DNA from: Minisyncoccota bacterium
GTDB lineage: Bacteria > Patescibacteriota > Minisyncoccia > Phycocordibacterales > UBA9973
Direction of reading: 5' to 3'
DNA: 64,000 nt
Assembly (NCBI GenBank): GCA_035994985.1
Contig: DASYKZ010000008.1
Coordinates: 3,643-67,642, forward strand
Shown: in pieces, positions 1 to 64,000 of the stretch
Layout of the letters: each line of letters starts with the position of its first letter
Numbering within the stretch: the first letter of the stretch is position 1
The notes under the pieces: model-generated
Database searches by the model: none
The model's input: the letters and a program-made list of their open reading frames with translations, nothing else
What the model was told of the DNA's origin: nothing
Made by a program: the position numbers and the translations under genes

Positions 1-19
1 AAGTTGAAAGTTATAAACA

Positions 20-1774
20 ATGAAACATGAGATACAAAAATTAATAACAGATGCACTTCTGAACTTGAACATAGAAGTGAGTGATATCGTGGTGGAGCAT
101 CCCACAGATTTAAAAATGGGGGATTATTCCACGAATGTAGCCATGGTTATCGCTAAGAGCATAGGTCATCCGCCAGCTGGCGGACCAAAAGAGCTTGCCG
201 GAAAAATTGTCACTGAAATATTGAGGTTAAACACGGATAAAAATATAGAGCATGTCGAGGTGGCCGGCGCGGGGTTTATAAATTTCCATCTATCCCGTAA
301 TTTTTTCGCCCATAGCGTGGAAGATATTTTGAACTCCGGAGCGGATGTCGGCAAAAATGACTCCCTTTCAGGGCAAAAAATAATGGTGGAGTATACCGAC
401 CCAAATCCCTTTAAGCCGTTTCATATTGGTCATCTCATGACTAATGCTATCGGCGAATCTATTGCTGGAATTTTAGAACACTCCGGAGCTAGCGTTTCCC
501 GGGCAAACTATCAGGGCGATGTCGGCCCACACGTAGCAAAGGCAATTTATGGGCTTATGCAGGATAAAAAGTTACAAGATAAAATGAGTTCTCATGCTAA
601 CAATATTAAACAGGCTGGAAATATTGGAAAAGCTTACGTGGAAGGTTCGGAGGCTTATGAAAATGAAAATAATCCTTTGGCTAAAAAAGAAATAGATGAA
701 ATAAATACAAAAATTTACGACAAGAGCGACCCAAAAGTAAATGAAGTATACGACTGGGGTTTCAAGGTGACGATGGAAGCTTTTGAGGATTTATACAAGC
801 TGCTTGGCACAAAATTTGAATTTTACTTTTTGGAATCCATGGTGGCTATACTAGGCATAGAAGCGGTCAAAAATAATATGGGCGAAGTTTTTGAAGAGTC
901 CGACGGAGCTGTAGTTTTCAAGGCTGAAAAATACAACAAAGAAGGACAGCCGAAATTGCATACCAGAGTATTTTTAACCTCCAAAGGATTGCCTACGTAC
1001 GAGACTAAAGAATTAGGCCTTACCGAAGAAAAGTTTGCGAGGATGCCCGACATGAATCTTTCCATCGTTATTACCGCCAATGAACAGATGGATTATATGA
1101 GAGTGGTCGCCAAGGCGCTTTCGCTGATTCATCCAAAATATGAGTCAAAGATGAAACACATCACCCACGGCATGATGCGTTTGGCTGCAGGCAAGATGTC
1201 TTCCCGAAAAGGCAATGTGGTGACAGGAGAATCTTTGATTCGGGACACCATCGCTCTGGTTTCCGAGAAGCTCAAAGAGCGGGATTGGGATGAAGAGCAA
1301 AAAAATAAAGTCGCCGAAGTTGTCGGCATAGCAGCGCTAAAGTATTCAATTTTAAAACAGTCTACCGGCGGGGACATAGCCTACGATTTTGAAAAATCCA
1401 TTTCATTCGAGGGGGACTCCGGCCCATACCTTCAATATTCGTATGCTAGGGCGAATTCAGTCATAGAAAAGTCACAACGGGAAAATATCTTGCCGGACCC
1501 GCATGCTTTCGGAGAGGAAATTTTTGAGATAGAAAAATTGTTATATAAATTCCCTGAAGTCGTAGAGAGAGCATCAAGGGAATATGAGCCGCACTATATC
1601 GCGAATTATCTGATAGAAGTCGCCCGCTCTTACAACAGCTTTTACGGCAACACTATTATAGTAAACAAAGAAGATAAGACTTCGGGATATAAAATTGCCC
1701 TTACCTATTCATTTTCTTTCGTCATGAAAACGGGCCTGCATCTCCTCGGCATCCAGGCTCCAACAAAGATGTAG
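20..1774 (+). CDS. argS: arginine--tRNA ligase
   Basis: 584 aa; N-terminal ArgRS anticodon/Add-1 like region, class I HIGH-like PFHIGH, KMSSRKG (KMSKS-like), C-terminal DALR-type region. Confidence 0.9.
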   Translation: MKHEIQKLITDALLNLNIEVSDIVVEHPTDLKMGDYSTNVAMVIAKSIGHPPAGGPKELAGKIVTEILRLNTDKNIEHVEVAGAGFINFHLSRNFFAHSVEDILNSGADVGKNDSLSGQKIMVEYTDPNPFKPFHIGHLMTNAIGESIAGILEHSGASVSRANYQGDVGPHVAKAIYGLMQDKKLQDKMSSHANNIKQAGNIGKAYVEGSEAYENENNPLAKKEIDEINTKIYDKSDPKVNEVYDWGFKVTMEAFEDLYKLLGTKFEFYFLESMVAILGIEAVKNNMGEVFEESDGAVVFKAEKYNKEGQPKLHTRVFLTSKGLPTYETKELGLTEEKFARMPDMNLSIVITANEQMDYMRVVAKALSLIHPKYESKMKHITHGMMRLAAGKMSSRKGNVVTGESLIRDTIALVSEKLKERDWDEEQKNKVAEVVGIAALKYSILKQSTGGDIAYDFEKSISFEGDSGPYLQYSYARANSVIEKSQRENILPDPHAFGEEIFEIEKLLYKFPEVVERASREYEPHYIANYLIEVARSYNSFYGNTIIVNKEDKTSGYKIALTYSFSFVMKTGLHLLGIQAPTKM

Positions 1775-1878
1775 CTTATTGTTGCTTGTGATACAATTAG
1801 GAAAAGGCACCTTGAAAATTAAATACTCAATTCAGAGTTTAATTCTAAAGATAAATTCTCAGGCAGGAAGGAGGTTTT

Positions 1879-2154
1879 ATGAAAAAAGCAAGTTTTGGAG
1901 CTCGTTGTCCATACTGTGGTGTTGGAACTATGACTATTTCAACATTACTAAATGACAAAAACGAACCTCACCTTTTCTACATCTCCAGCGCTGGAGACAT
2001 TTGGTTTGACTGTACGTGTTCTTTTTGTGGGGTTCAATTCTCAGCTAGTTTTTCACTTATGGAACTAATAGCTCAGTGTCCGGCAGAGGAAGATGAGACT
2101 GCTCCCCCGAGAAAAGAAAATTTATATATTTTCAAAAAACGAGTAATTTTGTAG
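1879..2154 (+). CDS. small Cys-rich zinc-ribbon-like protein (CPYCG ... CSFCG)
   Basis: 91 aa ORF with RBS ggaagga 8 nt upstream; two CxxC pairs. Confidence 0.4.
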   Translation: MKKASFGARCPYCGVGTMTISTLLNDKNEPHLFYISSAGDIWFDCTCSFCGVQFSASFSLMELIAQCPAEEDETAPPRKENLYIFKKRVIL

Positions 2155-2273
2155 GAGTACATCTTGAACAGACAAAGGAAAGAGAACCAGAAAATTAACC
2201 CACACAAAGAGAGCAAAGAGCTCATTCTTATGTGGGTTCTTTGTTTTTATATATTGTAGTAAAATATTAGTTT

Positions 2274-3680
2274 ATGACCCAAAGCGAAGCATTGAACATT
2301 TTAAAAACCGGAGCGAATATTTTTTTGACAGGCGAGCCGGGGTCCGGAAAGACGTACACTATAAATACGTATGTAAGCTATTTGCGTACATACGGCGTGG
2401 AGCCTGCCATCACAGCTTCCACAGGCATCGCCGCGACGCATATCGGCGGGATGACCATTCATTCCTGGAGCGGTATCGGCATCAAGAACAGGCTCGACAA
2501 ATATGATTTGGATAAAATTGCGAGTAGTGAATACATCAGTAAGCGGGTCCGCCGGACGAAAGTATTAATTATAGACGAGGTGTCCATGCTTTCGGCTGGC
2601 ACTCTTGATATGGTGGATATGGTTTGCCGTGAAATCAAACAAAGCGATGAGGCGTTTGGCGGGATACAGATTGTTTTAGTGGGGGATTTTTTTCAATTGC
2701 CGCCAATTATAAAAAAAGACTTCAAAGAGAATACAGCGAAGAGACAAAATTCTCTACTGGATGATGAAAATGTAAGTACAGATTCAGGAACTTTTGCTTA
2801 TGAGGGAAGCGCATGGCAGAGGGCGCATCTCGTAGTATGTTATTTGGGCGAACAGCACCGCCAGGACGACAAAGAATTTCTTTCAGTGCTTTCCGCCATC
2901 CGCGCGAACAATGTGACGGATGAACACCTGAACTATATAAACAAAAGGCAGATGGACTATGATGATATGTCCGAAGAAGAAATGAACACTATTACCAAGC
3001 TTTTTTCGCACAACTTGGATGTGGATAGGGTCAATTATGGAGAACTTTCAAAAATTGAAGAAGAGGCGAAGATTTTTGAAATGATGACGAGCGGCAATGA
3101 CAGGATAGTAGAGACGCTCAAGAAAGGCTGCCTGTCGCCGGAGAGTTTAGAGCTCAAAATCGGTGCCGTGGTGATGTGCACTAAAAACAATCAAAAAGAA
3201 AGGTTCGCAAACGGCACGCTTGGCACGGTGACCGGCTTTGAGGAATTTAGCGGTACTCCAATCATCAAAACACGGAGCGGGCGGAGCATTACCATTCATC
3301 CTATGGATTGGGTGGTAGAAGAAAACGGAAAAATCCGAGCGCAGATTACCCAGGTGCCGCTCCGCCTCGCTTGGGCTATTACCGTGCACAAGAGCCAAGG
3401 CATGAGCATGGATGCAGCGGTAATGGATCTTTCCCAAGTGTTTGAATTTGGGCAGGGATATGTCGCGCTCTCCCGGGTGCGCAGGCTTTCAGGGTTGTAC
3501 TTGCTTGGCATAAACGAACACGCGTTTAAAGTGAGCCCGCAAGTGCTGGAGCAAGATATCATGTTTAAAAAAACTTCTGCAGAAGCCGAAAAAGTTTTTG
3601 GGAAACTAGCAGGACCTAAAATAAGAAAAATGCACAAAGATTTTATCGTTGTCTCTGGCGGCAAGTTAAAAAAAGATTAA
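2274..3680 (+). CDS. PIF1-like ATP-dependent DNA helicase
   Basis: Walker A GEPGSGKT, PIF1 family motifs ITASTGIAA, LIIDEVSM, VLVGDFFQLPPI, C-terminal ITVHKSQGMS. Confidence 0.8.
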   Translation: MTQSEALNILKTGANIFLTGEPGSGKTYTINTYVSYLRTYGVEPAITASTGIAATHIGGMTIHSWSGIGIKNRLDKYDLDKIASSEYISKRVRRTKVLIIDEVSMLSAGTLDMVDMVCREIKQSDEAFGGIQIVLVGDFFQLPPIIKKDFKENTAKRQNSLLDDENVSTDSGTFAYEGSAWQRAHLVVCYLGEQHRQDDKEFLSVLSAIRANNVTDEHLNYINKRQMDYDDMSEEEMNTITKLFSHNLDVDRVNYGELSKIEEEAKIFEMMTSGNDRIVETLKKGCLSPESLELKIGAVVMCTKNNQKERFANGTLGTVTGFEEFSGTPIIKTRSGRSITIHPMDWVVEENGKIRAQITQVPLRLAWAITVHKSQGMSMDAAVMDLSQVFEFGQGYVALSRVRRLSGLYLLGINEHAFKVSPQVLEQDIMFKKTSAEAEKVFGKLAGPKIRKMHKDFIVVSGGKLKKD

Positions 3681-3769
3681 AAAAAATCTAAAGTCGTTTT
3701 CCACAGAAAATATTTACAGTTTTTCCAATTGTGAAATAATAGAAAAATATTAGAGTTATTTTATTTCAT

Positions 3770-6385
3770 ATGCGTCTACAAAAAATTGTTCTTTTATTTG
3801 CATTTATTATTTTTTCCTGTTTTTTTATTCCGAAAGTTTTTGCTGTTTCCGAATTGGATGTATCTGTCGTGGGCGGCAACTTGCTTATAGATTCCTGCAA
3901 TTCTAATCTGCAGCCCATTATGGGGTATAAGGGTTATGTAAACGATATGGAGATTTTTACTACTGGTCCCTCTGGGGGATATCCTTGCTATGCCAGGGAT
4001 CTTTTTTTCGAAAACATAGCAACTTTTCTCGCATCGTATCCCACTCCTCTTGCTCTAAGATTTGATTTTTATTCTGACCCCGGTTTTAGCTCTCCGGTGG
4101 ATGCGAGTTTTACGATATATTATGATGGCTCTATATTTACCACCACTCCTTCCACTCCGCCCGCTACAACTTTAAGCTCTGAAAAAGCTATTACTTCATT
4201 TAGTTTTCAAGATTTACCCACTCCTGTGAATGGGGTCATTGATGAAACAAATCATACAATTGCTTTGACTGTACCTTTTGACACAGATATCACAGACCTC
4301 CGTCCTACGATTGATATTTCTTCCGGAGCTACTATTTCTCCTGTTAATAACATCGATTTCTCGAATCCTGTCGTGTACACAGTCACCGCAGAAGATGACT
4401 CGACGGAAGAGTATACTGTTATAGTAGTTGTCGGCGCCCTAGTTCGCAATCCTGTTATTATAATCCCTGGAGTTTTAGGGACGGAAATTAGTAAAGGGGG
4501 AGATAAGCTCTGGCTGGATCTTTCACGCAATTTGACAGATATTGGAGATCAATTTATGGATTCTTTAGAGTTTAATGAGGATCTGACTCCTTCGGATTTA
4601 AGTTTGAGCTTAGGGAACGTGATTAGGAAAGAAGTTGCAAAAGTTGGAAATGTGAACTTTCCGCTTTTTGATTATTCAGAACATCTTATTCAAGAATTTC
4701 AGGATCAAGGTTACGTGGAAGGCACAGATATTTTTCTCTTCCCTTATGATTGGCGTAGCGGAGTAAACGAAGGAAACGTAAACCAGCTAAAACAAAAAAT
4801 TGCAGACGTTATAGCAGAGACTGGTGCCAGTAAAGTCGATAGCATAGCACACAGTACTGGCGGGCTTTTATTGAAAAAATATGTGATGGAAAATTCTATG
4901 GACAATCATATTGATAAAGCTGTGTTTGTCGGCGTGCCGAATACAGGAGTCCCAAAAGCTGTGAAAGTATTATTACAAGGAGATGGTTTTGATATTCCAT
5001 TTCTCTCCGATGGAGAAATAAAGAAAATTGCCAAGAATTTACCTGTAATATATGACCTTTTGCCAAGTGAGCAGTATTTTAATAGTAAGGGAAGTTATAT
5101 AAAAGTGATTGAACAAAAACTTTTTGGCTACACAGAAAAGGATTTAAATTTTGATGAAGCAAATACTTTTCTTGCAGTCGACCATCAATTAAATGTGCAA
5201 GCTCTAATCAATTCTCACCATTTACACACTGCGGATTTTGACGATTATGATATGCGTACCGCAGGAGTAGATGTATATGCCATAAATGGATGCAAAGCTG
5301 GAACTTTAGGCAAAGTGAGGGAAGTTCGTTCACACAGTCTTTTTGGAGACTTTACGAGCTATATGGTGCCCGAGCAAATTCCCGGAGATGGCACAGTGCC
5401 ACTTGAAAGCTCTACAAACTTACCCATCAATGAGAGTAATAAATATTATGCCTTAAAAACCACCAACCATGGGAAAATGCTGACTGCGGATGGTATCCGG
5501 CAGCAGATTGTGAATATTATTTCCGGTAGCAATCTCTCTGCGGGTGATATAATTACTCAAAATATTTCAGAATGTAAATTGAGCGGGCGGGCCATTTCTG
5601 TGTATAGTCCTCTCTCTATTGATGTCCTAGACCAAGACGACAACCATGCGGGTTTGGCATCTGATGGAGTGAGTATTGAAAATAATATACCAAATGCAGA
5701 TTTTGAAATTTTTGGCGAGCACAAGTTTATATATTTACCTACTGACGAAGGACAAACATATACGATAAATATTGCAGGCACAGGCACGGGTGTTTTTACG
5801 CTTACTGATACGTCTATAAATGAAAATGATGTGACGGGAATGCAAGTATTTGAAAATGTTTCTGTAACCCCGAGTTTGCTCGGGAATGTTAATCTTTCTG
5901 ATAATACGAGTTTGGATTTAGATACAAATGGAGATGGTACCACAGACGAAACGTTGACGCCGACGGCTTCTCTTAACAGAGAAGAGGCAGAAAATTTTGT
6001 ACCAAACAAAGAAGGGGACACAAACGATAATCCACTCGAAGATGATTCTGCAAGCAATACAAACTCTGGCGGAGACACTATCGCGAAGCCTTCTGATCCG
6101 TTGCCTGCAACTCCTACAGATTCTACAACACCAGCCCAACCCCCGTCAGAAATTATTCCGGCTGTAAAAGAGGAGCCTGCTCCTGAGGCTGGAAACGACC
6201 TTGAAAATCCTAAGCCAAAAGTGGAAAATGAAAAAGCAGAAGAAACACAGCATTTACCACAAGAAAGTTCACTTACCGGAAGCGTTGCTGACAGCAACGT
6301 GCCTATTAGTTATGCAATTGTTATTGCAGTAATTGGAGGAGCTTTACTAATTTCATTGCTAGCAAAAAAATTCAGTAAGTTGTAA
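3770..6385 (+). CDS. secreted LCAT/PGAP1-like alpha/beta-hydrolase (putative phospholipase/acyltransferase) with Pro/Thr-rich stalk and C-terminal TM anchor
   Basis: N-terminal signal peptide; YDWR and AHSTGG (GxSxG) motifs typical of lecithin:cholesterol acyltransferase-like lipases; C-terminal PT-rich region then hydrophobic helix IVIAVIGGALLISLLA. Confidence 0.6.
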   Translation: MRLQKIVLLFAFIIFSCFFIPKVFAVSELDVSVVGGNLLIDSCNSNLQPIMGYKGYVNDMEIFTTGPSGGYPCYARDLFFENIATFLASYPTPLALRFDFYSDPGFSSPVDASFTIYYDGSIFTTTPSTPPATTLSSEKAITSFSFQDLPTPVNGVIDETNHTIALTVPFDTDITDLRPTIDISSGATISPVNNIDFSNPVVYTVTAEDDSTEEYTVIVVVGALVRNPVIIIPGVLGTEISKGGDKLWLDLSRNLTDIGDQFMDSLEFNEDLTPSDLSLSLGNVIRKEVAKVGNVNFPLFDYSEHLIQEFQDQGYVEGTDIFLFPYDWRSGVNEGNVNQLKQKIADVIAETGASKVDSIAHSTGGLLLKKYVMENSMDNHIDKAVFVGVPNTGVPKAVKVLLQGDGFDIPFLSDGEIKKIAKNLPVIYDLLPSEQYFNSKGSYIKVIEQKLFGYTEKDLNFDEANTFLAVDHQLNVQALINSHHLHTADFDDYDMRTAGVDVYAINGCKAGTLGKVREVRSHSLFGDFTSYMVPEQIPGDGTVPLESSTNLPINESNKYYALKTTNHGKMLTADGIRQQIVNIISGSNLSAGDIITQNISECKLSGRAISVYSPLSIDVLDQDDNHAGLASDGVSIENNIPNADFEIFGEHKFIYLPTDEGQTYTINIAGTGTGVFTLTDTSINENDVTGMQVFENVSVTPSLLGNVNLSDNTSLDLDTNGDGTTDETLTPTASLNREEAENFVPNKEGDTNDNPLEDDSASNTNSGGDTIAKPSDPLPATPTDSTTPAQPPSEIIPAVKEEPAPEAGNDLENPKPKVENEKAEETQHLPQESSLTGSVADSNVPISYAIVIAVIGGALLISLLAKKFSKL

Positions 6386-6397
6386 AATTAGCCGTAT

Positions 6398-6694
6398 ATG
6401 GCTAAAAAAAATTTTATAAATGTTTTGTTATTTGGAATGTGTCTAATTCCTTGGTGCTTATTGCATATTTTTCAGGAGAATACTGTTAAGATGGAACACA
6501 TTCAAGTTCCATTGTTATTCGTTATATTTATTGGTTCATCTTTGTTAATTTATTTAAATTACAAAAACAAAAAAAAGAGTTTAGGGCATAAATTCTCTTG
6601 GTTAATTTTTATAGTTATTGGAATAATTGGGTTATTATACTCAGGGTTCGTTTTGTCTTTACTTTTTGCTCTTAGAAACTGTTGTGGTTTTTAA
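6398..6694 (+). CDS. small integral membrane protein, unknown function
   Basis: 98 aa, three hydrophobic segments. Confidence 0.3.
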   Translation: MAKKNFINVLLFGMCLIPWCLLHIFQENTVKMEHIQVPLLFVIFIGSSLLIYLNYKNKKKSLGHKFSWLIFIVIGIIGLLYSGFVLSLLFALRNCCGF

Positions 6695-6849
6695 GTAACT
6701 TTACCCAACTAAAGTAGGAAAATTTTGCTCCTAAACAAAAAAATGTAAATGCTAAGTTGCATAGGTCATTTATGATAGGGGGGGGTTTTGCCTTGCAAAT
6801 TTATTTTATAAGTTCATAATTAAATTTATTAAAAATAACGTAAAAATAT

Positions 6850-7242
6850 ATGAGTCAAGAAGGTATAGAAAAAATAGAGGGAAAAGAAATTGTAACTTCT
6901 GATAATGAAATTCGGACAAGTTCAACTTTTCGTAATGAAACACAACCTGGAACTTTGCTGAAGAAAATTAAACATACACCAGAATACACTGATTTACGGT
7001 TGAAAGAAATTATTGATAATTGCCCAAAGGAGTTTTCAGCAGCTTTGCTTAGGGGTATTATGCATGTGAAATTAAACTACCCTGATGCTTCTAAAAGAGA
7101 ATTAGCCATAGTGACAGAGGCTCTGATAGAAAATCATAAAGCTTATGTAGAGAGGAAAGTAAAAGACCGTATGACCCCTGAGGAAGCTATTGCCAAAGTA
7201 CGTCAGTTATTAGCACAACAAAAATTTGAAACTTCTGAGTAA
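6850..7242 (+). CDS. hypothetical protein
   Basis: 130 aa ORF, AT-rich promoter region upstream, followed by intrinsic terminator. Confidence 0.4.
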   Translation: MSQEGIEKIEGKEIVTSDNEIRTSSTFRNETQPGTLLKKIKHTPEYTDLRLKEIIDNCPKEFSAALLRGIMHVKLNYPDASKRELAIVTEALIENHKAYVERKVKDRMTPEEAIAKVRQLLAQQKFETSE

Positions 7243-7270
7243 AAAACACCGTTTTTTGTTAAAAAGTTAT

Positions 7271-7296
7271 GCACCTTGCAAAGGGTGTTTTTCTTT
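7271..7296 (+). terminator. intrinsic terminator (stem caccuu/agggug, GCAA loop, U-run)
   Basis: gcaccttgcaaagggtgtttttcttt directly after stop of 6850..7242. Confidence 0.6.
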
Positions 7297-7317
7297 AATA
7301 GGTATATAATTAATTGG

Positions 7318-7584
7318 AACTAAATATTCTAGTTCTTTCAAGAATTTTTCTAGCTGACAATCTGGCTGAAAGGACAACCATGAAACTATCACGTGGCCTC
7401 TACTATTTTTGCAGACTCGGGAAGAAGAGTGCAAATATAGGGAAGATTCGAAATTATTGCGCGCTGAATCAGTGTCCTCACTTGGGGACACGCCGAAGGA
7501 AAAACATGCCTATAAAGATAACGAGACTTAAAACTCGTGCTGGCAAATCATCAGGTGGCGCCCCGGGCCCACCTGTTTTTTTTA
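7318..7584 (+). ncRNA. candidate small non-coding RNA of unknown class
   Basis: own -10-like TATATAAT at 7303-7310, no credible ORF/RBS, ends in strong terminator caggtgg-cgccccgggc-ccacctg + T9 (7552-7584); lies between two terminators and the ileS T-box leader. Confidence 0.25.
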
Positions 7585-7599
7585 TTTGTGTATGTTATA

Positions 7600-7792
7600 G
7601 TATTTATACAAGCGTTGAAGGGGGCATCGCCCTGGAGCTTTGGGAAGAAACCTCATAGAAAATTACAGAGGGACTAGACCCCATAAAATGAGAAGTAAGC
7701 AAGGTGGTACCACGGATTTTATCCCATTTGCGGGAAGAAGCTCGTCCTTGTATAGCAATTTTTAATTGTTGTACGTGGACGAGTTTTTTTAA
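7600..7792 (+). promoter_or_regulatory. T-box riboswitch leader of ileS
   Basis: AAGGTGGTACCACGG at 7700-7715 matches T-box consensus AGGGUGGNACCGCGG at 13/15; followed by terminator gctcgtcc...ggacgag + T7 (7740-7790) immediately upstream of ileS ATG; AUC (Ile) triplet in putative specifier region gggggcATCgccc. Confidence 0.5.
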
Positions 7793-7801
7793 TATAAACA
7801 T

Positions 7802-10800
7802 ATGGAAGACAAGGAAAAAAATAAAAAAAGTGATGCAGCTCTTCGTGAAGAGCAGGTTTTGGAATTTTGGAAAGAAAAAGATATTTTTCAAAAGTCTTTA
7901 AACAAAAATTCGCCTAAGGGAGAATTTGTTTTTTACGATGGTCCGCCGACGGCTAATGGAATGCCGGGCATACACCATCTGATTCCGCAGTCTTTCAAAG
8001 ATGCTATTCCGCGATACAAAACAATGCAGGGCTTTCATGTGCGCCGAAAGGGAGGGTGGGATACACACGGTCTTCCCGTAGAGCTTTTAGTTGAAAAAGA
8101 GCTTGGACTCAAATCTAAAAAAGAAATTGAAAGCTATGGTATTGCGGAGTTTAACCAAAAGTGCAAAGAGAGCGTCTGGAAATATGTCGATGCGTGGTAT
8201 AAATATCGCGACCGTGTAGGCTATTGGGTAGACAAAGATAATCCATACGTAACATATCACAATATGTATATAGAGTCTGTCTGGAATGTTGTCAAAAAAA
8301 TACAGGAGAAAAATTTATTGTACAAAGATTATAAAGTGGTGCCGTGGTGCCCGCGCTGCGGAACGGCGCTGTCCAGCCACGAGCTCGCGCAAGGCTACGA
8401 AGAAGTGAAAGATTTGTCGGTATATGCGAAATTCAAAATTGTAGCAAAAGAGAATACAGGTCCAGATGCGTATTTCTTAGCCTGGACTACGACTCCATGG
8501 ACATTGCCCGGAAACGTCGCCCTTGCAGTGGGGAGCGATATTGATTACGTGGAAGTCAAAACAGGGTCGAGCGAAATTCTTGTCCTTGCTAAATCCCGCC
8601 TTTCCATCTTGGATTCTGTTACTGATTCCTATGAAATCATCGCCGAGCACAAGGGCGCAGAAATGGCGGGCATGCAGTACGAACCGCTGTTTCCATATTT
8701 GAAAGAACATATTGAAAAGAAAGGCGAACCAACGGATAAAATGTTTAAGGTGTATATCGCGGACTTTGTAAATACCGAGGACGGCACCGGCATCGTGCAT
8801 ACGGCAGTAATGTACGGACAGGATGATTTTGTACTGGGGACACAGGTTGGCTTGCCGAAGCATCACCTTGTAAATCCTGAAGGGAATTTCATAAAAGGCA
8901 CAGGCTTTTTGGAAGGCAGGTTTGTCAAAGAAACAGACCGCAGCATAGATGGCAAGACGGGCAAGCCGACTTTGGCTGTGGACATCATTGAAGACTTGAA
9001 GAAGAGAAATTTATTTTTCAAGCAGGAAAATTATAAGCACTCATATCCGCACTGCTGGCGCTGCAAGACCGCGCTCATATACTATGCTCGCGACTCCTGG
9101 TATATCCGGATGTCTGAGCCTGGGATAAAAGCAGAGATGATTGCCCAGAACAAGCAAATAAATTGGGAGCCGGGCTACATACGGGACGGGCGCTTTGGCG
9201 AATGGCTGCGCGAAATAAAAGACTGGGCGATATCCAGGGAGAGATATTGGGGAACTCCTTTGCCGGTGTGGCAATGCACCGCTTGCAACAAGGTGGACGT
9301 GATTGGCAGCATGGAAGACCTGAAAAAGAAAACAAAAAAATCCGGCAATAAATATTTTGTCATGCGGCATGGGCAGTCAGAGAGCAATGTAAAAGAGGGC
9401 GCGCATGGCGTAGTGTCTTCCCGCGCTGAAAATGTGGACCATCTGACCGCAGCCGGGGTTGAGCAAGTAAAAGAAACGGCAAAGAAACTAAAAGAGAAAA
9501 ATATTAATTTTGACCTCGTATTTGTGTCGCCATTTATGCGTACCTGGGAAACGCTTGATATTTTAAAAGAAAATCTGGGATTCAAAGATGAGCAAATAAT
9601 ACTTGATAAAAGGTTGGGAGAGCTGGATGCCGGAGATTTTGAAGGCAAGCCGTGGGATGAATATAGGAGAATGTTTAAGAATGAAAGAGAAAGATTTTTA
9701 AACCCGATTCATGGCGGCGAATCAATCCTCGACGTGAAGAGGAGGATGGGGGACGTGTTTTATGAACTGGAAGAAAAATACAAGGATAAGACTATATTGG
9801 TAATTTCCCACGGAGCGCCGCTTTGGATGCTGTATGCTCTCTTGAAGGGATACAATGTAGACGAATCTATAGATATGACGGGCGGAGTATTCAGGCACAG
9901 GGAGCAAATTGAACAAGGGACATCTCCTCTTTTTTGCCTTTTTGCCAATGCGGAATATAGGGCAGTGGACTTTGTATATATCCCGCATAATAAAGATTAT
10001 GAGCTCGACTTGCACCGGCCGTTTATAGATGAAGTTAAGCTCGCATGCGCCCATTCGACGGACTCAGGGCAAGCTTGCGGCGGGGATTTAATGCGAACAC
10101 CCGAAGTCATGGATGTGTGGTTTGATTCCGGAGCCATGCCGTTTGCGCAGGACCACTATCCTTTTGATGTATTAGAGCCCCTGTACCCGGCGGATTTTAT
10201 TTCTGAAGCGATAGACCAGACTCGCGGATGGTTTTATACTTTGCACGCTGTCGGCGTACTGATGGGGCGGGGCAAAGCGTATAAAAATGTAATTTGCCTC
10301 GGCCACCTGATGGACGCTACGGGCAAGAAAATGTCGAAATCTCTTGGCAATATTATTGAGCCTTTTGAAATGATAGAAAAATACGGAGTCGACACGCTTC
10401 GCTTGTGGATGTATTCGGTAAACCAGCCGGGCGAACCGAAAAATTTTGACGAAAAGACTGTGGCTTTAATTCAAAGCCAAGTTTTCGGATTGTTGTATAA
10501 TGTACTCGCTTTTTATGAACTCTATAGGGACAAAAATTTGGAGAAAGGAGAGCAACCCAACTTTAGACCACAGTCGAAAAATATTCTCGACCAATGGATA
10601 CTCGCCCGGCTGGATGAGCTGACAGAATCTATGACGAAGAGTATGGATAGCTACAAGCTCCTTGAGCCGGTGCGGGCTGTGAGAGATTTTATCGGAGACC
10701 TCTCTACGTGGTATCTCCGCCGTTCTCGAGACAGAATAAAGGATGGAGACGCAGAAGCGAAGCAAACGCTGTATTTTGTATTAAAAACTCTGGCGAAACT

Positions 10801-11437
10801 TATGGCTCCCTTTGCGCCATTTACCGCTGACGATATTTGGCTGAAGTTAAAAAACGAAAATGACGCCGAGAGCGCGCATTTGGCGCCATGGCCGGTGAAA
10901 AAAGCAAGAAGAATGTTTTCTTTCCGCATGTTCAACAGCACGCCGGAAGTCTTGGAAAAAATGGAAGCAGTACGCACTATAGTAACCCTCGGGCTTGAGG
11001 CCCGGCAGAGTGCGGGAATAAAGGTCCGCCAGCCCTTGAATAATCTATGGGTGATAGCTGAAAGCCTGCCAAGCCGATATATAGAAATAATAAAGAGCGA
11101 ATTGAACATCAAAAATGTTATCTTTTTATTGAAAATAAAAGCGGGTATCACAAAGGTGACGCTCGACAAAACTATCACTCCCGACCTGAAGCAGGAAGGG
11201 GGCTATCGCGAGCTTGTGCGCGGGCTGCAGGACATGAGGAAAAAGCTGGGGCTTACCCCGAGCGATATGGTGGCCATAGCATTTGAGACCGGCGACATGG
11301 GCAAAAAATTGATAGAAAAGTTTGAATCTGATATGAAAAAAACCGTAATGGTTTCTAAAATTGATTTTAAGGATAATGATGGAACAGAAATAAAAGTAGA
11401 CGACTTGGTGTTTAAGGTTAAAATTGGTAAAATCTAA
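7802..11437 (+). CDS. ileS: isoleucine--tRNA ligase with an inserted histidine-phosphatase (PGAM-like) domain
   Basis: PGIHHL (HIGH), CP1 editing domain TTPWTLPGN, Zn knuckle WCPRCG/WQCTACN, KMSKS, DVWFDSG; aa ~505-735 carry RHG, SPFMRTWET, GGES, VISHGAP histidine-phosphatase motifs. Confidence 0.9.
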   Translation: MEDKEKNKKSDAALREEQVLEFWKEKDIFQKSLNKNSPKGEFVFYDGPPTANGMPGIHHLIPQSFKDAIPRYKTMQGFHVRRKGGWDTHGLPVELLVEKELGLKSKKEIESYGIAEFNQKCKESVWKYVDAWYKYRDRVGYWVDKDNPYVTYHNMYIESVWNVVKKIQEKNLLYKDYKVVPWCPRCGTALSSHELAQGYEEVKDLSVYAKFKIVAKENTGPDAYFLAWTTTPWTLPGNVALAVGSDIDYVEVKTGSSEILVLAKSRLSILDSVTDSYEIIAEHKGAEMAGMQYEPLFPYLKEHIEKKGEPTDKMFKVYIADFVNTEDGTGIVHTAVMYGQDDFVLGTQVGLPKHHLVNPEGNFIKGTGFLEGRFVKETDRSIDGKTGKPTLAVDIIEDLKKRNLFFKQENYKHSYPHCWRCKTALIYYARDSWYIRMSEPGIKAEMIAQNKQINWEPGYIRDGRFGEWLREIKDWAISRERYWGTPLPVWQCTACNKVDVIGSMEDLKKKTKKSGNKYFVMRHGQSESNVKEGAHGVVSSRAENVDHLTAAGVEQVKETAKKLKEKNINFDLVFVSPFMRTWETLDILKENLGFKDEQIILDKRLGELDAGDFEGKPWDEYRRMFKNERERFLNPIHGGESILDVKRRMGDVFYELEEKYKDKTILVISHGAPLWMLYALLKGYNVDESIDMTGGVFRHREQIEQGTSPLFCLFANAEYRAVDFVYIPHNKDYELDLHRPFIDEVKLACAHSTDSGQACGGDLMRTPEVMDVWFDSGAMPFAQDHYPFDVLEPLYPADFISEAIDQTRGWFYTLHAVGVLMGRGKAYKNVICLGHLMDATGKKMSKSLGNIIEPFEMIEKYGVDTLRLWMYSVNQPGEPKNFDEKTVALIQSQVFGLLYNVLAFYELYRDKNLEKGEQPNFRPQSKNILDQWILARLDELTESMTKSMDSYKLLEPVRAVRDFIGDLSTWYLRRSRDRIKDGDAEAKQTLYFVLKTLAKLMAPFAPFTADDIWLKLKNENDAESAHLAPWPVKKARRMFSFRMFNSTPEVLEKMEAVRTIVTLGLEARQSAGIKVRQPLNNLWVIAESLPSRYIEIIKSELNIKNVIFLLKIKAGITKVTLDKTITPDLKQEGGYRELVRGLQDMRKKLGLTPSDMVAIAFETGDMGKKLIEKFESDMKKTVMVSKIDFKDNDGTEIKVDDLVFKVKIGKI

Positions 11438-11439
11438 AT

Positions 11440-12021
11440 GTGCATCACATTTATCACACAGAAGGAATAATATTGGGGAGCAAGAATTTCAGGGAATCAG
11501 ACAAATATTATTATATTTTTACCCGCGACTTGGGGCTGGTGTATGCTTCGGCTTCGGGCGTGCGCAAGATGTCTTCCAAGCTTCGCTTCATACTGCAGGA
11601 TTTTTCCTATGTGAAGGTCGACCTCGTCCAAGGCAAAAATATCTTCCGGGTGACGAGCGCCTCCAAGAAAAATCTTCTGGAAAACATCATCAAGCGCCCT
11701 CTAACATTTAAAATTTTACACAATATTGCCCGCCTGCTCAGGCGTCTGCTCGCCGGCGTCGAGCCAAACGAAGCCTTATTTGTGGATTTGCTGCATAGCC
11801 TGTCTGTCTTGGAGAAGATTGATACAAAGGAGGACTTGCACAACATTGAAGCGATTATAGTTTTACGCATATTAAACAATCTGGGGTATATCGGTGACAA
11901 TGAAAATCTGAAAGAACTTGTAAAATCACCATTTGAGGAGACAATGATATTTGAAGCTTCAAAATCCAGAAGCCATATCTTGAATCAAATCAACAAAGCA
12001 TTGAAAGAGACCCATCTTTAG
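11440..12021 (+). CDS. recO: DNA repair protein RecO
   Basis: N-terminal OB-fold pattern EGIILGSKNFRESDKYYYIFTRDLGLVYASASGVRK typical of RecO. Confidence 0.7.
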   Translation: MHHIYHTEGIILGSKNFRESDKYYYIFTRDLGLVYASASGVRKMSSKLRFILQDFSYVKVDLVQGKNIFRVTSASKKNLLENIIKRPLTFKILHNIARLLRRLLAGVEPNEALFVDLLHSLSVLEKIDTKEDLHNIEAIIVLRILNNLGYIGDNENLKELVKSPFEETMIFEASKSRSHILNQINKALKETHL

Positions 12022-12122
12022 AAAATTAAAAGAAGTTCTTTCTCGCGGCTCGCACTCTGTCTTGAAAATGGCTGACCGAGCTTTGGGAGCGAAAGCCGAA
12101 GAAAGAACTTCTTTTAATTTTC
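12021..12122 (+). repeat. perfect 23-bp inverted repeat enclosing a structured 56-nt core (long hairpin; terminator or small structured RNA)
   Basis: gaaaattaaaagaagttctttct ... agaaagaacttcttttaattttc are exact reverse complements; interior has further gctcg/cgagc pairing. Confidence 0.6.
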
Positions 12123-12142
12123 TCTATGTTATATATAGAGTA

Positions 12143-12210
12143 CTATATAGCAATGGCGTTCGGACATTAAACAAACGTATTTGTTTATGCTCCTCACTTA
12201 TTGCTATAAT
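12143..12210 (+). promoter_or_regulatory. conserved promoter/leader module, copy 1 (CAATGGCGYTCGGAC ... TCCTCACTTATTGnTATAAT)
   Basis: near-identical module at 37939-38014; extended -10 TGcTATAAT sits 6 nt before the ATG of 12217 (leaderless-type start). Confidence 0.5.
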
Positions 12211-12216
12211 GTTTAA

Positions 12217-14157
12217 ATGGCGTTAAACGACAGGAATAAACTAAACAGAATAGAGGAATTGAAGACCAAGCTCTTTAGTAAAAATTACCAGACAAAGATA
12301 GAACATCGGGACAGCTTTATGCGCCCAAACAGGCCGGATGTGCCCGATTCGTGGGGTGACGTTAAAAAGCCGGAGTCTGACGGCCTCGGCTATCAGGAAA
12401 AATTTTTCATGAAAACCTCCAGATTCAAGAAATTTTTCATTTTTTCGATAGTTTTTTTTGTTTTGACGCTTACCTATGGAGGCTACGTGTTCTTTTTCGC
12501 AGCCAACAGTGTTTCTAACAATAATATAGACATATCCATACTGGGAAATACATTTACTGCCGGAGGGGATGAACTGTCTCTCGTCGTCGGCATTACTAAT
12601 AGAAACAGTTCTGCACTCGACTTGGTGGACCTAGTCGTGGAGTATCCAAAAGGGGGAGATGCTGACATGTCTTCCGGCACAGAGCACTTCCGCCAATCGC
12701 TCGGGAGCATTCCCGCAGGCGGAGTACATAATGAAAATGTAAAACTGGTTCTGTTTGGCCAGCAGGGAGCCGTGCGTCCCATAAAAGTTTCTATTGAATA
12801 CAGAATCGCCGGCTCTAATGCCATTTTTGTCAAAGAAAAACCTTACCAAGTTACTATAAGCTCCACTCCGGTAAACCTTTTGATTGACGCGCCTGCCACC
12901 ATAAGCCCAAACCAAGACATTGTTCTTAATATAAAATCCACGCTGAACGCCACCCAATCCATACCAGATGTGCTCTTGAGGGTCGACTATCCGGCCGGAT
13001 TTCAGTTTGTCTCCGCTAATCCTGCGCCTTCTATGGGAAACAACGTCTGGAATATGGGAGATTTGGCGCCCGGGGTGGACCGGAATATAGCCATATCCGG
13101 CAGGATGCTGGATGTGATTGAAGGAGAAGAAAAAAACTTCCGCGTATCAAGCGGACAGCAATCCGCTACGGATAAATCTGCCATCGGAGTCGTCTTCAAT
13201 TCTCTGACCCATCTGGTGACAGTAAAGAGGCCGTTCATCGAAGCAAATCTTTCTATTAATGACGTATCTACCGGAGAGTATACTGTAAACTCTAAAACCG
13301 CCATCAGCGGAAGGATAAACTGGAGCAACAATTTAAACACCAAGATAGACGACTTGGTAATCAAAGCAAAGATTTCCGGCAATGCCTACAATACAAAGAC
13401 TGTGACAGCGGACCAGGGAACTTATGATTCGCTTCAGGGTCTGATAACGTGGGATAAATTTTCACAAAGCCAATTTACAGAAATAAATCCGGGAGATTTC
13501 GGCTCTGTAAACTTTTCTATTTCCCCGGTCGCGCTTTATTCTGTCGCGGGCGGAATTTTGGCCGACCCTTCAATCAAGATAGAAATTTCTATCTCCGGCA
13601 AGCAATTGACGGAAGGGTATCAGCCGCAGGAATTAAACAATTCTGAATCTAAAGTAATCAAGGTCATCTCCGAGGTGGGTTTTAATCCAAAAGCATCGTA
13701 TTCTGCGGGGCCTTTTACAAACACCGGCGCCATACCTCCGAAAGCTGAAAAAGAGACCACCTATACTGTCACCTGGGCTCTCTCAAACACGTCAAACAAT
13801 ATTTCCAAAGCCGAAGTACGCGCCGTTCTGCCGACATGGGTCCGTTTTATCGGCCCTATTTCCCCGGCGACTGAAAATTTAGCTTACAATTCTTCAAGCC
13901 GGGAAATGGTCTGGAACGTGGGCAGAATTCCGAAAGGCGCAGGCATCACAGGCTCAGAAAGAACAGTTTCTTTCCAAATTGGATTTGTCCCGCTTTTATC
14001 GCAAATAAATACTGTCCCTGCCATAGTGAATGAGGCAGTTTTGACCGGGCATGATGATTTTGCTAATGTAGGTGTGCGGGTCACCAGGCCGGCCTTGCTT
14101 ACAGATATAAAGGGAGATGCTTCTTTTTCGGCTACGAGCGCCGTAGTAGCGCCGTAG
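12217..14157 (+). CDS. membrane-anchored protein with large extracytoplasmic beta-rich region, unknown function
   Basis: 646 aa; single N-terminal TM helix (FFIFSIVFFVLTLTYGGYVFFFAA) then repetitive Ig-like segments. Confidence 0.5.
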   Translation: MALNDRNKLNRIEELKTKLFSKNYQTKIEHRDSFMRPNRPDVPDSWGDVKKPESDGLGYQEKFFMKTSRFKKFFIFSIVFFVLTLTYGGYVFFFAANSVSNNNIDISILGNTFTAGGDELSLVVGITNRNSSALDLVDLVVEYPKGGDADMSSGTEHFRQSLGSIPAGGVHNENVKLVLFGQQGAVRPIKVSIEYRIAGSNAIFVKEKPYQVTISSTPVNLLIDAPATISPNQDIVLNIKSTLNATQSIPDVLLRVDYPAGFQFVSANPAPSMGNNVWNMGDLAPGVDRNIAISGRMLDVIEGEEKNFRVSSGQQSATDKSAIGVVFNSLTHLVTVKRPFIEANLSINDVSTGEYTVNSKTAISGRINWSNNLNTKIDDLVIKAKISGNAYNTKTVTADQGTYDSLQGLITWDKFSQSQFTEINPGDFGSVNFSISPVALYSVAGGILADPSIKIEISISGKQLTEGYQPQELNNSESKVIKVISEVGFNPKASYSAGPFTNTGAIPPKAEKETTYTVTWALSNTSNNISKAEVRAVLPTWVRFIGPISPATENLAYNSSSREMVWNVGRIPKGAGITGSERTVSFQIGFVPLLSQINTVPAIVNEAVLTGHDDFANVGVRVTRPALLTDIKGDASFSATSAVVAP

Positions 14158-14182
14158 GCTAGAAATTTTTTAAAATAAAACT

Positions 14183-15805
14183 ATGAAAGAAGAAAAAAAC
14201 AACAAAGAGAATGATAAGAATAAGCTGATGGAAAACATAGTCTCGCTTTGCAAAAGGCGCGGATTTATTTTTCAGGGTTCGGAAATATATGGAGGGCTCT
14301 CCGGTACATACGACTGGGCGCATTTCGGGGTCGCTCTGAAAAACAATATAAAACAGAACTGGTGGAAAAAATTTGTAGATTCCAGGCGGGATATGTATGG
14401 CATTGACGCGGCTATTCTGATGAATCAAAAAGTATGGGAGGCTTCAGGCCACGTGGCAGGGTTTGCGGACCCAATGATAGAATGCAAAAGCTTGGATTGT
14501 GGTTTTCGAGAAAGATTAGATAAATTATTTGAAGCTTCTAATCTTAGTTTGCAAGATTCTTACGATTTATACATAAAAAGCAAATTCAAAGAAACTGAAA
14601 TTAAAAGTAAAAAATTTGCAGAATACTATGCAAAAATCAAAGCACCTAAAGAAAAAGATAAGATAGATAGAGCCTTAAGAGATCTTATAGAAATAGATGC
14701 TGTTTTAGATATTAAAGATGTGTTACTTGATTTAAGGGAAAATAATATTAATTGGGTGGATGAATACAAAAAAGACCCTGCAAAATATATGTTTTTTGTT
14801 GCTCATGACCTTGTTAAGGAGTACAAAATTGTTTGTCCTAAATGTAAAAAAGAAAATTTTGCAGCTCCTAAAAACTTTAATATGATGTTCGCTACTAAAG
14901 TTGGTGCGGTGGAAGACTCTTCTGCTACTTCATACCTTCGTCCTGAAACGGCGCAAGGCATATTCGTTAATTTTAAAAATACAGTTGATGCTTTTCACCC
15001 AAAGCTTCCTTTCGGCATGGCCCAAATCGGCAAGGCCTTTCGAAATGAAATTACACCTAGGGATTTTTTATTTCGCCAGCGGGAATTTGAACAGATGGAA
15101 ATAGAATATTTTATCCGCCCTGCCGACTGGGAAAAGTATTTCGAATACTGGAGGGGGGAGATGCTCGACTGGATGGAAGAGCTCGGGCTTGATATGGCAA
15201 AGGTGCATGAAATAGATGTGCCTGATGCTGACCGCGCACACTATTCTAAAAAGACTATTGATTTCGAGTTTGATTTTCCTTTCGGACAAAAAGAACTTTT
15301 CGGGCTGGCCTACAGGACAGACTTTGATTTAAAAACCCACAAGCTGGAATACATAGACGAAGAAAATAAAGAGAAAATGGTTCCGCATGTCATCGAGCCG
15401 TCCATGGGGGTGGACCGTGCTATCCTCGCCTTGCTTATCTCTGTGTATGCCGAAGATGAAAAGGATGGGGAGATGCGTTCGTACCTGAAATTCAAACCAA
15501 ATATTGCGCCTGTTATTTGTGCCGTATCGCCGCTCTTAAAAAATAAGCCAGAGCTGGTGGAATATGCGAACACACGAGTATACGCTCCGCTCAAGGCAGA
15601 GTTTGGCCGGGTGGCATGGGACGACAATGGCAACATCGGCAAACGGTACCGCCGGCAGGATGAAATCGGCACGCCATTTTGCATCGTAGTGGATTTTGAT
15701 ACGCTGACTGATGATACTGTGACTGTGCGGGACAGAGACACCGGCGAGCAGGAGAGAGTGAAAGTGGAAAATTTAGAAAGTTATATAAAAGAAAGGATAA
15801 GCTAG
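14183..15805 (+). CDS. glyQS: glycine--tRNA ligase (alpha2 type)
   Basis: FQGSEIYGGLSGTYDW, YLRPETAQGIFVNFKN, class II motifs, C-terminal anticodon-binding domain. Confidence 0.85.
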   Translation: MKEEKNNKENDKNKLMENIVSLCKRRGFIFQGSEIYGGLSGTYDWAHFGVALKNNIKQNWWKKFVDSRRDMYGIDAAILMNQKVWEASGHVAGFADPMIECKSLDCGFRERLDKLFEASNLSLQDSYDLYIKSKFKETEIKSKKFAEYYAKIKAPKEKDKIDRALRDLIEIDAVLDIKDVLLDLRENNINWVDEYKKDPAKYMFFVAHDLVKEYKIVCPKCKKENFAAPKNFNMMFATKVGAVEDSSATSYLRPETAQGIFVNFKNTVDAFHPKLPFGMAQIGKAFRNEITPRDFLFRQREFEQMEIEYFIRPADWEKYFEYWRGEMLDWMEELGLDMAKVHEIDVPDADRAHYSKKTIDFEFDFPFGQKELFGLAYRTDFDLKTHKLEYIDEENKEKMVPHVIEPSMGVDRAILALLISVYAEDEKDGEMRSYLKFKPNIAPVICAVSPLLKNKPELVEYANTRVYAPLKAEFGRVAWDDNGNIGKRYRRQDEIGTPFCIVVDFDTLTDDTVTVRDRDTGEQERVKVENLESYIKERIS

Positions 15806-17083
15806 ATGAAATTCTCAAAAAAAGTTTTAAAGAACGGCCTTCGGGTGGTGACTGTGCCGATGAAAGACAACCCGACGGTAACAGTCTTGGTCTTGGTGGA
15901 AGCCGGCAGCAAATATGAAACGAAGAAAGTAAACGGCATTTCACATTTTTTGGAGCACATGTGTTTTAAGGGCACCGCTAAAAGGCCAAAAGCAATCGAT
16001 ATTTCCAAAGAGCTGGATAGCCTGGGCAGCCAGTACAATGCGTTTACTTCTGCGGAATACACGGGGTATTATGCAAAGTCGGATGCCCGGCATTTTGCTC
16101 AGGTTTTTGATATTGTCACAGACGTATATTTGAACTCAACGTTCCCCGAAGCGGAAATGCAGAAAGAAAAAGGAGTGATTATTGAAGAAATCAATATGTA
16201 CGAAGACATGCCAAGCAGGCATGTACAGGACCTCATGATGAAGCTCTTGTATGGGGACACGCCGGCAGGCTGGAACGTAGCCGGCGAGAAAAAAAATATC
16301 TTAGGCATGAAACGCACCGATTTCGTGAAATACAAAAAAGAGCACTATGTGCCCAAAGCCACACTCATGGTAGTGGCAGGGAAAATTACTTCAAAACAGG
16401 TAATGAACGAAGTAAATAAAGTTTTTAAACATATCAAAAATGATAAAAAAGTTCCTAAAATAAGGACAAAAGAAGCGCAAGCCAAACCGAAAGCCTTGAT
16501 AAACTTTAAAAAGACCGACCAGACGCATTTTGTACTCGGTGTCCGTACCTATGATTTATTTAATAAAAACAATGCCATACTTTCCGTGCTTGGCGGAGTG
16601 CTTGGCGGCGGAATGAGCTCGAGGCTTTTCCAGAAATTGCGCGAAGAAATGGGCGTCGGCTATTATGTCCGTGCCTACAACGACACATATACTGACCACG
16701 GATTTTTCCAAATTTCGGCCGGAGTCGACAATAAAAGAATCGATGAAGTTCTCGAAGCTGTGCTCGAAGAATGCAGGATGCTGAAAAATATAAAAGTAGA
16801 CGCGGAAGAATTGAATAAAGTAAAAGAGTGCCTCATCGGCAACATGAAGCTGGGGCTCGAGTCCAGCGACGACATTGCAAACTTTTACGGCGGGCAGGAA
16901 CTCTTAAAAAGAGAAATAAAAAGCGCAGAAGAGCGGGCAAAGGAAATACGTGCTGTCACCGCGGGACAAATCCAAAAAGTTGCAAAAAATATTTTCAAAA
17001 ACAAAGGGTTGAACCTGGCTCTCATCGGGCCTTTTAAAGGTAAAGTAACAGAGGGAAAATTTTTGAAAAAACTGAAATTTTAG
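15806..17083 (+). CDS. M16 family (insulinase-like) zinc peptidase
   Basis: inverted zincin motif HFLEHMCFKGT (HxxEH). Confidence 0.75.
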   Translation: MKFSKKVLKNGLRVVTVPMKDNPTVTVLVLVEAGSKYETKKVNGISHFLEHMCFKGTAKRPKAIDISKELDSLGSQYNAFTSAEYTGYYAKSDARHFAQVFDIVTDVYLNSTFPEAEMQKEKGVIIEEINMYEDMPSRHVQDLMMKLLYGDTPAGWNVAGEKKNILGMKRTDFVKYKKEHYVPKATLMVVAGKITSKQVMNEVNKVFKHIKNDKKVPKIRTKEAQAKPKALINFKKTDQTHFVLGVRTYDLFNKNNAILSVLGGVLGGGMSSRLFQKLREEMGVGYYVRAYNDTYTDHGFFQISAGVDNKRIDEVLEAVLEECRMLKNIKVDAEELNKVKECLIGNMKLGLESSDDIANFYGGQELLKREIKSAEERAKEIRAVTAGQIQKVAKNIFKNKGLNLALIGPFKGKVTEGKFLKKLKF

Positions 17084-17114
17084 GTTTTTATTCTGATTTT
17101 ATTCCAGCCGGTTT

Positions 17115-18224
17115 TTGTGGTATTATATGTATATGTTTGACCAGGACAATAAGCATAACGGGGCAAATATTAATCATATTTCCATAACCACGGGCACGAT
17201 GATACGGGTCGCTTTGGTGGCTTTGGGCATATTCCTGCTCTGGTTTTTACGGGATTTAATACTTGTGATTTTGACTTCGATTGTTATTGCTTCTTTCGTG
17301 GAGTCTGCTGTTCCGCACTTTAAGAAATATGGCATCAACCGGGTGTTTGGAATCGTTCTTTTATATGGAGTTGTGCTCGGCATCGCCGGCGGGCTATTTT
17401 ACCTGTTCGCCCCGCTTCTCATTACCGAACTATATAATTTCTCCACATTTTTATCATCCTATATTCCGGGAGTGTCTTTGTTGAATTTTTTCCAAAACGA
17501 AGCGTTCTCCGGCGCCAAAGAAATCGTCGGCAGCTTGTCTGGAGGCTTTTCTCTGGCCGGCCTTATGTCCGTATCTAAAGCCTTCATCACAAATCTCTCG
17601 GGCGGATTCTTTCAGACATTCTCTGTGCTGTTTGGCGGCTTATTTAACTTTATGCTCATAATTTTGATTTCCTTCTATCTTTCCATCCAAGAGCGCGGCA
17701 TAGAAAATTTTCTTCGGGTTATTTTTCCTATAAAATATGAAGATTATGCGGTGGACCTCTGGCAGCGTTCCCGCAAGAAAATTGCCCTATGGATAAAAGG
17801 CCAGCTTCTTCTCGGAGTGGTGGTGGGCGTGCTGGTATATCTGTCTTTGTCGCTCCTTGGTATCCAATACTCGCTCCTCTTGGCCCTGATTGCCGGCATC
17901 ATGGAGCTCGTGCCGTACGGAATGATAGTGTCACTCATTCCGGCTTTTGCGTTTTCTTACCTCTCAGGCGGCCTTTCGAGCGCGCTTCTGGTGTCCGGAG
18001 CGTATCTGATTATCCATGAATTTGAAGTCTTTCTGCTTGCTCCGCTGATTATAAACAAGGTAGTAGGCTTATCTCCTATTGTTATCATTTTATCTATTTT
18101 GGTTGGATTCGAACTGTCAGGTGTGTGGGGAGCAGTGCTCTCTATCCCCGTGGCTGTATGCGTGATGGAGTTTATGAATGACATTGAAAAAGATAAAATA
18201 ATCGCCCGAACGCAAAGCAGGTAA
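17115..18224 (+). CDS. AI-2E family transporter (PerM/UPF0118-like) membrane protein
   Basis: 369 aa, ~8 TM helices, typical N-terminal MIRVALVALGIFLLWFLRDL topology. Confidence 0.65.
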   Translation: MWYYMYMFDQDNKHNGANINHISITTGTMIRVALVALGIFLLWFLRDLILVILTSIVIASFVESAVPHFKKYGINRVFGIVLLYGVVLGIAGGLFYLFAPLLITELYNFSTFLSSYIPGVSLLNFFQNEAFSGAKEIVGSLSGGFSLAGLMSVSKAFITNLSGGFFQTFSVLFGGLFNFMLIILISFYLSIQERGIENFLRVIFPIKYEDYAVDLWQRSRKKIALWIKGQLLLGVVVGVLVYLSLSLLGIQYSLLLALIAGIMELVPYGMIVSLIPAFAFSYLSGGLSSALLVSGAYLIIHEFEVFLLAPLIINKVVGLSPIVIILSILVGFELSGVWGAVLSIPVAVCVMEFMNDIEKDKIIARTQSR

Positions 18225-18228
18225 TATT

Positions 18229-19707
18229 ATGACAAGCGAGACAAGTAAGAAAAGTTTCTATATTACTACTACAATTCCATATGTGAACGCAGACCCTCAT
18301 ATTGGCTTCGCGCTGGAGCTCGTACAGTCTGACGCTATGGCCAGATGGAAACGTCTGAGAGGCGAAGAAGTTTTTTTTAGCACAGGTACTGATGAGTACG
18401 GCCAGAAGATTTGGGAGGCGAGCGAGAAACAAGGTATGCCTGTCCAAGAATATGTAGACCATTACGCGCAAAAATTTCTGGACCTCAAAAAACTACTCAA
18501 TCTTTCGACTGATAATTTTATCAGGACTACGAGCGGGCAAAACATACAGGCGGCGCAGGAGCTTTGGCGGCTGTGCGATGCGAAGGGTGATATTTATAAA
18601 TCAAAATACACAGGACTGTATTGCGTTGGGTGTGAGACATTTTATACAGAAAAAGATTTAATAGACGGCAAATGCCCGATACACCTTGTTCCAGTGGAAA
18701 AAATTGAAGAAGAAAATTATTTTTTCAAGCTGACTAATTATAGGGAGCAAATCCTAAAATATTTTGAAAACAAAGGGTCAATTTTGCCGGAGTGGCGACG
18801 GCTAGAAGCGATTAAATTTGTGGAGCGGGACATGGAGGACTTTTCAATTTCCCGCAGTTCTAAAAGGGTTTCTTGGGGCATACCTGTCGTCGGAGACGAT
18901 ACACAGGTAATGTATGTGTGGTTTGGGGCCCTGGTAAACTATATTTCCACGCTCGGATGGCCCTTTGCTTCCGCTCAAGACTTTCGGCCCGAAACAGACC
19001 AAATAAATAATTTTGAAAAATTTTGGACGAATGGTTTTACAGTGCAAACTGCGGGAAAAGACATGGTGAAATTCCAGTCTGTGATGTGGCAGGGGATGCT
19101 GTTGTCTGCAGGACTCGCTCCTACCGACCAAGTAGTGTACCACGGGTTTATTACCGGCGAGGGCGGGATAAAAATGTCCAAGTCTCTCGGCAATGTAATC
19201 AATCCAAGTGAAATTGTACAAGAATACGGCACAGATGCGCTCCGGTATTTTTTGCTCCGTGAAATTTCTCCGTTTGAGGACAGCCCTTTTACCATGGAGC
19301 GATTTAAGGATGCATACAATTCAGGCCTGGCAAACGGGCTTGGAAATTTGGCTTCTCGAATTTTAACTTTGTCAGAAAAATATCTAGAACAGTGTCCTCC
19401 AATTCCGGAGCATTCTATCCCCGAGGAATTTAAAGACTTGCTCGGTAAATTTGAAATTCAAAAAGCGGTAAATTTTATATGGAATGAAATAGGCGAATTA
19501 GATAGATTTATTCAGGAAACAGAGCCGTTTAAAGTGATAAAAGTAGATGAGACAAAAGGTAAAAAATTAATTTCTGAAATGGTTCTGCGCCTGTACACGA
19601 TAGCCAGAATGTTAAATCCAATAATGCCGGAGACAAACGTGACTCTAAAAAAACTCATCAAAGAAAACAAAAAGCCGGACAAGCCGCTTTTCTTGAGAAA
19701 AGAATAA
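18229..19707 (+). CDS. metG: methionine--tRNA ligase (short form without C-terminal tRNA-binding domain)
   Basis: YITTTIPYVNADPHIGFA (HIGH region), CxxC zinc knuckles, KMSKSLGN. Confidence 0.9.
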   Translation: MTSETSKKSFYITTTIPYVNADPHIGFALELVQSDAMARWKRLRGEEVFFSTGTDEYGQKIWEASEKQGMPVQEYVDHYAQKFLDLKKLLNLSTDNFIRTTSGQNIQAAQELWRLCDAKGDIYKSKYTGLYCVGCETFYTEKDLIDGKCPIHLVPVEKIEEENYFFKLTNYREQILKYFENKGSILPEWRRLEAIKFVERDMEDFSISRSSKRVSWGIPVVGDDTQVMYVWFGALVNYISTLGWPFASAQDFRPETDQINNFEKFWTNGFTVQTAGKDMVKFQSVMWQGMLLSAGLAPTDQVVYHGFITGEGGIKMSKSLGNVINPSEIVQEYGTDALRYFLLREISPFEDSPFTMERFKDAYNSGLANGLGNLASRILTLSEKYLEQCPPIPEHSIPEEFKDLLGKFEIQKAVNFIWNEIGELDRFIQETEPFKVIKVDETKGKKLISEMVLRLYTIARMLNPIMPETNVTLKKLIKENKKPDKPLFLRKE

Positions 19708-19708
19708 T

Positions 19709-20056
19709 ATGAAAAATCAACCACTAGAAAATTCACAACCTAGATTTAAAGAAACCCCAGAGTCTATTAAAGTTGGGGATATTTTGAAGTATCATTCGGA
19801 AGACGGAGGATATTTTACTAATCAATTTGGTTTTAGGATAGATACAATCCCAGTAAAGGCTCGAGTTAAAGTATATCCAGCTTCTAGTCCTCTTAATTAC
19901 ATTGGCGATAATAAACAGCTTGAAGGGGTAATCCTATTTAAGGATGGTAAAACACTTTTTAATTTAGAATCAAAAATGCATAGTGCTTCTCCAGTACATT
20001 ATCAAGAATCTAAGTTTTTTAATGGAGATGGAATTGAAATAATTGGTTTGCTTTAA
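19709..20056 (+). CDS. hypothetical protein
   Basis: 115 aa ORF translationally coupled to metG stop. Confidence 0.35.
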   Translation: MKNQPLENSQPRFKETPESIKVGDILKYHSEDGGYFTNQFGFRIDTIPVKARVKVYPASSPLNYIGDNKQLEGVILFKDGKTLFNLESKMHSASPVHYQESKFFNGDGIEIIGLL

Positions 20057-20068
20057 TATATTAAAATT

Positions 20069-20926
20069 ATGAAATACATAGACATCCATTCGCACGTAAA
20101 CTTCAAAGCCTTTGACGAGGATAGGGATGAGGTCATGAAGCGTGCCTTGGAAAATGACACCTGGGTCATCAACGTCGGCACACAGATAGATACCGCGCGG
20201 AAAGCTGTCGAAATGACAGGGCAGTATCCGGAAGGCGTGTATGCCATCATCGGCCTCCATCCAATACATACTGGAGCTTCATACCACAATGAAAAAGAAC
20301 TTGGCGAAGGCGGAAAGGAGTTTGTATCTCGCGGTGAGGTTTTCGACAAGCAAGCATATAGAGAGCTTTTGAAAAATCCTAAAGTTTTAGGGATAGGCGA
20401 ATGCGGGCTCGATTATTACCGGATGGATGAGGAATCCATTGCTACGCAGAAAGAAGCATTTATAGCCCAGATAGAGCTTGCCAACGAGGTAAACAAGCCG
20501 ATGATGCTGCACATCCGGAATAACCAAAAACAAGAATTAATCACAGGCAAGGAAGGCGCTCCCAATGCGTATTTTGATGCGCTGGATTTACTGAAAAAAC
20601 ATTGCAAGGTCAAAGGCGACGTGCATTTTTTTGCAGGAGGGCTAGAGGAAGCTAAAGCATTTCTGGATTTTGGCTTTACGTTATCGTTTACAGGAGTCAT
20701 TACCTTTACCACGGACTATGATGAAGTCATAAGAAATACACCGCTCGATATGCTAATGACGGAGACAGACTGCCCGTATGTGACCCCGGTGCCGTACCGC
20801 GGCAAGCGCAACGAACCCATATATGTGAGGGAAGTAGTCAAAAAAATAGCCCTTGTGAAAGGCTTGCCCGAAGATGAAGTGGCACAGGCAATCATCGCAA
20901 ACGCCAAGCGGGTTTTTAAAATCTAG
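20069..20926 (+). CDS. tatD: TatD family metal-dependent hydrolase/DNase
   Basis: IDIHSHV start, GECGLDYY, HxR and TDCPY motifs of TatD. Confidence 0.85.
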   Translation: MKYIDIHSHVNFKAFDEDRDEVMKRALENDTWVINVGTQIDTARKAVEMTGQYPEGVYAIIGLHPIHTGASYHNEKELGEGGKEFVSRGEVFDKQAYRELLKNPKVLGIGECGLDYYRMDEESIATQKEAFIAQIELANEVNKPMMLHIRNNQKQELITGKEGAPNAYFDALDLLKKHCKVKGDVHFFAGGLEEAKAFLDFGFTLSFTGVITFTTDYDEVIRNTPLDMLMTETDCPYVTPVPYRGKRNEPIYVREVVKKIALVKGLPEDEVAQAIIANAKRVFKI

Positions 20927-21645
20927 ATTTTTGGAGTTTTCTTAACTACTATGTTAGGTTCAAGCCCTCTTTTTATACTGATTTTAATACTTAACTTATT
21001 CTCTAATTCAGCTAAAGTATCATCTGAAATTTCCTCTTCGTAACCATGATAACCACCTTTTATGCTAGCTATGCCATTTGGTTTTAATTTAGAAGAAATT
21101 ATGGTTAAATAATTTTCAAAGGCCTTTGCTTTTTCTTGTGAAGTTGAATTTCTATGTTTTTCGTAGACATCATAGTAATATTCTCCATAGGTATCAATTA
21201 TCAAATCAAACTCTTCACAATTTGACAGTTGTTTGATAGAACGCCACTTGAGATCCCTGGGATTTAATTTTTCACTAACTTTGTGGTAATTTTCATTTCT
21301 CAATTGCTTTCTTTCATTTTTTACAGCTTGTTTTGAGAGACCAGTTGAATAGACTATTACCTTATCTGGGAAAGATTGCCTTATTTTTTCTGCAAAAAGA
21401 CTTAACCCTCCTCCGACGTCCAAAATTCTAACTTTTTCGCCATTTTGTTTTTTTGCGATTAAATCTGGAATTATTTTTGTTATAAATGCCAAATTGTGTT
21501 CTAAATCTATTGTAACTCTATGACGGTTATGAATGTATTCATAACCTGTTTCCTTAGATTCCGATTGGTTAACAGAAGCTTTCCATCCCAAAGCTTCTTT
21601 CTTTATTTCTGCTTCAGGTAAGAATTTTTCTCCTTTAAATTTCAT
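20923..21645 (-). CDS. class I SAM-dependent methyltransferase
   Basis: motif I ILDVGGGLS, Rossmann-like layout. Confidence 0.6.
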   Translation of the reverse strand: MKFKGEKFLPEAEIKKEALGWKASVNQSESKETGYEYIHNRHRVTIDLEHNLAFITKIIPDLIAKKQNGEKVRILDVGGGLSLFAEKIRQSFPDKVIVYSTGLSKQAVKNERKQLRNENYHKVSEKLNPRDLKWRSIKQLSNCEEFDLIIDTYGEYYYDVYEKHRNSTSQEKAKAFENYLTIISSKLKPNGIASIKGGYHGYEEEISDDTLAELENKLSIKISIKRGLEPNIVVKKTPKI

Positions 21646-21720
21646 AACTAGTTAAGTATATCATAGGTATCTAAGGCGCAAAGTTTGCCTTTTTAAGGCA
21701 TTTTTGATAGTATAAGATTC

Positions 21721-22227
21721 ATGTCCAAAGCTGAAAACACGAGCGACGAAAACGAAATAAAAGAAGACTTAAACGGGCGAGTATACGAACTCGGCTACCT
21801 TTTGGTGCCTACCCTCGCGGCGGAAAACATCACTGCCGTGTACGGTGACCTAAAGGACCTCATTACTTCAAAATTTAAAGGTGAAATCATCGCGGATGAT
21901 ATGCCAAAGACCATGACTCTGGCGTATCCTATGCTGAAAGTCGTCTCAAACGTGCGCAGCAAATTTGACAATGCCTATTTCGGCTGGGTAAAATTCACTA
22001 TGAGCCCTGAAGAAATCTTGGAACTAAAGAAGCATCTCGACCTTGATATAAACATGATTCGGTTCCTCCTTATAAAGACAGTAAAGGAAAATACAATCGC
22101 TACAAAGAGGTTCGTAGCCCGTGGAGGACTAAAGCGGACATTTACTCCTAGAAAATCAGACGAAGTTACGGCTCCGATAAACAAAGAGGAAGTGGATAAG
22201 GAAATTGATGCGCTTATAGCACCATAA
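21721..22227 (+). CDS. rpsF: 30S ribosomal protein S6 (with N- and C-terminal extensions)
   Basis: YELGYLLVP...LAYPM pattern; gene order rpsF-ssb-rpsR. Confidence 0.7.
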   Translation: MSKAENTSDENEIKEDLNGRVYELGYLLVPTLAAENITAVYGDLKDLITSKFKGEIIADDMPKTMTLAYPMLKVVSNVRSKFDNAYFGWVKFTMSPEEILELKKHLDLDINMIRFLLIKTVKENTIATKRFVARGGLKRTFTPRKSDEVTAPINKEEVDKEIDALIAP

Positions 22228-22231
22228 TAGT

Positions 22232-22684
22232 ATGTATTTAAACAAAGCAATTTTAATAGGAAACCTGACCCGCGACCCAGAACTGAAGTCCCTGCCTTCC
22301 GGCATCAAAGTGTGTTCATTTTCCCTGGCTACCAACCGTGTCTGGAAAGACAAATCCGGCACCCGCCAAGAATCCGCTGACTATCACAATGTCGTAGTAT
22401 TCGGACGGCAGGCAGAAACAGTCGCCCAATATATGAAAAAGGGAAGCTCAATATTAGTGGAAGGCCGGATGCAGACGAGGAGCTGGGATGACAAGACAAG
22501 CGGAGAAAAGAAATACCGTACTGAAATCATTGCCGACCGCACACAGTTTGGACCAAGAGGCGGAGCGACGACAGGAGGCGCGCCAAGCGGGGGACAAAGT
22601 TCTTCGGCAAAATCCAACTCTGAAGATATAGATTCTATAGAATACCCCGAAGAAGACATTAGCCCGGAAGACATTCCATTTTAA
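22232..22684 (+). CDS. ssb: single-stranded DNA-binding protein
   Basis: OB-fold NKAILIGNLTRDPEL..., Gly/Ser-rich linker, acidic C-terminal tail ending DIPF. Confidence 0.85.
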   Translation: MYLNKAILIGNLTRDPELKSLPSGIKVCSFSLATNRVWKDKSGTRQESADYHNVVVFGRQAETVAQYMKKGSSILVEGRMQTRSWDDKTSGEKKYRTEIIADRTQFGPRGGATTGGAPSGGQSSSAKSNSEDIDSIEYPEEDISPEDIPF

Positions 22685-22703
22685 TAATTATTCGTAAAAT
22701 CAA

Positions 22704-22904
22704 ATGAAACAAGATTACTTTTCAGCCAACAATATAAAATATATAGACTACAAGGATATAGACATCTTAAAGCGTTTTTTGAACCCAAGCGGTAAAATCA
22801 TGAGCCACAAGAGGACAGGGGTAACGGCTAAAAACCAGCGTCAACTGACCGCAGCCATCAAGCACGCCCGCTTCCTAGGCTTACTTCCTTTCGTTATAAA
22901 ATAG
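22704..22904 (+). CDS. rpsR: 30S ribosomal protein S18
   Basis: [50 protein letters not shown]. Confidence 0.85.
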
Positions 22905-22910
22905 ACAAAA

Positions 22911-22941
22911 CAAAAAATCCCCTTTCTGAGGGGATTTTTTT
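22911..22941. terminator. bidirectional intrinsic terminator between rpsR (+) and efp (-)
   Basis: aaaaaatcccctttctgaggggattttttt: A-run, 5-bp GC stem, T-run. Confidence 0.7.
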
Positions 22942-22988
22942 ATACTCGCTCGGCCCAGAATATTACTATATTCTGGATCTCAAGGGCC

Positions 22989-23567
22989 TTACGCCCTTTC
23001 GACATACTCACCGGTTTCGGTATTGAGGCGGATGGTGTCTCCTTCGTTTATAAACATGGGAGCGTTCAAGGCTGTACCGTTTTCAAGGATTATTACCTTG
23101 ATGCCTCCTTTTGAAGTATCTCCGCGTACGGCAGGCGGAGCTTCTTTCACTTTAAATTCCATCTTAATCGGCAGGGTAATTTTAATTATTTTCTCTTCGT
23201 CATTATCGTCCCAGACGAGGGCAGTGACATTGCCATTTTGCTTTAAGAATTTTCCGGCAGCACCGATTAAATTTCCAGCCAATTTAAATCTATTGCTTTT
23301 ATCTTCCGGGTCACAAAACCAATATTCGTCTTTAGCGCTGTATAAAAATGTGATTTCTTTCTTTTCTATGTCTGCCTCGTCCGCCATATCAGATACATGA
23401 AAGGTCGCCGCTATCGTCTTACCAGAGATTAAACTCTTTAGCTTTACCTGGTTTTGCGGTTTGCGTTGCTGTGTTCTCGCGACATGGCTTTCTACCACTT
23501 CACAAGGTTCATTGCTATATATAATTATTTTTTTCTCCCGAATTTCGCTGTATTCTAGTTTAGCCAT
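22989..23567 (-). CDS. efp: elongation factor P
   Basis: 192 aa; KPGKG-like loop region and three OB domains pattern. Confidence 0.85.
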   Translation of the reverse strand: MAKLEYSEIREKKIIIYSNEPCEVVESHVARTQQRKPQNQVKLKSLISGKTIAATFHVSDMADEADIEKKEITFLYSAKDEYWFCDPEDKSNRFKLAGNLIGAAGKFLKQNGNVTALVWDDNDEEKIIKITLPIKMEFKVKEAPPAVRGDTSKGGIKVIILENGTALNAPMFINEGDTIRLNTETGEYVERA

Positions 23568-23639
23568 AATGGATATATTATCAGAAAATTCAATAAAATC
23601 AACCTCTATAAATATAAAATCTATGTTAAAATATTATCT

Positions 23640-24137
23640 ATGGATAAAAAGAATATCTATATTGACGGAAATAATTTATATCGCGGAGCTAAAGAGCTTG
23701 GATTCGAAATTGACTATAAAAAATTTAGAGGCTGGCTTCGTCAAAAATATAATCCTAATAAGATTTATTTGTTTATCGGACTTGTTCCAGATAGAGTAAA
23801 ATTTTATCAATATCTTCAAGAATGTGGATTTATTTTAATTTTCAAACAAACAATTTCTATTGATGGAAAAGTAAAAGGCAACTGCGACGCGGAACTTGTT
23901 TTAAAGACTGTCTCTGATTTTTATAAAAAGGAATTTACCGCTTGTGTGCTAGCAACTGGAGATGGTGATTTTGGGTGTCTTGTTGAATTCTTAAGAGAAG
24001 AAGAAATATCAGTTGGAGTTTTGGCGCCTAATAAAAATAAATGTTCTTTTCTTCTTCGTAATAAAAGTGGAATTGACCTTACGTTTCTAAATGAGCATTA
24101 CCATAAGTTTTCAGTGAAAATTAAAGGATATTTTTAG
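23640..24137 (+). CDS. NYN-domain (LabA/DUF88-like) putative RNase
   Basis: IYIDGNNLYRG and ATGDGDFGCLV motifs of NYN/PIN-like fold. Confidence 0.6.
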   Translation: MDKKNIYIDGNNLYRGAKELGFEIDYKKFRGWLRQKYNPNKIYLFIGLVPDRVKFYQYLQECGFILIFKQTISIDGKVKGNCDAELVLKTVSDFYKKEFTACVLATGDGDFGCLVEFLREEEISVGVLAPNKNKCSFLLRNKSGIDLTFLNEHYHKFSVKIKGYF

Positions 24138-24268
24138 GAGCTTAAAAGAAAAAGCCCCCGATGCAGACGTATCTACACAAGGGTCTTCTTCATAGTTATA
24201 CTTTAAATTATATACCAACATTTGCTTATATGCAAGTACATTTAGTCATCTAAGTTTTACACGTTTTC

Positions 24269-25372
24269 TTACGCCTCCTCCGCAAATTTCTTTTTGATTT
24301 CTTTCAAGATTTGGTCTCCGGTTTTTTTATTTTCCCGCAGGAATTTCCGGGTGGCATCGTAGCCCACACCGAGTTTTACTTTTGATTCTGCAGAATCATG
24401 CCGCGCACTGTCCTTTGAAGCGCGGCCCTCTCCGGCAGGGAGGTACGAATATGTATTACCACTTTTTTCTACAATTTTAAATTTCTCTCCGAGCGCCAGT
24501 ATCTCTCCTTCTCTGGATATGCCTTCATTATAAATGATATCAAATTCTGTCTGCTTGAAAGGCGCGGCGACTTTGTTTTTCACCACCTTTACGCGGGTCC
24601 GGCTTCCCACCACTTCTTCTCCTTTTTTTATCTGGGCAATTTTTCGGATATCCAGGCGGACAGAAGTATAAAATTTCAAAGCCTTTCCTCCTGGGGTCGT
24701 TTCCGGATTGCCGAACATTACTCCGATTTGCATCCTGATTTGGTTGATGAAGATGACCACAGTCTTGGAGCGAGCTACTATGGCGGTGAGCTTGCGGAGC
24801 GCCTGGGACATGAGCCGGGCTTGCTTGCCCACATGATACGCGCCCATGTCGCCCTCTATTTCATCTTTTGGAGTGAGCGCGGCCACAGAGTCTACGACGA
24901 TGACGTCGATTTTCCCCGTGCGCACGAGTGATTCCACTATTTCAAGCGCCTGCTCGCCGTTGTCCGGCTGGGAAATGAGCAGGTTGTTTATATTTACTCC
25001 TAGCTTCTTGGTGTAGTCCGGGTCCATCGCATGTTCGGCGTCTATGTACGCACACACGCCGCCAGCTTTCTGGGCTTCGGCTACTATATGCAAAGATAGA
25101 GTAGTCTTGCCGGAAGATTCCGGTCCGAATATCTCAATGATTCTGCCTCGCGGTATTCCGCCCACTCCGAGAGCCATGTCGAGGCCGATAGAGCCGGTCG
25201 AGATGACATTGATGTCTACTTTCGGCGAATCGCCGAATTTCATTATGGACCCTTCTCCAAATTTAGTTTGGATTGATTTTAGGGTGTCTTCTAACGCATT
25301 TACCCCCACAGTTTTGTCTTCCTTTTTTTCTTTCTTCTTTTGCATGTGATTTTGCGAAATCATGCCGCGCAA
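24269..25372 (-). CDS. recA: recombinase RecA
   Basis: Walker [11 protein letters not shown]1/L2 loop regions, full-length 367 aa. Confidence 0.95.
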
Positions 25373-25379
25373 TCGTCGA

Positions 25380-25754
25380 TTAAGGCGCGGCTACTTCGTG
25401 GATTAATTGATAATTCTTTTCATCTATATAGCCAAACTTGTCTCTGGCCGTTATGTTCATTATATTATATCCCGGAAGAAGGGCAATTGTCTCGTTGAAG
25501 TTTCCGCTCTGGTCTACAGATATTTCCCGGCCGTTCATGCTCAAATGTATCGCATTTTTAGCAACTCCAGAGACTTGCATCACGCTTTCGGGGATTGTGG
25601 CGCCTGATTGCAGGGCTGCCTCGTTCACGCGCACGTTTTTAATTTTTACCCCAAATACCAGGTCGTAAGAGCGGAAAAAAGCAAAGACAATTATAATCAA
25701 AAAGAATGCTGAAATACTGCCTATCTTTAGTACCCTTTTCGCATTAATGTTCAT
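25380..25754 (-). CDS. membrane-anchored hypothetical protein
   Basis: 124 aa, N-terminal TM helix, downstream of ftsK in same orientation. Confidence 0.35.
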
Positions 25755-25845
25755 CCCGTTAGAAATAGGAAATGCTCTGCATTTCCGTAGTTATGTAACT
25801 TTTTGTAATATTTTTAATCATGGGATTTCTAACGGGATTCATTTC

Positions 25846-28101
25846 CTACAAAATATTTTCTCCCGTCTCTGTCCGTTCAATTTTCTCCAGCACTTCTCTT
25901 GGCTTGGCGCCGTCGCCGGGGCCGATGACCCCGCGCTCTTCCAGCTTGTCCATCAGCCTCGCCGCCCGGGCATAGCCGAGCTTTAATTTTCTTTGCAGGT
26001 ACGAGGTAGACGCCTTGCCGGCTTCTATCACGCAGGCTCTCGCTTCTTCATACATCTCATCATCGTCTTCAGCATCTCCATCAAGCGTGCTTTCAAAAAT
26101 ACTCTTGTCGGACATTACCGAGCTGGCAGAAAGGGATATTTCTTCGGATATTTCATCCCGGTACGCATCGGCCAGATATTTCACTACCTTCTTTACTTCG
26201 CCTTCAGATATAAACGCAGACTGAAGCCGTTCTGGCTGGGCTTCTCCCGACGAGTAAAGCATGTCTCCGGCGCCCAAAAGCTTTTCAGCGCCGCCGGCAT
26301 CCAGAATAGTGCGTGAATCTATCTGGGAAGACACTTTCAAGGCCACCCGGGCAGGGACGTTGGCCTTTATCAAGCCTGTAATGACATTTACTTCCGGGCG
26401 CTGGGTAGAGAGCACGAGATGGATGCCGACAGCCCGCGACATTTGGGCCAAGCGGACTATTGCCGATTCGAGCTCTCTCGGGTACGTACTCATGATATCC
26501 GCGAGCTCGTCTATGACGATGACTATGTATGGCATGCGGTCGTTTGCTACTTCTTCTTCCACGCCCTCAGAGTTCTTTTTCATTTTCTTTGGAGTCTTAC
26601 TATACACAGTATTGTGGTAAGACTCGATGTCCCGCACGGATTCTGCTTCTAGGATGTCGTATCTGCGGTCCATCTCTTTCGCCGCCCATTTCAAGGCCAG
26701 AATTGTTTTCTTGGCCTCAGTAATTACAGGGGTAAGCAGGTGGGGGATATTGTTGTACAGAGTCAGCTCCACCCGCTTTGGGTCTATCAATATGAATTTC
26801 AAATCATCCGGACCGTTCCTATATAAGAGGGAAGTAATCATAGAGTGGATGGTTACCGACTTTCCGGAGCCGGTAGTTCCCGCGACGAGCACGTGAGGCA
26901 TCTTTGCCAAGTTGCCAAAGATTGCCTTGCCGGAAATACTGCGGCCGAGGGCGGTCGTCAGCGGTTTTGGAGAATCTTTAAACTTCGTGTCAGAGAGAAG
27001 GGTAGCCAGGCCGACGATAGACTTGGATTTGTTTGGAATCTCAATGCCGACGAGCGACTTGCCCGGAATCGGCGCTTCAATGCGGATAGGGTGCGCCGCG
27101 AGCGACAAAGCCAAATCATTTTGCAGGCCGACGATGCGGGAGAGCTTTACTCCCTCCGCCGGCTTGAGCGCGTAGCGGGTAACTGTCGGTCCCACGGTTA
27201 TTTCGTCCATCTCCACTTCTATGCCAAAGTTTGCCAAGGTGCGCTTGATGATATTTGCATTGGCTTTGATGTCGCCGGTGTTTGGCTTGCCGGAATCTTC
27301 TTCGAGAAGCGAGAGCGGAGGAGGAACGTAATTAGTGTTTAGATGAGAAGTTCTAGGTTTTAGTTTTTTAAATTCAATTTCATCATCGTCTTCTGTTTTG
27401 TTTTTTACAATTCCTAAAGCGCCTTTTACTTTTTCCATGGTTGTGGTTGACTCCGGCTGCGGCTCTTCAATCTCTTTTGGCTCCTCTTCATCTGATTCTG
27501 GAGAATCATCCCCGACAGCCTCAAGTGACTCTTTCGCAAAGATTGATTTAATTCTTTCAAAAATTTGCCCAAAATCTATCTTTGCGTCAAACATTACCAA
27601 AATTGAAATTATTAAAATTGCCCCGAGGAAAACAATACTGGCATATACATCAAAAAGGCTCACAAAAGGCATAGACGAAATTTCTCCCAAGAATCCGCCG
27701 GCGTGCGTGGTGGAAGCAGACGAACTGCTCATAGAAGAACCAGAACCGATGTCTATCATTCCGAGAGATGAGAGGAGAAATAAAATACCGCTGGCCACCC
27801 GCGTCCAGCCGATGTTCGGCACCTCTGATTTTATAAACGAGTAGCCGAGTAAAATAAAAAGTATAGGCAAGAGTATGTAGCCGACACCGAGGAGGGGCAA
27901 GAAGAGGGTGCTGTAAAAAAAGTCTCCGGCGACGCCGGCCATACCTACCCATGCCATTAAAAAAAATACCGCTAAAACAAAAAAAACTATTCCGATTATC
28001 CCATGCTTGGTGTGAGTTTTCAGTCCGAAAGTATAATCCCGGGCCGGGGTATTTTCCCTGTTTTTTTCTCTTGCCTTTTGCTTAGATTTCTTTTTCGCCA
28101 T
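25846..28101 (-). CDS. ftsK: DNA translocase FtsK/SpoIIIE
   Basis: N-terminal TM helices, linker, motor domain with GTTGSGKSV Walker A, C-terminal gamma winged helix (SYLQRKLKLGYARAARLMDKLEERGV). Confidence 0.9.
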   Translation of the reverse strand: MAKKKSKQKAREKNRENTPARDYTFGLKTHTKHGIIGIVFFVLAVFFLMAWVGMAGVAGDFFYSTLFLPLLGVGYILLPILFILLGYSFIKSEVPNIGWTRVASGILFLLSSLGMIDIGSGSSMSSSSASTTHAGGFLGEISSMPFVSLFDVYASIVFLGAILIISILVMFDAKIDFGQIFERIKSIFAKESLEAVGDDSPESDEEEPKEIEEPQPESTTTMEKVKGALGIVKNKTEDDDEIEFKKLKPRTSHLNTNYVPPPLSLLEEDSGKPNTGDIKANANIIKRTLANFGIEVEMDEITVGPTVTRYALKPAEGVKLSRIVGLQNDLALSLAAHPIRIEAPIPGKSLVGIEIPNKSKSIVGLATLLSDTKFKDSPKPLTTALGRSISGKAIFGNLAKMPHVLVAGTTGSGKSVTIHSMITSLLYRNGPDDLKFILIDPKRVELTLYNNIPHLLTPVITEAKKTILALKWAAKEMDRRYDILEAESVRDIESYHNTVYSKTPKKMKKNSEGVEEEVANDRMPYIVIVIDELADIMSTYPRELESAIVRLAQMSRAVGIHLVLSTQRPEVNVITGLIKANVPARVALKVSSQIDSRTILDAGGAEKLLGAGDMLYSSGEAQPERLQSAFISEGEVKKVVKYLADAYRDEISEEISLSASSVMSDKSIFESTLDGDAEDDDEMYEEARACVIEAGKASTSYLQRKLKLGYARAARLMDKLEERGVIGPGDGAKPREVLEKIERTETGENIL

Positions 28102-28120
28102 TGGTCTATTTTAGCATGGG

Positions 28121-28148
28121 CTAGGCATTAGGCGCTAGGCTTTAGGCA
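28121..28148. repeat. four tandem heptamers TAGGCNN (TAGGCAT TAGGCGC TAGGCTT TAGGCAG) in ftsK upstream region
   Basis: direct reading; related 26-nt motif recurs inside 23S intron 2 at 44189-44216. Confidence 0.7.
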
Positions 28149-28152
28149 GTAA

Positions 28153-28301
28153 AGAAACTAAGAATAGTTTTTTAAAAGTCTTGCGCAGGAGATTAGAAAA
28201 TAAAGAAAGTACTCTTTCTATTATTTTCTTGATTGACGAGCAGGTTCGCTAGCAAAGCTTTGCTAGATAGATTGCTTTTTAAAAATTGATTCTTAGTTTC
28301 T
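28153..28301. repeat. MITE-like element: ~26-bp imperfect terminal inverted repeats (AGAAACTAAGAAT...TTTTTAAAAG) flanking ~95 bp that contains an 18-bp perfect palindrome CTAGCAAAGCTTTGCTAG (28249-28266)
   Basis: left arm 28153-28178 vs reverse complement of 28275-28301 match 13/13 at ends plus T/A run; located in divergent promoter region between ftsK and 28319 gene. Confidence 0.5.
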
Positions 28302-28318
28302 ACCTAAATTGACTTATT

Positions 28319-29074
28319 TTGTCTTTTATAGTTATAATGGACAACATGTTTGGAAATGACCAAAATCTAAAAGACACGGGAGGAAACTCTTTAAAAGACA
28401 CTTTCTCTGCGCCTGTCCCTTACAAAAATACAGACACCTTTTTTGTGCATTATCCAAAGCTCGGGAAGCTCATCACAGCTCTCTACATGGTAACGGACAT
28501 AATGGACAAAGGGGAGCCAGTCCGCTTGAAATTAAGGACATTCGGAACAGAAATTCTATCGGACATACATTCCGCATCAAGGACAGAGCTGAATCAAAAA
28601 ATACAAACTCTCCTCTCCTTTCTGGATATTGCGCTTGCGGTAAGCTTGGTTTCGGAAATGAATTTCAGCATTTTAAAAAAAGAGTTCATAGAACTCAGCC
28701 AGTCTTTGGCGGAGTCAAAAGAATACAGGGAGCCGACTCCGGTAAACCATATATGGCTGGAAGAATTTCTAAAGCCAGAGCAATCTCTCGGCAAGCCGGA
28801 AATGAAAATTCCACAAAAGGGCAAAGATGCTAGCTCTATTCCCGGCCAAGCCAAAGACAGTAATACCTCGAAGAAACAAAGGCGCGATGAGATAATCCAA
28901 GCCATAAGAGACAATGGCAATAATGCTACGATAACCGATGTGAAACTGAAGGCTTCAGGCTCGCTTGTGGCTTGCGGGGAGAAGACTCTGCAAAGAGAAC
29001 TCATAGCTATGGTCAAAGACGGCATTTTAGACAAAACCGGCGAAAAACGGTGGAGTAAATATTACGTGCACTAA
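28319..29074 (+). CDS. hypothetical protein with predicted C-terminal winged-helix DNA-binding domain
   Basis: 251 aa; C-terminal ~70 aa resemble wHTH (RDEIIQAIRDNGNNATITDV ... LIAMVKDGILD). Confidence 0.4.
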   Translation: MSFIVIMDNMFGNDQNLKDTGGNSLKDTFSAPVPYKNTDTFFVHYPKLGKLITALYMVTDIMDKGEPVRLKLRTFGTEILSDIHSASRTELNQKIQTLLSFLDIALAVSLVSEMNFSILKKEFIELSQSLAESKEYREPTPVNHIWLEEFLKPEQSLGKPEMKIPQKGKDASSIPGQAKDSNTSKKQRRDEIIQAIRDNGNNATITDVKLKASGSLVACGEKTLQRELIAMVKDGILDKTGEKRWSKYYVH

Positions 29075-29284
29075 CAACGGTGCCTGCCCGAATCGCTACG
29101 CGAAGCGTTGCGGGCGGGGAGCCGGTATTCTGTCAAAAGTCAGGTTTTTGCCGGGTAGTTTACAGTAAGAAATACCGCATTTGGTCGTCTATTCTATACA
29201 TGTGGAGGCTACTCTTTTCATTTGCATTTTAGATTAAAATATGCAAATATATAAGAGTGGAAATTTGCTTGTTTATTCGAGCAG

Positions 29285-29332
29285 TTATCCACACAGTATA
29301 TATTGCCCTAAGGTAGGACTGTATATATAATG
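29285..29332 (+). promoter_or_regulatory. conserved upstream motif GTTATCCACAnAGTnTAT ... TATATATAAT (contains perfect DnaA-box nonamer TTATCCACA); copy 1
   Basis: same motif at 31875-31920 upstream of paralogous gene at 32000. Confidence 0.45.
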
Positions 29333-29678
29333 TTGTTGTGGTTACGGACTGCGTATTTTTTATGCAATTCGTAATTCGCGCATATCTATTTTTGCTTTAA
29401 TTTTTGTTTGGGATTTCGTCGAAAAAATCTCAAGCGATGACCTAGCGAAAATAGGTTCCCCGGCGAAATAGTTTATTTTGGTCGGGGAAAAGAAAGGTCA
29501 TTGAAAACTGAATAGCTATGTTTTCAATGATGTTAGTTTATCTCTGTTCATTGTTTCCTTGTCCGCCATATTATTAGCAATTATTAATTAGTTAATGGCG
29601 GGTAAAAAATAATGATAGGAAAAAATACGCTTTTAGTTTTGTCGAAACTTATTAATGGCGTAGTAATTATAAAAATTT

Positions 29679-31787
29679 ATGAGTAACTTATTAAAATCAA
29701 AAACTTTTAAAGTTGGAGGTTTAGTCGTAGCTTTGGCTATGATGGTTGCTGTAGGTTCTGCAAGTGCAGCAACTACTACAACAACTAGTACAACTACAAC
29801 TGTAGTTGCTTCTGCGTATACATACTCAGGAGTGATGAAAGCTGGTTCAAAAGGCCCTGGAGTTTCTACTCTACAGGCTGCATTGAACAGTGTACAAACA
29901 ATGCAAATCGTTGTTGACGGATCTTTCGGTCCTGCGACAAAATCTGCTGTGATGGCTTTCCAAGCTTCTCACGGTTTGGTTGCTGACGGTGTTGTCGGTC
30001 CTATGACTGGCGCAAAGCTTACTGAAGCAACAGTCGCTGTTATCACCATCCCTGGTGGTTTCCCAGCAGGTTGTACTTCAAACAACGGATTCAGCACTAC
30101 TACCGGTATGTCATGTGCAGTTAGCACGACTCTTCCAGCAGGTTGTACATCAACTTCTGGATTCAGCCCAACTACTGGCATGTCTTGCGGAAGTGGAACA
30201 TCTGGCGGAACTCTTTCAGGTGGTGAAACTGATGTGAGCAATGTTAGCATCGACGATGCTGATGATGACACAATCACCGAGAATGCAAGCAAGGCTCCTG
30301 TTGCCGACATCCAATTTGATGTCGACGATGCTGATGCTCAGCTTGTTCGCGCTGATGTAGTATTCCAAATTAAAAGTGGTGAAACTGGCGAAGACAAGCC
30401 TTGGGACGCTTTTGACAAGGTTTACTTGATGGACGGTTCTACTGTCCTAGCAAGCATGGATGCAAGCGACTCAGACAATTGGGATGACGCTGCAGACATT
30501 ACTGGTGGCGACACTGGTTCTGATGCACAACGCATTCGTTTCAATGGTATCAACAAAATTTACAAGGAAGGCTCTAACAACAACGAACTTTGGGTAGCTG
30601 TTGATGTGGCTTCTTCTGTTGATGGATCTGACACTGGCAATGACTGGCTCGTAGAAGTTGACGACGAGGGTCTACGCTTCACCGATGGTGCAAGCATAGA
30701 TACTTTTGTTGATACTGATACAGCTTCGGAATCTGCTGGCTTCGCAATTGAAACCTCAGGAGGAAATTCTGACATTACTATCACCAAAGATTCTTCAAGC
30801 CCAGACGCTCAGAATCTAGAAGTGAAAGAAAGCTCTTCTACAACAGCTACTGTTGCAGTCTTCAAAATCAAGGCTGACGAAGACGGTGGTGATATAAAGA
30901 TCGATGATTTCCCAATATCTCTTGCAGTTACTAACTCAGTTGCAACGGTTAGCAACGACCATGTAAACGATGTTGTAGACGATGTTATGATTGTCGTAGA
31001 TGGTCATACATATTCTGCTGATGAATCTCCTGTTACCAATACTCCACAAACATTCCATTTCAGCGATATTGAAGATGATGATGTTGTGGTTAACGCTGGC
31101 GATACAATGACTGTAACTGTAAAGGTTAAATTCAAGTCACAAAGCTCAGGTCCAGTTAACTACGACAACGGTGCTACTGTAATAGCTACATCTGCTGTTG
31201 ATGATAGTGACTTCGAAGACGCTGATACTGGCGATGATGTCGCTACTCAGACTTTGGCCACTCCAAGTGGAGAGACTATGACATTGTTCTCCTCAGGAGT
31301 AGCAATCTCTAACTTCGACTCATCATTCGATACAACATCTGATGGTGGTCTTATCTCAAAGCAAACATTCACAATCGACTTCGATGTGACTGCCTTTGGT
31401 GATACGTTCTACATCCCTAAGCCTGTAGCTCGAGAAACCTCAGCAACAGCTTTGGCTGCTCTCTTGGATGACAGCGCCGGATTGGCCTTCACTGTAGAAA
31501 ACAGTGCTGGTGTTATCCAGAACGCTGGTACCATAGCTTCCGCTAACTCATCTTTGACATCATCTGCTGATACTGATTTCGCTGGGTTCTTCACAGTTAA
31601 CGAAGGTGATACTGAAACCTTCCATGTAACTGTTGAACTTAACGATACCGGTTCTACAGCTGGTTTCTATCACGTACAGCTCACAGAGCTTATGTATGAC
31701 TTAGACAACAGCAATGGTTCTAACGAAGCTGTTTCTACATTCTCTCCTGCTCAAGACTACGAGACTCAGGACGTGAAGGTAGACTAG
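29679..31787 (+). CDS. secreted surface protein: signal peptide, Thr-rich linker, PG_binding_1-like domain, 2x Cys-bracketed 17-aa repeat, large acidic (Asp-rich) beta-rich region
   Basis: GPGVSTLQAALN...DGSFGPATKSAVMAFQASHGLVADGVVGP matches peptidoglycan-binding domain consensus; repeats AGCTSNNGFSTTTGMSC / AGCTSTSGFSPTTGMSC. Confidence 0.6.
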   Translation: MSNLLKSKTFKVGGLVVALAMMVAVGSASAATTTTTSTTTTVVASAYTYSGVMKAGSKGPGVSTLQAALNSVQTMQIVVDGSFGPATKSAVMAFQASHGLVADGVVGPMTGAKLTEATVAVITIPGGFPAGCTSNNGFSTTTGMSCAVSTTLPAGCTSTSGFSPTTGMSCGSGTSGGTLSGGETDVSNVSIDDADDDTITENASKAPVADIQFDVDDADAQLVRADVVFQIKSGETGEDKPWDAFDKVYLMDGSTVLASMDASDSDNWDDAADITGGDTGSDAQRIRFNGINKIYKEGSNNNELWVAVDVASSVDGSDTGNDWLVEVDDEGLRFTDGASIDTFVDTDTASESAGFAIETSGGNSDITITKDSSSPDAQNLEVKESSSTTATVAVFKIKADEDGGDIKIDDFPISLAVTNSVATVSNDHVNDVVDDVMIVVDGHTYSADESPVTNTPQTFHFSDIEDDDVVVNAGDTMTVTVKVKFKSQSSGPVNYDNGATVIATSAVDDSDFEDADTGDDVATQTLATPSGETMTLFSSGVAISNFDSSFDTTSDGGLISKQTFTIDFDVTAFGDTFYIPKPVARETSATALAALLDDSAGLAFTVENSAGVIQNAGTIASANSSLTSSADTDFAGFFTVNEGDTETFHVTVELNDTGSTAGFYHVQLTELMYDLDNSNGSNEAVSTFSPAQDYETQDVKVD

Positions 31788-31835
31788 TAGCTTAGTTACC
31801 ATCTCTACACTGGCTGATACACCTTAGAACGTATC

Positions 31836-31868
31836 TAAAAAACCACCCCTTACCCGGGTGGTTTTTTG
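31836..31868 (+). terminator. intrinsic terminator
   Basis: aaaaaaccaccccttacccgggtggtttttt. Confidence 0.7.
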
Positions 31869-31875
31869 TTTGGGG

Positions 31876-31920
31876 TTATCCACAGTCTATTGCGTTTGTG
31901 AGTCTATATCTGCTATAATT
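31876..31920 (+). promoter_or_regulatory. conserved upstream motif with TTATCCACA nonamer; copy 2
   Basis: ggttatccacagtctat ... tgctataattatatatag. Confidence 0.45.
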
Positions 31921-31999
31921 ATATATAGCTTTATTAAAAAGCGCTTAGTTGTTAGGTCTTTATTATAAATCATTATTAATTAGCATTAAATAAAATCAT

Positions 32000-34012
32000 A
32001 TGAGTAATATTAAAAAAGTTTTAGGTCTAAGCATGGCTGTTTTAGCCGTTGCTTTTGTTTTTAGTTTTTCTGCTCCGAAAGCAGAAGCAGCGGCGACAGT
32101 ATGTACTGCAACTGCTACAGGTCTATGGAGCGCAGCTACTACATGGGACGCTGTTTGTAATGGAAGTGATGCCGCTATTCCTGACGCAGATGATACTATC
32201 GTAATTAACAGTGGCGTGGTTGTTACTGTAGATGCAGGCAACCCTTCAGTCGCAGGCATTACAATCAATAGTGCGGCTGCTGCAAACGGGCTTATAATTT
32301 CAACAGGGCAAACTCTGACAGATACAGGTAGTTTGGCATATGTAGCAAACGCAGGAACCGCTGACCAGACTATAACCATAGCTGGTACAGGAGCTCTTTC
32401 AGTTGCTACTACTTCTACGATTCCTGCTCCTACTAATACTGGTAGTTCAATAATAACTATTACTGGCGCAGGAACATTTACAGCGACTGGAACCTTAGCG
32501 CTTACGGGAGGCGCTACTGCGGGAAATGTAACTGTTGCAGTAGGCGCAGGTACTTTGGCTGCTGGGGGTGCTGTTAACATTACCGGAGCAGCTGGTCCTG
32601 GAGTAGCTCAAATTACAGTAAGTACTGGAGCTATGACTACTGTTGGCGCTGCTACTCTTGCTGGGTCAGCTACCACAGCTAAATTAACTTTTACAGGTGC
32701 CGGCACAAGAACTCTTGCATCTTTGACTGATACTCTTGGAGATGTTGACCTTACGGGTACAACTGGAATTACTGGTGGGCTTACTTATACAGCTGGTACA
32801 TTTGATATAAATGCTGGTACAACAACAGTTGGCGGGGCTACAACAATTGCTGCTAGTAAAACACTTGTAATAGCAAGTGGAGCAACAGGTAATTTTGCAG
32901 CGGTAACTGGTACAGGATCAGCAGCTATAACAAATGCTGGTACTCTTAGTACTGCAGCTTTAACCTTGGGTGCAGGAGGAGCATTAACAAACTCTGGCAC
33001 ATCAACTTCTTCAGGTACTATTACTTTAGGCGCAGCAGCAACTGTCACAAACTCTGGCACAATGACTGCTTCCGGTACTTTTGGTACAGGGGCTGGTGTC
33101 GTTGTAAACACTGGCACATTGAACCTTGCTGGAGCTACTACTAATGCTTTGAATGTCACAACGTTGACTGCAAGTACTTCAGGTATCGTTGATTATAATT
33201 TAGCTGCAGCTCAGACAATCATGACTGGAGCTTATTACGATCTTAAACTTACTGGTGGTAGTAGTGCAGTAAAGACTATTGCCGCTACTTCCTCTGTTGC
33301 TCACGATTTGACCATAGCAACAGCTACTCTAGCTAGTTTGACTAACGGTGGTGCTTCCACTGCTGCCTTCATGATTCTTGGTACCAACGACTCGAATCCT
33401 GGTACTTGGGGCGGTACTTCTTCTGCAGCATCATTTACAAATTCCACTTTCTTTTCCACAGGACCAACAGGTACCATCGATGTGGACCATGAACACGGCA
33501 GCAGCACTGTGACTCACCACAGTGGTGGAGGAGGAAATTCATCTTCTAGTTCTTCATCATCTTCAACAACTACTACTCCTACTGACACTACTACAACTAC
33601 AACTGACGCAGGTTGCGTAAATGGTAATGCTTTCAGTGCAACAACTGGAAAAAAGTGTACTTCTACAACAACCACTACGACTGCAACAGTCGCACCTGGA
33701 TGTGAGAATGGACACATATTCAGCTCAGTAGACGGCAAGAAGTGTGCAGTTATCGCTTCTACCACAACTACTACGACAACCACAACCTCTACTACAGGTT
33801 TTGGAAGCGCTGTAACAAAGCTAGGCAGTAAGGGAACAGCTTGCTTGGCTTGGCAGACATTCTTCAACAACAAAGCTAATGCTGGCCTAGTCTTGGACGG
33901 AAACTGCGGACCAAAAACTATGGCTGCAGCGAAAGCTTGGCAGGCATCTGCCGGCTTGGTAGCTGACGGACTTCTTGGCCCAAAGAGTATCGCCAAGGCA
34001 TTGAGCATGTAA
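32000..34012 (+). CDS. secreted surface protein: signal peptide, long Thr/Gly/Ala-rich beta-helix-like repeats, 2x Cys-bracketed repeat, C-terminal PG_binding_1-like domain
   Basis: DAGCVNGNAFSATTGKKC / PGCENGHIFSSVDGKKC then LGSKGTACLAWQTFFN...DGNCGPKTMAAAKAWQASAGLVADGLLGP. Confidence 0.6.
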   Translation: MSNIKKVLGLSMAVLAVAFVFSFSAPKAEAAATVCTATATGLWSAATTWDAVCNGSDAAIPDADDTIVINSGVVVTVDAGNPSVAGITINSAAAANGLIISTGQTLTDTGSLAYVANAGTADQTITIAGTGALSVATTSTIPAPTNTGSSIITITGAGTFTATGTLALTGGATAGNVTVAVGAGTLAAGGAVNITGAAGPGVAQITVSTGAMTTVGAATLAGSATTAKLTFTGAGTRTLASLTDTLGDVDLTGTTGITGGLTYTAGTFDINAGTTTVGGATTIAASKTLVIASGATGNFAAVTGTGSAAITNAGTLSTAALTLGAGGALTNSGTSTSSGTITLGAAATVTNSGTMTASGTFGTGAGVVVNTGTLNLAGATTNALNVTTLTASTSGIVDYNLAAAQTIMTGAYYDLKLTGGSSAVKTIAATSSVAHDLTIATATLASLTNGGASTAAFMILGTNDSNPGTWGGTSSAASFTNSTFFSTGPTGTIDVDHEHGSSTVTHHSGGGGNSSSSSSSSSTTTTPTDTTTTTTDAGCVNGNAFSATTGKKCTSTTTTTTATVAPGCENGHIFSSVDGKKCAVIASTTTTTTTTTSTTGFGSAVTKLGSKGTACLAWQTFFNNKANAGLVLDGNCGPKTMAAAKAWQASAGLVADGLLGPKSIAKALSM

Positions 34013-34044
34013 CAAAACTTGAGCCTCTGGCTTAAGTAAAGAAA

Positions 34045-34076
34045 CTAAAAACCGCCCTCTTTGGGCGGTTTTTAGT
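34045..34076 (+). terminator. intrinsic terminator
   Basis: aaaaaccgccctctttgggcggttttt. Confidence 0.7.
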
Positions 34077-34116
34077 TGGTTGACTTTTAAAATTACTTTG
34101 TATATACTTTAGGTAT

Positions 34117-34386
34117 ATGAAAACATCAGCATTAAGCATTAAAATAGACCCGAAAGTAAAGCATGAGGCACAAAAAGTTGCCGACCAGCTTGGCTTTTCT
34201 CTTTCCGCTATCATAAACGCTTCACTTAAAAATTTAGTTCGCTCTAAGACCGTATCTTATTCTCTGTTAGAGCCTGCACCGCTTTTGAAAAAAGCTATTA
34301 CTTCTGCTCGCGCGGAACGCGCTCGCGGCAAGTCTGCCGGCCCATTTTATTCATCTAAAGATATGATGAAATCACTCACGTCTTAA
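34117..34386 (+). CDS. dinJ: type II antitoxin, RelB/DinJ family
   Basis: 89 aa; ribbon-helix-helix N-terminus (LSIKIDPKVKHEAQKVADQLGFSLSAIINASLKNLV) typical of DinJ. Confidence 0.7.
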   Translation: MKTSALSIKIDPKVKHEAQKVADQLGFSLSAIINASLKNLVRSKTVSYSLLEPAPLLKKAITSARAERARGKSAGPFYSSKDMMKSLTS

Positions 34387-34390
34387 TTTT

Positions 34391-34651
34391 ATGACTGTTG
34401 CCTATAGCCGGATTTTCAAAAAAATGTTCAAGAAAAAGAATGCTTGGGTGCAAAACAAATTCGGAGAACGTCTTTCTCTGTTTATGAAAGATAGAAACAA
34501 TCCAACACTGAACAATCACCCGCTTGGTGGAATATGGGCGGGTTGTAGAAGCATAAATATAACTGGAGATTTTCGGGCGGTGTACGAAGAGCTCGGCGAT
34601 GACCAATTTCAATTTATTGCGATAGGTACACACAGCGAGCTATACACATAA
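34391..34651 (+). CDS. yafQ: type II toxin, YafQ/RelE family mRNA interferase
   Basis: 86 aa; HPLGGIWAGCRSINITGDFRAVY pattern of YafQ (H..L.G.w.g.re.HI..D..liY); 5-nt gap after antitoxin. Confidence 0.7.
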   Translation: MTVAYSRIFKKMFKKKNAWVQNKFGERLSLFMKDRNNPTLNNHPLGGIWAGCRSINITGDFRAVYEELGDDQFQFIAIGTHSELYT

Positions 34652-34723
34652 GAAGTTTTTATTACACTATTACAACCAAAGGTTGAGCTTTGCAAAAGTT
34701 TCACCACAAGGTACAATTAGAGC

Positions 34724-34909
34724 ATGTTTGCAATCATAATGAAGATTTTTTATCTGGTAGTCATATTGCCCTTTTATATATTCCAGGAAGGCAATGAGCT
34801 CTTGGTAAAGTCTTTAAAACATAGAGGCATATACTGGGATTCGTGGTATTCCTTGCTCTGCTTGCTTATTCTATTGGTAATCATTTTATTATTGATGGGG
34901 TATTATTAA
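34724..34909 (+). CDS. small hydrophobic membrane peptide
   Basis: 61 aa, two TM segments; a second 49-aa TM peptide ORF follows on + strand at 34919-35068. Confidence 0.25.
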   Translation: MFAIIMKIFYLVVILPFYIFQEGNELLVKSLKHRGIYWDSWYSLLCLLILLVIILLLMGYY

Positions 34910-35173
34910 AAATTATTTATGTTTAATAAGCATTTTTTTAAAATGGCCGTCACTTTCATAGGCATCATAATTCTCGGCCTGATTGGAGTCTTTGTGGTCG
35001 GCAATATGGAGAAGGGAGACAAGCAGGATACAACAGACACGTCTTCTACGTGTTGCAAAGCAAAATAATTGTGATATAGTGTATATGCCGCAAAGAAGAT
35101 AGGTGCATATATGCATAAATCCTATCTAGTGGGTCGACGGCTGTTTGCCGTTTTTTTAATTTAAAAACCAATT

Positions 35174-35653
35174 ATGTTATTAAAATCAAAAAAAGAAGAA
35201 ATAATCAAAGACCTTGAAGGAGCCATCAAAGAATCGCAATCTGTGGTGTTTGTGAATTTTCACGGGCTCAAAGTGAGCGACGAGACAGCGCTCCGCCGGG
35301 ATTTGCGGAATGAAGGCGTGAATTACAAGGTATCCCGAAAGACGTTGCTCAAGCGCGCGCTCACGGGCAAGGCCGGAGGAGAAATTCCGGAGCTCTCCGG
35401 CGAAGTGGCTATAGCTTACTCAAAGGATGAGACATCAAGCCCGCGGGAAATTTACAACTTTCAAAAAACCCATAAAGGAGCCTTGAGCATTTTAGGAGGA
35501 ATATTTGGAGGGCAGTTTGTCGGCGGAGAGAGGATGATGGAAATAGCCACCATCCCAAGCAGGGAAGTATTGCTGTCCAAGATTGCATTCTTGCTAAAGA
35601 GCCCTATGCAGCGTTTTGCGCTGGCCTTGAGCGAAGTGGCCAAGAAGAAGTAG
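35174..35653 (+). CDS. rplJ: 50S ribosomal protein L10
   Basis: KEEIIKDLEGAIKESQSVVFVNFHGLKVSDETALRRDLRNEGVNYKVSRKTLLKRAL. Confidence 0.85.
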   Translation: MLLKSKKEEIIKDLEGAIKESQSVVFVNFHGLKVSDETALRRDLRNEGVNYKVSRKTLLKRALTGKAGGEIPELSGEVAIAYSKDETSSPREIYNFQKTHKGALSILGGIFGGQFVGGERMMEIATIPSREVLLSKIAFLLKSPMQRFALALSEVAKKK

Positions 35654-35733
35654 AAATTTACACATTATAAAAATTAATTTAAAAAATAGCGTCGCGCCGA
35701 AAGGACTTACGCGACGTGATTTAGCAAAATCAT

Positions 35734-36102
35734 ATGAATAAAGATACATTGTTAGAATGGTTAGACAAAGCGACGACTCTCGAACTAAACGACATCGTCA
35801 AGGCTATAGAAGAAAAGTTTGGCGTATCAGCTGCTGCTGTAGCAGTATCAGGCGGTGCGGCGGCGTCCGGCGCTGAAGCCGCAGAAGAACAGAGCACTTT
35901 CTCTGTCGTCCTGACTTCAGCCGGCGAAGCTAAAATCGCCGTGATGAAGGTGGTCAAAGAAGCGCTGGCCCTTGGCCTCAAAGACGCTAAGGACCTGGTA
36001 GACGCCGCTCCTTCAACCCTAAAAGAGGGAATGAAGAAAGAGGAAGCAAACGACCTCAAGAAGAAAATTGAGGAAGCAGGAGGGAAAGTCGAATTGAAAT
36101 AA
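35734..36102 (+). CDS. rplL: 50S ribosomal protein L7/L12
   Basis: Ala-rich hinge and C-terminal domain ...[27 protein letters not shown]. Confidence 0.9.
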
Positions 36103-36129
36103 TCAATCAAAATAAAGCTAAAAAATACC

Positions 36130-36160
36130 CAGCAGATGCTGGGTATTTTGATATATAATA
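36130..36160 (+). terminator. intrinsic terminator after rplL
   Basis: aaaatacccagcagatgctgggtatttt. Confidence 0.7.
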
Positions 36161-36199
36161 TAAGTGTAACAAGTCACTTACTGGTACGTCATACTAACT

Positions 36200-37249
36200 A
36201 TGAAAAAATATACATTATTTTTGGCGAGTTTCGTCTTTATTATTCTTAGCTTATTTAGTTTTAACATAAATTCTGCGAGTGCCGCCAATTGCGCACCCGG
36301 GGATTTGTTTGATACGTCTACCGGCCAGTCTTGCAGTAATATAGATGCGACAGCAGGATGCCAGAGCGGCTATTTATTTAGCCCGCTTACCGGCAAACCT
36401 TGTTTTGTATCACCTCGTCCTTTATGCCCAATTGTACTGGCCGAGGATTTTAGAATTGGCGCAAAGGGAGAAAGTGTCCGGGCATTTCAGCAAATGTTAA
36501 TAGATGCTGGTTTCTTTCCTGGGAAAATCGATGGAATTTATGGTCCTATTACTTCTGCGGCCGGCATAAATTATTATAAAAAATGCCCTAAGCCTTTCCC
36601 GTCTCCAGATGCTCCAATCATTAGCGGCGTAAGTGGTCCGCAATCATTAAACGTAAATCAACAAGGGACGTGGACCATTACAGCTTCAAGTGCAACCGGA
36701 GGAAATCTTTCTTATTCGGTTGTTTGGGGAGACATGGTTTACATACCTGAGTCAGGAATAAAATTTGATGTGACCCAACAGTCCGCTACATTTACCCATA
36801 GCTATTCTCTACCGGGAACATACACACCACAATTTACTGTCACCAGCGCAAATACAATAAATTGCATCACGGCTCCGTGCCCTTCTAACGCGGGAAGCGC
36901 GCAAGCAAGTTTGAGCGTGAACGTAGGCGGAATATCAGCTAGTAGTCCAGTGATTACTTCTATTTCTCCTGTTTCGGGCAGAGTCGGCACAAAAATTACC
37001 ATTACCGGAAAAGACTTTGCCTCTACTGGCAACAGCGTCAAGTTTGGCAAAGGGTATATAAACGGACTTGATTCAAATACTGACGGCACATCTATAACTT
37101 TTACGCTGCCGAGCGGCATGGGAGTTTGCCGTGGTGACGCAGAAATATGTATTGCCCTCGCTATGCAGGTTTCGCCCGGCACGTACGAGGTTTCGGTATG
37201 GAACACGCATAATACCAGCAACTTAGCTTATTTCACAGTAACTGAATAA
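36200..37249 (+). CDS. secreted protein: signal peptide, 2x Cys-bracketed repeat, PG_binding_1-like domain, C-terminal IPT/TIG-like domain
   Basis: ANCAPGDLFDTSTGQSC / AGCQSGYLFSPLTGKPC; FRIGAKGESVRAFQQMLIDAGFFPGKIDGIYGPITSAA; PVITSISPVSGRVGTKITITGKDF. Confidence 0.55.
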   Translation: MKKYTLFLASFVFIILSLFSFNINSASAANCAPGDLFDTSTGQSCSNIDATAGCQSGYLFSPLTGKPCFVSPRPLCPIVLAEDFRIGAKGESVRAFQQMLIDAGFFPGKIDGIYGPITSAAGINYYKKCPKPFPSPDAPIISGVSGPQSLNVNQQGTWTITASSATGGNLSYSVVWGDMVYIPESGIKFDVTQQSATFTHSYSLPGTYTPQFTVTSANTINCITAPCPSNAGSAQASLSVNVGGISASSPVITSISPVSGRVGTKITITGKDFASTGNSVKFGKGYINGLDSNTDGTSITFTLPSGMGVCRGDAEICIALAMQVSPGTYEVSVWNTHNTSNLAYFTVTE

Positions 37250-37274
37250 ATAAAACTATATATCTTGATTTTTC

Positions 37275-37904
37275 TTGAGAAACCACTACAATAGAGGGAT
37301 GGAAATTCTCGGTAAAATATTGGGCAACGGGTCCCGGGTAAAAATAATGCGCCTGTTTTTGCTGAACAGGACAACGGGCTTTAAGAGCAAGGATGTCGCG
37401 AAGCGCAGCCGGGTCAGCTCTCCCATTACCACCAAGGAGATAAAGCTTCTCTCGTCCGTGGGTTTTATAAAAAAGCGCTCTGCCACTTCTATGGAGTGGA
37501 TTTTTAACCCTATGTTTAAATACGCAAAGGAGTTTGAAGACCTGCTCATCGGGTCTGACAGCCTCTCCAACCAGACTGTCTTGGACAGTTTTAAGAAAAT
37601 TGGCCGGGTAAAGCTTCTGGTGGTGTCCGGCGTGTTCATAAAAAATAACGACAGCCGGGTGGATTTGCTCATAGTGGGCGACAAGATGAAGCGGACGAAG
37701 ATAGAGGAGGGGATTCGCCGGCTCGAAGCTGAGATAGGCACCGAGCTAGTCTATGCTATTTTCGAATCTAAAGAGTTTATGTACCGCTTAAATATGTACG
37801 ACAAGCTTGTCCGGGACATTTTGGACTTCCCCCATGAGGTTATAATCCAAGGAAAAGGGTTCCTGGAGTTATCCACACAAGCCCCCAGAAAGGCTGTAAA
37901 ATAG
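37275..37904 (+). CDS. hypothetical protein with N-terminal winged-helix-like segment
   Basis: 209 aa ORF; no recognisable catalytic motif. Confidence 0.3.
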   Translation: MRNHYNRGMEILGKILGNGSRVKIMRLFLLNRTTGFKSKDVAKRSRVSSPITTKEIKLLSSVGFIKKRSATSMEWIFNPMFKYAKEFEDLLIGSDSLSNQTVLDSFKKIGRVKLLVVSGVFIKNNDSRVDLLIVGDKMKRTKIEEGIRRLEAEIGTELVYAIFESKEFMYRLNMYDKLVRDILDFPHEVIIQGKGFLELSTQAPRKAVK

Positions 37905-37938
37905 CTAAATATTGATATATGGCAAGTATTTAACTGCC

Positions 37939-38014
37939 ATATATCAATGGCGCTCGGACCACTAGGCAAAAGTGGATAACTTTTTTGCCTATGTTCCTCA
38001 CTTATTGATATAAT
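37939..38014 (+). promoter_or_regulatory. conserved promoter/leader module, copy 2
   Basis: tcaatggcgctcggacc ... tgttcctcacttattgatataat; followed 6 nt later by 13-codon mini-ORF MTFIRSKLKKFIN. Confidence 0.5.
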
Positions 38015-38079
38015 ATCACTATGACTTTTATAAGGTCGAAACTTAAAAAGTTTATTAATTAACGTTTTTTTAATAATTT

Positions 38080-38775
38080 ATGAACAATATTTGGCTTACA
38101 TGGGGTGAAGTTTTCAACGCGTCACTTCAAAATTTATGGTGGGGTTTCATTCAATTTGCCCCAAAGTTTATCATAGCGGTAGTTTTCTTTATAGTCGGCT
38201 GGATTTTGGGCTCTCTCATAGCCAAGGCTATTGAGCAGGTTTTCACCGCCCTAAAGATAGATACCCTTTTCAAGTCTGTCGGCGCTGATGATTTCTTTAA
38301 GAAGGCGGGTATGAATTTAAATACCGGATATTTTATCGGGCAAGTGGTGAAATGGTTCGTGATTGTCGTTTTCCTGCTTCCTTCCTTGAACTTGGTAGGC
38401 TTGAACGATATTTCAGCTTTCTTGCAATACAGCGTCCTCGGATTTTTGCCTAGGGTGATCGTCGCTGCGCTTATATTGATAATCGCTACGATTATTTCTG
38501 AAGCTCTTTCCAAGACTGTCATTGCTTCTGCAAAGTCTATGAGCCTGACTTCTGCAAACATGCTCGGAGCTGTAACCAAATATATAATTTGGGTATTTGC
38601 TTTCATCATCGCGCTCGGCCAGCTTGGGGTAGCTGAATACTACATGAATGTCCTCTTTACCGGCGTCATCGCCATGCTTGCACTCGGAGGCGCTCTCGCT
38701 TTCGGATTGGGCGGAAGGGAACATGCTTCCAGGTTTATCTCAAAGCTTAGCGAGGAAATGTCCCACAGGGGATAA
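38080..38775 (+). CDS. polytopic membrane protein with two related TM-hairpin repeats, unknown function
   Basis: 231 aa, 5-6 predicted TM helices. Confidence 0.4.
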   Translation: MNNIWLTWGEVFNASLQNLWWGFIQFAPKFIIAVVFFIVGWILGSLIAKAIEQVFTALKIDTLFKSVGADDFFKKAGMNLNTGYFIGQVVKWFVIVVFLLPSLNLVGLNDISAFLQYSVLGFLPRVIVAALILIIATIISEALSKTVIASAKSMSLTSANMLGAVTKYIIWVFAFIIALGQLGVAEYYMNVLFTGVIAMLALGGALAFGLGGREHASRFISKLSEEMSHRG

Positions 38776-38882
38776 ATTGCTGTTTTTACAATTTTCTCCT
38801 TAGAAAAAGCCCCATAATGGGGCTTTTTCTTTTTCCCATGCTGACATTTACTTTCCCGCTATTGAGTTGTACAATTAAGGAT

Positions 38883-40475
38883 ATGTTAAAGATGAAAAAC
38901 TTATTGTTTTTGGGGCTTGTATTTGGCCTTTTCATATCTATTACTAGTTTAGAAGCAATTAAAAAAGTAAGCGCAGAAGGTAAAGGAGAGGTACAAACGG
39001 GCACGAAGGGAGAGGTGCGAAATCCGAGCCTCATAAAACATAACTCTACTGTAAAAACGCCCGAGGCAGAGCCAAGAGAGATACAAGAAAATTTGAAGGG
39101 CACGCTCCGGGAAATAATCCTAGACTCATTTGAGAGGGACCCAAGCAAAGCTGGCGCAGGCATCGCGTACGCGATAGAAACACCAGACTTAAAATCGGTA
39201 TCCGTAGAATTTTCCGGAACCAAAGCAAGTGAAAAATTCCGCAATGCAGATATTGAAGTCGAGGGCGGATGGAATAGAAATGGTAGTTTTACGGTAAAAA
39301 AAGTAATTTCTGTAGTGCCTCAAAATATCGAAAGCGTAGTCCGCAGCGAAATAGAAACTCTGGACGCAAACGGGGCGCCGACCAAATCGAGCCTGCTCGG
39401 CCCGGAAGCTACCACAGGAGCCTATACAGTCTTGGTTATACCGGTAAATTTCACCGACGTCACTTCACAGCCGGTAACGGTAGCCCAGATACGGGATGTC
39501 CTTTACGGAAGCAGCTCGTCGATAAATTCTCAATTTAAAGAAATGTCCCAAGGCAGATTTTACCTGACAGGCATCCAGCGTCCCGACATAGATATCCTGG
39601 ATTGGGTTACACTCCCGCATACAAGCGACAATTGTCCAAGTAATATGCTCGGCACATGGGCAAACGAGGCGAGAGTCCTTGCCCGGGCCCAGGGTTTTGA
39701 ACCAAACAACTACAGAAGCGTTGTATTGATTTTTCCGTCAAATATCCCAAGTTGTAATGGCTGGGGAGGGCAGGGTGCCATTGGTACCCTTGGCAGCACT
39801 ATTGGTTCCAACAATGTATGGATACAATATGAGGCCGGGCTGGACTTAAAATTTTTAAGAAGCATGCTTATGCACGAGATGGGGCATAACCTCGGCTTAA
39901 TGCATTCGAGCCTGGTAAAACATTGCCAGGAATCAGCTTTAATTCCCCAAGATTGCCAAAGCATAGAATATGGTGACCATTTTTCACCCATGGGAAATAC
40001 CGTTTTCTTCCTCCGCAATTATAATAATTTTCATCTCGAGCAGCTTGGCTGGCTCGGTGCCGGAGCTAAAGTTACAAATTTGCCGCAAGCCGGAACCTAT
40101 AATCTGAATTTATTTTCTCCGTCGTTTATAAAAGGGTCTCAGGTCGTCAGTATTCCTCTGAAGAATTCAAATGGAGTTCCCACGGGACAGAGCGTGTACT
40201 TGGAATTCCGCAGACAAACGCCGCCGTTTGATATGTTTACAGGCGACTTTTTTCAAAATGTAACCAGAGGCGTCTCAGTCAGATTTGCCCCATCCAGCCT
40301 CACGGCCCAGACAAATACGTATTTGCTGGACTACACCGAAACAACTGAACCAATTGATGATGCGGCAATTGAGGTGGGGCAAACGTATGTAAATTCAACC
40401 TATGGTTTCAGCATTAGGACAAATTCTATCAATCCCGGACGGGGAGCAAGCATTACTATTCAGCTGACCCGCTAA
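38883..40475 (+). CDS. secreted metzincin-type zinc metalloprotease
   Basis: signal peptide MLKMKNLLFLGLVFGLFISITSLEA; HEMGHNLGLMH (HExxHxxGxxH); longer ORF from 38817 lacks signal peptide so ATG 38883 preferred. Confidence 0.6.
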   Translation: MLKMKNLLFLGLVFGLFISITSLEAIKKVSAEGKGEVQTGTKGEVRNPSLIKHNSTVKTPEAEPREIQENLKGTLREIILDSFERDPSKAGAGIAYAIETPDLKSVSVEFSGTKASEKFRNADIEVEGGWNRNGSFTVKKVISVVPQNIESVVRSEIETLDANGAPTKSSLLGPEATTGAYTVLVIPVNFTDVTSQPVTVAQIRDVLYGSSSSINSQFKEMSQGRFYLTGIQRPDIDILDWVTLPHTSDNCPSNMLGTWANEARVLARAQGFEPNNYRSVVLIFPSNIPSCNGWGGQGAIGTLGSTIGSNNVWIQYEAGLDLKFLRSMLMHEMGHNLGLMHSSLVKHCQESALIPQDCQSIEYGDHFSPMGNTVFFLRNYNNFHLEQLGWLGAGAKVTNLPQAGTYNLNLFSPSFIKGSQVVSIPLKNSNGVPTGQSVYLEFRRQTPPFDMFTGDFFQNVTRGVSVRFAPSSLTAQTNTYLLDYTETTEPIDDAAIEVGQTYVNSTYGFSIRTNSINPGRGASITIQLTR

Positions 40476-40491
40476 ATATCTCCTTGCTTGA

Positions 40492-40558
40492 CCCCGTAGT
40501 AGATTTTGGCGAAGCCCTTTAGGGCATGCTACGCATATCGCCAAAATTCACTACGGGG
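40492..40558. repeat. extragenic palindromic element CCCCGTAGTAGA-WTTTTG ... CAAAATTCACTACGGGG, copy 1
   Basis: second copy at 59461-59508; both sit immediately 3' of a + strand stop codon. Confidence 0.6.
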
Positions 40559-40659
40559 TTGACATCTTTTTGGCTTTAGTATAGTATCAACCTATCAGTA
40601 TGAATATTACAAGAAACAGTTTAAAAGGGCGGTCTCGGTAGACTATTTCTTTTGTCTGC

Positions 40660-40690
40660 TACCCGCCTGAAAGGCGGTTTTTTTATTGTA
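40660..40690 (+). terminator. intrinsic terminator
   Basis: acccgcctgaaaggcggtttttttatt. Confidence 0.6.
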
Positions 40691-41393
40691 AAATCAGCAC
40701 GGTTTGAAAATTGAAAACTTAATTCTTGCCCTATTTCTTTTCCCGTTCGCGGGATTGGGTCTTTTTAGAGGCAAGAAAAATTCGTTTACATGGTTATCCG
40801 AGCGGTCGGAAATTATAATTATGTAAAAGGATTCTTGCCCGCCTTTGGCGGGTGAATTTTTCCACTGAAAAGGTGGAATTGTGATTTTCAAATTTCTTAA
40901 CAGGAAATTTAAGGGCGTACGGTGGATGCCTTGACTGTAAGAGGCGATGAAGGACGTAGCAAAGCTGCGATAAGCTTCGGGGAGGTGCCTAGCAACCTTT
41001 GATCCGGAGATTTCCGAATGGGGAAACCCTGCATAGTAAACCTATGTAACTTTTATCTTTATGATAATAAGAGCGTACCCTGGGAAGTGAAACATCTCAG
41101 TACCAGGAGGAGTAGAGAACAATAGTTATTTTCTTAGTAGCGGCGAGCGAAAAGGAAGAAGCCCAAACCGATGTAGCAATATATCGGGGTTGTAAGATGA
41201 CAATGTAGATTTCTAGAAGAGTCAAAAAATACATAATTAGTTGAAGTTGCTGGAAAGCGACACCATAGGGGGTGATAGTCCCGTAAGCGAAAATTATGTG
41301 TCTCTTTTATTGTTATTCTTGAGTACCCCAGGACATGAATGGCCGGGGGGAATCCAGCGGAACTAACCGCTAAGGCTAAATACTCTTACAGAT

Positions 41394-41430
<37 letters not shown>

Positions 41431-42165
41431 CAGCCCGATTAGGGCGGTGAAATAGACCTGAAACCGTATGTCTACAAGGAGTCGATGCACTGCTTCGGCG
41501 GTGCTACGGCGTGCCTATTGAAGAATGAGCCAACGAGTTTATTCATACTGCAAGGCTAAGTGGGCTAAAACCACAGAGCCAAAGGGAAACCGAGTGTTAA
41601 TAGCGCGACTTTAGTAGTATGCATAAGACCCGAAGCCAGGTGAGCTTGCCATGAGCAGGTTGAAGTTCGCAGAAATGCGGATGGAGGACCGAACCGGTAG
41701 ATCGTACAACGTCTTCGGATGACTTGTGGTAAGGAGTGAAAAGCTAATCGAACCTGGTAATAGCTGGTTCTCTCCGAAATAGCTTTAGGGCTAGCGTCGT
41801 GTGTTTTTTCTGGGGGTAGAGCACTGGAAGATTTCGACAGGGAGCAATCTCGCGAAACCTATCAAACTCCGAATACCAGAAACCATAGCACGGCAGTTAG
41901 GCCATGGGGGCGAAGCTCCATTGGCCAAAAGGGAAACAGCCCAGATCTCAAAATAAGGTCCCTAAATATATACTAAGTGTAAGACAAGAAGGTGAGATTT
42001 CTTAAACAATGAGGAGGTTGGCTTAGAAGCAGCCATCCTTTAAAGATAGCGTAACAGCTCACTCATCTAGAGATTTTGCGTCGAAAATAATTGGGGCTAA
42101 GTATATTACCGAATTTGAGGATTCGTAGACTTCATCAAGAAAAAATTGTTCTTTTGTTTTAATGT

Positions 42166-42241
42166 GGGGGCGTAGCTCAGATGGTAGAGCACTTCGCTGG
42201 CAGCGAAGGGGTCGGGAGTTCGATGCTCCTCGCCTCCACCA
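42166..42241 (+). tRNA. tRNA-Ala (anticodon GGC), encoded inside the 23S helix-45 intervening sequence
   Basis: 76 nt cloverleaf: acceptor GGGGGCG/CGCCTCC with G3:U70, D arm GCTC-AGATGGTA-GAGC, anticodon loop CTGGCAG, T arm GGGAG-TTCGATG-CTCCT, encoded CCA. Confidence 0.8.
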
Positions 42242-42277
42242 CTTCATTTTTTGAAGTGAATTGTTTTGTTTTTACGT

Positions 42278-42355
42278 AGCCGCTTAGCTCAACATGGATA
42301 GAGCACTTGCCTAACAAGCAAGGGGTTACGGGTTCGAGCCCCGTAGCGGCCACCA
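42278..42355 (+). tRNA. tRNA-like gene, formally Val (anticodon AAC), atypical (A1:C72 mismatch, A34)
   Basis: D arm GCTC-AACATGGATA-GAGC, anticodon stem CTTGC/GCAAG loop CTAACAA, T arm ACGGG-TTCGAGC-CCCGT, 3' ACCA; may be a tRNA mimic rather than a decoding tRNA. Confidence 0.45.
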
Positions 42356-43170
42356 CCTTACTTTTTGTAAGGTAACAAATATTTTTTCCCAAGGAATTTT
42401 CTTTCGAGAACTTTCTTTGGGTTCTTGATGAAGTCTACGAGTGGTAGGAGAGTGTTCCACTCTGCTGTGAAGGAAGACTCGTGAGAGCTTCTGGAGCGTG
42501 TGGAAGTAAGAATGTTGGCACAAGTAACCGCAATGATGTTGAGAACGCATCACGTCGAAAGATCAAGGTTTCCTTGGTAATGATAATCAGCCAAGGGTTA
42601 GTCGGGCCTAAGGGAATGGTGAAAACCGTACTCGATGGACACAGGGTTAATATTCCCTGACTTCTGTATATAGTGATGGGATGACGGAGGGTAGTATGTA
42701 TCGCTCATTATTGGATTTGAAGTTTATGCCTTAATTGTACGCTATAGGAAAATCCGTAGCGTGACTTAAATGTCATATGAAAGAGGAGTAAAAAGTTTTC
42801 CGTTCGCGGAGGGCAATGATACAAAGCACGCTTCCAAGAAAACTCTCTAAACTTATATATATAGAATCCGTACCGCAAACCGACACAGGTGATCAGGTCG
42901 AGTAGACCAAGACGAACGAGTGAGTGGTCCCCAAGGAACTCGGCAAAAAAGCAGCCGTAACTTCGGGATAAGGCTTGCCCCTCTTTATTGAGGGGCCGCA
43001 GCGAAAGTATCTCTGGCAACTGTTTACCAAAAACACAGCTCCCTGCGAACTCGTAAGAGGATGTATAGGGGGTGACACCTGACCAATGCCAGAAGGTCAA
43101 ATATCGGCGTTTCTAATAGCAATATTATTGGTGACTGATATAAGCCCTGGTGAATGTCGGCCGTAACTAT

Positions 43171-43494
43171 AGACAAAACCGTTGTAGTTACGCAAATAAA
43201 TCTTGCTATATGCTGGAAAACCCGTGTATCTTCAAATACTCATTCAAGGAAACTTGAGTAGTGAAAATTTTGAAGCGTTGCCTAAATCTTAATTGATCGG
43301 TTAACGGATAATCAGCAGGCAACCTGCGCAAGCAGAGAGTCCTCAGAGACTATACGCAAGACAATTTCAAATCAATAATTGGAGTCGACGATTTGAAAAT
43401 GATGATATAGTCCGACCTCTATGGCGACATAGAGCTAACACGTTTTAGTTTTTGTTTGGTAAACAATAGATTACATATTCAACCTTAAGAAAAG
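43171..43494 (+). mobile_element. group I intron in 23S (site equivalent to E. coli ~1917), ORF-less
   Basis: splits conserved GGCCGTAACTAT | AACGGTCCTAAGG; IGS ccgttGTAGTT near 5' end pairs with 5' exon AACTAT (P1, U.G) and 3' exon AACGG (P10); P7 halves cagAGACTAta / gaTATAGTCcgacc (cf. Tetrahymena GAUAUAGUCGGACC); ends in G. Confidence 0.75.
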
Positions 43495-44171
43495 AACGGT
43501 CCTAAGGTAGCGAAATACCTTGTCGGGTAAGTTCCGACGCGCACGAATGGTGTAATGACTGGAGAACTGTCTCGGGGACCAGCTCGGTGAAAATACAATA
43601 CCGGTGAAGATGCCGGTTAAGTGCAGTTAGACGAAAAGACCCTAGAAGCTTTACTATAACTTGATATTGAGTATGTTTTTAGACTGCGTAGCATAGATGG
43701 GAGAGGTTTGATGGATAAGGTTTCGGCTTTGTTCTACTCGTCAGTGAAATACCATTCTTTTTGAAGGCATATTCTAACCAATGCGGCAAAAACGCATTGA
43801 GACAGTATCTGGTGGATAGTTTTACTGGGGCTGTACCCTCCTAAAAAGTAAAGGAGGGGTTTAAAGGTAATCTAGGCGCGAATGGAAACCGTGCCGATAG
43901 TGTAATAGCACAAGATTGCTTGACTGTGAGAGGTACATCTCGAGCAGGTGGGAAACCAGAATATAGTGAACCGACCACCCGTATTAGACGCGGTGGAAGA
44001 TTAACGGATAAAAGCTACTCTAGGGATAACAGGCTAGTTCCGCCCAAGAGTTCATATCGACGGCGGAGTTCGGCACCTCGATGTCGGCTCACCTTAGCGC
44101 GGTGGCGGAGAAGCTACCAAGCGTTTGGCTGTTCGCCAATTAAAAAGGTACGCGAGCTGGGTTCAGACCGT

Positions 44172-44555
44172 TTTGAAAATACAGGCACTAGGCTTTAGGC
44201 GCTAGGCATTAGCATTAGATTTTGCTAGAGCCTAAAGCCTAAATTTCCTAAAGCCTTGTTTTCGGGACAGTCTGAACCCTCAGAGGAAATAAGAGCTCAA
44301 ATGAACTTATACTGTTTTAATCGAAGACAACCAAGTGTATTAAATTACACACCACGGCGGTTCTAAATTTTATTTAGGAAGAAGTCGGGGTTTTCGGTGA
44401 AATCCAATCCTGAGATTTATCGAAGGAGGACAACACCGAGTGCCGTAAAGGCATGTAGAGACTACAAACCGACCACGAGAAATTGTGAATGTATAGTCCA
44501 ATCCCTTTAGTAATAAAGGTTCCGCGCTTGTAGAGCGCGGAAGTAAAATAAAATG
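44172..44555 (+). mobile_element. group I intron in 23S (site equivalent to E. coli ~2593), ORF-less
   Basis: splits conserved GGGTTCAGACCGT | CGTGAGACAGGTTGGTC; P7-like tAGAGACTAcaaa / tgTATAGTCc; ends in G; boundaries +/- few nt. Confidence 0.6.
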
Positions 44556-44989
44556 CGTGAGACAGGTTGGTCTCCTATCTACTGCACTCGTTGATTCTTG
44601 AGAAGATTTGCCCCTAGTACGAGAGGACCGGGGTGAACTGACCTCTGGTGTACGAGCTGTCCTGCCAAGGGCACTGCTCGGTAGCTATGTCGGGAATGGA
44701 TAACCTCTGAAAGCATCTAAGAGGGAAGCCAGCTTCAAGATTAGGAATCGTTAAGAACCCTGAGAGATGATCAGGTTGATAGGCTTTAAGTGTAAGCGCA
44801 GTAATGCGTTCAGCTGAGAAGTACTAATGTTTCGATTCCTGTTAAGAAATTTGGAAATCACACCCCGCACATAACTTACTAAATAATCTAAAAAAATTAA
44901 GTGAATTTTATCTCATGGAATATTCATTTAAAGAAAAAGGTTGTTTGTTAAGTTATGTGCGGGGACCAAAAAATATTCGCTTCGAATAT

Positions 44990-45104
44990 AATGTTCTGGT
45001 GCTTAAACGGCGGAGTCACATCTCTTCCCATTTCGAACAGAGCAATTAAGCCCGCTAGTGCCGATGATACTTGTAAAGGAAAAGTAGGTAGGTGCCAGAA
45101 CAGT
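44990..45104 (+). rRNA. rrf: 5S ribosomal RNA
   Basis: TTCTGGTGC...CCCATTTCGAACAGAG...GCCGATGATACTTG...GGTGCCAGAA aligns with 5S helices I-V; preceded by 18-bp spacer stem ccccgcacataacttac / gtaagttatgtgcgggg (44863-44966). Confidence 0.8.
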
Positions 45105-45158
45105 GTATTTGAAGACTAAAAAGCCAGTAGATATCTGATGGTTTTTTGGTATACTTAA

Positions 45159-45518
45159 ATGATTATGATTAATGGCGATTATTTTTTTGTGATTGTTTTA
45201 GGGGTTGTTGCAGGTACTCGGCTTTTTCTTTTAGCAAACATACCTAGCCCAACTATTAAAGGTTTTCGGACTCGTCATTATATGACTGGGATGGTCTTAA
45301 TTATTTTATCTTTTTTAAGCAATAATCTGGTAATTTTTGCTGTAGGTTACGCTTTCATTATAGATGAATTACCTTTAATTATCGCCAGAGGTCCGGGGCA
45401 TAAAGAACAATACTGGAAACCAGGAGAAGATTATTGGTCTCGTTGGTGTATTGTAGGAGTATTGATTTTAATCTTTTTAACTTATGTTTTTAGGGGCGTC
45501 ATCGCAGGATTAATATAA
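45159..45518 (+). CDS. small membrane protein, unknown function
   Basis: 119 aa, 3-4 TM helices, between 5S rRNA and rpsS. Confidence 0.35.
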   Translation: MIMINGDYFFVIVLGVVAGTRLFLLANIPSPTIKGFRTRHYMTGMVLIILSFLSNNLVIFAVGYAFIIDELPLIIARGPGHKEQYWKPGEDYWSRWCIVGVLILIFLTYVFRGVIAGLI

Positions 45519-45617
45519 CTAAGGATATTATAGGTTTTATTTGACATTTTACCCCAATTTGCTATTATGAAGCCAAGCTCTGTGAGAGCTTTTTTAAATG
45601 AACATACAGTAAAAATC

Positions 45618-45965
45618 ATGACAAGATCAATCAAAAAAGGTCTATATGTGGACGAAAAACTGCTTTCAAAAATCGCAGGCAAAAACCCGCTCAATACCCC
45701 CATGATAAAGACATGGAAGAGGGCTTCCACCATATCTCCGGAAATGCTTGGTTTCGTCTTTGGCGTGCATAATGGCAAGACTCATGTGGAGGTATTGGTT
45801 ACCGAAGACATGGTGGGCCACAAACTCGGCGAATTTTCACCAACAAAGAAATTCATGAAGCACGGAGGAAAAATGCAGAAAGAGCTTGAAGCAAAGAAGA
45901 AAGAGTCTGAAATAGCGGCAGCCAAGTCTGCCACAGCGGCCGCAGCCGATGCAAAGAAAAAATAG
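45618..45965 (+). CDS. rpsS: 30S ribosomal protein S19 (Lys/Ala-rich C-terminal extension)
   Basis: [15 protein letters not shown]...[29 protein letters not shown]; start chosen at MTRSIKKG. Confidence 0.85.
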
Positions 45966-45984
45966 AAAGAAATAATAAAACATC

Positions 45985-46413
45985 ATGAAAGCTTATTTAA
46001 AAAATTACAGACAGTCTCCCCGAAAAGTCCGCCTTGTCGCGGGACTAATAAAGAAAAAGACTGTGGGTGAAGCCATAGCCGAACTTGATTTCCTAGCCAA
46101 GCGGGCGGGCACTCCGATGAAAAAGCTTTTAATGTCAGCCGTAGCAAACGCCAAAGACATGGGCAAGGATGTGGAGAATTTAATTATCAAAGAATTGCGG
46201 GTGGACAAAGGCGTGACTTTGAAAAGGATGATGCCGGCAGCCATGGGCAGCGGACACCGCATAAACAAGCGCACCAGCCATATACTTTTGACTCTGGGAG
46301 AAAAAGTTGTAAAAGCAGAAAAAAAAGTGCAAAAGAAAGTAGCTAAAGTATTACCAACTAAAGTTAAGAAAGCAAAACCCGCCTCAGCTAAAAAAGCTGA
46401 TTCGGGCAAGTAA
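45985..46413 (+). CDS. rplV: 50S ribosomal protein L22
   Basis: AYLKNYRQSPRKVRLVAGLIKKKTVGEAIAELDF. Confidence 0.9.
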   Translation: MKAYLKNYRQSPRKVRLVAGLIKKKTVGEAIAELDFLAKRAGTPMKKLLMSAVANAKDMGKDVENLIIKELRVDKGVTLKRMMPAAMGSGHRINKRTSHILLTLGEKVVKAEKKVQKKVAKVLPTKVKKAKPASAKKADSGK

Positions 46414-46418
46414 TTTAT

Positions 46419-47108
46419 ATGTCAAAAATAGTTCACCCATATGCGCATAGGCTAGTAATACTCCGGGATTGGAAATCCCGCTGGTTTGCTGAGCCGAAAA
46501 AGTATGTAGCCTATCTAAAGGGTGATGTATTAATCCGGCAGTGGCTGGAAAAGAAATTGCGCGGCATGTATGTATCCGGGATTGAAATTGAAAGAAGCCG
46601 AAAAGCTACGCGATTTATAATCAAAACTTCCCGCCCGGGCATCTTAATCGGCCGGAACGGGGAAGGGGCAACAAAGCTCAAAGAAGATATTTTAAAGAGA
46701 ATGGATTATCTAAAACTAGACCGGCCGGAAGATTTCAAGCTTGAAGTCGTCGAAATATCTAGCCCGGAAGCAGACGCGGCCATAGTAGCCTATATGATAG
46801 CCGAAGGCTTGGAAAAGAGGATGCCGTACCGAAGAGTCATCAAGACAATCATTGAAAAAGTCATGGCTGTGCGCGGAGTAGAAGGAGCCCGAGTAGTGCT
46901 CTCAGGCCGCCTCGGTGGCGCTGAAATTGCCCGCACGGAAGATCTCAAGCGTGGAAGTATTCCGCTTCAGACTTTCCGTGCTGACATAGATTTCAAGCGA
47001 GAACGCGCGACGCTTCCATACGGAGTCATCGGCATAAAAGTCTGGATTTACCGGGGAAAAATATTTTCCAAAAAAACAACCAACGATAGCAATAAAGAAA
47101 TAAATTAA
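46419..47108 (+). CDS. rpsC: 30S ribosomal protein S3
   Basis: KIVHPYAHRLVILRDWKSRWFA, KH domain, GRLGGAEIARTE. Confidence 0.9.
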   Translation: MSKIVHPYAHRLVILRDWKSRWFAEPKKYVAYLKGDVLIRQWLEKKLRGMYVSGIEIERSRKATRFIIKTSRPGILIGRNGEGATKLKEDILKRMDYLKLDRPEDFKLEVVEISSPEADAAIVAYMIAEGLEKRMPYRRVIKTIIEKVMAVRGVEGARVVLSGRLGGAEIARTEDLKRGSIPLQTFRADIDFKRERATLPYGVIGIKVWIYRGKIFSKKTTNDSNKEIN

Positions 47109-47112
47109 TTGT

Positions 47113-47541
47113 ATGTTATTACCGAAAAAAGTAAAATTTAGAAAATGGCAGACACAGAGGAGCAATCCAAAGTCGAGGACGCCGGACACCAGGGGCACAA
47201 AGCTTGCTTTTGGTTCTTTCGGCTTGAAATCGGAAACTCAGGCCCGTGTAAAATCAAACCAGATCGAAGCCGCCCGAAAAGTGGTATCCCGTACTCTTAC
47301 GAAAACCGGCAAATACTGGATTCGTATTTTCCCCGACCGACCATTTACCAGTAAAGCTGCGGAAGTAGGAATGGGAAAGGGAAAGGGAGATCCGCAAGGG
47401 TATTGTTTTGACGTGGCTCCAGGACGCATCATTTTTGAAGTAGACGGCGCGCCGGAAGCGATAGCAAGGGAAGCCCTAAGGAAGGCCGGCAGCAAGCTCC
47501 CGGTCAAGACAAGGATAATTTCCAGGGTTCACAAGCAATAA
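47113..47541 (+). CDS. rplP: 50S ribosomal protein L16
   Basis: MLLPKKVKFRKWQTQRSN... RIFPDRPFTSKAAEVGMGKGKG. Confidence 0.9.
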   Translation: MLLPKKVKFRKWQTQRSNPKSRTPDTRGTKLAFGSFGLKSETQARVKSNQIEAARKVVSRTLTKTGKYWIRIFPDRPFTSKAAEVGMGKGKGDPQGYCFDVAPGRIIFEVDGAPEAIAREALRKAGSKLPVKTRIISRVHKQ

Positions 47542-47545
47542 TTAT

Positions 47546-47749
47546 ATGGCAAAGAAAAAGGAAAATTTAAAAGATGTGGGAAGTGCCGAGCTGGAAAAAA
47601 ATCTGGCGACTCTTGGGGAGAGTTTGCGAGTCATCAGATTCAAAGCCGAGGGCTCAAAATCAAAGAATGTAAAAGAAGCGTCAGCGCTAAAGAGAAAAAT
47701 AGCTCAAGCGATGACGGCCTTAAACCAAAAAAAGCAAGCAGTTAAATAA
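47546..47749 (+). CDS. rpmC: 50S ribosomal protein L29
   Basis: 67 aa, position between rplP and rpsQ, ELEKNL...[11 protein letters not shown]. Confidence 0.8.
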
Positions 47750-47772
47750 TCACGCCAAAGGCGCTACCAAGT

Positions 47773-48042
47773 ATGAAAACCAAAACAGCAAAAACAAAAG
47801 ACGCAGCAGCCAAAGAAGGTAATATCCTAAAGGGTAAAGTCGTAGGGGACAAGATGGACAAGACTGTCGTGGTTTCCGTTTCCCGTTTTATCAAGCACCC
47901 ATTGTACGGAAAATTTTACAAAGTCAGCAAGAAGTACAAGGCGCATGACGAGGAAAACAAATCCAAAGTAGGCGACACTGTAGAGATGATAGAAGTCCGC
48001 CCTATGTCCAAGGACAAGCGTTTTAAAGTAATTTATAAATAG
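47773..48042 (+). CDS. rpsQ: 30S ribosomal protein S17
   Basis: [43 protein letters not shown]. Confidence 0.9.
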
Positions 48043-48069
48043 ATAATTTCCCGCCATAGGCGGACAAGT

Positions 48070-48441
48070 ATGATACAACCAGAAACATTAGTAAAAATAA
48101 CAGACAACGCCGGAGGCACCGTAGGAAAGGTGTTCAAGGTTTTAGGCTCTTCCAAAAAGAGATATGCCAGTATCGGCGAACTCGTTATAATTTCGGTCAA
48201 AGTAGCCAGCCCCCGGAAAGGAGTCAAAAAGAAAGACGTGCATCAGGCTGTCGTCGTCCGCACTAGAGCGGCATACCGCCGGAAGGACGGTTCATATATC
48301 CGCTTTGATGACAATGCAGTGGTGATTTTAGAAAAAGGCAAGAAAGACCCAAAAGCCGGACGCGTGTTCGGGCCGATTCCAAGAGAGCTTGCAGAGAAAG
48401 GTTTCCAGAAGATAATTTCCTTAGCACCCGAAGTGATATAG
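48070..48441 (+). CDS. rplN: 50S ribosomal protein L14
   Basis: MIQPETLVKITDNAGGT ... VVVRTRAAYRRKDGSYIRFDDNAVV. Confidence 0.9.
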   Translation: MIQPETLVKITDNAGGTVGKVFKVLGSSKKRYASIGELVIISVKVASPRKGVKKKDVHQAVVVRTRAAYRRKDGSYIRFDDNAVVILEKGKKDPKAGRVFGPIPRELAEKGFQKIISLAPEVI

Positions 48442-48464
48442 ACAATACAAATTTTGATAAATAT

Positions 48465-48770
48465 ATGAAATTAAAAAAAGGAGACAACGTAATAGTAATC
48501 ACAGGCAAGGACAAAGGCAAAAAAGGAAAAATTGTCCGCGTCTTGTTAACTTCTAACAAGGTTATCGTAGAAGGCATAAATATGATTAAGAAGCATCAGC
48601 GCCCTCGCCGGTCCGGAGAGAAAGGCTCTATGAGAGATATGCCGACCCCGATGAGCGCTTCAAACGTCATGATGCTCGACCCAAAGAGCGGAAAGGCTAC
48701 CCGCCTCGGCAAAAAGAAAGTAGGCGACAAGATGGTCCGGATTGCAAGAAAGAGCAATCAAGAAATATAG
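48465..48770 (+). CDS. rplX: 50S ribosomal protein L24
   Basis: MKLKKGDNVIVITGKDKGKKGKIVRV (KOW motif). Confidence 0.85.
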   Translation: MKLKKGDNVIVITGKDKGKKGKIVRVLLTSNKVIVEGINMIKKHQRPRRSGEKGSMRDMPTPMSASNVMMLDPKSGKATRLGKKKVGDKMVRIARKSNQEI

Positions 48771-48786
48771 TAAGAAATATAAATAT

Positions 48787-49341
48787 ATGGCAAACAAACA
48801 CATGACAGTAAAAGAAAAGGAAACGGAAGCATTTTCAAAGATGAAAGCTGATTTTCATTATAAAAATGCCATGGCTGCACCAAAGCTGCAAAAAATTACA
48901 ATCAATGTAGGCACAGGCACTGCTATCAAAAAAGACAAGAATAAAAACGATGCTATATCCGACCGTTTGGCGAAAATTACCGGCCAACAGCCTACTAAAG
49001 TCGGCGCAAAGAAATCTATCGCCTCTTTCAAAATCCGCCAAGGCGACCCTATCGGTATCGTGGTCACTCTCCGCGGCAAGAGGATGTATGCACTTTTGGA
49101 CAAGCTCATAAACGTAGCTCTTCCCCGTACTAAAGACTTTCGGGGCATCAACCGCACCTCAGTGGACAGCATCGGCAACGTGACTATCGGCATAAAAGAA
49201 CACACTATTTTTCCGGAAACAGCCGACGAAGACAGCCGCGATGTGTTTGGCATGTCGCTGACTATAGGCTCTACAGCGAAAGATAAAAAAGAAGGCATGG
49301 CTTTCTTCACACTCCTCGGCATTCCTTTCAAGAAGGAATAA
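48787..49341 (+). CDS. rplE: 50S ribosomal protein L5
   Basis: PKLQKITINVGTGTA ... IGIVVTLRGKRMYALLDKLINVALPRTKDFRGIN; start at MANKHM preferred over overlapping upstream ATG. Confidence 0.9.
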   Translation: MANKHMTVKEKETEAFSKMKADFHYKNAMAAPKLQKITINVGTGTAIKKDKNKNDAISDRLAKITGQQPTKVGAKKSIASFKIRQGDPIGIVVTLRGKRMYALLDKLINVALPRTKDFRGINRTSVDSIGNVTIGIKEHTIFPETADEDSRDVFGMSLTIGSTAKDKKEGMAFFTLLGIPFKKE

Positions 49342-49477
49342 TTGACTAATTAAGACAATTTTATATAATTTAAAAATGAAAGAATTAAAGCTTTTTACAA
49401 TGGTAATCAAAACCCTAATTATTCGTCATATATAAGTGTGTGTTGTTATTAACAATCTATATTAGTATAATAATATT

Positions 49478-49969
49478 ATGAACGATGTAAATCATGAAAA
49501 AATAGAAAATTTAGCATTGAGTATATTAGATAGTTATAATATTACAGAACCAGTAGTTGATGTTACCAAGATAGCTAAAGATAAAGGAATAGAAATTAAG
49601 GAGATATCAATGCCTACGGGATATAACGAGGTTGCTGGTTTCTATGACAAAGATCAAAAAACTATTTATATTGAAGCTAGCGACAAACCATCTCGAAAAT
49701 TGTTTACCATTGCACATGAATTGGGCCATATTTTTTTGGAGCATACAAATTATGGTGTTCTTTTTCGAATTCCTAAAAAGGATGCAAATTACATAAAAGA
49801 GGAAAAAGAAGCTAATAGTTTTGCAGCTAATTTATTAATGCCAGTAAACATGGTATTTGATTATATGGAAAAATATAATCTTTCTCATTCGGACTACAAA
49901 AAAATGTCCGATATATTTGGTGTTCCTATAGTTGCTATGAAAATGCGACTAGAAGACCATCTTAAATAA
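49478..49969 (+). CDS. ImmA/IrrE-family (DUF955) zinc metallopeptidase
   Basis: HELGHIFLEH (HExxH) with downstream conserved Asn/Glu region; AT-rich gene inserted between rplE and rpsN. Confidence 0.6.
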   Translation: MNDVNHEKIENLALSILDSYNITEPVVDVTKIAKDKGIEIKEISMPTGYNEVAGFYDKDQKTIYIEASDKPSRKLFTIAHELGHIFLEHTNYGVLFRIPKKDANYIKEEKEANSFAANLLMPVNMVFDYMEKYNLSHSDYKKMSDIFGVPIVAMKMRLEDHLK

Positions 49970-49970
49970 T

Positions 49971-50339
49971 ATGGATGAAGTAGAAATAAAACCAGAAGAT
50001 ATTGTTTCCAAGTTGAGTAATTCTGGTAGTGACGTAGATGAGAGTACTTTCTATTGGTTCGATAAGTTACAACAAGAAAAAAAGGAAACAGAAACAACAG
50101 AAAAAAAGGAAAATGAAGGTATTCTGGGCATGAGGAAAGTGTGGTCTCGCACAGTTCTTTGTCTAATTGTAGCGATAGTTATTTTTGATATGGTGCTTGT
50201 TATTTTGTATGGGTTGGGAAAGTTAGATTTCCAAGACTCAAATGTTGTAATTGTTATTATAACTGATAATTTTCTAAAGATTTTTGGTTTAGGATATTTA
50301 ATTACTAGAGAAATTTTCAAGAAAATCTACCATAGATAG
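49971..50339 (+). CDS. hypothetical protein with acidic/Lys-rich N-terminus and one TM helix
   Basis: 122 aa, translationally coupled to ImmA-like gene (stop/start overlap). Confidence 0.35.
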   Translation: MDEVEIKPEDIVSKLSNSGSDVDESTFYWFDKLQQEKKETETTEKKENEGILGMRKVWSRTVLCLIVAIVIFDMVLVILYGLGKLDFQDSNVVIVIITDNFLKIFGLGYLITREIFKKIYHR

Positions 50340-50544
50340 TCTTTAAGTTGACTATTTTTGGTAAATTTGCTACTATCTAAGTAGGGGAATATGGCTTTGA
50401 TTAATCCGCTTTTCTCCTTTAGACCTTATATTGCTTAGTCAATTTGGGCTTAAAGAAAAAAAGTGAGATATTATTGAAGTTTAGCTCCGACCAGAGTCGG
50501 AGTAATGATTTTAATAGTCATTTCATTCCTTTAAAATAAATCAT

Positions 50545-50730
50545 ATGGCAAAAACATCCGTTATAGCGCGAAGCAAAAAGACACCAAAGTTCAGCACCCG
50601 GCAAAAAAACCGATGTTTTCGCTGCGGCCGGGGCAAGGCTTTCATGAGGGATTTCGGCCTATGCCGTATTTGTTTCAGGGAATTAGCAAATGAAGGAATG
50701 TTGCCAGGGGTTCGCAAATCGAGCTGGTAG
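50545..50730 (+). CDS. rpsN: 30S ribosomal protein S14 type Z (zinc-binding)
   Basis: 61 aa, CFRCGRGKA...CRICFRE. Confidence 0.85.
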
Positions 50731-50750
50731 CTATAATTATTTTGATTTAT

Positions 50751-51137
50751 ATGGATTCAATTTCAAACATGTTAATAATGATGAAGAACGGAGGCCTTGC
50801 CGGCAAGGAGTCTGTTTCTTTTCCATATTCCAAAGTCAAAAACGCCATCGGCGAATGTTTGAAAAAAGAAGGCTATGTAAAGCAAGTGGTCAAGAGGACA
50901 AAAAAAGGCTTTCCCGTCCTGGAAGTGGAGCTGGCATATACAGATAAAAAGCCAAAAATCATGGAAGTAGAGAGAATTTCAAAATTGTCACGACGCGTGT
51001 ATTTCGGAGTAAAAGACATCCACAAAGTCAGAAACGGTTCAGGCTTGCTGGTGCTTTCTACTCCAAAAGGAATTTTATCAGGGGGAGATGCCCGCAAAGA
51101 GCAGGTAGGAGGCGAAGCATTATTCAGAATTTGGTAG
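50751..51137 (+). CDS. rpsH: 30S ribosomal protein S8
   Basis: MDSISNMLIMMKNG ... GGEALFRIW. Confidence 0.9.
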   Translation: MDSISNMLIMMKNGGLAGKESVSFPYSKVKNAIGECLKKEGYVKQVVKRTKKGFPVLEVELAYTDKKPKIMEVERISKLSRRVYFGVKDIHKVRNGSGLLVLSTPKGILSGGDARKEQVGGEALFRIW

Positions 51138-51164
51138 TTCATAGGATTTAAATAATAAAAATAT

Positions 51165-51698
51165 ATGTCACGAATAGGAAAACAAGAAATACTAATACCA
51201 AACGGAGTCAAAGTCACCCAAAATGGCGAAGTTATTTCTGTTACCGGCTCCAAGGGTACGCTCTCAAAGATTTTCCGCGACGACATTGATATAAAAATAG
51301 AAGCGGACAAAATCACTTTAAATATAAAAAGAAACGACAAATTTTCAAAGTCTCTTTGGGGCACATACGCTTCACACCTTAAAAATATGATTGCCGGGGT
51401 AGAAACTCCATATCAAAAGAAATTAATATTGGAGGGTATCGGATTCAAGTCTGAAGTAAAAGGCAAAGAGATTCATTTTGCTCTCGGCTTCTCTCATCCG
51501 GTCATAGTGCCGATTCCAGAAGGGCTTACAGTCACAGCCGAAAAGAACAACATTACAGTTTCAGGTATCGACAAAGAATTAGTCGGAAGCTTTACAGCCT
51601 CTGTGCGTGCCAAAAAGAAGCCTGAGCCTTACAAGGGCAAGGGTATGCGCTATGAAGGTGAAGTAATCAGGCGCAAGCAGGGCAAGAAGACAGTATAG
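51165..51698 (+). CDS. rplF: 50S ribosomal protein L6
   Basis: MSRIGKQEILIPNGVKVT, two L6 alpha/beta domains. Confidence 0.9.
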   Translation: MSRIGKQEILIPNGVKVTQNGEVISVTGSKGTLSKIFRDDIDIKIEADKITLNIKRNDKFSKSLWGTYASHLKNMIAGVETPYQKKLILEGIGFKSEVKGKEIHFALGFSHPVIVPIPEGLTVTAEKNNITVSGIDKELVGSFTASVRAKKKPEPYKGKGMRYEGEVIRRKQGKKTV

Positions 51699-51722
51699 GG
51701 CGAGGATTTAGAGAATAAAAAG

Positions 51723-52064
51723 ATGATAAATAAAACTGACAAAAGAATACGATTAAAGAAAAGGATTAGAGTAAAAATGAACGGTACGCCAGCGCGCCCA
51801 CGGCTTTCCATTTTCCGCTCAAACAAATTCATCTACGCGCAGGTCATCGATGACACCGCCGGGAAGACACTTACTGCTGCGAGCGACGTGAAGATAACCA
51901 AGGGTACAAAGAACGAGCGGGCAAAGCAAGTCGGCAAGCTCATCGGTGAATTTTGCCTGAAACAAAAAATCAGCAATGTTGTTTTCGACAGAAACGGATT
52001 CAAATATACCGGCCGGATAAAATTATTAGCAGATGAAGCCAGAGCTTCCGGACTGAAATTTTAA
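51723..52064 (+). CDS. rplR: 50S ribosomal protein L18
   Basis: [31 protein letters not shown]. Confidence 0.85.
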
Positions 52065-52090
52065 TTGACGAGTAATATAATTGTAATTAT

Positions 52091-52651
52091 ATGGATAAAC
52101 CAAACCCACAAGCGAATAATACGGATACAAGAAGGAATAACCCGAGGAGAGGCTCTTCTTTCGGCCGGCCAAAACCGGAATTTGACCAGAAGATTTTAAA
52201 TATCCGCCGGGTTACCCGGGTCACGAGTGGCGGACGCAGGTTTTCTTTTAGCGTCGCCTTGGTTGCCGGAGACCGCAAAGGCTCTATCGGGCTTGGCCTT
52301 GGCAAAGCCGGAGATACGGCGCTTGCTATCAATAAAGCCGTCAAAAATGCCAAGAAAAACATGGTTAAGCTCAATCTGACAAAGACAATGAGTATTCCCC
52401 ACGAGCTTTCTGCCAAGTTTTCCGGCAGTTCTGTGGTTCTCATCCCAAATAAAGGGCGCGGAATCGTAGCGGGAACAGTGGTGCGCGATATCATAAAGCT
52501 CTCCGGCATGAAAGACATTACAGGGAAGATTTTATCCAAGAGTAAAAATAAACTGAACAATTCCAAAGCAGTCATGAAAGCGCTTGCTCCTGTTTCCTTA
52601 AAGTATACAAAAGTAGTAAAGCCGGCAGTTCCAAAAACTGTAGCAGAATAA
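52091..52651 (+). CDS. rpsE: 30S ribosomal protein S5
   Basis: ILNIRRVTRVTSGGRRFSFSVALVAGDRKGSIGLGLGKAGDTALAINKA. Confidence 0.9.
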   Translation: MDKPNPQANNTDTRRNNPRRGSSFGRPKPEFDQKILNIRRVTRVTSGGRRFSFSVALVAGDRKGSIGLGLGKAGDTALAINKAVKNAKKNMVKLNLTKTMSIPHELSAKFSGSSVVLIPNKGRGIVAGTVVRDIIKLSGMKDITGKILSKSKNKLNNSKAVMKALAPVSLKYTKVVKPAVPKTVAE

Positions 52652-52655
52652 TTTT

Positions 52656-52955
52656 ATGCAAATACATGACTTAAAAAGAACTCATAAGAACAAGAAGGAC
52701 AGGATGGTCGGCCGCGGAGGCAAGCATGCCAAGACTTCAGGCCGCGGAGGCAAAGGGCAGACAGCCCGCGCCGGAAACAAACGCCGCCCCGAACTTCGTG
52801 ATATCATAAAGAAGCTCCCAAAGAACAGGGGATATAGCTTCAATTCTAAAAAGAAGCCGCTTATCCTCACGAGTGATAAGGTGACCAAGGGCGAAAAGTT
52901 TTCCGAGATACGAAAGCGCTTGGGCGTGAAAGGAAAAAAGATTATACTAAAGTAA
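52656..52955 (+). CDS. rplO: 50S ribosomal protein L15 (short form); no rpmD (L30) between rpsE and rplO
   Basis: RVGRGGKHAKTSGRGGKGQTARAG Gly/Arg-rich N-terminus. Confidence 0.7.
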   Translation: MQIHDLKRTHKNKKDRMVGRGGKHAKTSGRGGKGQTARAGNKRRPELRDIIKKLPKNRGYSFNSKKKPLILTSDKVTKGEKFSEIRKRLGVKGKKIILK

Positions 52956-52986
52956 GCCCAAAGTTAAAACCAGAAGTAAAAATCAT

Positions 52987-54258
52987 ATGCAGAATTTTTT
53001 AAATAAATTAAAATTGGTTTGGACAGACAAATCCTTGCGTAATAGGGTGCTTTTTGTGCTTGCCGCCTTGATAATATTCAGGCTCTTTGCCGCTATTCCT
53101 ATCCCGGGCATCGATACCCTTGCCCTCAACAGATTCCTTTCAAACAACCAATTCCTCGGCATTTTAAACATATTCTCCGGCGGAGGATTGACCAATCTTT
53201 CCATCATCATGCTCGGCGTAGGTCCGTACATTACAGGCTCCATCATCATGCAACTCCTCACTATCATGGTTCCAAGCCTTAAGAAAATGTACAGTGAAGA
53301 AGGCGAAGCAGGCAGAAAGAAATTTACCCAATACTCAAGACTTCTCACCATCCCTCTCGCAGCCATTCAAGGCTACGCTCTTTTAGCTATTTTGGAAAGC
53401 CAGGGAATTTTAGTAAATCTCACAGTTTTTGACCGGGTAGTAGATTTGTTTATCGTCGTTGCCGGTTCGGTGTTCCTGATGTGGCTCGGTGAACTGATTT
53501 CAGAGTTTGGCATCGGCAACGGAGTATCAATCATAATCTTCGCCGGCATCGTTTCCCGTCTTCCGGCCAAAGTGAGCGAGCTCGCTTTTACTTTTGATGC
53601 TTCCCAAATTCCACTATATCTCGGATTCCTCGTGGCAGGGCTTATCGTTATCGCCGCCATTGTTATAGTTACCGAAGCCGAACGCCCTATCCCTGTGACG
53701 TATGCCAAGCGCGTGCGGGGCATGAAGATGTATGGGGGAGGGTCTACATACCTGCCGCTTCGGGTAAACCAAGCGGGAGTTATTCCGATAATTTTCGGCC
53801 TGGCTATTCTTTCTTTCCCGCAGATGATCGGGACTGTGTTGTCGCGGTTTGCCAATCCAATACTGGCAAAAATTTCTGCCGTCCTTGTTTCTTTTAACAA
53901 TACGACTATCCTGTACGCCGTGCTGTACTTTATTTTGGTATTTCTGTTTACGTACTTTTACACTGCAGTTACCTTCGACCCGGAAGCGCTGTCCACAAAC
54001 CTGCAGAAAAATGGCGCATTTATTCCGGGAGTCCGTCCGGGAGTTTCCACTTCAAATTACATCTCCAAGGTGCTTACCCGCATCACGCTTCTCGGCGCTA
54101 TATTCCTTGGTTTCATCGCTGTACTCCCGATAATCATGCAGCACGTTACCGGCATAACCTCGCTCGCTATCGGAGGTACGTCTATCCTCATCGTCGTCTC
54201 TGTAGTCCTCGACCTCATGAAAAAAGTAGACGCGCAAGTGTCTATGCGGGAATACTAA
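52987..54258 (+). CDS. secY: preprotein translocase subunit SecY
   Basis: 423 aa, 10 TM helices, LGVGPYITGSIIMQLL plug/TM2 region. Confidence 0.9.
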   Translation: MQNFLNKLKLVWTDKSLRNRVLFVLAALIIFRLFAAIPIPGIDTLALNRFLSNNQFLGILNIFSGGGLTNLSIIMLGVGPYITGSIIMQLLTIMVPSLKKMYSEEGEAGRKKFTQYSRLLTIPLAAIQGYALLAILESQGILVNLTVFDRVVDLFIVVAGSVFLMWLGELISEFGIGNGVSIIIFAGIVSRLPAKVSELAFTFDASQIPLYLGFLVAGLIVIAAIVIVTEAERPIPVTYAKRVRGMKMYGGGSTYLPLRVNQAGVIPIIFGLAILSFPQMIGTVLSRFANPILAKISAVLVSFNNTTILYAVLYFILVFLFTYFYTAVTFDPEALSTNLQKNGAFIPGVRPGVSTSNYISKVLTRITLLGAIFLGFIAVLPIIMQHVTGITSLAIGGTSILIVVSVVLDLMKKVDAQVSMREY

Positions 54259-54290
54259 AATAGCTAGGTAAGACCTAGTCAAAAAAGATT

Positions 54291-54821
54291 ATGTCTGATG
54301 AAAATCGTAAAATAGAAATAATATTAACTGGAGGAACCATAGACTCTACATGGGACGGTATTTCCGATACTGCAACTGTGAATTCTCATTCAGTCATTCC
54401 AAATTATTTTAAAAAGTTAATTGTTTATCCTGAAGTAAAATTTAATGAAATTTGCATGAAAGACAGCCGACAAATTAACGAGCAAGACATTTCTAAAGTA
54501 CTAGAATCTATTGAAAAAAGTGAAGCTAATAAAATTATTATCACTCACGGCACTTATACAATGCCAGACACTGCTAAGTTCATTGAAGCAAATCTAACCA
54601 GGAAAGACCAAACAATTATTTTTACTGGTTCGATGGTTCCATTGGAAGGATTTTATCCAACCGATGCACCCTTCAACTTAGGTTTTGCAGTTTCAAAATC
54701 CCAGGAATTGTCTCCTGGGATTTACCTGTGCATGAATGGGGAAACATTTACTCCGCAAGAAGTTGCCAAAAATTTAGGAGAAGGCAAGTTTTATTCTATA
54801 TTTCAAAAAAATATTAATTAA
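54291..54821 (+). CDS. L-asparaginase N-terminal-domain-like protein (catalytic Thr motif TGGTIDS), stand-alone
   Basis: IEIILTGGTIDS and HGTYTMPDTA resemble asparaginase/GatD N-domain; only 176 aa (no C-terminal domain). Confidence 0.5.
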   Translation: MSDENRKIEIILTGGTIDSTWDGISDTATVNSHSVIPNYFKKLIVYPEVKFNEICMKDSRQINEQDISKVLESIEKSEANKIIITHGTYTMPDTAKFIEANLTRKDQTIIFTGSMVPLEGFYPTDAPFNLGFAVSKSQELSPGIYLCMNGETFTPQEVAKNLGEGKFYSIFQKNIN

Positions 54822-55400
54822 TTATTCTCTCCACTTTTGGTATTCCGCAATAATAATATCAACAACCTCTTCAAGGTTGTTTTTGTTTGTGTCTATGACT
54901 AGATCAAAGTTAGCTCTGTCGGTGTGATCTACGCCATACAAATCTTGATATCTCTTTCTCTCGGATTCCAATCTTGCAGTTATTTTTTTATAAATTTCTT
55001 CTGGCGTAGAGGAGTCTTCACTTTCCTTGCGTAGCGCATTTTCTTTTAAATTGTTTGATATTCTTTCTTTGGCTATCTCAGGGGGGAGGTCTAGGTAAAC
55101 TTTGAAAGACTCAGGTATAAAGTGGAATGCCATACGAGCATCTATGACACTTTTTTCTACTTCTCCGGCCTTTTTAAGTTCTTCGTCTACTCTTTGGTCT
55201 ACGGTCGGATCGATATTTTGCTGCAGGCTAAGCTCGTTTAATGACATACCCATCTCAAGGGCGACTTTTCGTGTCAGGTCCCCAGCAGAGAAGCGCTTAA
55301 AGCCGAGCTTCTCTGCCAGAAGGTCAGCAGTGCTAGACTTTCCGCTGCCTGGATTTCCGGTTATTGCAATGATTTGTTTTTTTACCATCATTATTATCAT
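54822..55400 (-). CDS. cmk: archaeal-type cytidylate (CMP) kinase
   Basis: IIAITGNPGSGKSS P-loop, FSAGDLTRKVALEMGMSLNEL, IDQRVDE, FDLVIDT; start taken at internal MIIMMVKK (upstream 73 codons lack homology). Confidence 0.6.
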   Translation of the reverse strand: MIIMMVKKQIIAITGNPGSGKSSTADLLAEKLGFKRFSAGDLTRKVALEMGMSLNELSLQQNIDPTVDQRVDEELKKAGEVEKSVIDARMAFHFIPESFKVYLDLPPEIAKERISNNLKENALRKESEDSSTPEEIYKKITARLESERKRYQDLYGVDHTDRANFDLVIDTNKNNLEEVVDIIIAEYQKWRE

Positions 55401-55447
55401 TATACCACAAGGTTGATTTTTAAGCCTAAATTCGCTATTGTTACTAC

Positions 55448-56041
55448 ATGCAACCGCAGACTTTTTTATTTTTTGGAATAGTGGGCTCCGGCAAGGGCAC
55501 TCAGGTGGGTCTCTTGAAGGACTTTTTGAAGTCCAAAGACGGCAAGGAATCCGTGTATATAGGTACAGGGGATATTTTCCGAAAAATAGCCAGTTCCACT
55601 GAAGACAATGAGGATACAAAGAGAGTACAAGGCATTCTGACCTCTGGAAAACTGATGCCTGACGATGAAACTAATATTGTTGTGTCAAAAGCCATGGAGA
55701 CTGAGATGTCAGCAGACAAGCATGTAATTTTTGACGGATATCCAAGGACAGTTTTCCAATCGGAATTTTTTGAAGAAAAAATAAAATTTTACGGCAGGGG
55801 GGATATAAAAATTGTCTATATAGAATTGAGCGAAGCTGAAGCCATGAAGAGAAACCTGCTCCGGGGCAGGGCAGATGATACAGAAGCAGGACTCAAGAAA
55901 AGATTCGATGAATATGTAAACAACGTCGTCCCCGCGATGAATTATTTTAAAGATAAGGCAGGCTACACGATATATACGATAAATGGCGAGCAGTCAGTAG
56001 AAAACGTACAAAAAGAGATTATAAATAAATTAGGTTATTAA
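55448..56041 (+). CDS. adk: adenylate kinase-like NMP kinase
   Basis: GIVGSGKGTQ P-loop, DGYPRT, LID-less short form. Confidence 0.75.
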   Translation: MQPQTFLFFGIVGSGKGTQVGLLKDFLKSKDGKESVYIGTGDIFRKIASSTEDNEDTKRVQGILTSGKLMPDDETNIVVSKAMETEMSADKHVIFDGYPRTVFQSEFFEEKIKFYGRGDIKIVYIELSEAEAMKRNLLRGRADDTEAGLKKRFDEYVNNVVPAMNYFKDKAGYTIYTINGEQSVENVQKEIINKLGY

Positions 56042-56055
56042 CCACGTAGGTAATT

Positions 56056-56748
56056 TTGCTAAATCATATGGAAGAAACAATTATAATTTCACTTGGCGGG
56101 TCAATGATAGTGCCGGAAAAGATAGATATTCAATTCTTGAAAGATTTCAGAACGCTGATACTGGAAGAAGTAAAAAAGGGGAGAAAATTTGTCCTCGTCT
56201 GTGGTGGCGGAGAAACCAACCGCACATACAACGCTGCCGCCCAAGAACTCATAAATCCTTCTACCGAAGATTTGGACTGGATCGGCATTGCAACTATCAT
56301 GCTAAATGCTGAACTTATCCGGGTAATTTTTGGAGAGCACGCGCACCCAAAGGCTATAGCCGACCTGACCAAGCCGCTTGCCGTAGAGAATCCGGTAATT
56401 ATCGGAGGCGCACTAGAGCCGGGGCACAGTTCTGACCTCGATGCGGTGCTTGCGGCAAAAAATTTGAAAGCAAAAAAGATTATTAATTTATCAAATATAG
56501 ACCACGTATACGATTCTGACCCAAGAAAAAATCCAAACGCTAAAAAATTTGAAAAAATTTCCTGGGCAGAATATAGAAAATTAATTCCCGAAGAATGGAG
56601 CTCGAAGCTAAGCACTCCTTTTGACCCGATAGCTTCCAAGGATGCCGAAGAGGCAGGCATCGAAGTCGTGATTATGAATGGCAAACCAATTGATAATCTA
56701 GCAAACTATTTAAATGGAGAGAAATTTTTAGGGACAGTAATTTATTAA
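56056..56748 (+). CDS. pyrH: amino-acid-kinase-family UMP kinase (archaeal-like PyrH)
   Basis: ISLGGSMIV ... VLVCGGGETNR ... IIGGALEPGHSSD. Confidence 0.6.
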   Translation: MLNHMEETIIISLGGSMIVPEKIDIQFLKDFRTLILEEVKKGRKFVLVCGGGETNRTYNAAAQELINPSTEDLDWIGIATIMLNAELIRVIFGEHAHPKAIADLTKPLAVENPVIIGGALEPGHSSDLDAVLAAKNLKAKKIINLSNIDHVYDSDPRKNPNAKKFEKISWAEYRKLIPEEWSSKLSTPFDPIASKDAEEAGIEVVIMNGKPIDNLANYLNGEKFLGTVIY

Positions 56749-56886
56749 TCATGAATTACAAAACTCTTTCTTGGCATACTTTTTATAAAGCAATCTATCT
56801 GGCTCGGCTTCGCCAGCGAACCTGCTCGGACCGTCGCCCTGCGCAAGACTTTCTAAAAAATACGCCTGCAACAAGTTTTTAAAACA

Positions 56887-57666
56887 ATGTCAATTATAAT
56901 TAAAACACCAGAACAAATAGAAATACTGCGGGAGGGCGGCAGGTGCTTAGCGACCGTGCTGTATAAAGTGCGCGACATGATAGCAGTAGGGGTAACAACT
57001 AAAGATTTGGATGCCTATGCTGAAAAATTAATCCGTGAGATGGGCGACGAGCCGGCATTTCTACATTACCAACCGGAAGGAGCAAAAGTTCCATTTCCGG
57101 CGACCTTGTGCGTGTCTGTAAACTTTGAGGTCGTGCACGGTATTCCAAGCGCAAAGAGAATCCTAAAAGATGGCGATATTATTTCAATTGATTTGGGTAT
57201 AAAGCACAAAGGGCTTTTCACTGATATGGCACTCACTGTGGGGGTGGGCAAAGTCAGCAATGGGGACCAAAAACTCATGGAAACGACAGAAAAAGCCTTG
57301 AAAGTGGGCATAAGCGCTGCCCAAGGAGGCAACAGGACCGGAGATATAGGACATGCCATAGAGAGCTTTGTGCGCGGGAAAAAAGGCACTAAATATGGAA
57401 TTGTAGAGGTTCTCGCCGGTCACGGCGTCGGTGTAAAAATTCACGAAGACCCATTTATTCCGAACTTTGGAAAGGCCGGCACGGGAGCAAAGCTCGTTCC
57501 CGGTATGGTCATCGCCATAGAGCCGATGCTGAACAACGGCACCAAGCACGTCACGCTTGATAAAGATGGATATACATTTCACACAGATGACGGAAAGCGA
57601 AGCGCGCATTTCGAACATACCATTCTCATCACAGACGGCGAGCCAGAACTTTTAACTAAGATATAA
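56887..57666 (+). CDS. map: methionine aminopeptidase type I
   Basis: IKTPEQIEILREGG, metal ligands D..D..H..E..E pattern (DIISIDLG, HGVG, IEPM, FEHT). Confidence 0.9.
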   Translation: MSIIIKTPEQIEILREGGRCLATVLYKVRDMIAVGVTTKDLDAYAEKLIREMGDEPAFLHYQPEGAKVPFPATLCVSVNFEVVHGIPSAKRILKDGDIISIDLGIKHKGLFTDMALTVGVGKVSNGDQKLMETTEKALKVGISAAQGGNRTGDIGHAIESFVRGKKGTKYGIVEVLAGHGVGVKIHEDPFIPNFGKAGTGAKLVPGMVIAIEPMLNNGTKHVTLDKDGYTFHTDDGKRSAHFEHTILITDGEPELLTKI

Positions 57667-57674
57667 TATTTGAA

Positions 57675-59453
57675 ATGGTTAAATATTCAGCGGAAGAATT
57701 AAAGAATAATAAATATTCTTCATTTCAATTAATGAAGGACATTTCTCAAGTACTCAAACCATACAAGTGGCGTTTTATTTTTGCTTCTCTGGTTAGGTTG
57801 TCTGGCGATGTGGCATACCTCTATCCGGTTTTTGCTTTTGCCAGTATAATTACTTTTTTAACTACCTATAAATCCGGGGACTCCCTGAGGTATGTGTGGC
57901 TAGTACTAGCTCTGTCACTTCTCGCATATATTTTTAGAAACGTAAGCTTGTTTGTCGCTAAATATAACGGGTATTGGATTGCCGAAAAATTGTCCATAGA
58001 TTCGACCCTGAAAACTATGCAACATATGTTTCTTTTAGACATGGCTTGGCATGAGCGAGAAAACTCGGGCAATAAAATAAAAAGGATTCAAAATGCCGGA
58101 GACGGCTTGAATAAAATAATCAGGCTTTATTTTGATAATTTAATAGAAATTACTGTGAATTTAATCGCTATAAATATTATTATTGCGAGGTTTGATTTAA
58201 AAGTTTTAAGTATTTTGTTGGCTTTCATATTTACTTACTTTATAATTTCTTTTTTCTTTATAAGAAAAGCGGGGATGTCTTCTTATTTAGTAAATAAACA
58301 AGAAGAAAACATCAACGGACTTCTTTTTGAAGCAATAAATAACATACGTACCGTGAAGGTCATGTCCATGGCCCGGGCTTTATATGATGTTATTCTTATT
58401 GGCGCTGATGAGTTGATGGGGAGGATTAAGATAAGGATTATTTGGTTTCTATCTAGAAATAGTTTCTTGTCTATTTGGGCAGCTATATTCAGAGTCGGTA
58501 TTATCGGAGTTATAATTTACGGGATTACACAGGGGCATTTTGCTTTAGGTTTTTTGATTCTATTTAATGGCTATTTTTCCAGCCTTCGTGAATCTATCGA
58601 TGAACTGTCTACATCTACTCAGGACTTTGTGACTGCAAAATTCAGCATAGCCAGGATAAAAGAAATACTTAATGAACCTATAACTATCGATGACGAAAAT
58701 AATAAAATTTTGCTTAAAAAAGATTGGCAAAAAATTATAGTTGAAAATCTGTCGTTCTCATACGGAGAAAATGAGGTTCTGGATAATATTTCTTTTCAAA
58801 TAAACCGTGGAGAAAAAATCGGAATCGTAGGACTTTCCGGAGCGGGAAAATCAACTTTGTTTAAATTATTACTGAAAGAGCGTGAAGAATTTGAAGGTGA
58901 TATATTTTTTGATGACATTTCAATAAAACAAATACAGAAAAATGATTACTTCAAACAAGTATCCGTGGTATTGCAAGATACGGAAGTATTTAATTTTTCC
59001 CTGAGAGATAATATTACAGTTACTAACAATAAACAAAAGGAAAATGAAAGGTTATTGCATCAAGCACTCGATACTGCCCATATATCAGAATTTGTACATA
59101 AACTTCCTCAAGGACTAGATACTATTATTGGGGAAAAAGGGTTCAAGCTTTCCGGCGGAGAGCGGCAGAGGCTGGGTATTGCCCGGGCTATATTCAAAGA
59201 GCCCCAGATATTGCTCCTTGATGAAGCGACTTCTCATCTGGATATGGAATCAGAAGAAAAAATCAAAGATTCGTTGCATAAATTTTTTGAAAATGTCACC
59301 GCCGTTGTTATTGCCCACAGGCTGACAACCATAAAGGAAATGGATAAAATACTGGTGATTGAAGATGGAAAACTGATAGAATCTGGAAACTTTGATGAGC
59401 TGTATGCAAAGAAAGGTAGATTCTTTGAGCTTTGGGAAAAGCAAAAACTTTAA
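57675..59453 (+). CDS. ABC transporter permease/ATP-binding protein (type I exporter)
   Basis: 6 TM N-terminal domain; GLSGAGKST Walker A, LSGGERQRLGIARA signature, LLLDEATSHLD Walker B. Confidence 0.8.
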   Translation: MVKYSAEELKNNKYSSFQLMKDISQVLKPYKWRFIFASLVRLSGDVAYLYPVFAFASIITFLTTYKSGDSLRYVWLVLALSLLAYIFRNVSLFVAKYNGYWIAEKLSIDSTLKTMQHMFLLDMAWHERENSGNKIKRIQNAGDGLNKIIRLYFDNLIEITVNLIAINIIIARFDLKVLSILLAFIFTYFIISFFFIRKAGMSSYLVNKQEENINGLLFEAINNIRTVKVMSMARALYDVILIGADELMGRIKIRIIWFLSRNSFLSIWAAIFRVGIIGVIIYGITQGHFALGFLILFNGYFSSLRESIDELSTSTQDFVTAKFSIARIKEILNEPITIDDENNKILLKKDWQKIIVENLSFSYGENEVLDNISFQINRGEKIGIVGLSGAGKSTLFKLLLKEREEFEGDIFFDDISIKQIQKNDYFKQVSVVLQDTEVFNFSLRDNITVTNNKQKENERLLHQALDTAHISEFVHKLPQGLDTIIGEKGFKLSGGERQRLGIARAIFKEPQILLLDEATSHLDMESEEKIKDSLHKFFENVTAVVIAHRLTTIKEMDKILVIEDGKLIESGNFDELYAKKGRFFELWEKQKL

Positions 59454-59460
59454 TTTTATT

Positions 59461-59508
59461 GTATACCCCGTAGTAGAATTTTGTAAAAATTTCACTACGG
59501 GGTATACT
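59461..59508. repeat. extragenic palindromic element GTATACCCCGTAGTAGAATTTTG taaa AATTTCACTACGGGGTATAC, copy 2
   Basis: shares CCCCGTAGTAGA / TCACTACGGGG arms with 40492-40558. Confidence 0.6.
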
Positions 59509-59515
59509 TATATAA

Positions 59516-62296
59516 ATGGAACCGTCGTTTTTCAAGGAAATGCCAAAGTTCAAGTCTCCGGAAGAGGAGCTGGATTATTTGCGCGCACATGTGGCCAAGC
59601 GGGAAGCGGACCTGATTGACAAGGGGCATTTTGAACACGCGGGCGAGGATGCAGCCAAAGAAGTAGCCGGTGCATATAGAAACATTCCCATCGAACGTGC
59701 AGTCCATCCGGACAGTATTATAGAAAAGCATGACAGAGAAAATATAGTGCTCGCCCTCAAGCCCGAGCCGCACGACGTAGTGATGGAAGAGCTCCTTGGT
59801 ATCGTCCTCACCAAAGGCATCAGGAACGCGCTTGAAGTCGTCGAAGGTATGAACAGCCCGCATATTGACGATGATTTCCACAGGCTGCTCATCCAATATT
59901 TAAAAACCGGCCAAATCCAAGGACTACAGAATGACTTTAAAGAGGGTACGCCTCTATACAAGTCTCTCAATATGACCCTCTTTGAGATTACGCTTCCGCC
60001 GCCTACTGCTGAGGCTGACAAGTCAAAGGGATTCAAAGAATTCATCGGCGCCATGGAGCAGTTTTATGCCGGCATGCAGTCCATTTCCGCCGACAAATCC
60101 AACAAGGATGAAATTTATTTTACTTTGGAAGTAGCTCTCGGAAACCAGAGCGACCAAGTAGTGGTATACGCCGGCATACCAAACAAATATATTTCGCTTT
60201 TTGAAAAGCAGATCCTGGCTTTTTACCACGATGCGAAAGTCCACGAAATCACCGACGATTATAATATATTTAATGAAAATGGCGGTTCTGCCGGAGCCTA
60301 CGCTTCTTTTGCCGAGCGCGCGGTAATGCCTATCAAAACGTATGACAATATAGACCACGACCCCATGAATACTATTCTAAATGTCTTCTCCAAGCTAGAG
60401 ACAGAAGGAGAGGGGGCAGCCATCCAGCTCATCGTCGCCCCCGCGGGAGACAAGTTTATAAATGAATTTCATATGATTTTAGATGACGTGAAAGACGGCG
60501 TATCAGTGAAGCATGCTGCAGACAATTTCTATAAATTCAACAAAGCCTTTCTGAAAGTGGGCAAACATCTTATTTTTGGAAAGAATTCAAAAGAACCGGA
60601 AGGAAAAAATCAGGATAAATATATGAAAGGCCGGCGCGCGGTAGACGAGGGCGCCGCCGAGAAAATAGGCAATAAAATAAAATCGAGTATTATGAAGGCA
60701 AATATCCGCGTCATCTCATCCGGAGAAACAAAAGAGCGCGCAGAAGCTATTCTGAAAGAAATAGAATCCTCCTTTAATCAGTTTAGCGAGGCAGCCAGCA
60801 ATTCTTTCTTTTTTGAACAAATGCACGGAGCTGACCTCCGAAAACTTTTTCATGATTATTCATTCCGTTCTTTTTCCGGAGACAAGGTTTTGCCTATGAA
60901 CCTAAAAGAGCTGGCTTCTGTCTTTCACTTTCCGGTCGGCATCGGCAGCCAACCCCAGCTCAAGGAGGCCAAGGCCGGTATCGCCCCCGCACCACTTGAA
61001 ATGGGCAATCAAGGCATTACCCTCGGCATAAACAGCTACCGAGGTAAAGACACTGAAATAAAAATGGCACGGGAAGACCGGATGCGACACTTTTATGTTA
61101 TTGGTCAGACGGGTACAGGAAAGACCAATATAATGCTCAATATGATTACCCAGGACATCAAAAATGGCGATGGCTGCTGCTATATCGACCCGCACGGCAC
61201 AGACATCCAGACTATCCTGTCCCGCATACCAAAGGAGCGTATCGACGATGTTATTTATTTCGACCCGGCATATACTCCGCGTCCGATGGGTTTGAACATG
61301 CTGGAGTACGATTCAAACTATCCGGAACAAAAAACTTTCGTAGTGAATGAAATGATGGGAATTTTCAACAAGCTTTTCGATATGAAAGTGGGCGGAGGAG
61401 CTATGTTTGAACAGTATTTCCGAAATAGCGCCTTTCTGGTGATGGAAGACCCGGAGTCTGGCTCGACCCTGCTCGAGATTACGCGCGTGCTTGGCGACAA
61501 AGAATTTCGGGATATGAAGCTGGCCCGCTGTAAAAACCCGATTATCAAGCAATTCTGGGTGAATGCCGAGCAAACGACAGGAGACCAGAGCTTGGCAAAC
61601 TTTGTGCCGTATATTTCCTCAAAGTTCGACAACTTTATTTCAAACGATATCATGCGCCCAGTGGTGCTGCAGCAAAATTCTGTTTTCAATTTCAGGAAAA
61701 TCATGGATGAAAAAAAGATTCTTTTGGTCAATCTTTCCAAAGGGCGCCTGGGAGACATTAATGCGAACTTGATTGGCCTTGTGCTGGTGGGTAAAATCCA
61801 GATGGCGGCGCTTTCCCGAGTGGATATGTTTGGCAAGCCGATGAATGATTTTTATCTGTATATTGATGAATTCCAAAACGTCACTACGGACTCGATATCT
61901 TCTATTTTGTCTGAGGCCCGAAAATACCGTTTGTCGCTCAATATCGCCCATCAATATATTACCCAGCTCGAAGAGAAGATTAAAAACGCTGTTTTTGGAA
62001 ACGTAGGCTCTATGGCTGTCTTCCGTGTCGGCACCGAAGACGCAAACTTTTTGGAACCAAAATTCAAACCGCAGTTTACCGCTTCTGATATTACCAAGCT
62101 GGACAACTACAATGCATACATGAGCATGCTCGTAGCCGGCCAGCCGACCAAGCCTTTCAATCTAAAGACCTTGGCGCCGGAGAAAGGCAACCCGGATATA
62201 GTCGACAGCTTAAAAGAGCTCTCCTATATAAAATTCGGCCGTGACAGAGCTGAGGTGGAAGAGGAGATTATGGGCAGATATAAGACGATGGAATAA
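59516..62296 (+). CDS. HerA/DUF87-like (FtsK-HerA superfamily, VirB4-related) P-loop ATPase with ~480-aa N-terminal domain
   Basis: VIGQTGTGKTN Walker A, YIDPHGTD (HerA-type DPHGEY box), LYIDEFQNV Walker B, SEARKYRLSLNIAHQYITQL (RK..TQ box). Confidence 0.55.
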   Translation: MEPSFFKEMPKFKSPEEELDYLRAHVAKREADLIDKGHFEHAGEDAAKEVAGAYRNIPIERAVHPDSIIEKHDRENIVLALKPEPHDVVMEELLGIVLTKGIRNALEVVEGMNSPHIDDDFHRLLIQYLKTGQIQGLQNDFKEGTPLYKSLNMTLFEITLPPPTAEADKSKGFKEFIGAMEQFYAGMQSISADKSNKDEIYFTLEVALGNQSDQVVVYAGIPNKYISLFEKQILAFYHDAKVHEITDDYNIFNENGGSAGAYASFAERAVMPIKTYDNIDHDPMNTILNVFSKLETEGEGAAIQLIVAPAGDKFINEFHMILDDVKDGVSVKHAADNFYKFNKAFLKVGKHLIFGKNSKEPEGKNQDKYMKGRRAVDEGAAEKIGNKIKSSIMKANIRVISSGETKERAEAILKEIESSFNQFSEAASNSFFFEQMHGADLRKLFHDYSFRSFSGDKVLPMNLKELASVFHFPVGIGSQPQLKEAKAGIAPAPLEMGNQGITLGINSYRGKDTEIKMAREDRMRHFYVIGQTGTGKTNIMLNMITQDIKNGDGCCYIDPHGTDIQTILSRIPKERIDDVIYFDPAYTPRPMGLNMLEYDSNYPEQKTFVVNEMMGIFNKLFDMKVGGGAMFEQYFRNSAFLVMEDPESGSTLLEITRVLGDKEFRDMKLARCKNPIIKQFWVNAEQTTGDQSLANFVPYISSKFDNFISNDIMRPVVLQQNSVFNFRKIMDEKKILLVNLSKGRLGDINANLIGLVLVGKIQMAALSRVDMFGKPMNDFYLYIDEFQNVTTDSISSILSEARKYRLSLNIAHQYITQLEEKIKNAVFGNVGSMAVFRVGTEDANFLEPKFKPQFTASDITKLDNYNAYMSMLVAGQPTKPFNLKTLAPEKGNPDIVDSLKELSYIKFGRDRAEVEEEIMGRYKTME

Positions 62297-62305
62297 AATT
62301 CATAT

Positions 62306-62833
62306 ATGATAAAAGTTTTTACGGATGCACATAAACTGAGGGAAGAAATACAAAAGCAAGTAGATATAAAAACAGCTTTAACCAATGGATGCTTTGACGT
62401 TTTACATGAAGGACATGAAAAATACCTGAAAGATGCCAAATCTAGAGCGGATATTTTGATATTACTTTTACAATCTGACGAAATGATAAAACAAAGGAAA
62501 GGTGCAGGGCGACCAATATTTAACGTGAATGAGAGAATTAATCAACTTTCTGATATTGAAGGTTATAAAAATACTGTGGACTATATCTTGGTAGTAAATA
62601 ACGCAAAAGATTTGCATGCTTCAATAAATGAAATTCATCCAGATATTTTAATAGCATCAAAAGCAACCGAAAATGATGAGACTGGGCCAGAGACGATGAA
62701 AGAACTTTTTGATAAAAAGATGCAAGTCATTATACTTGAGCCTAAATCAAAAATTCATAGTTCGGATATTATACGTGAAAAAAGATTAAGGCCCATAAAA
62801 AATGCTTTAAAGAGTGAGATAAAATTAAAATAA
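62306..62833 (+). CDS. cytidylyltransferase-like nucleotidyltransferase (HxGH family)
   Basis: NGCFDVLHEGH matches (T/H)xGH nucleotidyltransferase motif as in TagD/RfaE domain II. Confidence 0.55.
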   Translation: MIKVFTDAHKLREEIQKQVDIKTALTNGCFDVLHEGHEKYLKDAKSRADILILLLQSDEMIKQRKGAGRPIFNVNERINQLSDIEGYKNTVDYILVVNNAKDLHASINEIHPDILIASKATENDETGPETMKELFDKKMQVIILEPKSKIHSSDIIREKRLRPIKNALKSEIKLK

Positions 62834-63408
62834 TGGAAGAATTTGAAATAAAATTTTTAGAAGTCGACGTTGCAGCTTCAGAAAAGAAACTTTTAGAGAT
62901 TGGCGCGGAGAAAATAGGGGAGTTCGATTATATTCGAACTATTTTTTATTTAACCAATGAACATGAAGACGACAGTAAGGGTTGGATAAGAGTACGTACC
63001 GACGGCAGAGAAACTACGCTTACATTTAAAAAAAATATTACACAAAAATCAGAAGACGGCTCTATGAAAAATGTCGGAATGAATGAAATCGAAGTCATAG
63101 TCGATGACTATGAAAAGACTTGTGAACTCATGAAGGCGATGGGGCTGATAGTAAATAAAACAGAAAAAAACAGGAGAATACGATATACAAAAGGAGATGT
63201 AGCCTTTGATATAGATTTTTGGCCGCAGTTGCCTCCATATTTGGAAATAGAGTCTGATTCTTATGAAAAAGTGAAAAACGCCGCGCGTGAGCTTGGCTTT
63301 CACTCGGAACAAGGAATGATAGGAACAGCCGGCAGCGTGTATAAAAAATATGGATTTAACGTGGATGACTATTCTTCGATAACTTTTGAAAGCATGATTA
63401 AACGTTAG
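62833..63408 (+). CDS. CYTH-domain (triphosphate tunnel metalloenzyme / class IV adenylyl cyclase-like) protein
   Basis: MEEFEIKFLEVD N-terminal ExExK motif, acidic/basic tunnel residues; stop/start overlap with upstream gene. Confidence 0.5.
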   Translation: MEEFEIKFLEVDVAASEKKLLEIGAEKIGEFDYIRTIFYLTNEHEDDSKGWIRVRTDGRETTLTFKKNITQKSEDGSMKNVGMNEIEVIVDDYEKTCELMKAMGLIVNKTEKNRRIRYTKGDVAFDIDFWPQLPPYLEIESDSYEKVKNAARELGFHSEQGMIGTAGSVYKKYGFNVDDYSSITFESMIKR

Positions 63409-63446
63409 ATTTTACAAAAGAATTTGTTTCTGCTATAATCCTTTTC

Positions 63447-63695
63447 ATGGAAAGTGCACCAAATATTACTGGAGTGGAAAGAACTAGCAAGGAAATTCAA
63501 GAATTTGAACAGAAGGCTATGAATATTTTAAATAGTGAAATTCTTGGAAATCTTATTACAACCTTTAATAAAATTCTTTCAGAAAAATCAAAAAAGTTTA
63601 GAGAAAGCGGAGGAGATTTAGATTCAACAACTGGACAATTACTAAATGAAATTCGCACTGAAATTAATGGCTCGAAATTTACCAAAATAAAATAA
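63447..63695 (+). CDS. hypothetical small protein
   Basis: 82 aa ORF. Confidence 0.3.
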   Translation: MESAPNITGVERTSKEIQEFEQKAMNILNSEILGNLITTFNKILSEKSKKFRESGGDLDSTTGQLLNEIRTEINGSKFTKIK

Positions 63696-63703
63696 ATCTA
63701 TTT

Positions 63704-64000
63704 ATGAAAAATCAACATGAAAGAACTTTAATCGTTTTTAAGCCTGATGCAGTAAGTCGTGGCATTGTGGGAGAAGTTTTAGCAAGGTTTGAAAAAGTTG
63801 GGCTAAAAATTGTCGGTACAAAAATGTTGCAGCCAAACACTGAATTTTTCCATAAGCATTATGAAGGCATAGGTACTATGATTACTCGCCATGGTCAAAA
63901 AATATTTGATACTACGGTTGCAATGATGCAGGGAGGTCCTGTAATAGCTGTGGTCCTCGAGGGCATAGACGGCGTAGCAGTAGTTCGTAAGATGGTAGGC
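63704..64000 (+). CDS. ndk: nucleoside diphosphate kinase (3'-truncated by window end)
   Basis: ERTLIVFKPDAVSRGIVGEVLARFEKVGLKIVGTKM. Confidence 0.85.
   Translation, partial: MKNQHERTLIVFKPDAVSRGIVGEVLARFEKVGLKIVGTKMLQPNTEFFHKHYEGIGTMITRHGQKIFDTTVAMMQGGPVIAVVLEGIDGVAVVRKMVG

Follow-up and report, generated by a model that had tools for sequence, protein, structure and literature searches.

A histidine phosphatase domain nested in the zinc-knuckle loop of isoleucyl-tRNA synthetase in Patescibacteria

The window analyzed here, a stretch of 64,000 nt of contig DASYKZ010000008.1 from the Minisyncoccota (Patescibacteria) bacterium GCA_035994985.1, carries an isoleucyl-tRNA synthetase (IleRS) gene, ileS, whose single open reading frame (ORF) of 1211 amino acids (aa) contains no internal stops (Table 1). 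The whole protein scores 878 bits in the NCBIfam profile search against TIGR00392 (ileS), passing the cut-off of 621.4. Its best match in the PDB is the type-2 enzyme (IleRS2) of P. megaterium (8C8W/8C8U; E=1e-230 for 8C8W), with which, as with T. thermophilus IleRS (1ILE, E=2.5e-217), it is collinear throughout, sharing the class I motifs, CP1, two Zn sites, the anticodon-binding domain, the type-2 C-terminus and the [A/G]XHH form of the HIGH signature described in a preprint (10.64898/2026.02.03.703510). The IleRS hallmarks are present, namely GIHH at aa 56-59, the KMSKS loop, the CP1 motifs and the anticodon-binding domain, and alignments of homologues show both Zn sites to be conserved alongside the HIGH variant, KMSKS and the CP1 motifs. 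Judged by these motifs, the IleRS portion is intact, and the gene is predicted to encode a working type-2 IleRS; no second ileS was found within the window. The mupirocin-resistance forms MupA and MupB (NF000257/NF000258) were rejected at 734 and 760 bits against a cut-off of 1900, as was the ileS_w_GNAT family (NF040702) at 325.6 bits against 1999, with no acetyltransferase match in Pfam.

Table 1. Features of ileS and its nested domain, in window positions; the deep set comprises 21 deeply diverged IleRS
Feature	Position	Strand	Basis or conservation
ileS, type-2 (eukaryote-like) IleRS with nested phosphatase, 1211 aa	7802..11437	+	ORF; TIGR00392; 8C8W match
HIGH signature, variant G56-I57-H58-H59	7967..7978	+	translation; H58 invariant in 80 homologues
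CP1 editing-domain motif WTTTPWTLPGN, aa 228-238	8483..8515	+	(nearly) invariant in 80-sequence alignment
Zinc knuckle, first half WQCTACNKVDVIGS (C492, C495), aa 490-503	9269..9310	+	Cys pair in 113/120 homologues
Inserted histidine-phosphatase (branch 1) domain, aa 511-727, Pfam core 519-688	9332..9982	+	PF00300; 8C8W alignment; AF2; Foldseek
R522-H523-G524, RHG motif; H523 predicted phospho-acceptor nucleophile	9365..9373	+	120/120 homologues
R580, phosphate-binding Arg of SPFxRT motif	9539..9541	+	120/120; invariant in deep set
E607, predicted general acid/base	9620..9622	+	120/120; >=90% in deep set
H670 of SHG motif, second catalytic His	9809..9811	+	120/120; invariant in deep set
Re-entry to IleRS core: PHNKDYELDLHRP and knuckle second half (C749, C759) to R765	9983..10096	+	8C8W from residue 479
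KMSKS loop, aa 843-847	10328..10342	+	invariant in 80-sequence alignment
Anticodon-binding helical domain, aa 930-1079	10589..11038	+	PF08264, E=3.7e-30
C-terminal type-2 IleRS domain DUF5915, aa 1115-1210	11144..11431	+	PF19302, E=7e-17

In Pfam, the tRNA-synt_1 match is interrupted by His_Phos_1 and followed by Anticodon_1 and DUF5915. The interruption amounts to about 217 residues, bounded by residues 510 and 728, which align with residues 477 and 479 of 8C8W; unlike the present protein, the P. megaterium and T. thermophilus enzymes have about one residue there, in agreement with the short linker that the preliminary description had ascribed to related IleRS. That description had assigned the hallmark phosphatase motifs to aa 505-735 of a single ORF (exactly nucleotides 9314..10006), in frame and free of stops between canonical IleRS sequence. 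The ORF and the Pfam and NCBIfam matches bear this out, and every motif it quoted was located: KYFVMRHGQSESN (517-529), VSPFMRTWET (575-584), LGELDAGDFEG (605-615), HGGES (637-641) and ILVISHGAPL (665-674). Its placement of the domain needs partial correction: the insert indeed precedes DLHRPFIDEV (736-745) and DVWFDSG (771-777), but it does not follow the zinc knuckle, lying instead inside it, between C492/C495 and C749/C759. The site is probably the CP3 region, a surface zinc-knuckle loop between PLPVW and DLHRP...DVWFDSG. The seven of 120 homologues that lack the C492/C495 pair also lack C749/C759, and D736, H738 and P740 in the segment after the insert are invariant among the 120. At the junctions, the motif K513-S514-G515-N516-x-Y518 and F724 are conserved.

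The insert belongs to the histidine phosphatase superfamily, as the preliminary description had expected from its motifs. PF00300 (His_Phos_1) matches aa 519-688 with 110-115 bits against a cut-off of 21.7 (E=1.3e-31 to 5e-33), and AF2 models the knuckle and the histidine phosphatase (HP) domain together as one rigid body (pLDDT 90.1, pTM 0.88); the full-length AlphaFold model reaches a pTM of 0.60 and renders the N-terminal Rossmann half poorly. The top 50 Foldseek matches in the PDB are all members of this superfamily (probability 1.00) and align as complete phosphatases of ~200 aa (TMt 0.70-0.76, E about 1e-11 to 1e-12), the nearest folds being the small-molecule phosphatases GpgP, iPSP, HFP, PhoE, CobC and TIGAR. 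Beyond the residues listed in Table 1, R648 is likewise invariant among close homologues, and in the deep set R522 and H523 are invariant and G524 is nearly so. Mean pairwise identity in the HP core is 44%, compared with 70-81% in the IleRS core; since the catalytic set is nevertheless invariant in all 120 homologues, the pattern is typical of an active enzyme, and the alignments show the catalytic residues to be under purifying selection. Every NCBIfam subfamily tried (dPGM, CobC, SixA, PspA and GpmB) scores the insert under its cut-off, including CobC alpha-ribazole phosphatase (TIGR03162; 71-76 bits vs 162.9), phosphohistidine phosphatase SixA (TIGR00249; 38-44 bits vs 74.5, with only the N-terminal third aligned) and phosphoserine phosphatase PspA (NF045917; 57.5-61.9 bits vs 350). 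The architecture is almost certainly that of a complete histidine phosphatase nested in the IleRS zinc-knuckle loop.

This arrangement is not peculiar to one genome. The insert, with PF00300 and IleRS domains, is present in each of the 120 closest homologues, which belong to Paceibacteria/Nomurabacteria and are 60-74% identical. Of the 149 cluster representatives (50% level) nearest to the phosphatase, 91 sit within class Ia synthetases, and the IleRS flanks of these are by now 35-65% identical. In the IleRS2 of non-patescibacterial phyla the insert is absent and only the part after it is matched; at least one patescibacterial IleRS also lacks it. The graft is old and lineage-wide in Paceibacteria. 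The preliminary description had regarded the architecture as unusual for an aminoacyl-tRNA synthetase, which is true outside Patescibacteria but not inside the phylum, where it is standard in a large IleRS clade and extends to valyl-tRNA synthetase (ValRS). In the literature, no description of a phosphatase-in-synthetase architecture was found, and a 2026 survey of 96,219 IleRS sequences makes no mention of it.

Across the phylum, surface loops ("ports") of IleRS and ValRS habitually host one to four phosphatases and sometimes other small enzymes. HP domains occupy three IleRS ports and two ValRS sites, one of the latter being the loop homologous to the IleRS loop, either singly or in combination, with 1-4 copies per synthetase. 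One port alternatively houses a capped HAD_2 phosphatase, a serine hydrolase or a GNAT acetyltransferase in relatives, P-loop kinases (AAA_33) occur directly after the HP domain or at port 3, and the CP1/editing region of relatives contains DUF559 and IS200-transposase-like domains. Three close homologues have an added C-terminal HD domain, matching the models HD/HD_3 and not the RelA/SpoT hydrolase family. Some embedded copies are degenerate: of 84 found in ValRS, 24 have another residue in place of the acid/base Glu and 9 in place of the second His. Embedded HP domains are mildly acidic (median pI about 6) and hence present no generic RNA-binding surface. A neighbour-joining tree of HP domains is star-like, apart from a cluster of three ValRS copies of P0174, and does not discriminate between one origin and several. 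Within the window, ArgRS, MetRS and one class II synthetase are without such a domain, and no second HP domain occurs elsewhere. A free-standing HP relative (P0169) has neighbour genes unrelated to translation.

Several known systems resemble parts of this architecture. PhoE (1H2E/1EBB), iPSP1 of H. thermophilus (4IJ5), M. tuberculosis GpgP Rv2419c (4PZ9), CobC (6E4B) and HFP (9MMH) share the fold, the size and the RHG/R/E/H set of the insert, but are only 19-26% identical to it and are free-standing rather than nested. The bifunctional RNase H/acid phosphatase (NF005567, Rv2228c type), which is among the best NCBIfam matches of the insert (68-72 bits vs a cut-off of 326), likewise joins a CobC-like phosphatase to a nucleic-acid enzyme, although as an end-to-end fusion. 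NF040702, an NCBI exception family, comprises IleRS with an extra enzyme domain and recalls the GNATs at the same ports in relatives, whereas the present protein has none. The CP1 editing domain and the leucine-specific domain of LeuRS are inserted loop modules of class Ia synthetases, and the INS subdomain of IleRS2 is a lineage-specific inserted module (10.64898/2026.02.03.703510). All of these, like the HP domain, are extra modules in a loop of the catalytic or anticodon-binding body; in contrast to it, they serve tRNA binding or editing without enzymology of their own, while the insert belongs to an unrelated enzyme superfamily. Phosphoesterases are also found on tRNA-handling enzymes, such as polynucleotide kinase-phosphatase and the HD phosphoesterase domain of the bacterial CCA-adding enzyme. 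The resemblance to these is functional only, as the folds (HAD, metallophosphoesterase and HD) differ.

The tentatively preferred explanation, which may well apply but falls somewhat short of an even chance, is that the insert works as an autonomous phosphomonoesterase anchored in the synthetase. Members of its superfamily act on terminal phosphomonoesters by way of a phospho-histidine intermediate, which makes the action on the aminoacyl-adenylate or Ap4A proposed in the preliminary description chemically unlikely. In the mechanism put forward for the complete PhoE/CobC-like phosphatase grafted into the zinc-knuckle loop, H523 would attack the terminal phosphate of a small phosphorylated nucleotide or metabolite (rather than Ile-AMP or Ap4A), R522, R580 and H670 would hold the phosphate, and E607 would serve as acid/base. 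The synthetase would act mainly as a permissive scaffold and ensure that, in a very small cell, the phosphatase is co-expressed with the translation machinery at fixed stoichiometry. The spread of HP domains over several ports, the other enzymes that occupy ports and the mild acidity of the embedded HP domains favor this scaffold view. Set against the preferred explanation is that insertions inside a protein arise far less often than end-to-end fusions, yet they recur in IleRS and, independently, at the homologous loop of ValRS. Such recurrence, which pure piggy-backing does not explain, points to a possible functional link with class Ia synthetase chemistry or with tRNA. The replacement of HP by the unrelated HAD fold at the same port suggests that phosphatase activity there is itself selected, and the lack of such a domain in ArgRS, MetRS and the class II synthetase of the window likewise counts against the preferred explanation.

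Such a link to tRNA is central to a possible but rather unlikely explanation, in which the domain would heal tRNA 3' ends in cis, clearing the CCA end of a 3'-phosphate or pyrophosphate (left, for example, by toxSAS-type toxins or nucleases) ahead of aminoacylation by the same enzyme; by extension, the kinases, HAD phosphatases and HD domains of relatives would form part of the same repair and defence toolkit. Repeated grafting into tRNA-binding class Ia synthetases, at a homologous loop in IleRS and ValRS, is consistent with this role, and the HAD domain at the same port, together with the AAA_33 kinases adjoining HP, recalls kinase-phosphatase end-healing enzymes. The fast evolution of the HP domain would suit a conflict role. 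A tRNA whose CCA end is pyrophosphorylated can no longer be aminoacylated, a block that HD-type hydrolases can undo (10.1101/2021.04.30.441581), and C-terminal HD domains are present in the three close homologues noted above; these, however, match generic HD/HD_3 models. The HAD_2/Hydrolase-type match of the port HAD domain also argues against healing, as do the closest folds of the insert itself, which are those of small-molecule phosphatases. HAD_2 proteins are typically capped phosphatases of small molecules, in contrast to the cap-less polynucleotide 3'-phosphatase (PNK3P) type. In addition, the HP ports lie far apart in sequence, one of them adjoining the anticodon-binding domain, so that a fixed geometry toward the CCA end is not required, and the acidity of the embedded domains is weak evidence against direct tRNA binding. 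It is also conceivable, if improbable, that patescibacterial IleRS and ValRS are modular platforms equipped at their ports with a toolkit for tRNA protection or repair (histidine or HAD phosphatases, P-loop kinases, GNAT acetyltransferases and esterases), which would heal or guard the acceptor end, or neutralise synthetase-directed toxins, in cis.

There is a small likelihood that the insert is a non-catalytic module, either a sensor of a phospho-ligand or a structural prop, that regulates or stabilises IleRS. The degenerate ValRS copies, the conserved junction residues and the rigid modelling of knuckle and HP domain would fit such a role, but the strict conservation of all catalytic residues in the IleRS clade, at so low an overall identity, opposes it. 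Smaller still is the likelihood that the domain is a protein phosphatase that undoes inhibitory phosphorylation of the synthetase or neighbouring translation factors, for instance by HipA/HipT-type kinase toxins directed at aminoacyl-tRNA synthetases. PGAM5, Sts-1 and SixA are histidine phosphatases that act on proteins, GluRS and TrpRS are inactivated by HipA-family kinases, and a phosphatase physically joined to its target would be a sensible arrangement. On the other side, the insert stays well under the SixA cut-off and its fold neighbours are metabolite phosphatases. It is very unlikely that the insert represents the glycolytic, cofactor-dependent phosphoglycerate mutase (dPGM) of the cell, fused into IleRS with the saving of a gene, a proposal favored by the shared superfamily and weak matches to dPGM models. 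These matches fall far below the cut-offs (dPGM_arch, NF038349, 65.5 vs 225; PRK01295, NF002339, 57.5 vs 316; pgm_1, TIGR01258, 34.3 vs 81.7), the insert is about 40 residues shorter than dPGMs, and it has ELDAG and SHGAPL in place of the dPGM motifs ERHYG and HGNS. An assembly chimera or frame artefact is practically out of the question, as the identical protein occurs on two contigs, the gene has no stops or flanking repeats, the GC content of the insert (0.427) is near that of the rest of the gene (0.454), and the same junctions recur in another 119 homologues and in hundreds of more distant sequences drawn from many assemblies. With the architecture present in every one of the 120 top homologues, which come from independent assemblies, a misjoin is excluded. 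Recent mobile insertion was likewise rejected, with no direct or inverted flanking repeats beyond a 15-nt chance match and with GC and GC3 like those of the host gene.

Few enzymes are as conserved as the aminoacyl-tRNA synthetases, and new catalytic domains in their core are rare and have usually signified new biology, for instance editing or signalling. The catalytic body of IleRS here houses an enzyme that is unrelated to it and apparently active, and that has been retained across a whole bacterial class. If it acts on tRNA ends or synthetase-directed toxins, it would represent a new quality-control or defence function within a synthetase, and a toolkit operating in cis would amount to an undescribed built-in defence layer. 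Should it instead prove to be an unrelated housekeeping enzyme, it would exemplify the economy of small cells with small genomes through nesting of enzymes in essential proteins. The ports also show which loops of class Ia synthetases can accommodate insertions of 200 aa, information of use in protein engineering. The NCBI pipeline labels these genes with the downgraded name "class I tRNA ligase family protein", and ileS can consequently appear to be missing in completeness or metabolic surveys.

Isoleucyl-tRNA synthetase (IleRS) of this bacterium is encoded by ileS, one unbroken open reading frame of 1211 aa in which the interval 9314-10006 corresponds to aa 505-735. The preliminary description had reported a histidine phosphatase (HP) inserted in frame here; every motif it quoted lies where it was placed, and the profile search it proposed returns PF00300 (see table). 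Together with the open reading frame, the motifs and the other Pfam matches, the NCBIfam call of isoleucine--tRNA ligase (TIGR00392, 878 bits against a cut-off of 621) makes the insert real, far beyond chance; the next-best NCBIfam matches are MupA/MupB-like type-2 models. The synthetase itself is intact, retaining the HIGH variant G56-I57-H58-H59, KMSKS (843-847), the CP1 motif WTTTPWTLPGN and both Zn sites. Alignment to 8C8W, the structure of Priestia megaterium IleRS2, pairs aa 4-510 with 2-477 and aa 728-1106 with 479-847 (E=1e-230), so that ~217 residues stand in place of ~1. The insert separates the two Cys pairs of a zinc knuckle, C492/C495 and C749/C759, the latter following the DLHRP motif; the four cysteines are co-present in 113 of 120 homologues and co-lost in the remaining 7. 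By position in the yeast IleRS scheme of CP core, CP1/editing, CP2 and CP3 (PMC11685878), this knuckle is probably CP3. The HIGH signature (7967-7978, aa 56-59) reads G-I-H-H, with H58 invariant in the family, and belongs to the [A/G]XHH variant tied to mupirocin hyper-resistance in IleRS2 (2026 preprint 10.64898/2026.02.03.703510 and its reference).

AlphaFold, given 80 homologues, predicts aa 482-790 with confidence (mean pLDDT 90.1, pTM 0.88). The Foldseek neighbours of this model are complete ~200-aa phosphatases with target-normalised TM-scores of 0.70-0.76, namely M. tuberculosis GpgP, H. thermophilus phosphoserine phosphatase, riboflavin-pathway HFP, PhoE, CobC and TIGAR. Because complete phosphatases are aligned, the insert represents an entire HP domain with very short linkers rather than a fragment, which supports the structural reading of a complete phosphatase within IleRS. 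The full-length model (pLDDT 76.8, pTM 0.60) yields no usable inter-domain geometry. The closest solved proteins by sequence are H. thermophilus phosphoserine phosphatase and PhoE (E ~1e-9 to 1e-10). Against the NCBIfam subfamily models the insert falls far under every cut-off, and the identities rejected are CobC (71-76 bits vs 163), RNase H/acid phosphatase (68-72 vs 326), archaeal dPGM (65-69 vs 225), PspA (57.5-62 vs 350) and SixA (38-44 vs 74.5). It is best described as a member of the compact PhoE/CobC-like phosphatase group, with no subfamily assigned.

The insert is not an artefact. An identical IleRS protein is present on two contigs, and the 119 next-best database matches (60-74% identity, 1130-1384 aa; where named, Paceibacterota, Nomurabacteria, Minisyncoccia or Patescibacteria) all combine PF00300 with IleRS domains. 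No repeats were found flanking the insert, and its GC/GC3 (0.427/0.447) is similar to that of the rest of ileS (0.454/0.510). In this set of 120, divergence of the phosphatase core far outpaces that of the synthetase: mean pairwise identity is 0.44, versus 0.70-0.81 in the Rossmann, editing and KMSKS regions. R522, H523, G524, R580, E607, R648 and H670 are nevertheless invariant, N529 and E640 nearly so, and the same residues persist in 20 IleRS whose flanks are just 34-44% identical to those of the subject protein. The catalytic set is conserved and deeply retained; residues so fixed on a surface that drifts this fast are what a live active site shows.

Queried with the insert, 1.84 billion cluster representatives yielded 8501 matches in an exhaustive HMMER search (E<=1e-3). 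Among the best 150, the other 149 comprise 91 class Ia synthetases or their fragments, nearly all with the domain at the same site and IleRS flanks diverged to 35-65% identity, 55 short proteins (free-standing or fragments, ~35-50% identity) and 3 unclassified. Among the 600 candidate stretches listed from GTDB species genomes, the full insert is confined to Patescibacteria (Minisyncoccia/Paceibacteria, Yanofskybacteria, Spechtbacterales, Peregrinibacteria), bar one record labelled Gammaproteobacteria, a MAG label taken at face value; in the same 600, IleRS2 of Bacillota, Chloroflexota, Actinomycetota, Cloacimonadota, Ignavibacteriota and others matches just the 45-50 residues after the insert. 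A presence/absence polymorphism does occur within the phylum, as one patescibacterial IleRS (L066, 1016 aa) is without the phosphatase and a Peregrinibacteria IleRS (L021, 1484 aa) contains two.

The architecture had been called unusual; the insert is confirmed, but the pattern is more general than the preliminary description could see, recurring at several surface loops (ports) and in valyl-tRNA synthetase (ValRS). HP domains occur in 105 of 119 Gracilibacteria/Peregrinibacteria-type IleRS (88 single, 15 double, 2 triple), at S1 (the knuckle loop, as in the subject IleRS), S2 (the loop from DxWF(D/E)SG to DQTRGWF) and S3 (past the KMSKS/stem-contact region, ahead of the anticodon-binding helices); two proteins have all three occupied. 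Six contigs carry a two-domain IleRS of 1419 aa (P0255), and one of them is 1.06 Mb long. ValRS of the same lineages (P0276-P0393) carry 1-4 HP copies in 71 of the best 120 matches, on contigs up to 1.37 Mb. Most copies are situated 12-18 residues past the IPVW motif and ~30 ahead of DTWFSS, in a loop homologous to IleRS S1; others occupy a second site, which lies between QWF and WCISRQ. Of 84 ValRS copies, 83 retain the nucleophile Arg-His pair, but just 60 the acid/base Glu and 75 the second His, so that some of the additional copies may have degenerated. In the window, ArgRS, MetRS and the class II synthetase are without such a domain, and no second HP domain was found.

The ports also host unrelated enzymes, in relatives that reach 1859 aa (P0456, P0446, P0395, P0457, P0472, P0480, P0211). 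S2 holds a HAD_2 phosphatase in P0456, a protein without HP, and a serine hydrolase/alpha-beta hydrolase in P0446; GNAT acetyltransferases are found in IleRS ports of P0211, P0395 and many others, and AAA_33/AAA_18/zeta-toxin-like P-loop kinases adjoin the phosphatase or occupy S3 (P0457, P0480, P0472). Patescibacterial ValRS and IleRS also harbour DUF559 (Vsr/endonuclease-like) and IS200 Y1-transposase-like domains, inserted in frame within the CP1/editing region (P0299, P0334, P0472, P0211), which suggests that in these genes proteins of selfish elements can reach fixation as in-frame inserts. P0308 has an HU-like tail. Three close homologues (P0021, P0046, P0104; 63-69% identity) contain an extra HD-domain segment of ~130-170 aa near the C-terminus, after the equivalent of aa 1198, with Pfam HD/HD_3 in both that were scanned (P0021 and P0046).

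The favoured reading, held tentatively, is that the insert would act autonomously as a phosphatase of small molecules or nucleotides, the synthetase serving as its permissive scaffold, with H523 becoming the phospho-intermediate as a terminal phosphomonoester is hydrolysed. It is favoured because the hosting ports lie far apart in sequence and also accommodate unrelated enzymes, the fold neighbours are metabolite phosphatases, and the embedded HP domains are mildly acidic (median pI ~6). Three points speak against pure piggy-backing: internal insertion is a rare type of event, it has been repeated in two different synthetases at homologous loops, and an unrelated phosphatase fold occupies the same port. 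They lend some weight to the less likely reading that the phosphatase serves aminoacylation, most plausibly by removing a 3'-phosphate or pyrophosphate at the CCA end of tRNA. Such 3'-end modifications are known, prevent charging and can be undone by hydrolases (10.1101/2021.04.30.441581). Less probable than either reading are a sensor or structural role of the fold, dephosphorylation of proteins, and a function as glycolytic mutase; mutases carry ERHYG and HGNS, whereas the insert has ELDAG and SHGAPL after its catalytic Glu and His. Hydrolysis of Ile-AMP or Ap4A, suggested earlier, is at odds with the chemistry of the superfamily.

Synthetases with lineage-specific inserted modules are a known kind; the subject IleRS differs in that its insert is an unrelated, apparently active enzyme, recurrent and multi-copy, and the finding merits biochemical follow-up. 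No paper on a histidine phosphatase within IleRS or ValRS was found in a literature search of incomplete coverage, so an earlier description is possible, and the 2026 preprint with domain architectures for 96,219 IleRS sequences makes no mention of phosphatases or Patescibacteria. The sequences are already public and annotation pipelines detect the domains: one relative bears the JGI name 'isoleucyl-tRNA synthetase/phosphohistidine phosphatase SixA/...GNAT', and an NCBI exception model exists for IleRS with a GNAT domain. The NCBI pipeline labels the subject protein and many relatives merely 'class I tRNA ligase family protein', and ileS could therefore count as missing in automated surveys of such genomes. 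We would guess that this downgrade arises because the insert breaks up the TIGR00392 match, yet the subject protein scores 878 against 621.

Features of the ileS region and of the rRNA locus (window positions, or residues of IleRS where marked aa)
Feature	Position	Strand	Remarks
ArgRS	20-1774		
Pif1-type helicase	2274-3680		among the synthetase genes
ileS	7802-11437	+	
tRNA-synt_1	two separate stretches	+	Pfam, E=2e-115
His_Phos_1 (PF00300)	aa 519-688	+	Pfam, E=1.3e-31, 110 bits vs gathering score 21.7
Anticodon_1	aa 930-1079	+	Pfam
DUF5915	aa 1115-1210	+	Pfam
Short RecO	11440-12021		among the synthetase genes; starts 3 nt past ileS stop codon
Class II synthetase	14183-15805		
MetRS	18229-19707		
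23S rRNA gene	40898-44846		~1 kb over the 2925-nt model
tRNA-Ala(GGC)	42166-42241		inside 23S insertion; complete, encoded CCA, Rfam tRNA model 59 bits
tRNA-Val(AAC)	42278-42355		inside 23S insertion; complete, encoded CCA, Rfam tRNA model 59 bits
Group I intron (RF00028)	43105-43434		interrupts same 23S rRNA gene; 82.5 bits

Four aminoacyl-tRNA synthetase genes lie inside 20 kb (20-19707). Farther along, 38817-45100 contains 23S and 5S rRNA genes with no 16S rRNA gene upstream of the 23S; the rRNA genes appear unlinked, as the 1.6 kb ahead of the 23S is a protein ORF (38817-40475). The 23S rRNA gene has an insertion at 42125-42439 closed by an 18-bp stem, in which cgtagacttcatcaagaa (42125-42142) pairs with ttcttgatgaagtctacg (42422-42439), and the LSU model alignment is unbroken across this region (model positions 785-2049). 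With two tRNA genes nested in an intervening sequence of the rRNA, tRNA processing would be expected to fragment the 23S rRNA. The tRNA-Val has A at position 34; to our knowledge, A34 in bacteria is normally confined to tRNA-Arg(ACG) and is unusual in tRNA-Val. This tRNA may reflect an expanded A-to-I editing repertoire or decoding by unmodified A34.

Follow-up and report, generated by a model that had tools for sequence, protein, structure and literature searches.

Three genes (P1, P2 and P3) in the 64,000-nucleotide window, the whole stretch of DNA analysed here, are surrounded by housekeeping genes and encode proteins in which a PG_binding_1 domain (PGB, PF01471) stands beside a short repeat bracketed by two cysteines. 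Are they a paralogous family displaying variable adhesins from a wall-anchoring cassette, as the original prediction supposed, and what might the shared part do?

Three exported proteins with a common terminal cassette

All three reading frames are present (Table 1). P1 and P3 match NCBI entries of Candidatus Paceibacterota bacterium at 100% ('peptidoglycan-binding domain-containing protein' and 'IPT/TIG domain-containing protein', respectively), and since P1 is identical to such an entry, the organism is a CPR bacterium, as had been supposed. Each protein begins with the expected signal peptide (K/R-rich n-region, hydrophobic core, AxA-type site), with cleavage, read by eye, predicted after residue 30 in P1 and P2 and residue 28 in P3; the N-terminus MS[N/K]LLKSKFLLG is kept in P1 orthologs. 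Inspection of the C-termini and leaders of P1-P3 revealed no LPXTG motif, lipobox or C-terminal TM segment.

Table 1. Annotated features of the three genes and their flanks (window positions).
Feature	Position	Strand	Details
P1 promoter-like region	29285..29331	+	TTATCCACA at 29285-29293, about 31 nt upstream of TATAAT (29326-29331); consensus scan
Structured 5' leader RNA of P1-family genes	29496..29681	+	four helices; covariance model R1
P1 gene	29679..31787	+	702 aa: signal peptide, Thr-rich linker, PGB, 2 Cys loops, 3 Ig-like domains
P1 Sec-type signal peptide	29679..29768	+	aa 1-30, ...GSASA|A; read from sequence
P1 PG_binding_1 domain	29829..30023	+	aa 51-115; Pfam 55.5 bits (aa 59-114)
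P1 Cys-loop repeats (two)	30063..30188	+	C132-C146 (30072-30116), C156-C170 (30144-30188); PAGCTSNNGFSTTTGMSC / PAGCTSTSGFSPTTGMSC
P1 passenger	30231..31784	+	aa 185-702; about three acidic Ig-like beta-sandwich domains
P2 promoter-like region	31876..31919	+	TTATCCACA (31876-31884) and TGCTATAAT, -10 hexamer 31914-31919; consensus match only
P2 gene	32000..34012	+	670 aa: signal peptide, Thr/Ala/Gly-rich passenger, then C-terminal modules (Ser/Thr linker, 2 Cys loops, Thr linker, PGB)
P2 Cys-loop repeats (two)	33614..33745	+	C539-C553 (33614-33658), C568-C582 (33701-33745); motif scan
P2 C-terminal PG_binding_1 domain	33818..34000	+	aa 607-667; Pfam 20.8 bits, cutoff 23
Terminator-like hairpin downstream of P2	34043..34077	+	15 bp; consensus match only
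P3 gene	36200..37249	+	349 aa: signal peptide, 2 Cys loops, truncated PGB, PKD-like domain, TIG
P3 Cys-loop repeats (two)	36290..36403	+	C31-C45 (36290-36334), C54-C68 (36359-36403); motif scan
P3 truncated PGB-like domain	36446..36586	+	aa 83-129; two helices; bracketed by C76 and C129
P3 passenger	36608..37240	+	PKD-like beta-sandwich (aa ~137-242) and IPT/TIG domain (aa 250-347); AF2

The repeat is an exact C-x13-C unit present twice in each protein, as predicted: a six-frame scan found exactly six copies with an aromatic-S/D...T/D-G-x-x-C core, all inside P1-P3. A strict pattern matches four times in the window versus zero times across 30 shuffles; a looser pattern that catches all six copies is expected about 1.3 times per shuffled window. 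The two P1 copies share 80% amino acid and 73% nucleotide identity, and since synonymous differences separate copies of the same gene, selection is taken to maintain them.

The PGB sits 14-25 residues from the repeats in all three proteins, and its assignment passes profile search in P1 and P3. In P1 it comprises three helices (AF2 pLDDT >90) and both DG.FG..T motifs. The P2 domain falls below the Pfam cutoff and is nonetheless homologous to that of P1 (48% identity over 86 aa, E=1.7e-16), with 58 bits on a family-specific PGB HMM over the same residues. The P3 domain is a truncated, two-helix version: its Pfam match (27.1 bits, gathering cutoff 23) covers profile positions 2-33 of 57 only, and its match to the family HMM positions 3-41 of 67. 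Its helices (residues 91-102 and 116-128) are modelled at pLDDT 87-96 (P3 mean 82.0), and the flanking Cys pair is kept in homologs. As originally described, P1 and P3 carry the cassette at the N-terminus and P2 carries it at the C-terminus; its internal order differs as well (PGB before repeat in P1, repeat before PGB in P2 and P3).

The term 'paralogous family' was too strong, because mutual similarity among P1-P3 is limited to the cassette and orthologs of P1 and P2 occupy matching syntenic positions in another genome; a syntenic P2 ortholog of identical layout lies in locus L121. Judged by their sequences, the three proteins owe their likeness to old domain sharing rather than to a local gene family.

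A repeat family of CPR bacteria

Searches of Pfam-A, NCBIfam and PDB sequences returned no match to the Cys repeat, which agrees with its proposed status as an undescribed domain. An exhaustive HMMER search recovered, at 50% identity, 738 clusters with E<=1e-3 and 187 with E<=1e-10; the family has the consensus [L/Y/F]-P-x-G-C-[T/S]-S-x-x-G-[Y/F]-S-x-T-T-G-x-x-C, a period of about 24 aa and 2-13 copies per array. Ten of 19 positions are well conserved among 565 copies; beside the two Cys, Ser and Thr are conserved at +2, +7, +9 and +10. A DNA-pattern scan of GTDB genomes located 120 loci, 118 of them from Patescibacteria-type or unlabelled MAGs; IMG/VR gave no real match in viral contigs, although CPR phages are poorly sampled. 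An occurrence in phage lysins could have spoken for wall binding; none was seen. As far as sequence comparison reaches, the Cys loops are a repeat family almost restricted to CPR and absent from the searched domain libraries. The repeat, uncatalogued until now, is widespread across this poorly understood group.

Repeat and PGB travel together. PGB is present in 68 of 102 repeat-containing members, and in 287 proteins with both modules the gap between them has a median of 14 aa and is <=40 aa in 90%; PGB precedes the repeat in 188, follows it in 85 and is flanked by repeats on both sides in 14. The neighbouring domains are of Ig-like or binding types (PKD, TIG, Kre9_KNH, Big_7, BACON, He_PIG, a chagasin-type inhibitor and cupredoxin), with no wall hydrolases or other enzymes among them. 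The predicted modularity is thereby confirmed: the pair moves as a unit in hundreds of proteins, in both orders, at either terminus and with variable Ig-like passengers. Where PGB is missing, the array begins <=60 aa from the N-terminus, right after the signal peptide, in 33 of 40 proteins, and in a score-ranked sample it is larger (median 3.5 vs 3 copies, Mann-Whitney p=7e-4). Many of these PGB-less members are small, consisting of a signal peptide and 3-5 loops and nothing else. By this distribution the repeat is an autonomous module.

A putative wall-retention cassette

Our analysis establishes a lineage-restricted, PGB-linked, modular repeat family that keeps its Cys pair. For its role we guardedly favour a reading in which P1-P3 are held non-covalently on the wall by PGB and disulfide-closed loops, with the loops most likely adding avidity. 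All three proteins would be Sec-exported to the surface of a monoderm-like CPR (Paceibacterota) cell and, having no membrane anchor, lipobox or sortase signal, would be retained there by the two-part terminal cassette, i.e. a PGB and tandem 15-residue loops, each putatively closed between Cys0 and Cys14 around a conserved Gly-aromatic-Ser...Thr-Thr-Gly hairpin. The cassette would mark the wall-proximal end, with the Ig-like (P1, P3) or Thr/Ala/Gly-rich (P2) passengers pointing outward, and the loops probably bind a wall component, be it a secondary wall polymer or the glycan strands, as other short tandem wall-binding repeats do. In line with this reading, secreted PGB-domain proteins of P1-like predicted structure, one of which is 692 aa long and carries a signal peptide, are reported to rank among the unknown genes with the highest expression in three cultured-enrichment Paceibacteria (PMC10936435). 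P1 probably belongs to this class, and is possibly a major envelope protein. PG_binding_1 itself is in most proteins only a 'putative' peptidoglycan binder. The anchoring cassette of the original prediction thus stands as a real and mobile PGB-repeat module, whereas wall retention, wall binding by the repeat itself and any ligand of the loops are what we infer.

Could the loops instead be a passive spacer, a rigid, protease-resistant and possibly O-glycosylated stalk, while PGB alone anchors? In P1 they do lie between PGB and passenger, Thr/Ser-rich linkers flank them in P1 and P2, AF2 assigns them scant regular structure, and the P1 ortholog of locus L122 is followed by a Wzy_C/epimerase/glycosyltransferase cluster compatible with glycosylated Ser/Thr. 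We nevertheless consider this unlikely: in P3 and in the 85 of 287 proteins with the repeat first, the loops are PGB-distal, at the extreme N-terminus, and do not separate PGB from passenger; the array is retained in PGB-less proteins, some of which are scarcely more than signal peptide and loops; and strong conservation of 10 of 19 positions exceeds the needs of a spacer.

The P1 passenger is modelled mostly at pLDDT >90 (overall mean 84.7), the mature protein has a pI of about 4.05, and its Foldseek PDB matches (pilins, PrgB/AgI-II/FnBPA Ig-like stalks, integrin legs, an archaeal S-layer protein) all have low TM-scores. In P3 the predicted IPT/TIG domain is confirmed (TIG, 36.8 bits), and PKD_4 scores 25.2 bits, under the cutoff of 27 that P3 homologs exceed; these carry PF18911/PF00801. 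The Thr/Gly/Ala-rich region of P2 has no significant family or PDB match. P1 is no variable adhesin: it represents a length-conserved family of ~650-700 aa with three Ig-like domains (at least 213 homologs of about 610-790 aa) and with its own conserved 5' leader RNA. A second alternative, an improbable one, has PGB and loops as the adhesive end that grips the wall of a host or prey bacterium, while the opposite end tethers the protein to the CPR cell. An episymbiotic lifestyle is common among CPR bacteria, but the opposite ends of P1-P3 show no TM, lipobox or LPXTG tether, and conservation of P1 length and sequence across many lineages is unlike typical host-range determinants. Methanogenic archaea are not known to have bacterial peptidoglycan. 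They are the hosts in the very study whose authors suggested that highly expressed PGB proteins serve in host attachment (PMC10936435).

Very improbable is a role of the repeat as substrate for crosslinking or modification (for example Cys-to-Ser/Thr thioethers or radical-SAM maturation) in place of simple disulfide closure. The conserved Ser/Thr and Cys positions would suit it, HxsA, reported as a PGB-containing protein with rSAM-matured HxS repeats, offers a precedent (PMC13128918), and there is a weak NCBIfam HxsA match, confined to the PGB region. However, the proteins are large and Sec-exported from genes amid housekeeping genes, and no radical-SAM, lanthipeptide or similar genes occur among the scanned window ORFs or in the syntenic loci L121 and L122.

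Putative pairing of the cysteines

The Cys pair is near-obligate, with both residues in register in 872 of 922 core motifs and the second missing in only three, and the Cys count is even in 330 of 368 complete repeat proteins. Arrays of three copies are the most frequent (53 of 104 PGB-containing proteins), so intra-loop rather than inter-loop pairing fits. AF2 models the loops with little regular structure and at moderate confidence (pLDDT 63-67 in P1, 67-75 in P3), yet places one +6/+13 beta-bridge in all four loops of these two independent models. The disulfide-stabilised unit first proposed thus has good indirect support from the conserved pair, even counts and modelled bridges; each loop would be closed by its own Cys0-Cys14 bond. 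No DsbA/VKOR-type enzyme was found among the scanned window ORFs. Least credible are zinc-ribbon-type Cys4 metal sites formed by loop pairs, which two Cys per unit and two units per protein in P1-P3 would allow, since three-copy arrays would leave one unit unpaired, the C-x13-C spacing does not resemble CxxC knuckles, the proteins lie outside the cytoplasm and zinc-ribbon families do not match the repeat.

Comparison with known surface proteins

Among PF01471 wall proteins, such as SleB (spore cortex-lytic enzyme) with its N-terminal domain, P1 has the full three-helix PGB and P2 a clearly homologous one, and the domain is likewise terminal and modular. Here, in contrast, it is fused to non-enzymatic Ig-like passengers instead of hydrolases, is nearly always accompanied by Cys loops, and in P3 and relatives is a shortened two-helix form stapled by the flanking Cys pair. 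CW_binding_1 (choline-/cell-wall-binding) repeats of Gram-positive surface proteins and phage lysins, which lack Cys, resemble the loops as short (~20-24 aa) tandem hairpin-type repeats with conserved Gly and aromatic residues, variable in number, terminal, fused to diverse passengers and acting by non-covalent avidity (putative here). They differ in sequence (no Pfam match), and Cys loops are not really found in viral contigs. Hevein/CBM18 domains, very small units stabilised by Cys (eight in 30-43 aa) that expose Ser and an aromatic residue, bind GlcNAc polymers, which are chemically akin to the glycan strands of peptidoglycan; they offer an analogy only, with no detectable similarity to the loops.

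The P1 layout (signal peptide, wall-anchor module, acidic Ig-like string, conserved length) is like that of S-layer and surface-array proteins with an N-terminal SLH or CWB2 anchor followed by beta-sandwich domains; one P1 ortholog adjoins a glycan-assembly cluster, and the Foldseek matches include an archaeal S-layer protein. P1 has neither SLH nor CWB2, however, and the low TM-scores fit pilins and adhesin stalks equally. The Cys-rich large extracellular proteins of CPR Peregrinibacteria (~1,655 aa, resembling Myxococcus Cys-rich repeats) share a CPR lineage, signal peptides, high Cys content and a proposed role in rigidity or attachment, but are much larger, and neither PGB association nor a C-x13-C unit is described for them (PMC4736985).

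Putative expression signals and a leader RNA

The promoter-like block of P1 is conserved across three genomes; TTATCCACA shows roughly 10-fold enrichment in CPR loci, at a preferred spacing of 28-33 nt to a -10-like hexamer. P1-family genes also share a conserved, covarying, structured 5' leader RNA without Rfam match. At P1 the covariance model scores 175 bits, and an invariant hairpin, TACGC..TTAGTTT[TGTCG]AAACTAA..GCGTA, lies at 29626-29662. Of the 39 pairs predicted by RNAalifold, 11 show compensatory changes; the paired fraction of cells is 96.8%, vs 37-53% in slid controls, and 0 of 500 shuffles attain the observed value. The model matches about 21 loci, in single copy each, and each of the 23 matches checked (17 + 6) precedes a P1-family ORF.

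A lineage-restricted Cys-loop repeat

Our ORF calls reproduce the three predicted genes, here P1 (702 aa), P2 (670 aa) and P3 (349 aa), which had been described as encoding secreted proteins with two tandem copies each of a Cys-bracketed repeat next to a PG_binding_1 domain (PF01471, hereafter PGB). Read by eye, all three carry probable Sec-type N-termini with AxA-type cleavage sites, and a six-frame scan recovered exactly six copies of the C-x13-C unit (the Cys loop), two per ORF, and none in the remainder of the 64 kb. The strict C-x13-C pattern matched four of the six copies and gave no match in 30 shuffles, which together with the strong family consensus rules out that the motif arises by chance or from low complexity. 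ORFs on the antisense strand of P1 and P2 were taken as by-products of the Thr/Ala/Gly-rich coding strand and rejected as genes. For P1 and P3, NCBI has identical MAG proteins from Candidatus Paceibacterota (CPR/Patescibacteria), which is also the source lineage of the window. The proteins are already in public databases, annotated there by their PGB or TIG domains only (P1 as ‘peptidoglycan-binding domain-containing protein’, P3 as ‘IPT/TIG domain-containing protein’).

Features of the window and of one related locus (SP, signal peptide; PGB, PG_binding_1 domain; passenger, the part outside PGB and loops)
Feature	Position	Strand	Description
tRNA synthetase gene	7802-11437	+	1211 aa, isoleucyl-type class I; His_Phos_1 inserted at aa 519-688, mid catalytic domain
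251-aa ORF	28319-29074	+	no Pfam match; syntenic with P1 in three genomes
TTATCCACA copy	29285	+	before P1
P1 leader RNA	29496-29681	+	structured 5' leader of P1-family genes, covariance model; conserved blocks back to ~29413
TACGCTTTTAGTTTTGTCGAAACT	29626		24-mer
P1	29679-31787		SP-PGB-loops-passenger
TTATCCACA copy	31876	+	before P2
P2	32000-34012		SP-passenger-loops-PGB
Toxin-antitoxin pair	34117-34651	+	RelB/YafQ-type, between P2 and rplJ
P3	36200-37249		SP-loops-PGB-passenger
PGB-like unit of P3	36425-36586		P3 aa 76-129, shortened, two-helix; bracketed by C76...C129
TTATCCACA copy	37869	+
552-aa ORF	38817-40475	+	HEMGH zinc-metalloprotease motif
23S rRNA gene	40898-44846	+	3949 nt vs 2925-nt model
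23S insertion	~42135-42430		~300 nt, in hairpin loop at model position ~1218; inverted repeat on flanks
tRNA-Ala (GGC)	42166-42241		within 23S insertion
tRNA-Val (AAC)	42278-42355		within 23S insertion
Group I intron	43105-43434		in 23S, separate from the insertion
Surface-glycan cluster	11143-20055 of locus L122		directly after P1 ortholog (also in locus L123): Wzy_C (x2), two epimerases, three glycosyltransferases, methyltransferase

The original prediction did not recognise the repeat as a described domain, and this is borne out within the Pfam-A, NCBIfam and PDB searches. Searched by themselves against Pfam-A 2025, the repeat regions matched no family at E<=10; full-length P1, P2 and P3 searched against Pfam-A and NCBIfam r20 gave nothing over the repeat region at E<=1; and the PDB returned a single spurious match (E=1.3) for one repeat sequence and none at E<=10 for a 76-sequence repeat profile. 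No prior description of the C-x13-C motif was found in the literature, only general statements on Cys-rich exoproteins of CPR bacteria (PMC4736985) and on PGB proteins with high expression (PMC10936435).

A word-indexed protein search using a three-sequence repeat profile yielded one protein only. When a profile of four double-repeat sequences was run with HMMER exhaustively against 1.84 billion representatives, 738 clusters matched at E<=1e-3, of which 187 reached E<=1e-10. The consensus from 565 copies in the top 150 proteins reads [L/Y/F]-P-x-G-C-[T/S]-S-x-x-G-[Y/F]-S-x-T-T-G-x-x-C, and these proteins contain 2-13 loops with a commonest period of 24 aa. Scanning one genome per species in GTDB with a hand-made degenerate DNA pattern (a back-translated single repeat) produced at least 120 loci. 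Among the 120 listed, 118 belong to Patescibacteria-type or unlabelled MAGs (Nomurabacteria, Paceibacterota, Minisyncoccia, Gribaldobacteria, Lloydbacteria, Staskawiczbacteria, Taylorbacteria, ‘Patescibacteria group’ and unlabelled MAGs), and the two exceptions are a Mucilaginibacter locus without an in-frame repeat and a 5-kb contig in a ‘Gammaproteobacteria’ bin. Since several MAGs supply two or three loci, the module is multi-copy per genome. In IMG/VR, which was scanned as a phage-lysin test, the strict pattern had no match and the relaxed pattern had one, out of frame in an unrelated ORF, leaving no in-frame occurrence. Judged by these comparisons the Cys loop is an uncatalogued, lineage-restricted repeat family, which belongs to no family tested in Pfam-A, NCBIfam or the PDB.

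The peptidoglycan-binding domain and the architecture of the family

The assignment of a PGB beside the repeat in all three proteins survives profile search. Against the Pfam gathering score of 23 bits, the domains of P1 (55.5 bits) and P3 (27.1 bits) pass and that of P2 (20.8 bits) lies just below; P2 is secured by 48% identity to the P1 domain (E=1.7e-16) and by 58 bits on a family-specific HMM. AlphaFold2 (AF2) predicts three helices in the P1 domain (60-72, 85-97, 108-117), which has two DG.xG..T loops, and the P2 domain, judged by its residues, appears to be a complete three-helix type with two such loops as well. The P3 unit covers profile positions 2-33 of 57, half of the profile, with two helices and one DGIYGPIT loop only; its flanking Cys pair is conserved in the P3 family (homologs P0263-P0290), and the unit resembles a miniature PG_binding_1 stapled by a disulfide. 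In P1, P2 and P3 alike the PGB is a putative peptidoglycan binder.

Across the family the loop is linked to this domain. A Pfam scan found PG_binding_1 in 68 of 102 members, in which Kre9_KNH, PKD, Big_7, TIG, He_PIG, BACON and CARDB are further partners; among P3 relatives a chagasin-type inhibitor, cupredoxin and dockerin also occur, and wall hydrolases are absent as partners from the 102 members and the P3 relatives. In the 287 proteins with both modules, which together form the cassette, the median gap between PGB and nearest loop is 14 aa (<=40 aa in 90%). The PGB precedes the loops in 188 of these proteins, follows them in 85 and is flanked by loops on both sides in 14, and the cassette lies at the N-terminus in 248 and at the C-terminus in 35. 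The cassette is mobile: the shuffled domain order noted originally for three genes recurs across the 287 proteins, with both orders and both termini, and the window trio is a small-scale version of architectures found throughout the family. The loop as a mere extension of the PGB is ruled out by the 40 of 144 proteins in which it occurs without one. In 33 of these 40 the array directly follows the signal peptide; arrays are slightly larger than in PGB-containing proteins (median 3.5 vs 3, p=7e-4), and many of the proteins are small, with little beyond the leader and 3-5 loops. Since PGB-less proteins, near loop-only ones included, keep the array after the signal peptide, the loop is an autonomous module and not an appendage of the PGB.

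As to the passengers, the IPT/TIG domain claimed for one protein was recovered in P3 (PF01833, 36.8 bits, cutoff 20.9). PKD_4 is marginally below its cutoff in P3 itself (25.2 bits vs 27); PKD matches (PF18911/PF00801) are present in P3 homologs, and the PKD-like region of P3 is predicted by AF2 as a confident beta-sandwich. A PDB search with the P2 passenger was empty.

Predicted structure and cysteine pairing

Full-length AF2 models were obtained for P1 (113-sequence alignment, mean pLDDT 84.7) and P3 (77 sequences, 82.0). The three-helix PGB of P1, the two-helix unit of P3 and the beta-sandwich passengers of both are predicted with confidence, the loops with moderate confidence only (pLDDT 63-75). 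All four modelled loops have the identical single predicted beta-bridge, from the aromatic residue at +6 to residue +13 (counted from the first Cys), and the models predict a small hairpin closed by Cys0-Cys14 with S-x-T-T-G at the turn.

Both cysteines are in register in 872 of 922 core motifs, and the second is absent in only three copies; the 23 cases scored as lacking a Cys are mostly length variants with the first Cys displaced by one or two residues. The Cys count is even in 330 of 368 complete proteins, and as a set P1, P2 and P3 have 4, 8 and 10 cysteines, all in sequence-local pairs. These statistics support putative intra-loop disulfides.

Proposed retention on the cell wall

Other anchors are absent from the three proteins. 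Their C-termini (...ETQDVKVD in P1, ...PKSIAKALSM in P2, ...LAYFTVTE in P3) lack LPXTG with a hydrophobic segment and basic tail. By inspection no lipobox [LVI][ASTVI][GAS]C is present in the leaders, which end SASA|A, AEA|A and SASA|AN-C; the residues ahead of the first Cys of P3, A-A-N, do not fit one. The original prediction of a wall-anchoring cassette that displays variable passengers holds for the modular cassette and for the PGB assignment, whereas binding of the wall by the loops is a step we infer. We lean, with some reserve, towards a bipartite cassette that would hold the protein on the wall non-covalently, its disulfide loops adding avidity for a wall component. It would then be functionally like other non-covalent wall-anchoring modules, namely the PGB itself, choline-binding repeats, LysM and SLH; by the Pfam-A, NCBIfam and PDB searches the repeat type is new, and the general theme of modular wall anchors is already known.

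The loops might instead be a passive spacer or a glycosylated stalk, which we consider unlikely; loops distal to the PGB in some proteins and the existence of PGB-less, loop-only proteins both argue against it. CPR bacteria, a large share of bacterial diversity, mostly live attached to other cells, and the cassette could be an adhesin for the host wall, a reading to which we give little credence. An enzymatically modified repeat (rSAM- or RiPP-type, HxsA-like or SCIFF-like) is very improbable, with no radical SAM/SPASM or lanthipeptide synthetase gene among the scanned ORFs of the window and of two syntenic loci (L121, L122). An inter-loop Cys4 metal site is the least credible, because three-copy arrays are the commonest.

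Hardly anything is known of how CPR surface proteins are retained on the wall or which envelope proteins dominate. Occurring in hundreds of protein clusters, the cassette can be used as a signature to search for the CPR surface proteome and as a module to be tested in display or affinity reagents, and it may lead to the surface proteins of highest abundance. If the loops of such a wall-retention cassette bind a defined wall component, they would also report on CPR wall chemistry, which is hard to study without cultures.

Synteny of the P1 and P2 genes

Pairwise similarity among P1, P2 and P3 is confined to the cassette. In a locus from a related genome (L121) the gene order is as in the window (EF-P, RecA, FtsK, a ~270-aa ORF, P1 ortholog, P2 ortholog, L10, L12). 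The P1 ortholog there is 58% identical to P1 and has two loops, the P2 ortholog has two loops and a C-terminal PGB, and beyond L12 lies a large secreted protein with an N-terminal loop. P1/P2-type genes are old and syntenic amid housekeeping genes and are not a recent local expansion. The term ‘paralogous family’ consequently fits the shared modules of the cassette but not the proteins as wholes, which are alike in the cassette only, P1 and P2 having syntenic orthologs elsewhere. Many synonymous-site differences between the two copies within each gene rule out recent intragenic duplication.

In all three genomes in which it is syntenic with P1, the 251-aa ORF is placed after FtsK and before the P1 leader. 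The C-terminal end of its product is conserved (...GEKTLQRELxxMxKxGxLxKTGEKRWSxY) and resembles a winged-helix DNA-binding domain, and the ORF could therefore encode a regulator of P1. The toxin-antitoxin pair is missing from the syntenic L121 locus and is therefore probably a recent insertion.

P1 as a candidate envelope protein and its leader RNA

Full-length homologs of P1 number at least 213, with lengths of about 610-790 aa and PF01471 as their only annotation. The mature part of P1 is acidic (pI about 4.05), and AF2 predicts about three Ig-like sandwiches in its passenger. With full-length P1, Foldseek matched pilins, stalks of Gram-positive adhesins, legs of integrins and an S-layer protein from an archaeon, in every case at low TM-score; these matches are generic Ig-like and do not tell adhesin, pilin and S-layer apart. 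No SLH or CWB2 anchor was matched by Pfam in P1. In Geobacillus, S-layer glycosylation clusters adjoin S-layer genes, and the placement of the surface-glycan cluster of L122, a locus from another Patescibacteria genome, resembles that arrangement; the cluster hints that P1, or a wall polymer bound by P1, is glycosylated.

In a metatranscriptome of three Paceibacteria, secreted PGB-domain proteins are among the highest-expressed genes of unknown function; they are mutually similar in predicted structure, and one of 2079 nt (692 aa) has a signal peptide (PMC10936435). From size and layout we infer that these are P1-family proteins. Together with the Ig-like array and the conserved leader, this expression gives indirect hints of an S-layer protein, and P1 is a candidate major envelope protein.

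Within the gap of ~600 nt upstream of P1, some sequence blocks hardly vary between genomes with P1 proteins of only 47-58% identity. Allowing up to 3 mismatches, the 24-mer TACGCTTTTAGTTTTGTCGAAACT is present in 18 of 124 sources; in 17 of 17 evaluable cases a P1-family ORF follows 47-113 nt downstream. From 13 leaders RNAalifold derived a fold of four helices (39 pairs, compensatory double changes in 11) that includes an invariant hairpin with the loop UGUCG; 96.8% of alignment cells are paired vs 37-53% with partners slid, and the observed covariation was reached by 0 of 500 shuffles. The covariance model finds about 21 CPR loci with one copy each, always ahead of a P1 ortholog, and its six new matches outside the training set are all upstream of P1-family genes. 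In the window it matches before P1 and not at P2 or P3. Rfam yielded two noise matches only (E=0.14 and 0.72), far under gathering scores. The leader is long and structured and belongs to an envelope gene whose expression is probably high, which suggests a role in mRNA stabilisation or translational control; the conservation of this leader marks the P1 family as specially regulated.

A joint reading takes the loop as a CPR-specific wall (glycan or secondary-polymer) binding repeat, the P1 family as the major envelope protein of Paceibacteria, possibly lattice-forming and possibly glycosylated, and the leader as a dedicated, undescribed structured RNA controlling its expression. As a whole we think it rather unlikely; if true, it would offer a first molecular handle on the building and decoration of the CPR envelope. 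With the lineage-defining module come an unexpected, conserved leader RNA and a candidate for a major envelope protein, through which the biology of the CPR envelope becomes more accessible.

TTATCCACA occurs 77 times in 0.97 Mb of CPR loci where ~7 copies are expected, an enrichment of about 10-fold, and it usually precedes a TATAAT-like hexamer by 28-33 nt. Its sequence equals the DnaA-box consensus, and cumulative GC skew has no switch within the window; rather than an origin, TTATCCACA is probably an element associated with promoters in Paceibacteria. As it stands ahead of both P1 and P2, separate promoters are suggested for the two genes.

Other features of the window

Both tRNA genes within the 23S insertion score well, and their processing would split the 23S rRNA into fragments. 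The 552-aa ORF has reprolysin/gametolysin-like matches below threshold only, and its product may be one more secreted protein in a region rich in surface proteins.

Follow-up and report, generated by a model that had tools for sequence, protein, structure and literature searches.

The window analysed here is 64 kb of a 116-kb contig from Candidatus Paceibacterota (CPR), in agreement with the initial annotation, which had pointed to Patescibacteria. It contains a 23S rRNA gene at positions 40898–44846 on the forward strand (Rfam RF02541, 2301 bits, model positions 1–2925), which at 3949 nt is longer than the 2925-position Rfam LSU model. The gene is enclosed by a 26-bp processing stem, with the 5' strand at 40881–40905 pairing with 44836–44861 (RNAduplex of the gene flanks), and this is a classical RNase III-type stem. 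No SSU match was found by Rfam in the whole 64 kb, and the 23S gene is unlinked to any 16S in the window.

When 41950–42620 was aligned to the Rfam LSU model, ~300 nt remained unaligned in the loop of the hairpin at model positions 1206–1226, which is helix 45. The unaligned bases are flanked by ...ACCGAA and GGTAGGAGAG, and the 23S sequence picks up again at GGTAGGAGAG, position 42443. The insert therefore takes the place of the helix-45 loop, where the initial annotation had put it. The only group I intron match (RF00028) in the 23S gene was at 43105–43434; at gathering score, none was present in 41950–42620, and no ORF of ≥80 aa lies inside the insert. A group I intron or homing-endonuclease insert at helix 45 was ruled out on this basis. 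An assembly chimera was ruled out by an identical JGI contig (L025) and by dozens of independent assemblies in which the architecture recurs.

The closest relative (L081, GCA_031425235.1), with a 23S sequence 94–98% identical and the same neighbouring genes in the same order, has a plain helix 45, ATTCGTA-AAAATTTATTTTTT-TACGAGT, in an ordinary 35-nt region. What it is missing is an element of 308 nt (42128–42435, forward strand), bounded by a 14-bp inverted repeat, GACTTCATCAAGAA / TTCTTGATGAAGTC. L081 thus shows that the element can be dispensed with and occurs sporadically, as is true of classical intervening sequences (PMC8708148). Close relatives were sampled via ribosomal protein S3, independently of the insert, and only L081 was informative: the contigs of the other closest relatives (L079, L080, L082, L086 and L087) break at the rRNA, and the more distant L083–L085 carry the S10 operon intact, while their rRNA lies elsewhere.

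A long duplex of 21 contiguous pairs (about two helical turns) closes the insert; it is formed by ATTCGTAGACTTCATCAAGAA at 42121–42141 and TTCTTGATGAAGTCTACGAGT at 42422–42442. Both arms are supported by the fold, the helix length in all loci and the covariation, the 5' arm also by the comparison with L081 and the 3' arm also by the Rfam alignment. A stem at this place had been proposed as a replacement of helix 45. The stem itself was found, but its length is 21 bp by folding instead of 16–17 bp, and its first 7 nt (42121–42127) are native helix 45, common to the insert-free L081. The length was near-constant, with 19–25 bp in almost all loci. Over 42 distinct stems, 99.1% of positions were paired and double changes occurred at 20 of the 21 pairs; none of 500 shuffles reached as high a value. 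The distal part, TTCATWRAGGA, is conserved in sequence across loci, which is more than RNase III alone explains. The whole insert folds into the stem, two cloverleaves and hairpins (-132.6 kcal/mol, z = -7.9, with 0 of 100 shuffles as good).

Both cloverleaves lie on the rRNA strand. Unit 1 is a 76-nt tRNA-Ala(GGC) at 42166–42241 (ARAGORN; Rfam, 59.5 bits; our own model R1, 77 bits; feature table), and unit 2 is a 78-nt tRNA-Val(AAC)-like gene at 42278–42355 (ARAGORN; Rfam, 59.4 bits; R1, 73.3 bits). The Rfam scores compare with a gathering score of 29 for the tRNA model (RF00005) and correspond to E-values of about 1e-10. Chance tRNA-like folds were ruled out, as Rfam, ARAGORN and R1 were concordant. 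The two cloverleaves of the initial annotation, with their ends, anticodons and acceptor features, were thereby recovered by both a tRNA caller and the Rfam tRNA model. No third tRNA was called by ARAGORN or Rfam in the 64 kb. A canonical 7-nt anticodon loop with U33 and a purine at 37, U8, A14, G18G19, T54–C56 and a 15:48 pair are present in both units.

The Ala gene has G3:U70, A73, an encoded CCA, G18G19, a TTCGA T-loop and a G15:C48 pair, and its 7-nt anticodon loop is CUGGCAG, with U33 and A37. By the tRNA identity-element rules, G3:U70 and A73 agree with the anticodon GGC. Unit 1 is thus most likely a working tRNA-Ala(GGC), with predicted maturation and charging. Modules with the same acceptor stem occur in L049 and L007; these are badly degenerate, with only a stub for an anticodon arm, so the intact copy in the window argues for selection here. 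The anticodon was not conserved in the homologous modules of relatives: its arm is a stub in L049 and L007, and the close relatives have different or degenerate modules. The encoded CCA and the tRNA elbow are also recognised by RNase P, and hence an intact module is no proof of a translational role. Moreover, the nested Ala gene could be redundant within the genome.

Unit 2 has an A1-C72 mismatch, A34, A73, an encoded CCA, an A15:U48 pair and a TTCGA T-loop, with the anticodon loop CUAACAA. A73, A35 and C36 fit Val by the identity rules, while A34 and the A1-C72 mismatch are not normal features of bacterial tRNAs. Relative to the canonical form, positions 1 and 34 have each undergone a G-to-A change, which most likely makes unit 2 a tRNA-Val(GAC) in decay. 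The second module of the relative L004 is Val(GAC).

Each unit has a leader and a trailing hairpin. The leader of unit 1 (42142–42165) is A-rich and then U-rich and contains the conserved motif TTGTTCTTT at 42146–42154. Allowing ≤1 mismatch, 18 of 61 distinct inserts contain this motif, where shuffles predict 0.56, and in L027 it stands ahead of both modules. The U-rich leader of unit 2, AATTGTTTTGTTTTTACGT (42259–42277), is similar in sequence to the first. Behind the Ala gene, a 7-bp A/U-rich hairpin with a U-rich loop (42240–42258) overlaps the CA of the CCA end, and a second 7-bp hairpin with a U5 loop (42355–42373) begins with the last A of the CCA of the Val-like gene. Small hairpins with U-rich loops had been described at both places. 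The hairpins and their loops (U5–6) were found again, but the stems are not GC stems; they are A/U-rich, 7 bp long and overlap the CCA. In L064 and L027, too, the module is followed by an equivalent hairpin, though its sequence is different. In a consensus scan, no internal promoter was found inside the insert, and the terminator search gave one weak terminator-like call, at 42240–42258; a true terminator inside the insert was rejected.

A terminal hairpin, CCCAAGGAA...UUCUUUGGG (42388–42421), is located just 5' of the 3' stem arm. It was absent from the initial annotation. The same hairpin is found in L064 as CCCAAGCGGG...GTTTGGG.

tRNA-shaped modules were found at the helix-45 site of at least 68 loci and in 56 of 61 distinct inserts, mostly from CPR, the locus set coming from two pattern scans that required the TAGCTCA motif. 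Relatives hence share the insertion, with the exception of the closest one, L081. Rfam LSU matches spanning nested Rfam tRNA matches were present in L004, L027, L078, L016, L001, L017 and L036. The internal content of the inserts ranged from 130 to 600 nt, with one to three modules. Full-length modules were found by R1; ARAGORN and R1 detect only sequence that is still tRNA-like, which leads to an ascertainment bias. L018, L019 and L022, labelled 'Gammaproteobacteria', 'Bdellovibrionales' and 'proteobacterium', have the same conserved stem; they may be mis-binned CPR contigs.

A canonical anticodon loop was present in only 29 of 68 distinct modules, and 23 of the 52 ARAGORN-callable modules lacked one. 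The modules with non-canonical loops retained 20.35 of 21 pairs, a TTC T-loop (87%), the 15:48 pair (83%) and NCCA (61%). Extra sequence was present in 11 of 68 modules (84–158 nt total length), which match the model end to end; in those inspected, it lay in the anticodon arm. L001, L009, L049 and L024 are among the loci whose modules have no anticodon. At the family level, the tRNA fold is thus kept while the anticodon region varies, and both modules of the window have canonical loops. Among the module anticodons are stop anticodons, A34 and class II identities that lack the long variable arm. Identity elements matched the anticodon in the Gly module of L004 (G1:C72, C2:G71, G3:C70, U73) and in the Gln module of L016 (U1:A72, G2:C71, G3:C70, G73). 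The family comprises both kinds of module, some with matching identity elements and many with destroyed anticodon arms.

The cargo differed even among relatives with 85–90% 23S identity: Ala and Val here, Gly and Val in L004, a Lys-like module in L036 and degenerate modules in L064 and L017. In L064, which at about 90% 23S identity is the nearest relative with an insert, there is one module that clearly does not decode, meaning that a module at the helix-45 site can persist without decoding. The D-loop GG and the T-loop TTC are lost in L049, L007 and L064, and the insert is still present. Across very divergent lineages, the stems, the 15:48 pair and the CCA were maintained by compensatory change. 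G3:U70 was over-represented: it occurred in 14 of 68 modules on nine different acceptor sequences, while other acceptor positions had 1–5 G:U pairs. Thirteen of these 14 modules had no usable Ala anticodon, including cases with 25–94 nt or a mere stub in place of the anticodon arm; A73 and CCA were mostly present.

We consider it probable, with moderate confidence, that the insert is a helix-45 intervening sequence acting as an internal transcribed spacer with a tRNA cassette. The element (42128–42435) sits atop the native 7-bp base of helix 45, with its inverted-repeat ends extending the helix to the perfect 21-bp duplex. It carries two units, each consisting of a U-rich leader, a tRNA with encoded CCA and a small hairpin, followed by the terminal hairpin, and it would be co-transcribed with the 23S from a promoter upstream of the gene. 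RNase III is predicted to cleave the duplex with no religation, as in classical helix-45 intervening sequences. By the gene sequence, the mature 23S would be left as pieces of ~1.2 kb and ~2.4 kb, the second of them shorter after intron removal, with the ribosome holding both together. The freed RNA of ~300 nt would be a tRNA precursor, whose 5' ends would be trimmed by RNase P and whose 3' ends would be trimmed to CCA by exonucleases. Across CPR, the tRNA cargo at the site changes, with tRNA shape and CCA usually kept and the anticodon not. From sequence, we infer the cleavage, the 23S fragmentation and the maturation and charging of the tRNAs. RNase III is the most likely excision enzyme because of the 21-bp, strongly covarying stem near the 26-bp flanking stem of the 23S; its gene, rnc, is still present in CPR genomes (PMC12641178). 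If RNase III is the excision enzyme, the tRNA shapes are not needed for excision.

This last point bears on a different reading, which we regard as unlikely but worth weighing. The modules, including the Ala gene, would be processing signals and not decode; cuts by RNase P at the 5' side and by a 3' nuclease or RNase Z would open the tip of the extended helix 45 and fragment the 23S. The near-complete pairing of modules with non-canonical loops speaks for a shape kept where decoding is impossible, as do the 11 modules with extra sequence that still match the model, the stop, A34 and class II anticodons and the U-rich leader ahead of each module. However, the perfect, conserved duplex already offers a site for RNase III, which is all that classical intervening sequences require. 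The elbow read by RNase P is lost in L049, L007 and L064, yet the insert persists, and the impression of a conserved shape is subject to the ascertainment bias of ARAGORN and R1. Nor does a signal need the canonical anticodon loop of the Ala gene, which matches its acceptor identity. Less probable still are tRNAs that are mere passengers, i.e. redundant, decaying copies without selected function in a selfish or neutral intervening sequence that spreads or maintains itself independently and is cut by RNase III. The sporadic distribution with the insert-free L081, the conserved inverted repeats at the ends, the fast cargo turnover, the many degenerate modules and the two damaging G-to-A changes in unit 2 are what such passengers would lead to. 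Against them speak the compensatory change over very divergent lineages, the excess of G3:U70 on nine acceptor sequences and a flawless tRNA-Ala here although the L049 and L007 homologues have decayed.

It is very improbable that the insert escapes excision and persists in the mature 23S, where it would form an expansion segment whose tRNA-like arms lie on the surface of the ribosome. The variable internal content and number of modules, the absence of the element from L081 and the encoded CCA ends and leaders, which would be useless in a permanent segment, argue against it, even though the sequence conservation of the stem and of some internal motifs could be expected of a structural or protein-binding element, and E. 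coli ribosomes tolerate unprocessed intervening sequences (PMC8708148). A more speculative idea, to which we give only a small probability, concerns the family as a whole: the element would be a conserved CPR device that makes, out of the rRNA precursor, tRNA-like RNAs which accept alanine and often lack an anticodon. G3:U70, the AlaRS determinant, is kept despite lost anticodon arms, which would imply selection for charging. If this were true, the role may lie outside decoding (tmRNA-like, or as an aminoacyl donor for cell wall or lipid); alternatively, recognition by tRNA enzymes could couple ribosome biogenesis to the insert. In a linked reading, RNase P and not RNase III would be the obligatory 23S-splitting enzyme in these lineages.

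Bacterial tRNA genes are unexpected inside an rRNA gene and were apparently overlooked by annotation pipelines and by surveys of rRNA insertions. No description of a tRNA cassette in a helix-45 insert was found in the literature searched, the coverage of which was incomplete and is not proof; this is consistent with the initial annotation, which was aware of no tRNAs nested in a 23S intervening sequence. A 2024 survey of CPR rRNA insertions nowhere mentions tRNA, and it classed inserts at the helix-45 site as short unclassified, probably RNase III-type. Should the nested Ala gene prove functional, these tiny genomes would have their tRNA supply stoichiometrically tied to 23S transcription. tRNA censuses of CPR may miscount, either because real genes are missed or because non-decoders are counted, and split 23S rRNA is predicted in many CPR ribosomes. 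Within the family, modules range from intact tRNAs to tRNA-shaped relics at a single fixed and highly expressed site, a natural series that is useful for studying the requirements of RNase P, AlaRS and CCA-related enzymes.

Among known systems, the tRNA-like domain of tmRNA is anticodon-less, has G3:U70, A73 and CCA and is charged by AlaRS, comparable to the 13 of 14 G3:U70 modules without a usable Ala anticodon. Unlike tmRNA, the modules have no mRNA-like part and their charging is hypothetical; tmRNA gave no Rfam match at the helix-45 insert. MALAT1 mascRNA and the t-elements of plant mitochondria are non-decoding tRNA-shaped folds in longer transcripts that are recognised by RNase P/Z. They resemble the modules of relatives without a usable anticodon; however, they are eukaryotic or organellar and lie outside rRNA, whereas here at least one module appears to be a real tRNA. 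Discontinuous organellar LSU rRNA genes (mitochondria of Tetrahymena pyriformis, Heinonen et al. 1987, and of oysters) have pieces separated by tRNA genes, as here, and in the mitochondrial tRNA punctuation model, tRNA processing can set rRNA ends (PMC2996981). The organellar split genes are often rearranged, with other break points and no closing stem, whereas the gene here is colinear and belongs to a free bacterial lineage.

The classical helix-45 intervening sequences of Salmonella, Yersinia, Campylobacter, Helicobacter and Coxiella are excised by RNase III without religation. They share with the present element the site, a long perfect stem from its own ends, the sporadic occurrence and the fragmentation of the 23S, which is predicted here. 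Some of them carry cargo, e.g. an ORF (PF05635 / S23p) in Coxiella (PMC4990558), and a classical element with a 27-bp stem and no tRNA was found by the same scan in Helicobacter cholecystus (L020). The cargo here differs, with one to three tRNA genes or tRNA-shaped modules that have trailing hairpins as well as leaders and CCA ends; the distal part of the stem keeps its sequence over a whole radiation, and excision is predicted. The spacer tRNAs of bacterial rRNA operons (tRNA-Ile/tRNA-Ala in the 16S–23S spacer, and distal tRNAs) provide the second half of the comparison. Here, the spacer is inside the 23S gene, there is no linked 16S in the 64 kb and many of the occupants in relatives are unusable tRNAs. 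The likeness is in the co-transcription with rRNA and in the Ala tRNA, a typical occupant. Spacer tRNAs are freed by RNase III cleavage of the rRNA processing stems and trimmed by RNase P; the same is predicted for the tRNAs in helix 45.

The 23S rRNA gene was located at 40898-44846 on the forward strand (Rfam bacterial LSU model, 2301 bits). At 3949 nt versus 2925 model positions, it contains about 1 kb of insertions. When 41950-42620 was aligned to the Rfam model, ~300 bases remained unaligned in a hairpin loop at model positions 1206-1226. This hairpin is helix 45, and the insert reported there by the initial annotation was thereby borne out. The insert is flanked by the conserved ...GGGGCU-AAG......ACCGAA on its 5' side and GGUAGGAGAG on its 3' side. 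Comparison with the insert-free locus L081 set the element boundaries at 42128-42435. Both tRNA genes described earlier were called inside the insert and on the rRNA strand by ARAGORN and by the Rfam tRNA model (gathering score 29): tRNA-Ala(GGC) at 42166-42241 (59.5 bits) and tRNA-Val(AAC) at 42278-42355 (59.4 bits), each with E ~1e-10. No tRNAs beyond these two were found by either tool in the 64-kb window.

The predicted fold of 42116-42448 comprised a basal stem, two cloverleaves and three hairpins (-132.6 kcal/mol). Its z-score was -7.9, and none of 100 shuffles folded equally well. The closing stem, originally put at 16-17 bp, measured 21 bp (42121-42141 with 42422-42442), and the third hairpin lies at 42388-42421. 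The hairpins following the tRNAs had been described as GC; they were A/U-rich and overlapped the CCA ends. These corrections aside, the nested feature is real and its anatomy was described rightly.

Two pattern scans yielded further loci. In one genome per GTDB species, 24 loci had the 23S sequence that immediately precedes helix 45, then a gap of 32-62 nt and TAGCTCA; in JGI metagenomes, the same pattern with a gap of 40-70 nt gave 52 further loci. The 23S sequence resumes on both sides of the insert in nearly all of these loci. As both scans required TAGCTCA, a tRNA D-arm motif, these are numbers of cases and not the fraction of CPR (candidate phyla radiation) genomes carrying inserts. A covariance model trained on 50 ARAGORN-called modules gave full-length matches inside the helix-45 insert at 68 loci; tRNA-shaped modules thus occur at the same site in other 23S genes. 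The 68 loci represent 56 of 61 distinct inserts, with one module in 45, two in 9 and three in 2. Rfam LSU matches spanned the nested tRNA matches in L004, L027, L078, L016, L001, L017 and L036. The hosts were mostly CPR bacteria (Paceibacteria/Parcubacteria, Nomurabacteria, Kaiserbacteria, Yanofskybacteria and Saccharibacteria). Three loci binned as Gammaproteobacteria (L018), Bdellovibrionales (L019) and 'proteobacterium' (L022) share the conserved helix-45 stem and tRNA-like modules; they may be mis-binned CPR contigs or reflect a broader distribution. Locus L073 has a tRNA-like element immediately upstream of its 23S gene (1304-1377, forward strand), and the 'anticodon' loop of this element is 6 nt long; therefore, non-decoding tRNA-shaped modules may exist at other rRNA processing sites too.

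A closing stem of 19-25 bp, usually 21, was present in essentially all loci. Across 42 distinct stems, 99.1% of cells held standard pairs and 20 of 21 pairs showed changes on both sides. The covariation score was 0.672 versus 0.271 for shuffled stems (0 of 500 shuffles as high), and slid controls had only 31-46% of cells paired. In its proximal 10 bp the stem covaries freely; in its distal 11 bp the sequence is conserved, TTCATWRAGGA / TCCTYWATGAA (window 42132-42141 / 42422-42431). In 18 of 61 distinct inserts (0.56 expected from shuffles), a leader motif, TTGTTCTTT, stands ahead of the first module; the window copy lies at 42146-42154, and in L027 it precedes both modules. Motif and distal stem sequence are kept across very divergent CPR lineages, which is more than pairing alone accounts for. 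A nuclease or some other protein may recognise them.

The modules retain the cloverleaf. In the model-fitted alignment, 97.2% of cells were paired and the covariation score was 0.886 versus 0.203. RNAalifold recovered the cloverleaf independently, with compensatory changes at 19 of 21 pairs. The tertiary 15:48 pair alternates between G:C and A:U, degenerate modules included. The called 'identities' cover most amino acids, with A34 anticodons (AAC in the window, ATC, ACC) and stop anticodons (TCA, CTA) among them, and modules of Tyr, Ser and Leu type have no long variable arm. Anticodon loops of 6 or 8 nt occur, as do loops without U33. The loop was non-canonical in 23 of 52 distinct ARAGORN-callable modules. 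Even so, these 23 retained 20.35/21 pairs; 87% had a TTC T-loop, 83% the 15:48 pair and 61% an encoded NCCA. Eleven further modules were 84-158 nt long, the extra sequence being a long anticodon-arm insertion in those inspected. These figures carry a detection bias, since the search picks up tRNA-like sequences only. Judged by bacterial identity rules, several modules match anticodon and identity elements too exactly for chance: G3:U70 and A73 in the window Ala; G1:C72, C2:G71, G3:C70 and U73 in Gly(GCC) of L004; U1:A72, G2:C71, G3:C70 and G73 in Gln(CUG) of L016; U73 in Cys of L040; and C1:G72 and A73 in Pro of L070.

G3:U70 is the AlaRS determinant. It occurred in 14 of 68 distinct modules, and the other six acceptor positions had 1-5 G:U pairs each. 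The 14 modules (L001, L007, L009, L013, L024, L027, L049, L050, L053, L058, L070, L071, L078 and window 42166-42241) have nine different acceptor sequences, ten with A73 and ten with CCA. The window module alone has both G3:U70 and a canonical loop bearing an Ala anticodon. Even modules with a destroyed or enlarged anticodon arm keep the pair, and its excess is possibly a sign of selection for AlaRS recognition.

A perfect 26-bp stem brackets the 23S gene (40881-40905 with 44836-44861) and is of the classical type processed by RNase III. About 310 nt upstream of the gene is a promoter-like TTGACA-17-TAGTAT (40559-40587). Immediately after the 23S-5S pair come a 119-aa ORF and S19-L22-S3-L16 and further genes, so that the S10 operon is split between L2 and S19 (44995-45965). 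No 16S gene was found in the 64-kb window with Rfam. The S3 protein is 100% identical to one attributed to Candidatus Paceibacterota, and the window forms part of a 116-kb JGI metagenome contig. Relatives with S3 at most 89% identical (L083-L085) have the usual L23-L2-S19 order; in those with at least 90% identity, the arrangement is split too or contigs stop at the rRNA. The same 23S gene carries a group I intron at 43105-43434 (RF00028, 82.5 bits); in L081 and L004, group I introns and a LAGLIDADG ORF are situated farther towards the 3' end of the gene. A third insert of ~380 nt (about 44173-44552, inside the aligned model stretch 2548-2714) had no Rfam match, and its start is overlapped by an ORF at 43920-44198. 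BLAST gaps indicated unrelated sequence of similar size at this site in relatives. Between L5 and S14 (49478-50339) lie a Peptidase_M78 gene (ImmA/IrrE-type) and a 122-aa ORF with a hydrophobic stretch, judged by eye; relatives have other small genes in this gap, e.g. N_methyl pilin-like. A zinc-type S14 (61 aa, 50545-50730) is present though missing from the public gene list.

The anatomy, conservation and covariation of the element were observed directly. As to its processing, it would be co-transcribed with the 23S, and RNase III would cut the 21-bp duplex without religation, so that the 23S would end up split. tRNA-Ala(GGC) and a Val-like RNA would then be freed by RNase P together with 3' trimming. 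According to a published survey, rnc, which encodes RNase III, is retained in CPR genomes (PMC12641178). Alternatively, the insert could stay in the 23S as a retained expansion segment. The modules could also act purely as RNase P/Z processing signals, or be decaying passengers of a selfish element. Among the modules, the cloverleaf is maintained and the anticodon is not. Because identities match in some modules and loops are broken in others, some lineages probably have genuine tRNA genes at this site and others tRNA-shaped relics.

Helix 45 is not uniformly interrupted in relatives: L081 (GCA_031425235.1), with a 23S 94-98% identical to the window and the same neighbours (MscS-like gene upstream, S19 downstream), has an ordinary ATTCGTA-AAAATTTATTTTTT-TACGAGT, and four others carry modules. 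The element is therefore dispensable and sporadic. L064 (23S ~90% identical) shares stem, leader and hairpins and has one module without the D-loop GG, with T-loop TGAAAAT and a 6-nt loop, ACCA being retained. The module of L036 (88-92%) is Lys(CTT)-like, that of L017 (84-97%) has an 'anticodon' loop of 10 nt, and L004 (85-95%) carries Gly(GCC) and Val(GAC) modules. Among these loci and the window, the tRNA cargo turns over fast. Compared with canonical Val(GAC), the Val-like module of the window has undergone two G-to-A changes, one at position 1 and one at position 34, a pattern suggestive of decay. L049 and L007 share the acceptor stem (GGGGGCG/CGCCTCC), D-stem and variable loop of the Ala module. 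Both are outside the 40 loci most similar to the window's 23S flanks, and their 23S appears far more diverged than that of close relatives; the Ala-type module is hence old. In L049 and L007, the D-loop GG and T-loop TTC are gone and a stub replaces the anticodon arm. As the window copy is intact while these decayed, we read it as evidence of selection as a tRNA.

The feature combines two known things, an intervening sequence and spacer tRNAs; tRNAs in rRNA operon spacers are standard. The initial annotation knew of no tRNA genes nested in a 23S intervening sequence, and our literature search, of incomplete coverage, found neither tRNA genes nor tRNA-like modules in a bacterial one; an earlier description is possible. 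A comprehensive survey of CPR rRNA insertions does not contain the word 'tRNA' and calls non-intron inserts at the two known intervening-sequence sites just short and probably RNase III-type (PMC11270868). A paper from 2026 that deals with the tRNA genes of Patescibacteria likewise says nothing of tRNAs within rRNA. tRNA-bearing helix-45 inserts are widespread and apparently overlooked so far. Excision of helix-45 intervening sequences by RNase III is classical (PMC8708148, PMC2801512, PMC4990558), and such sequences are dispensable and sporadic, as is the window's element. In organelles, tRNA genes are known to split LSU rRNA genes (PMC2996981, citing Heinonen 1987).
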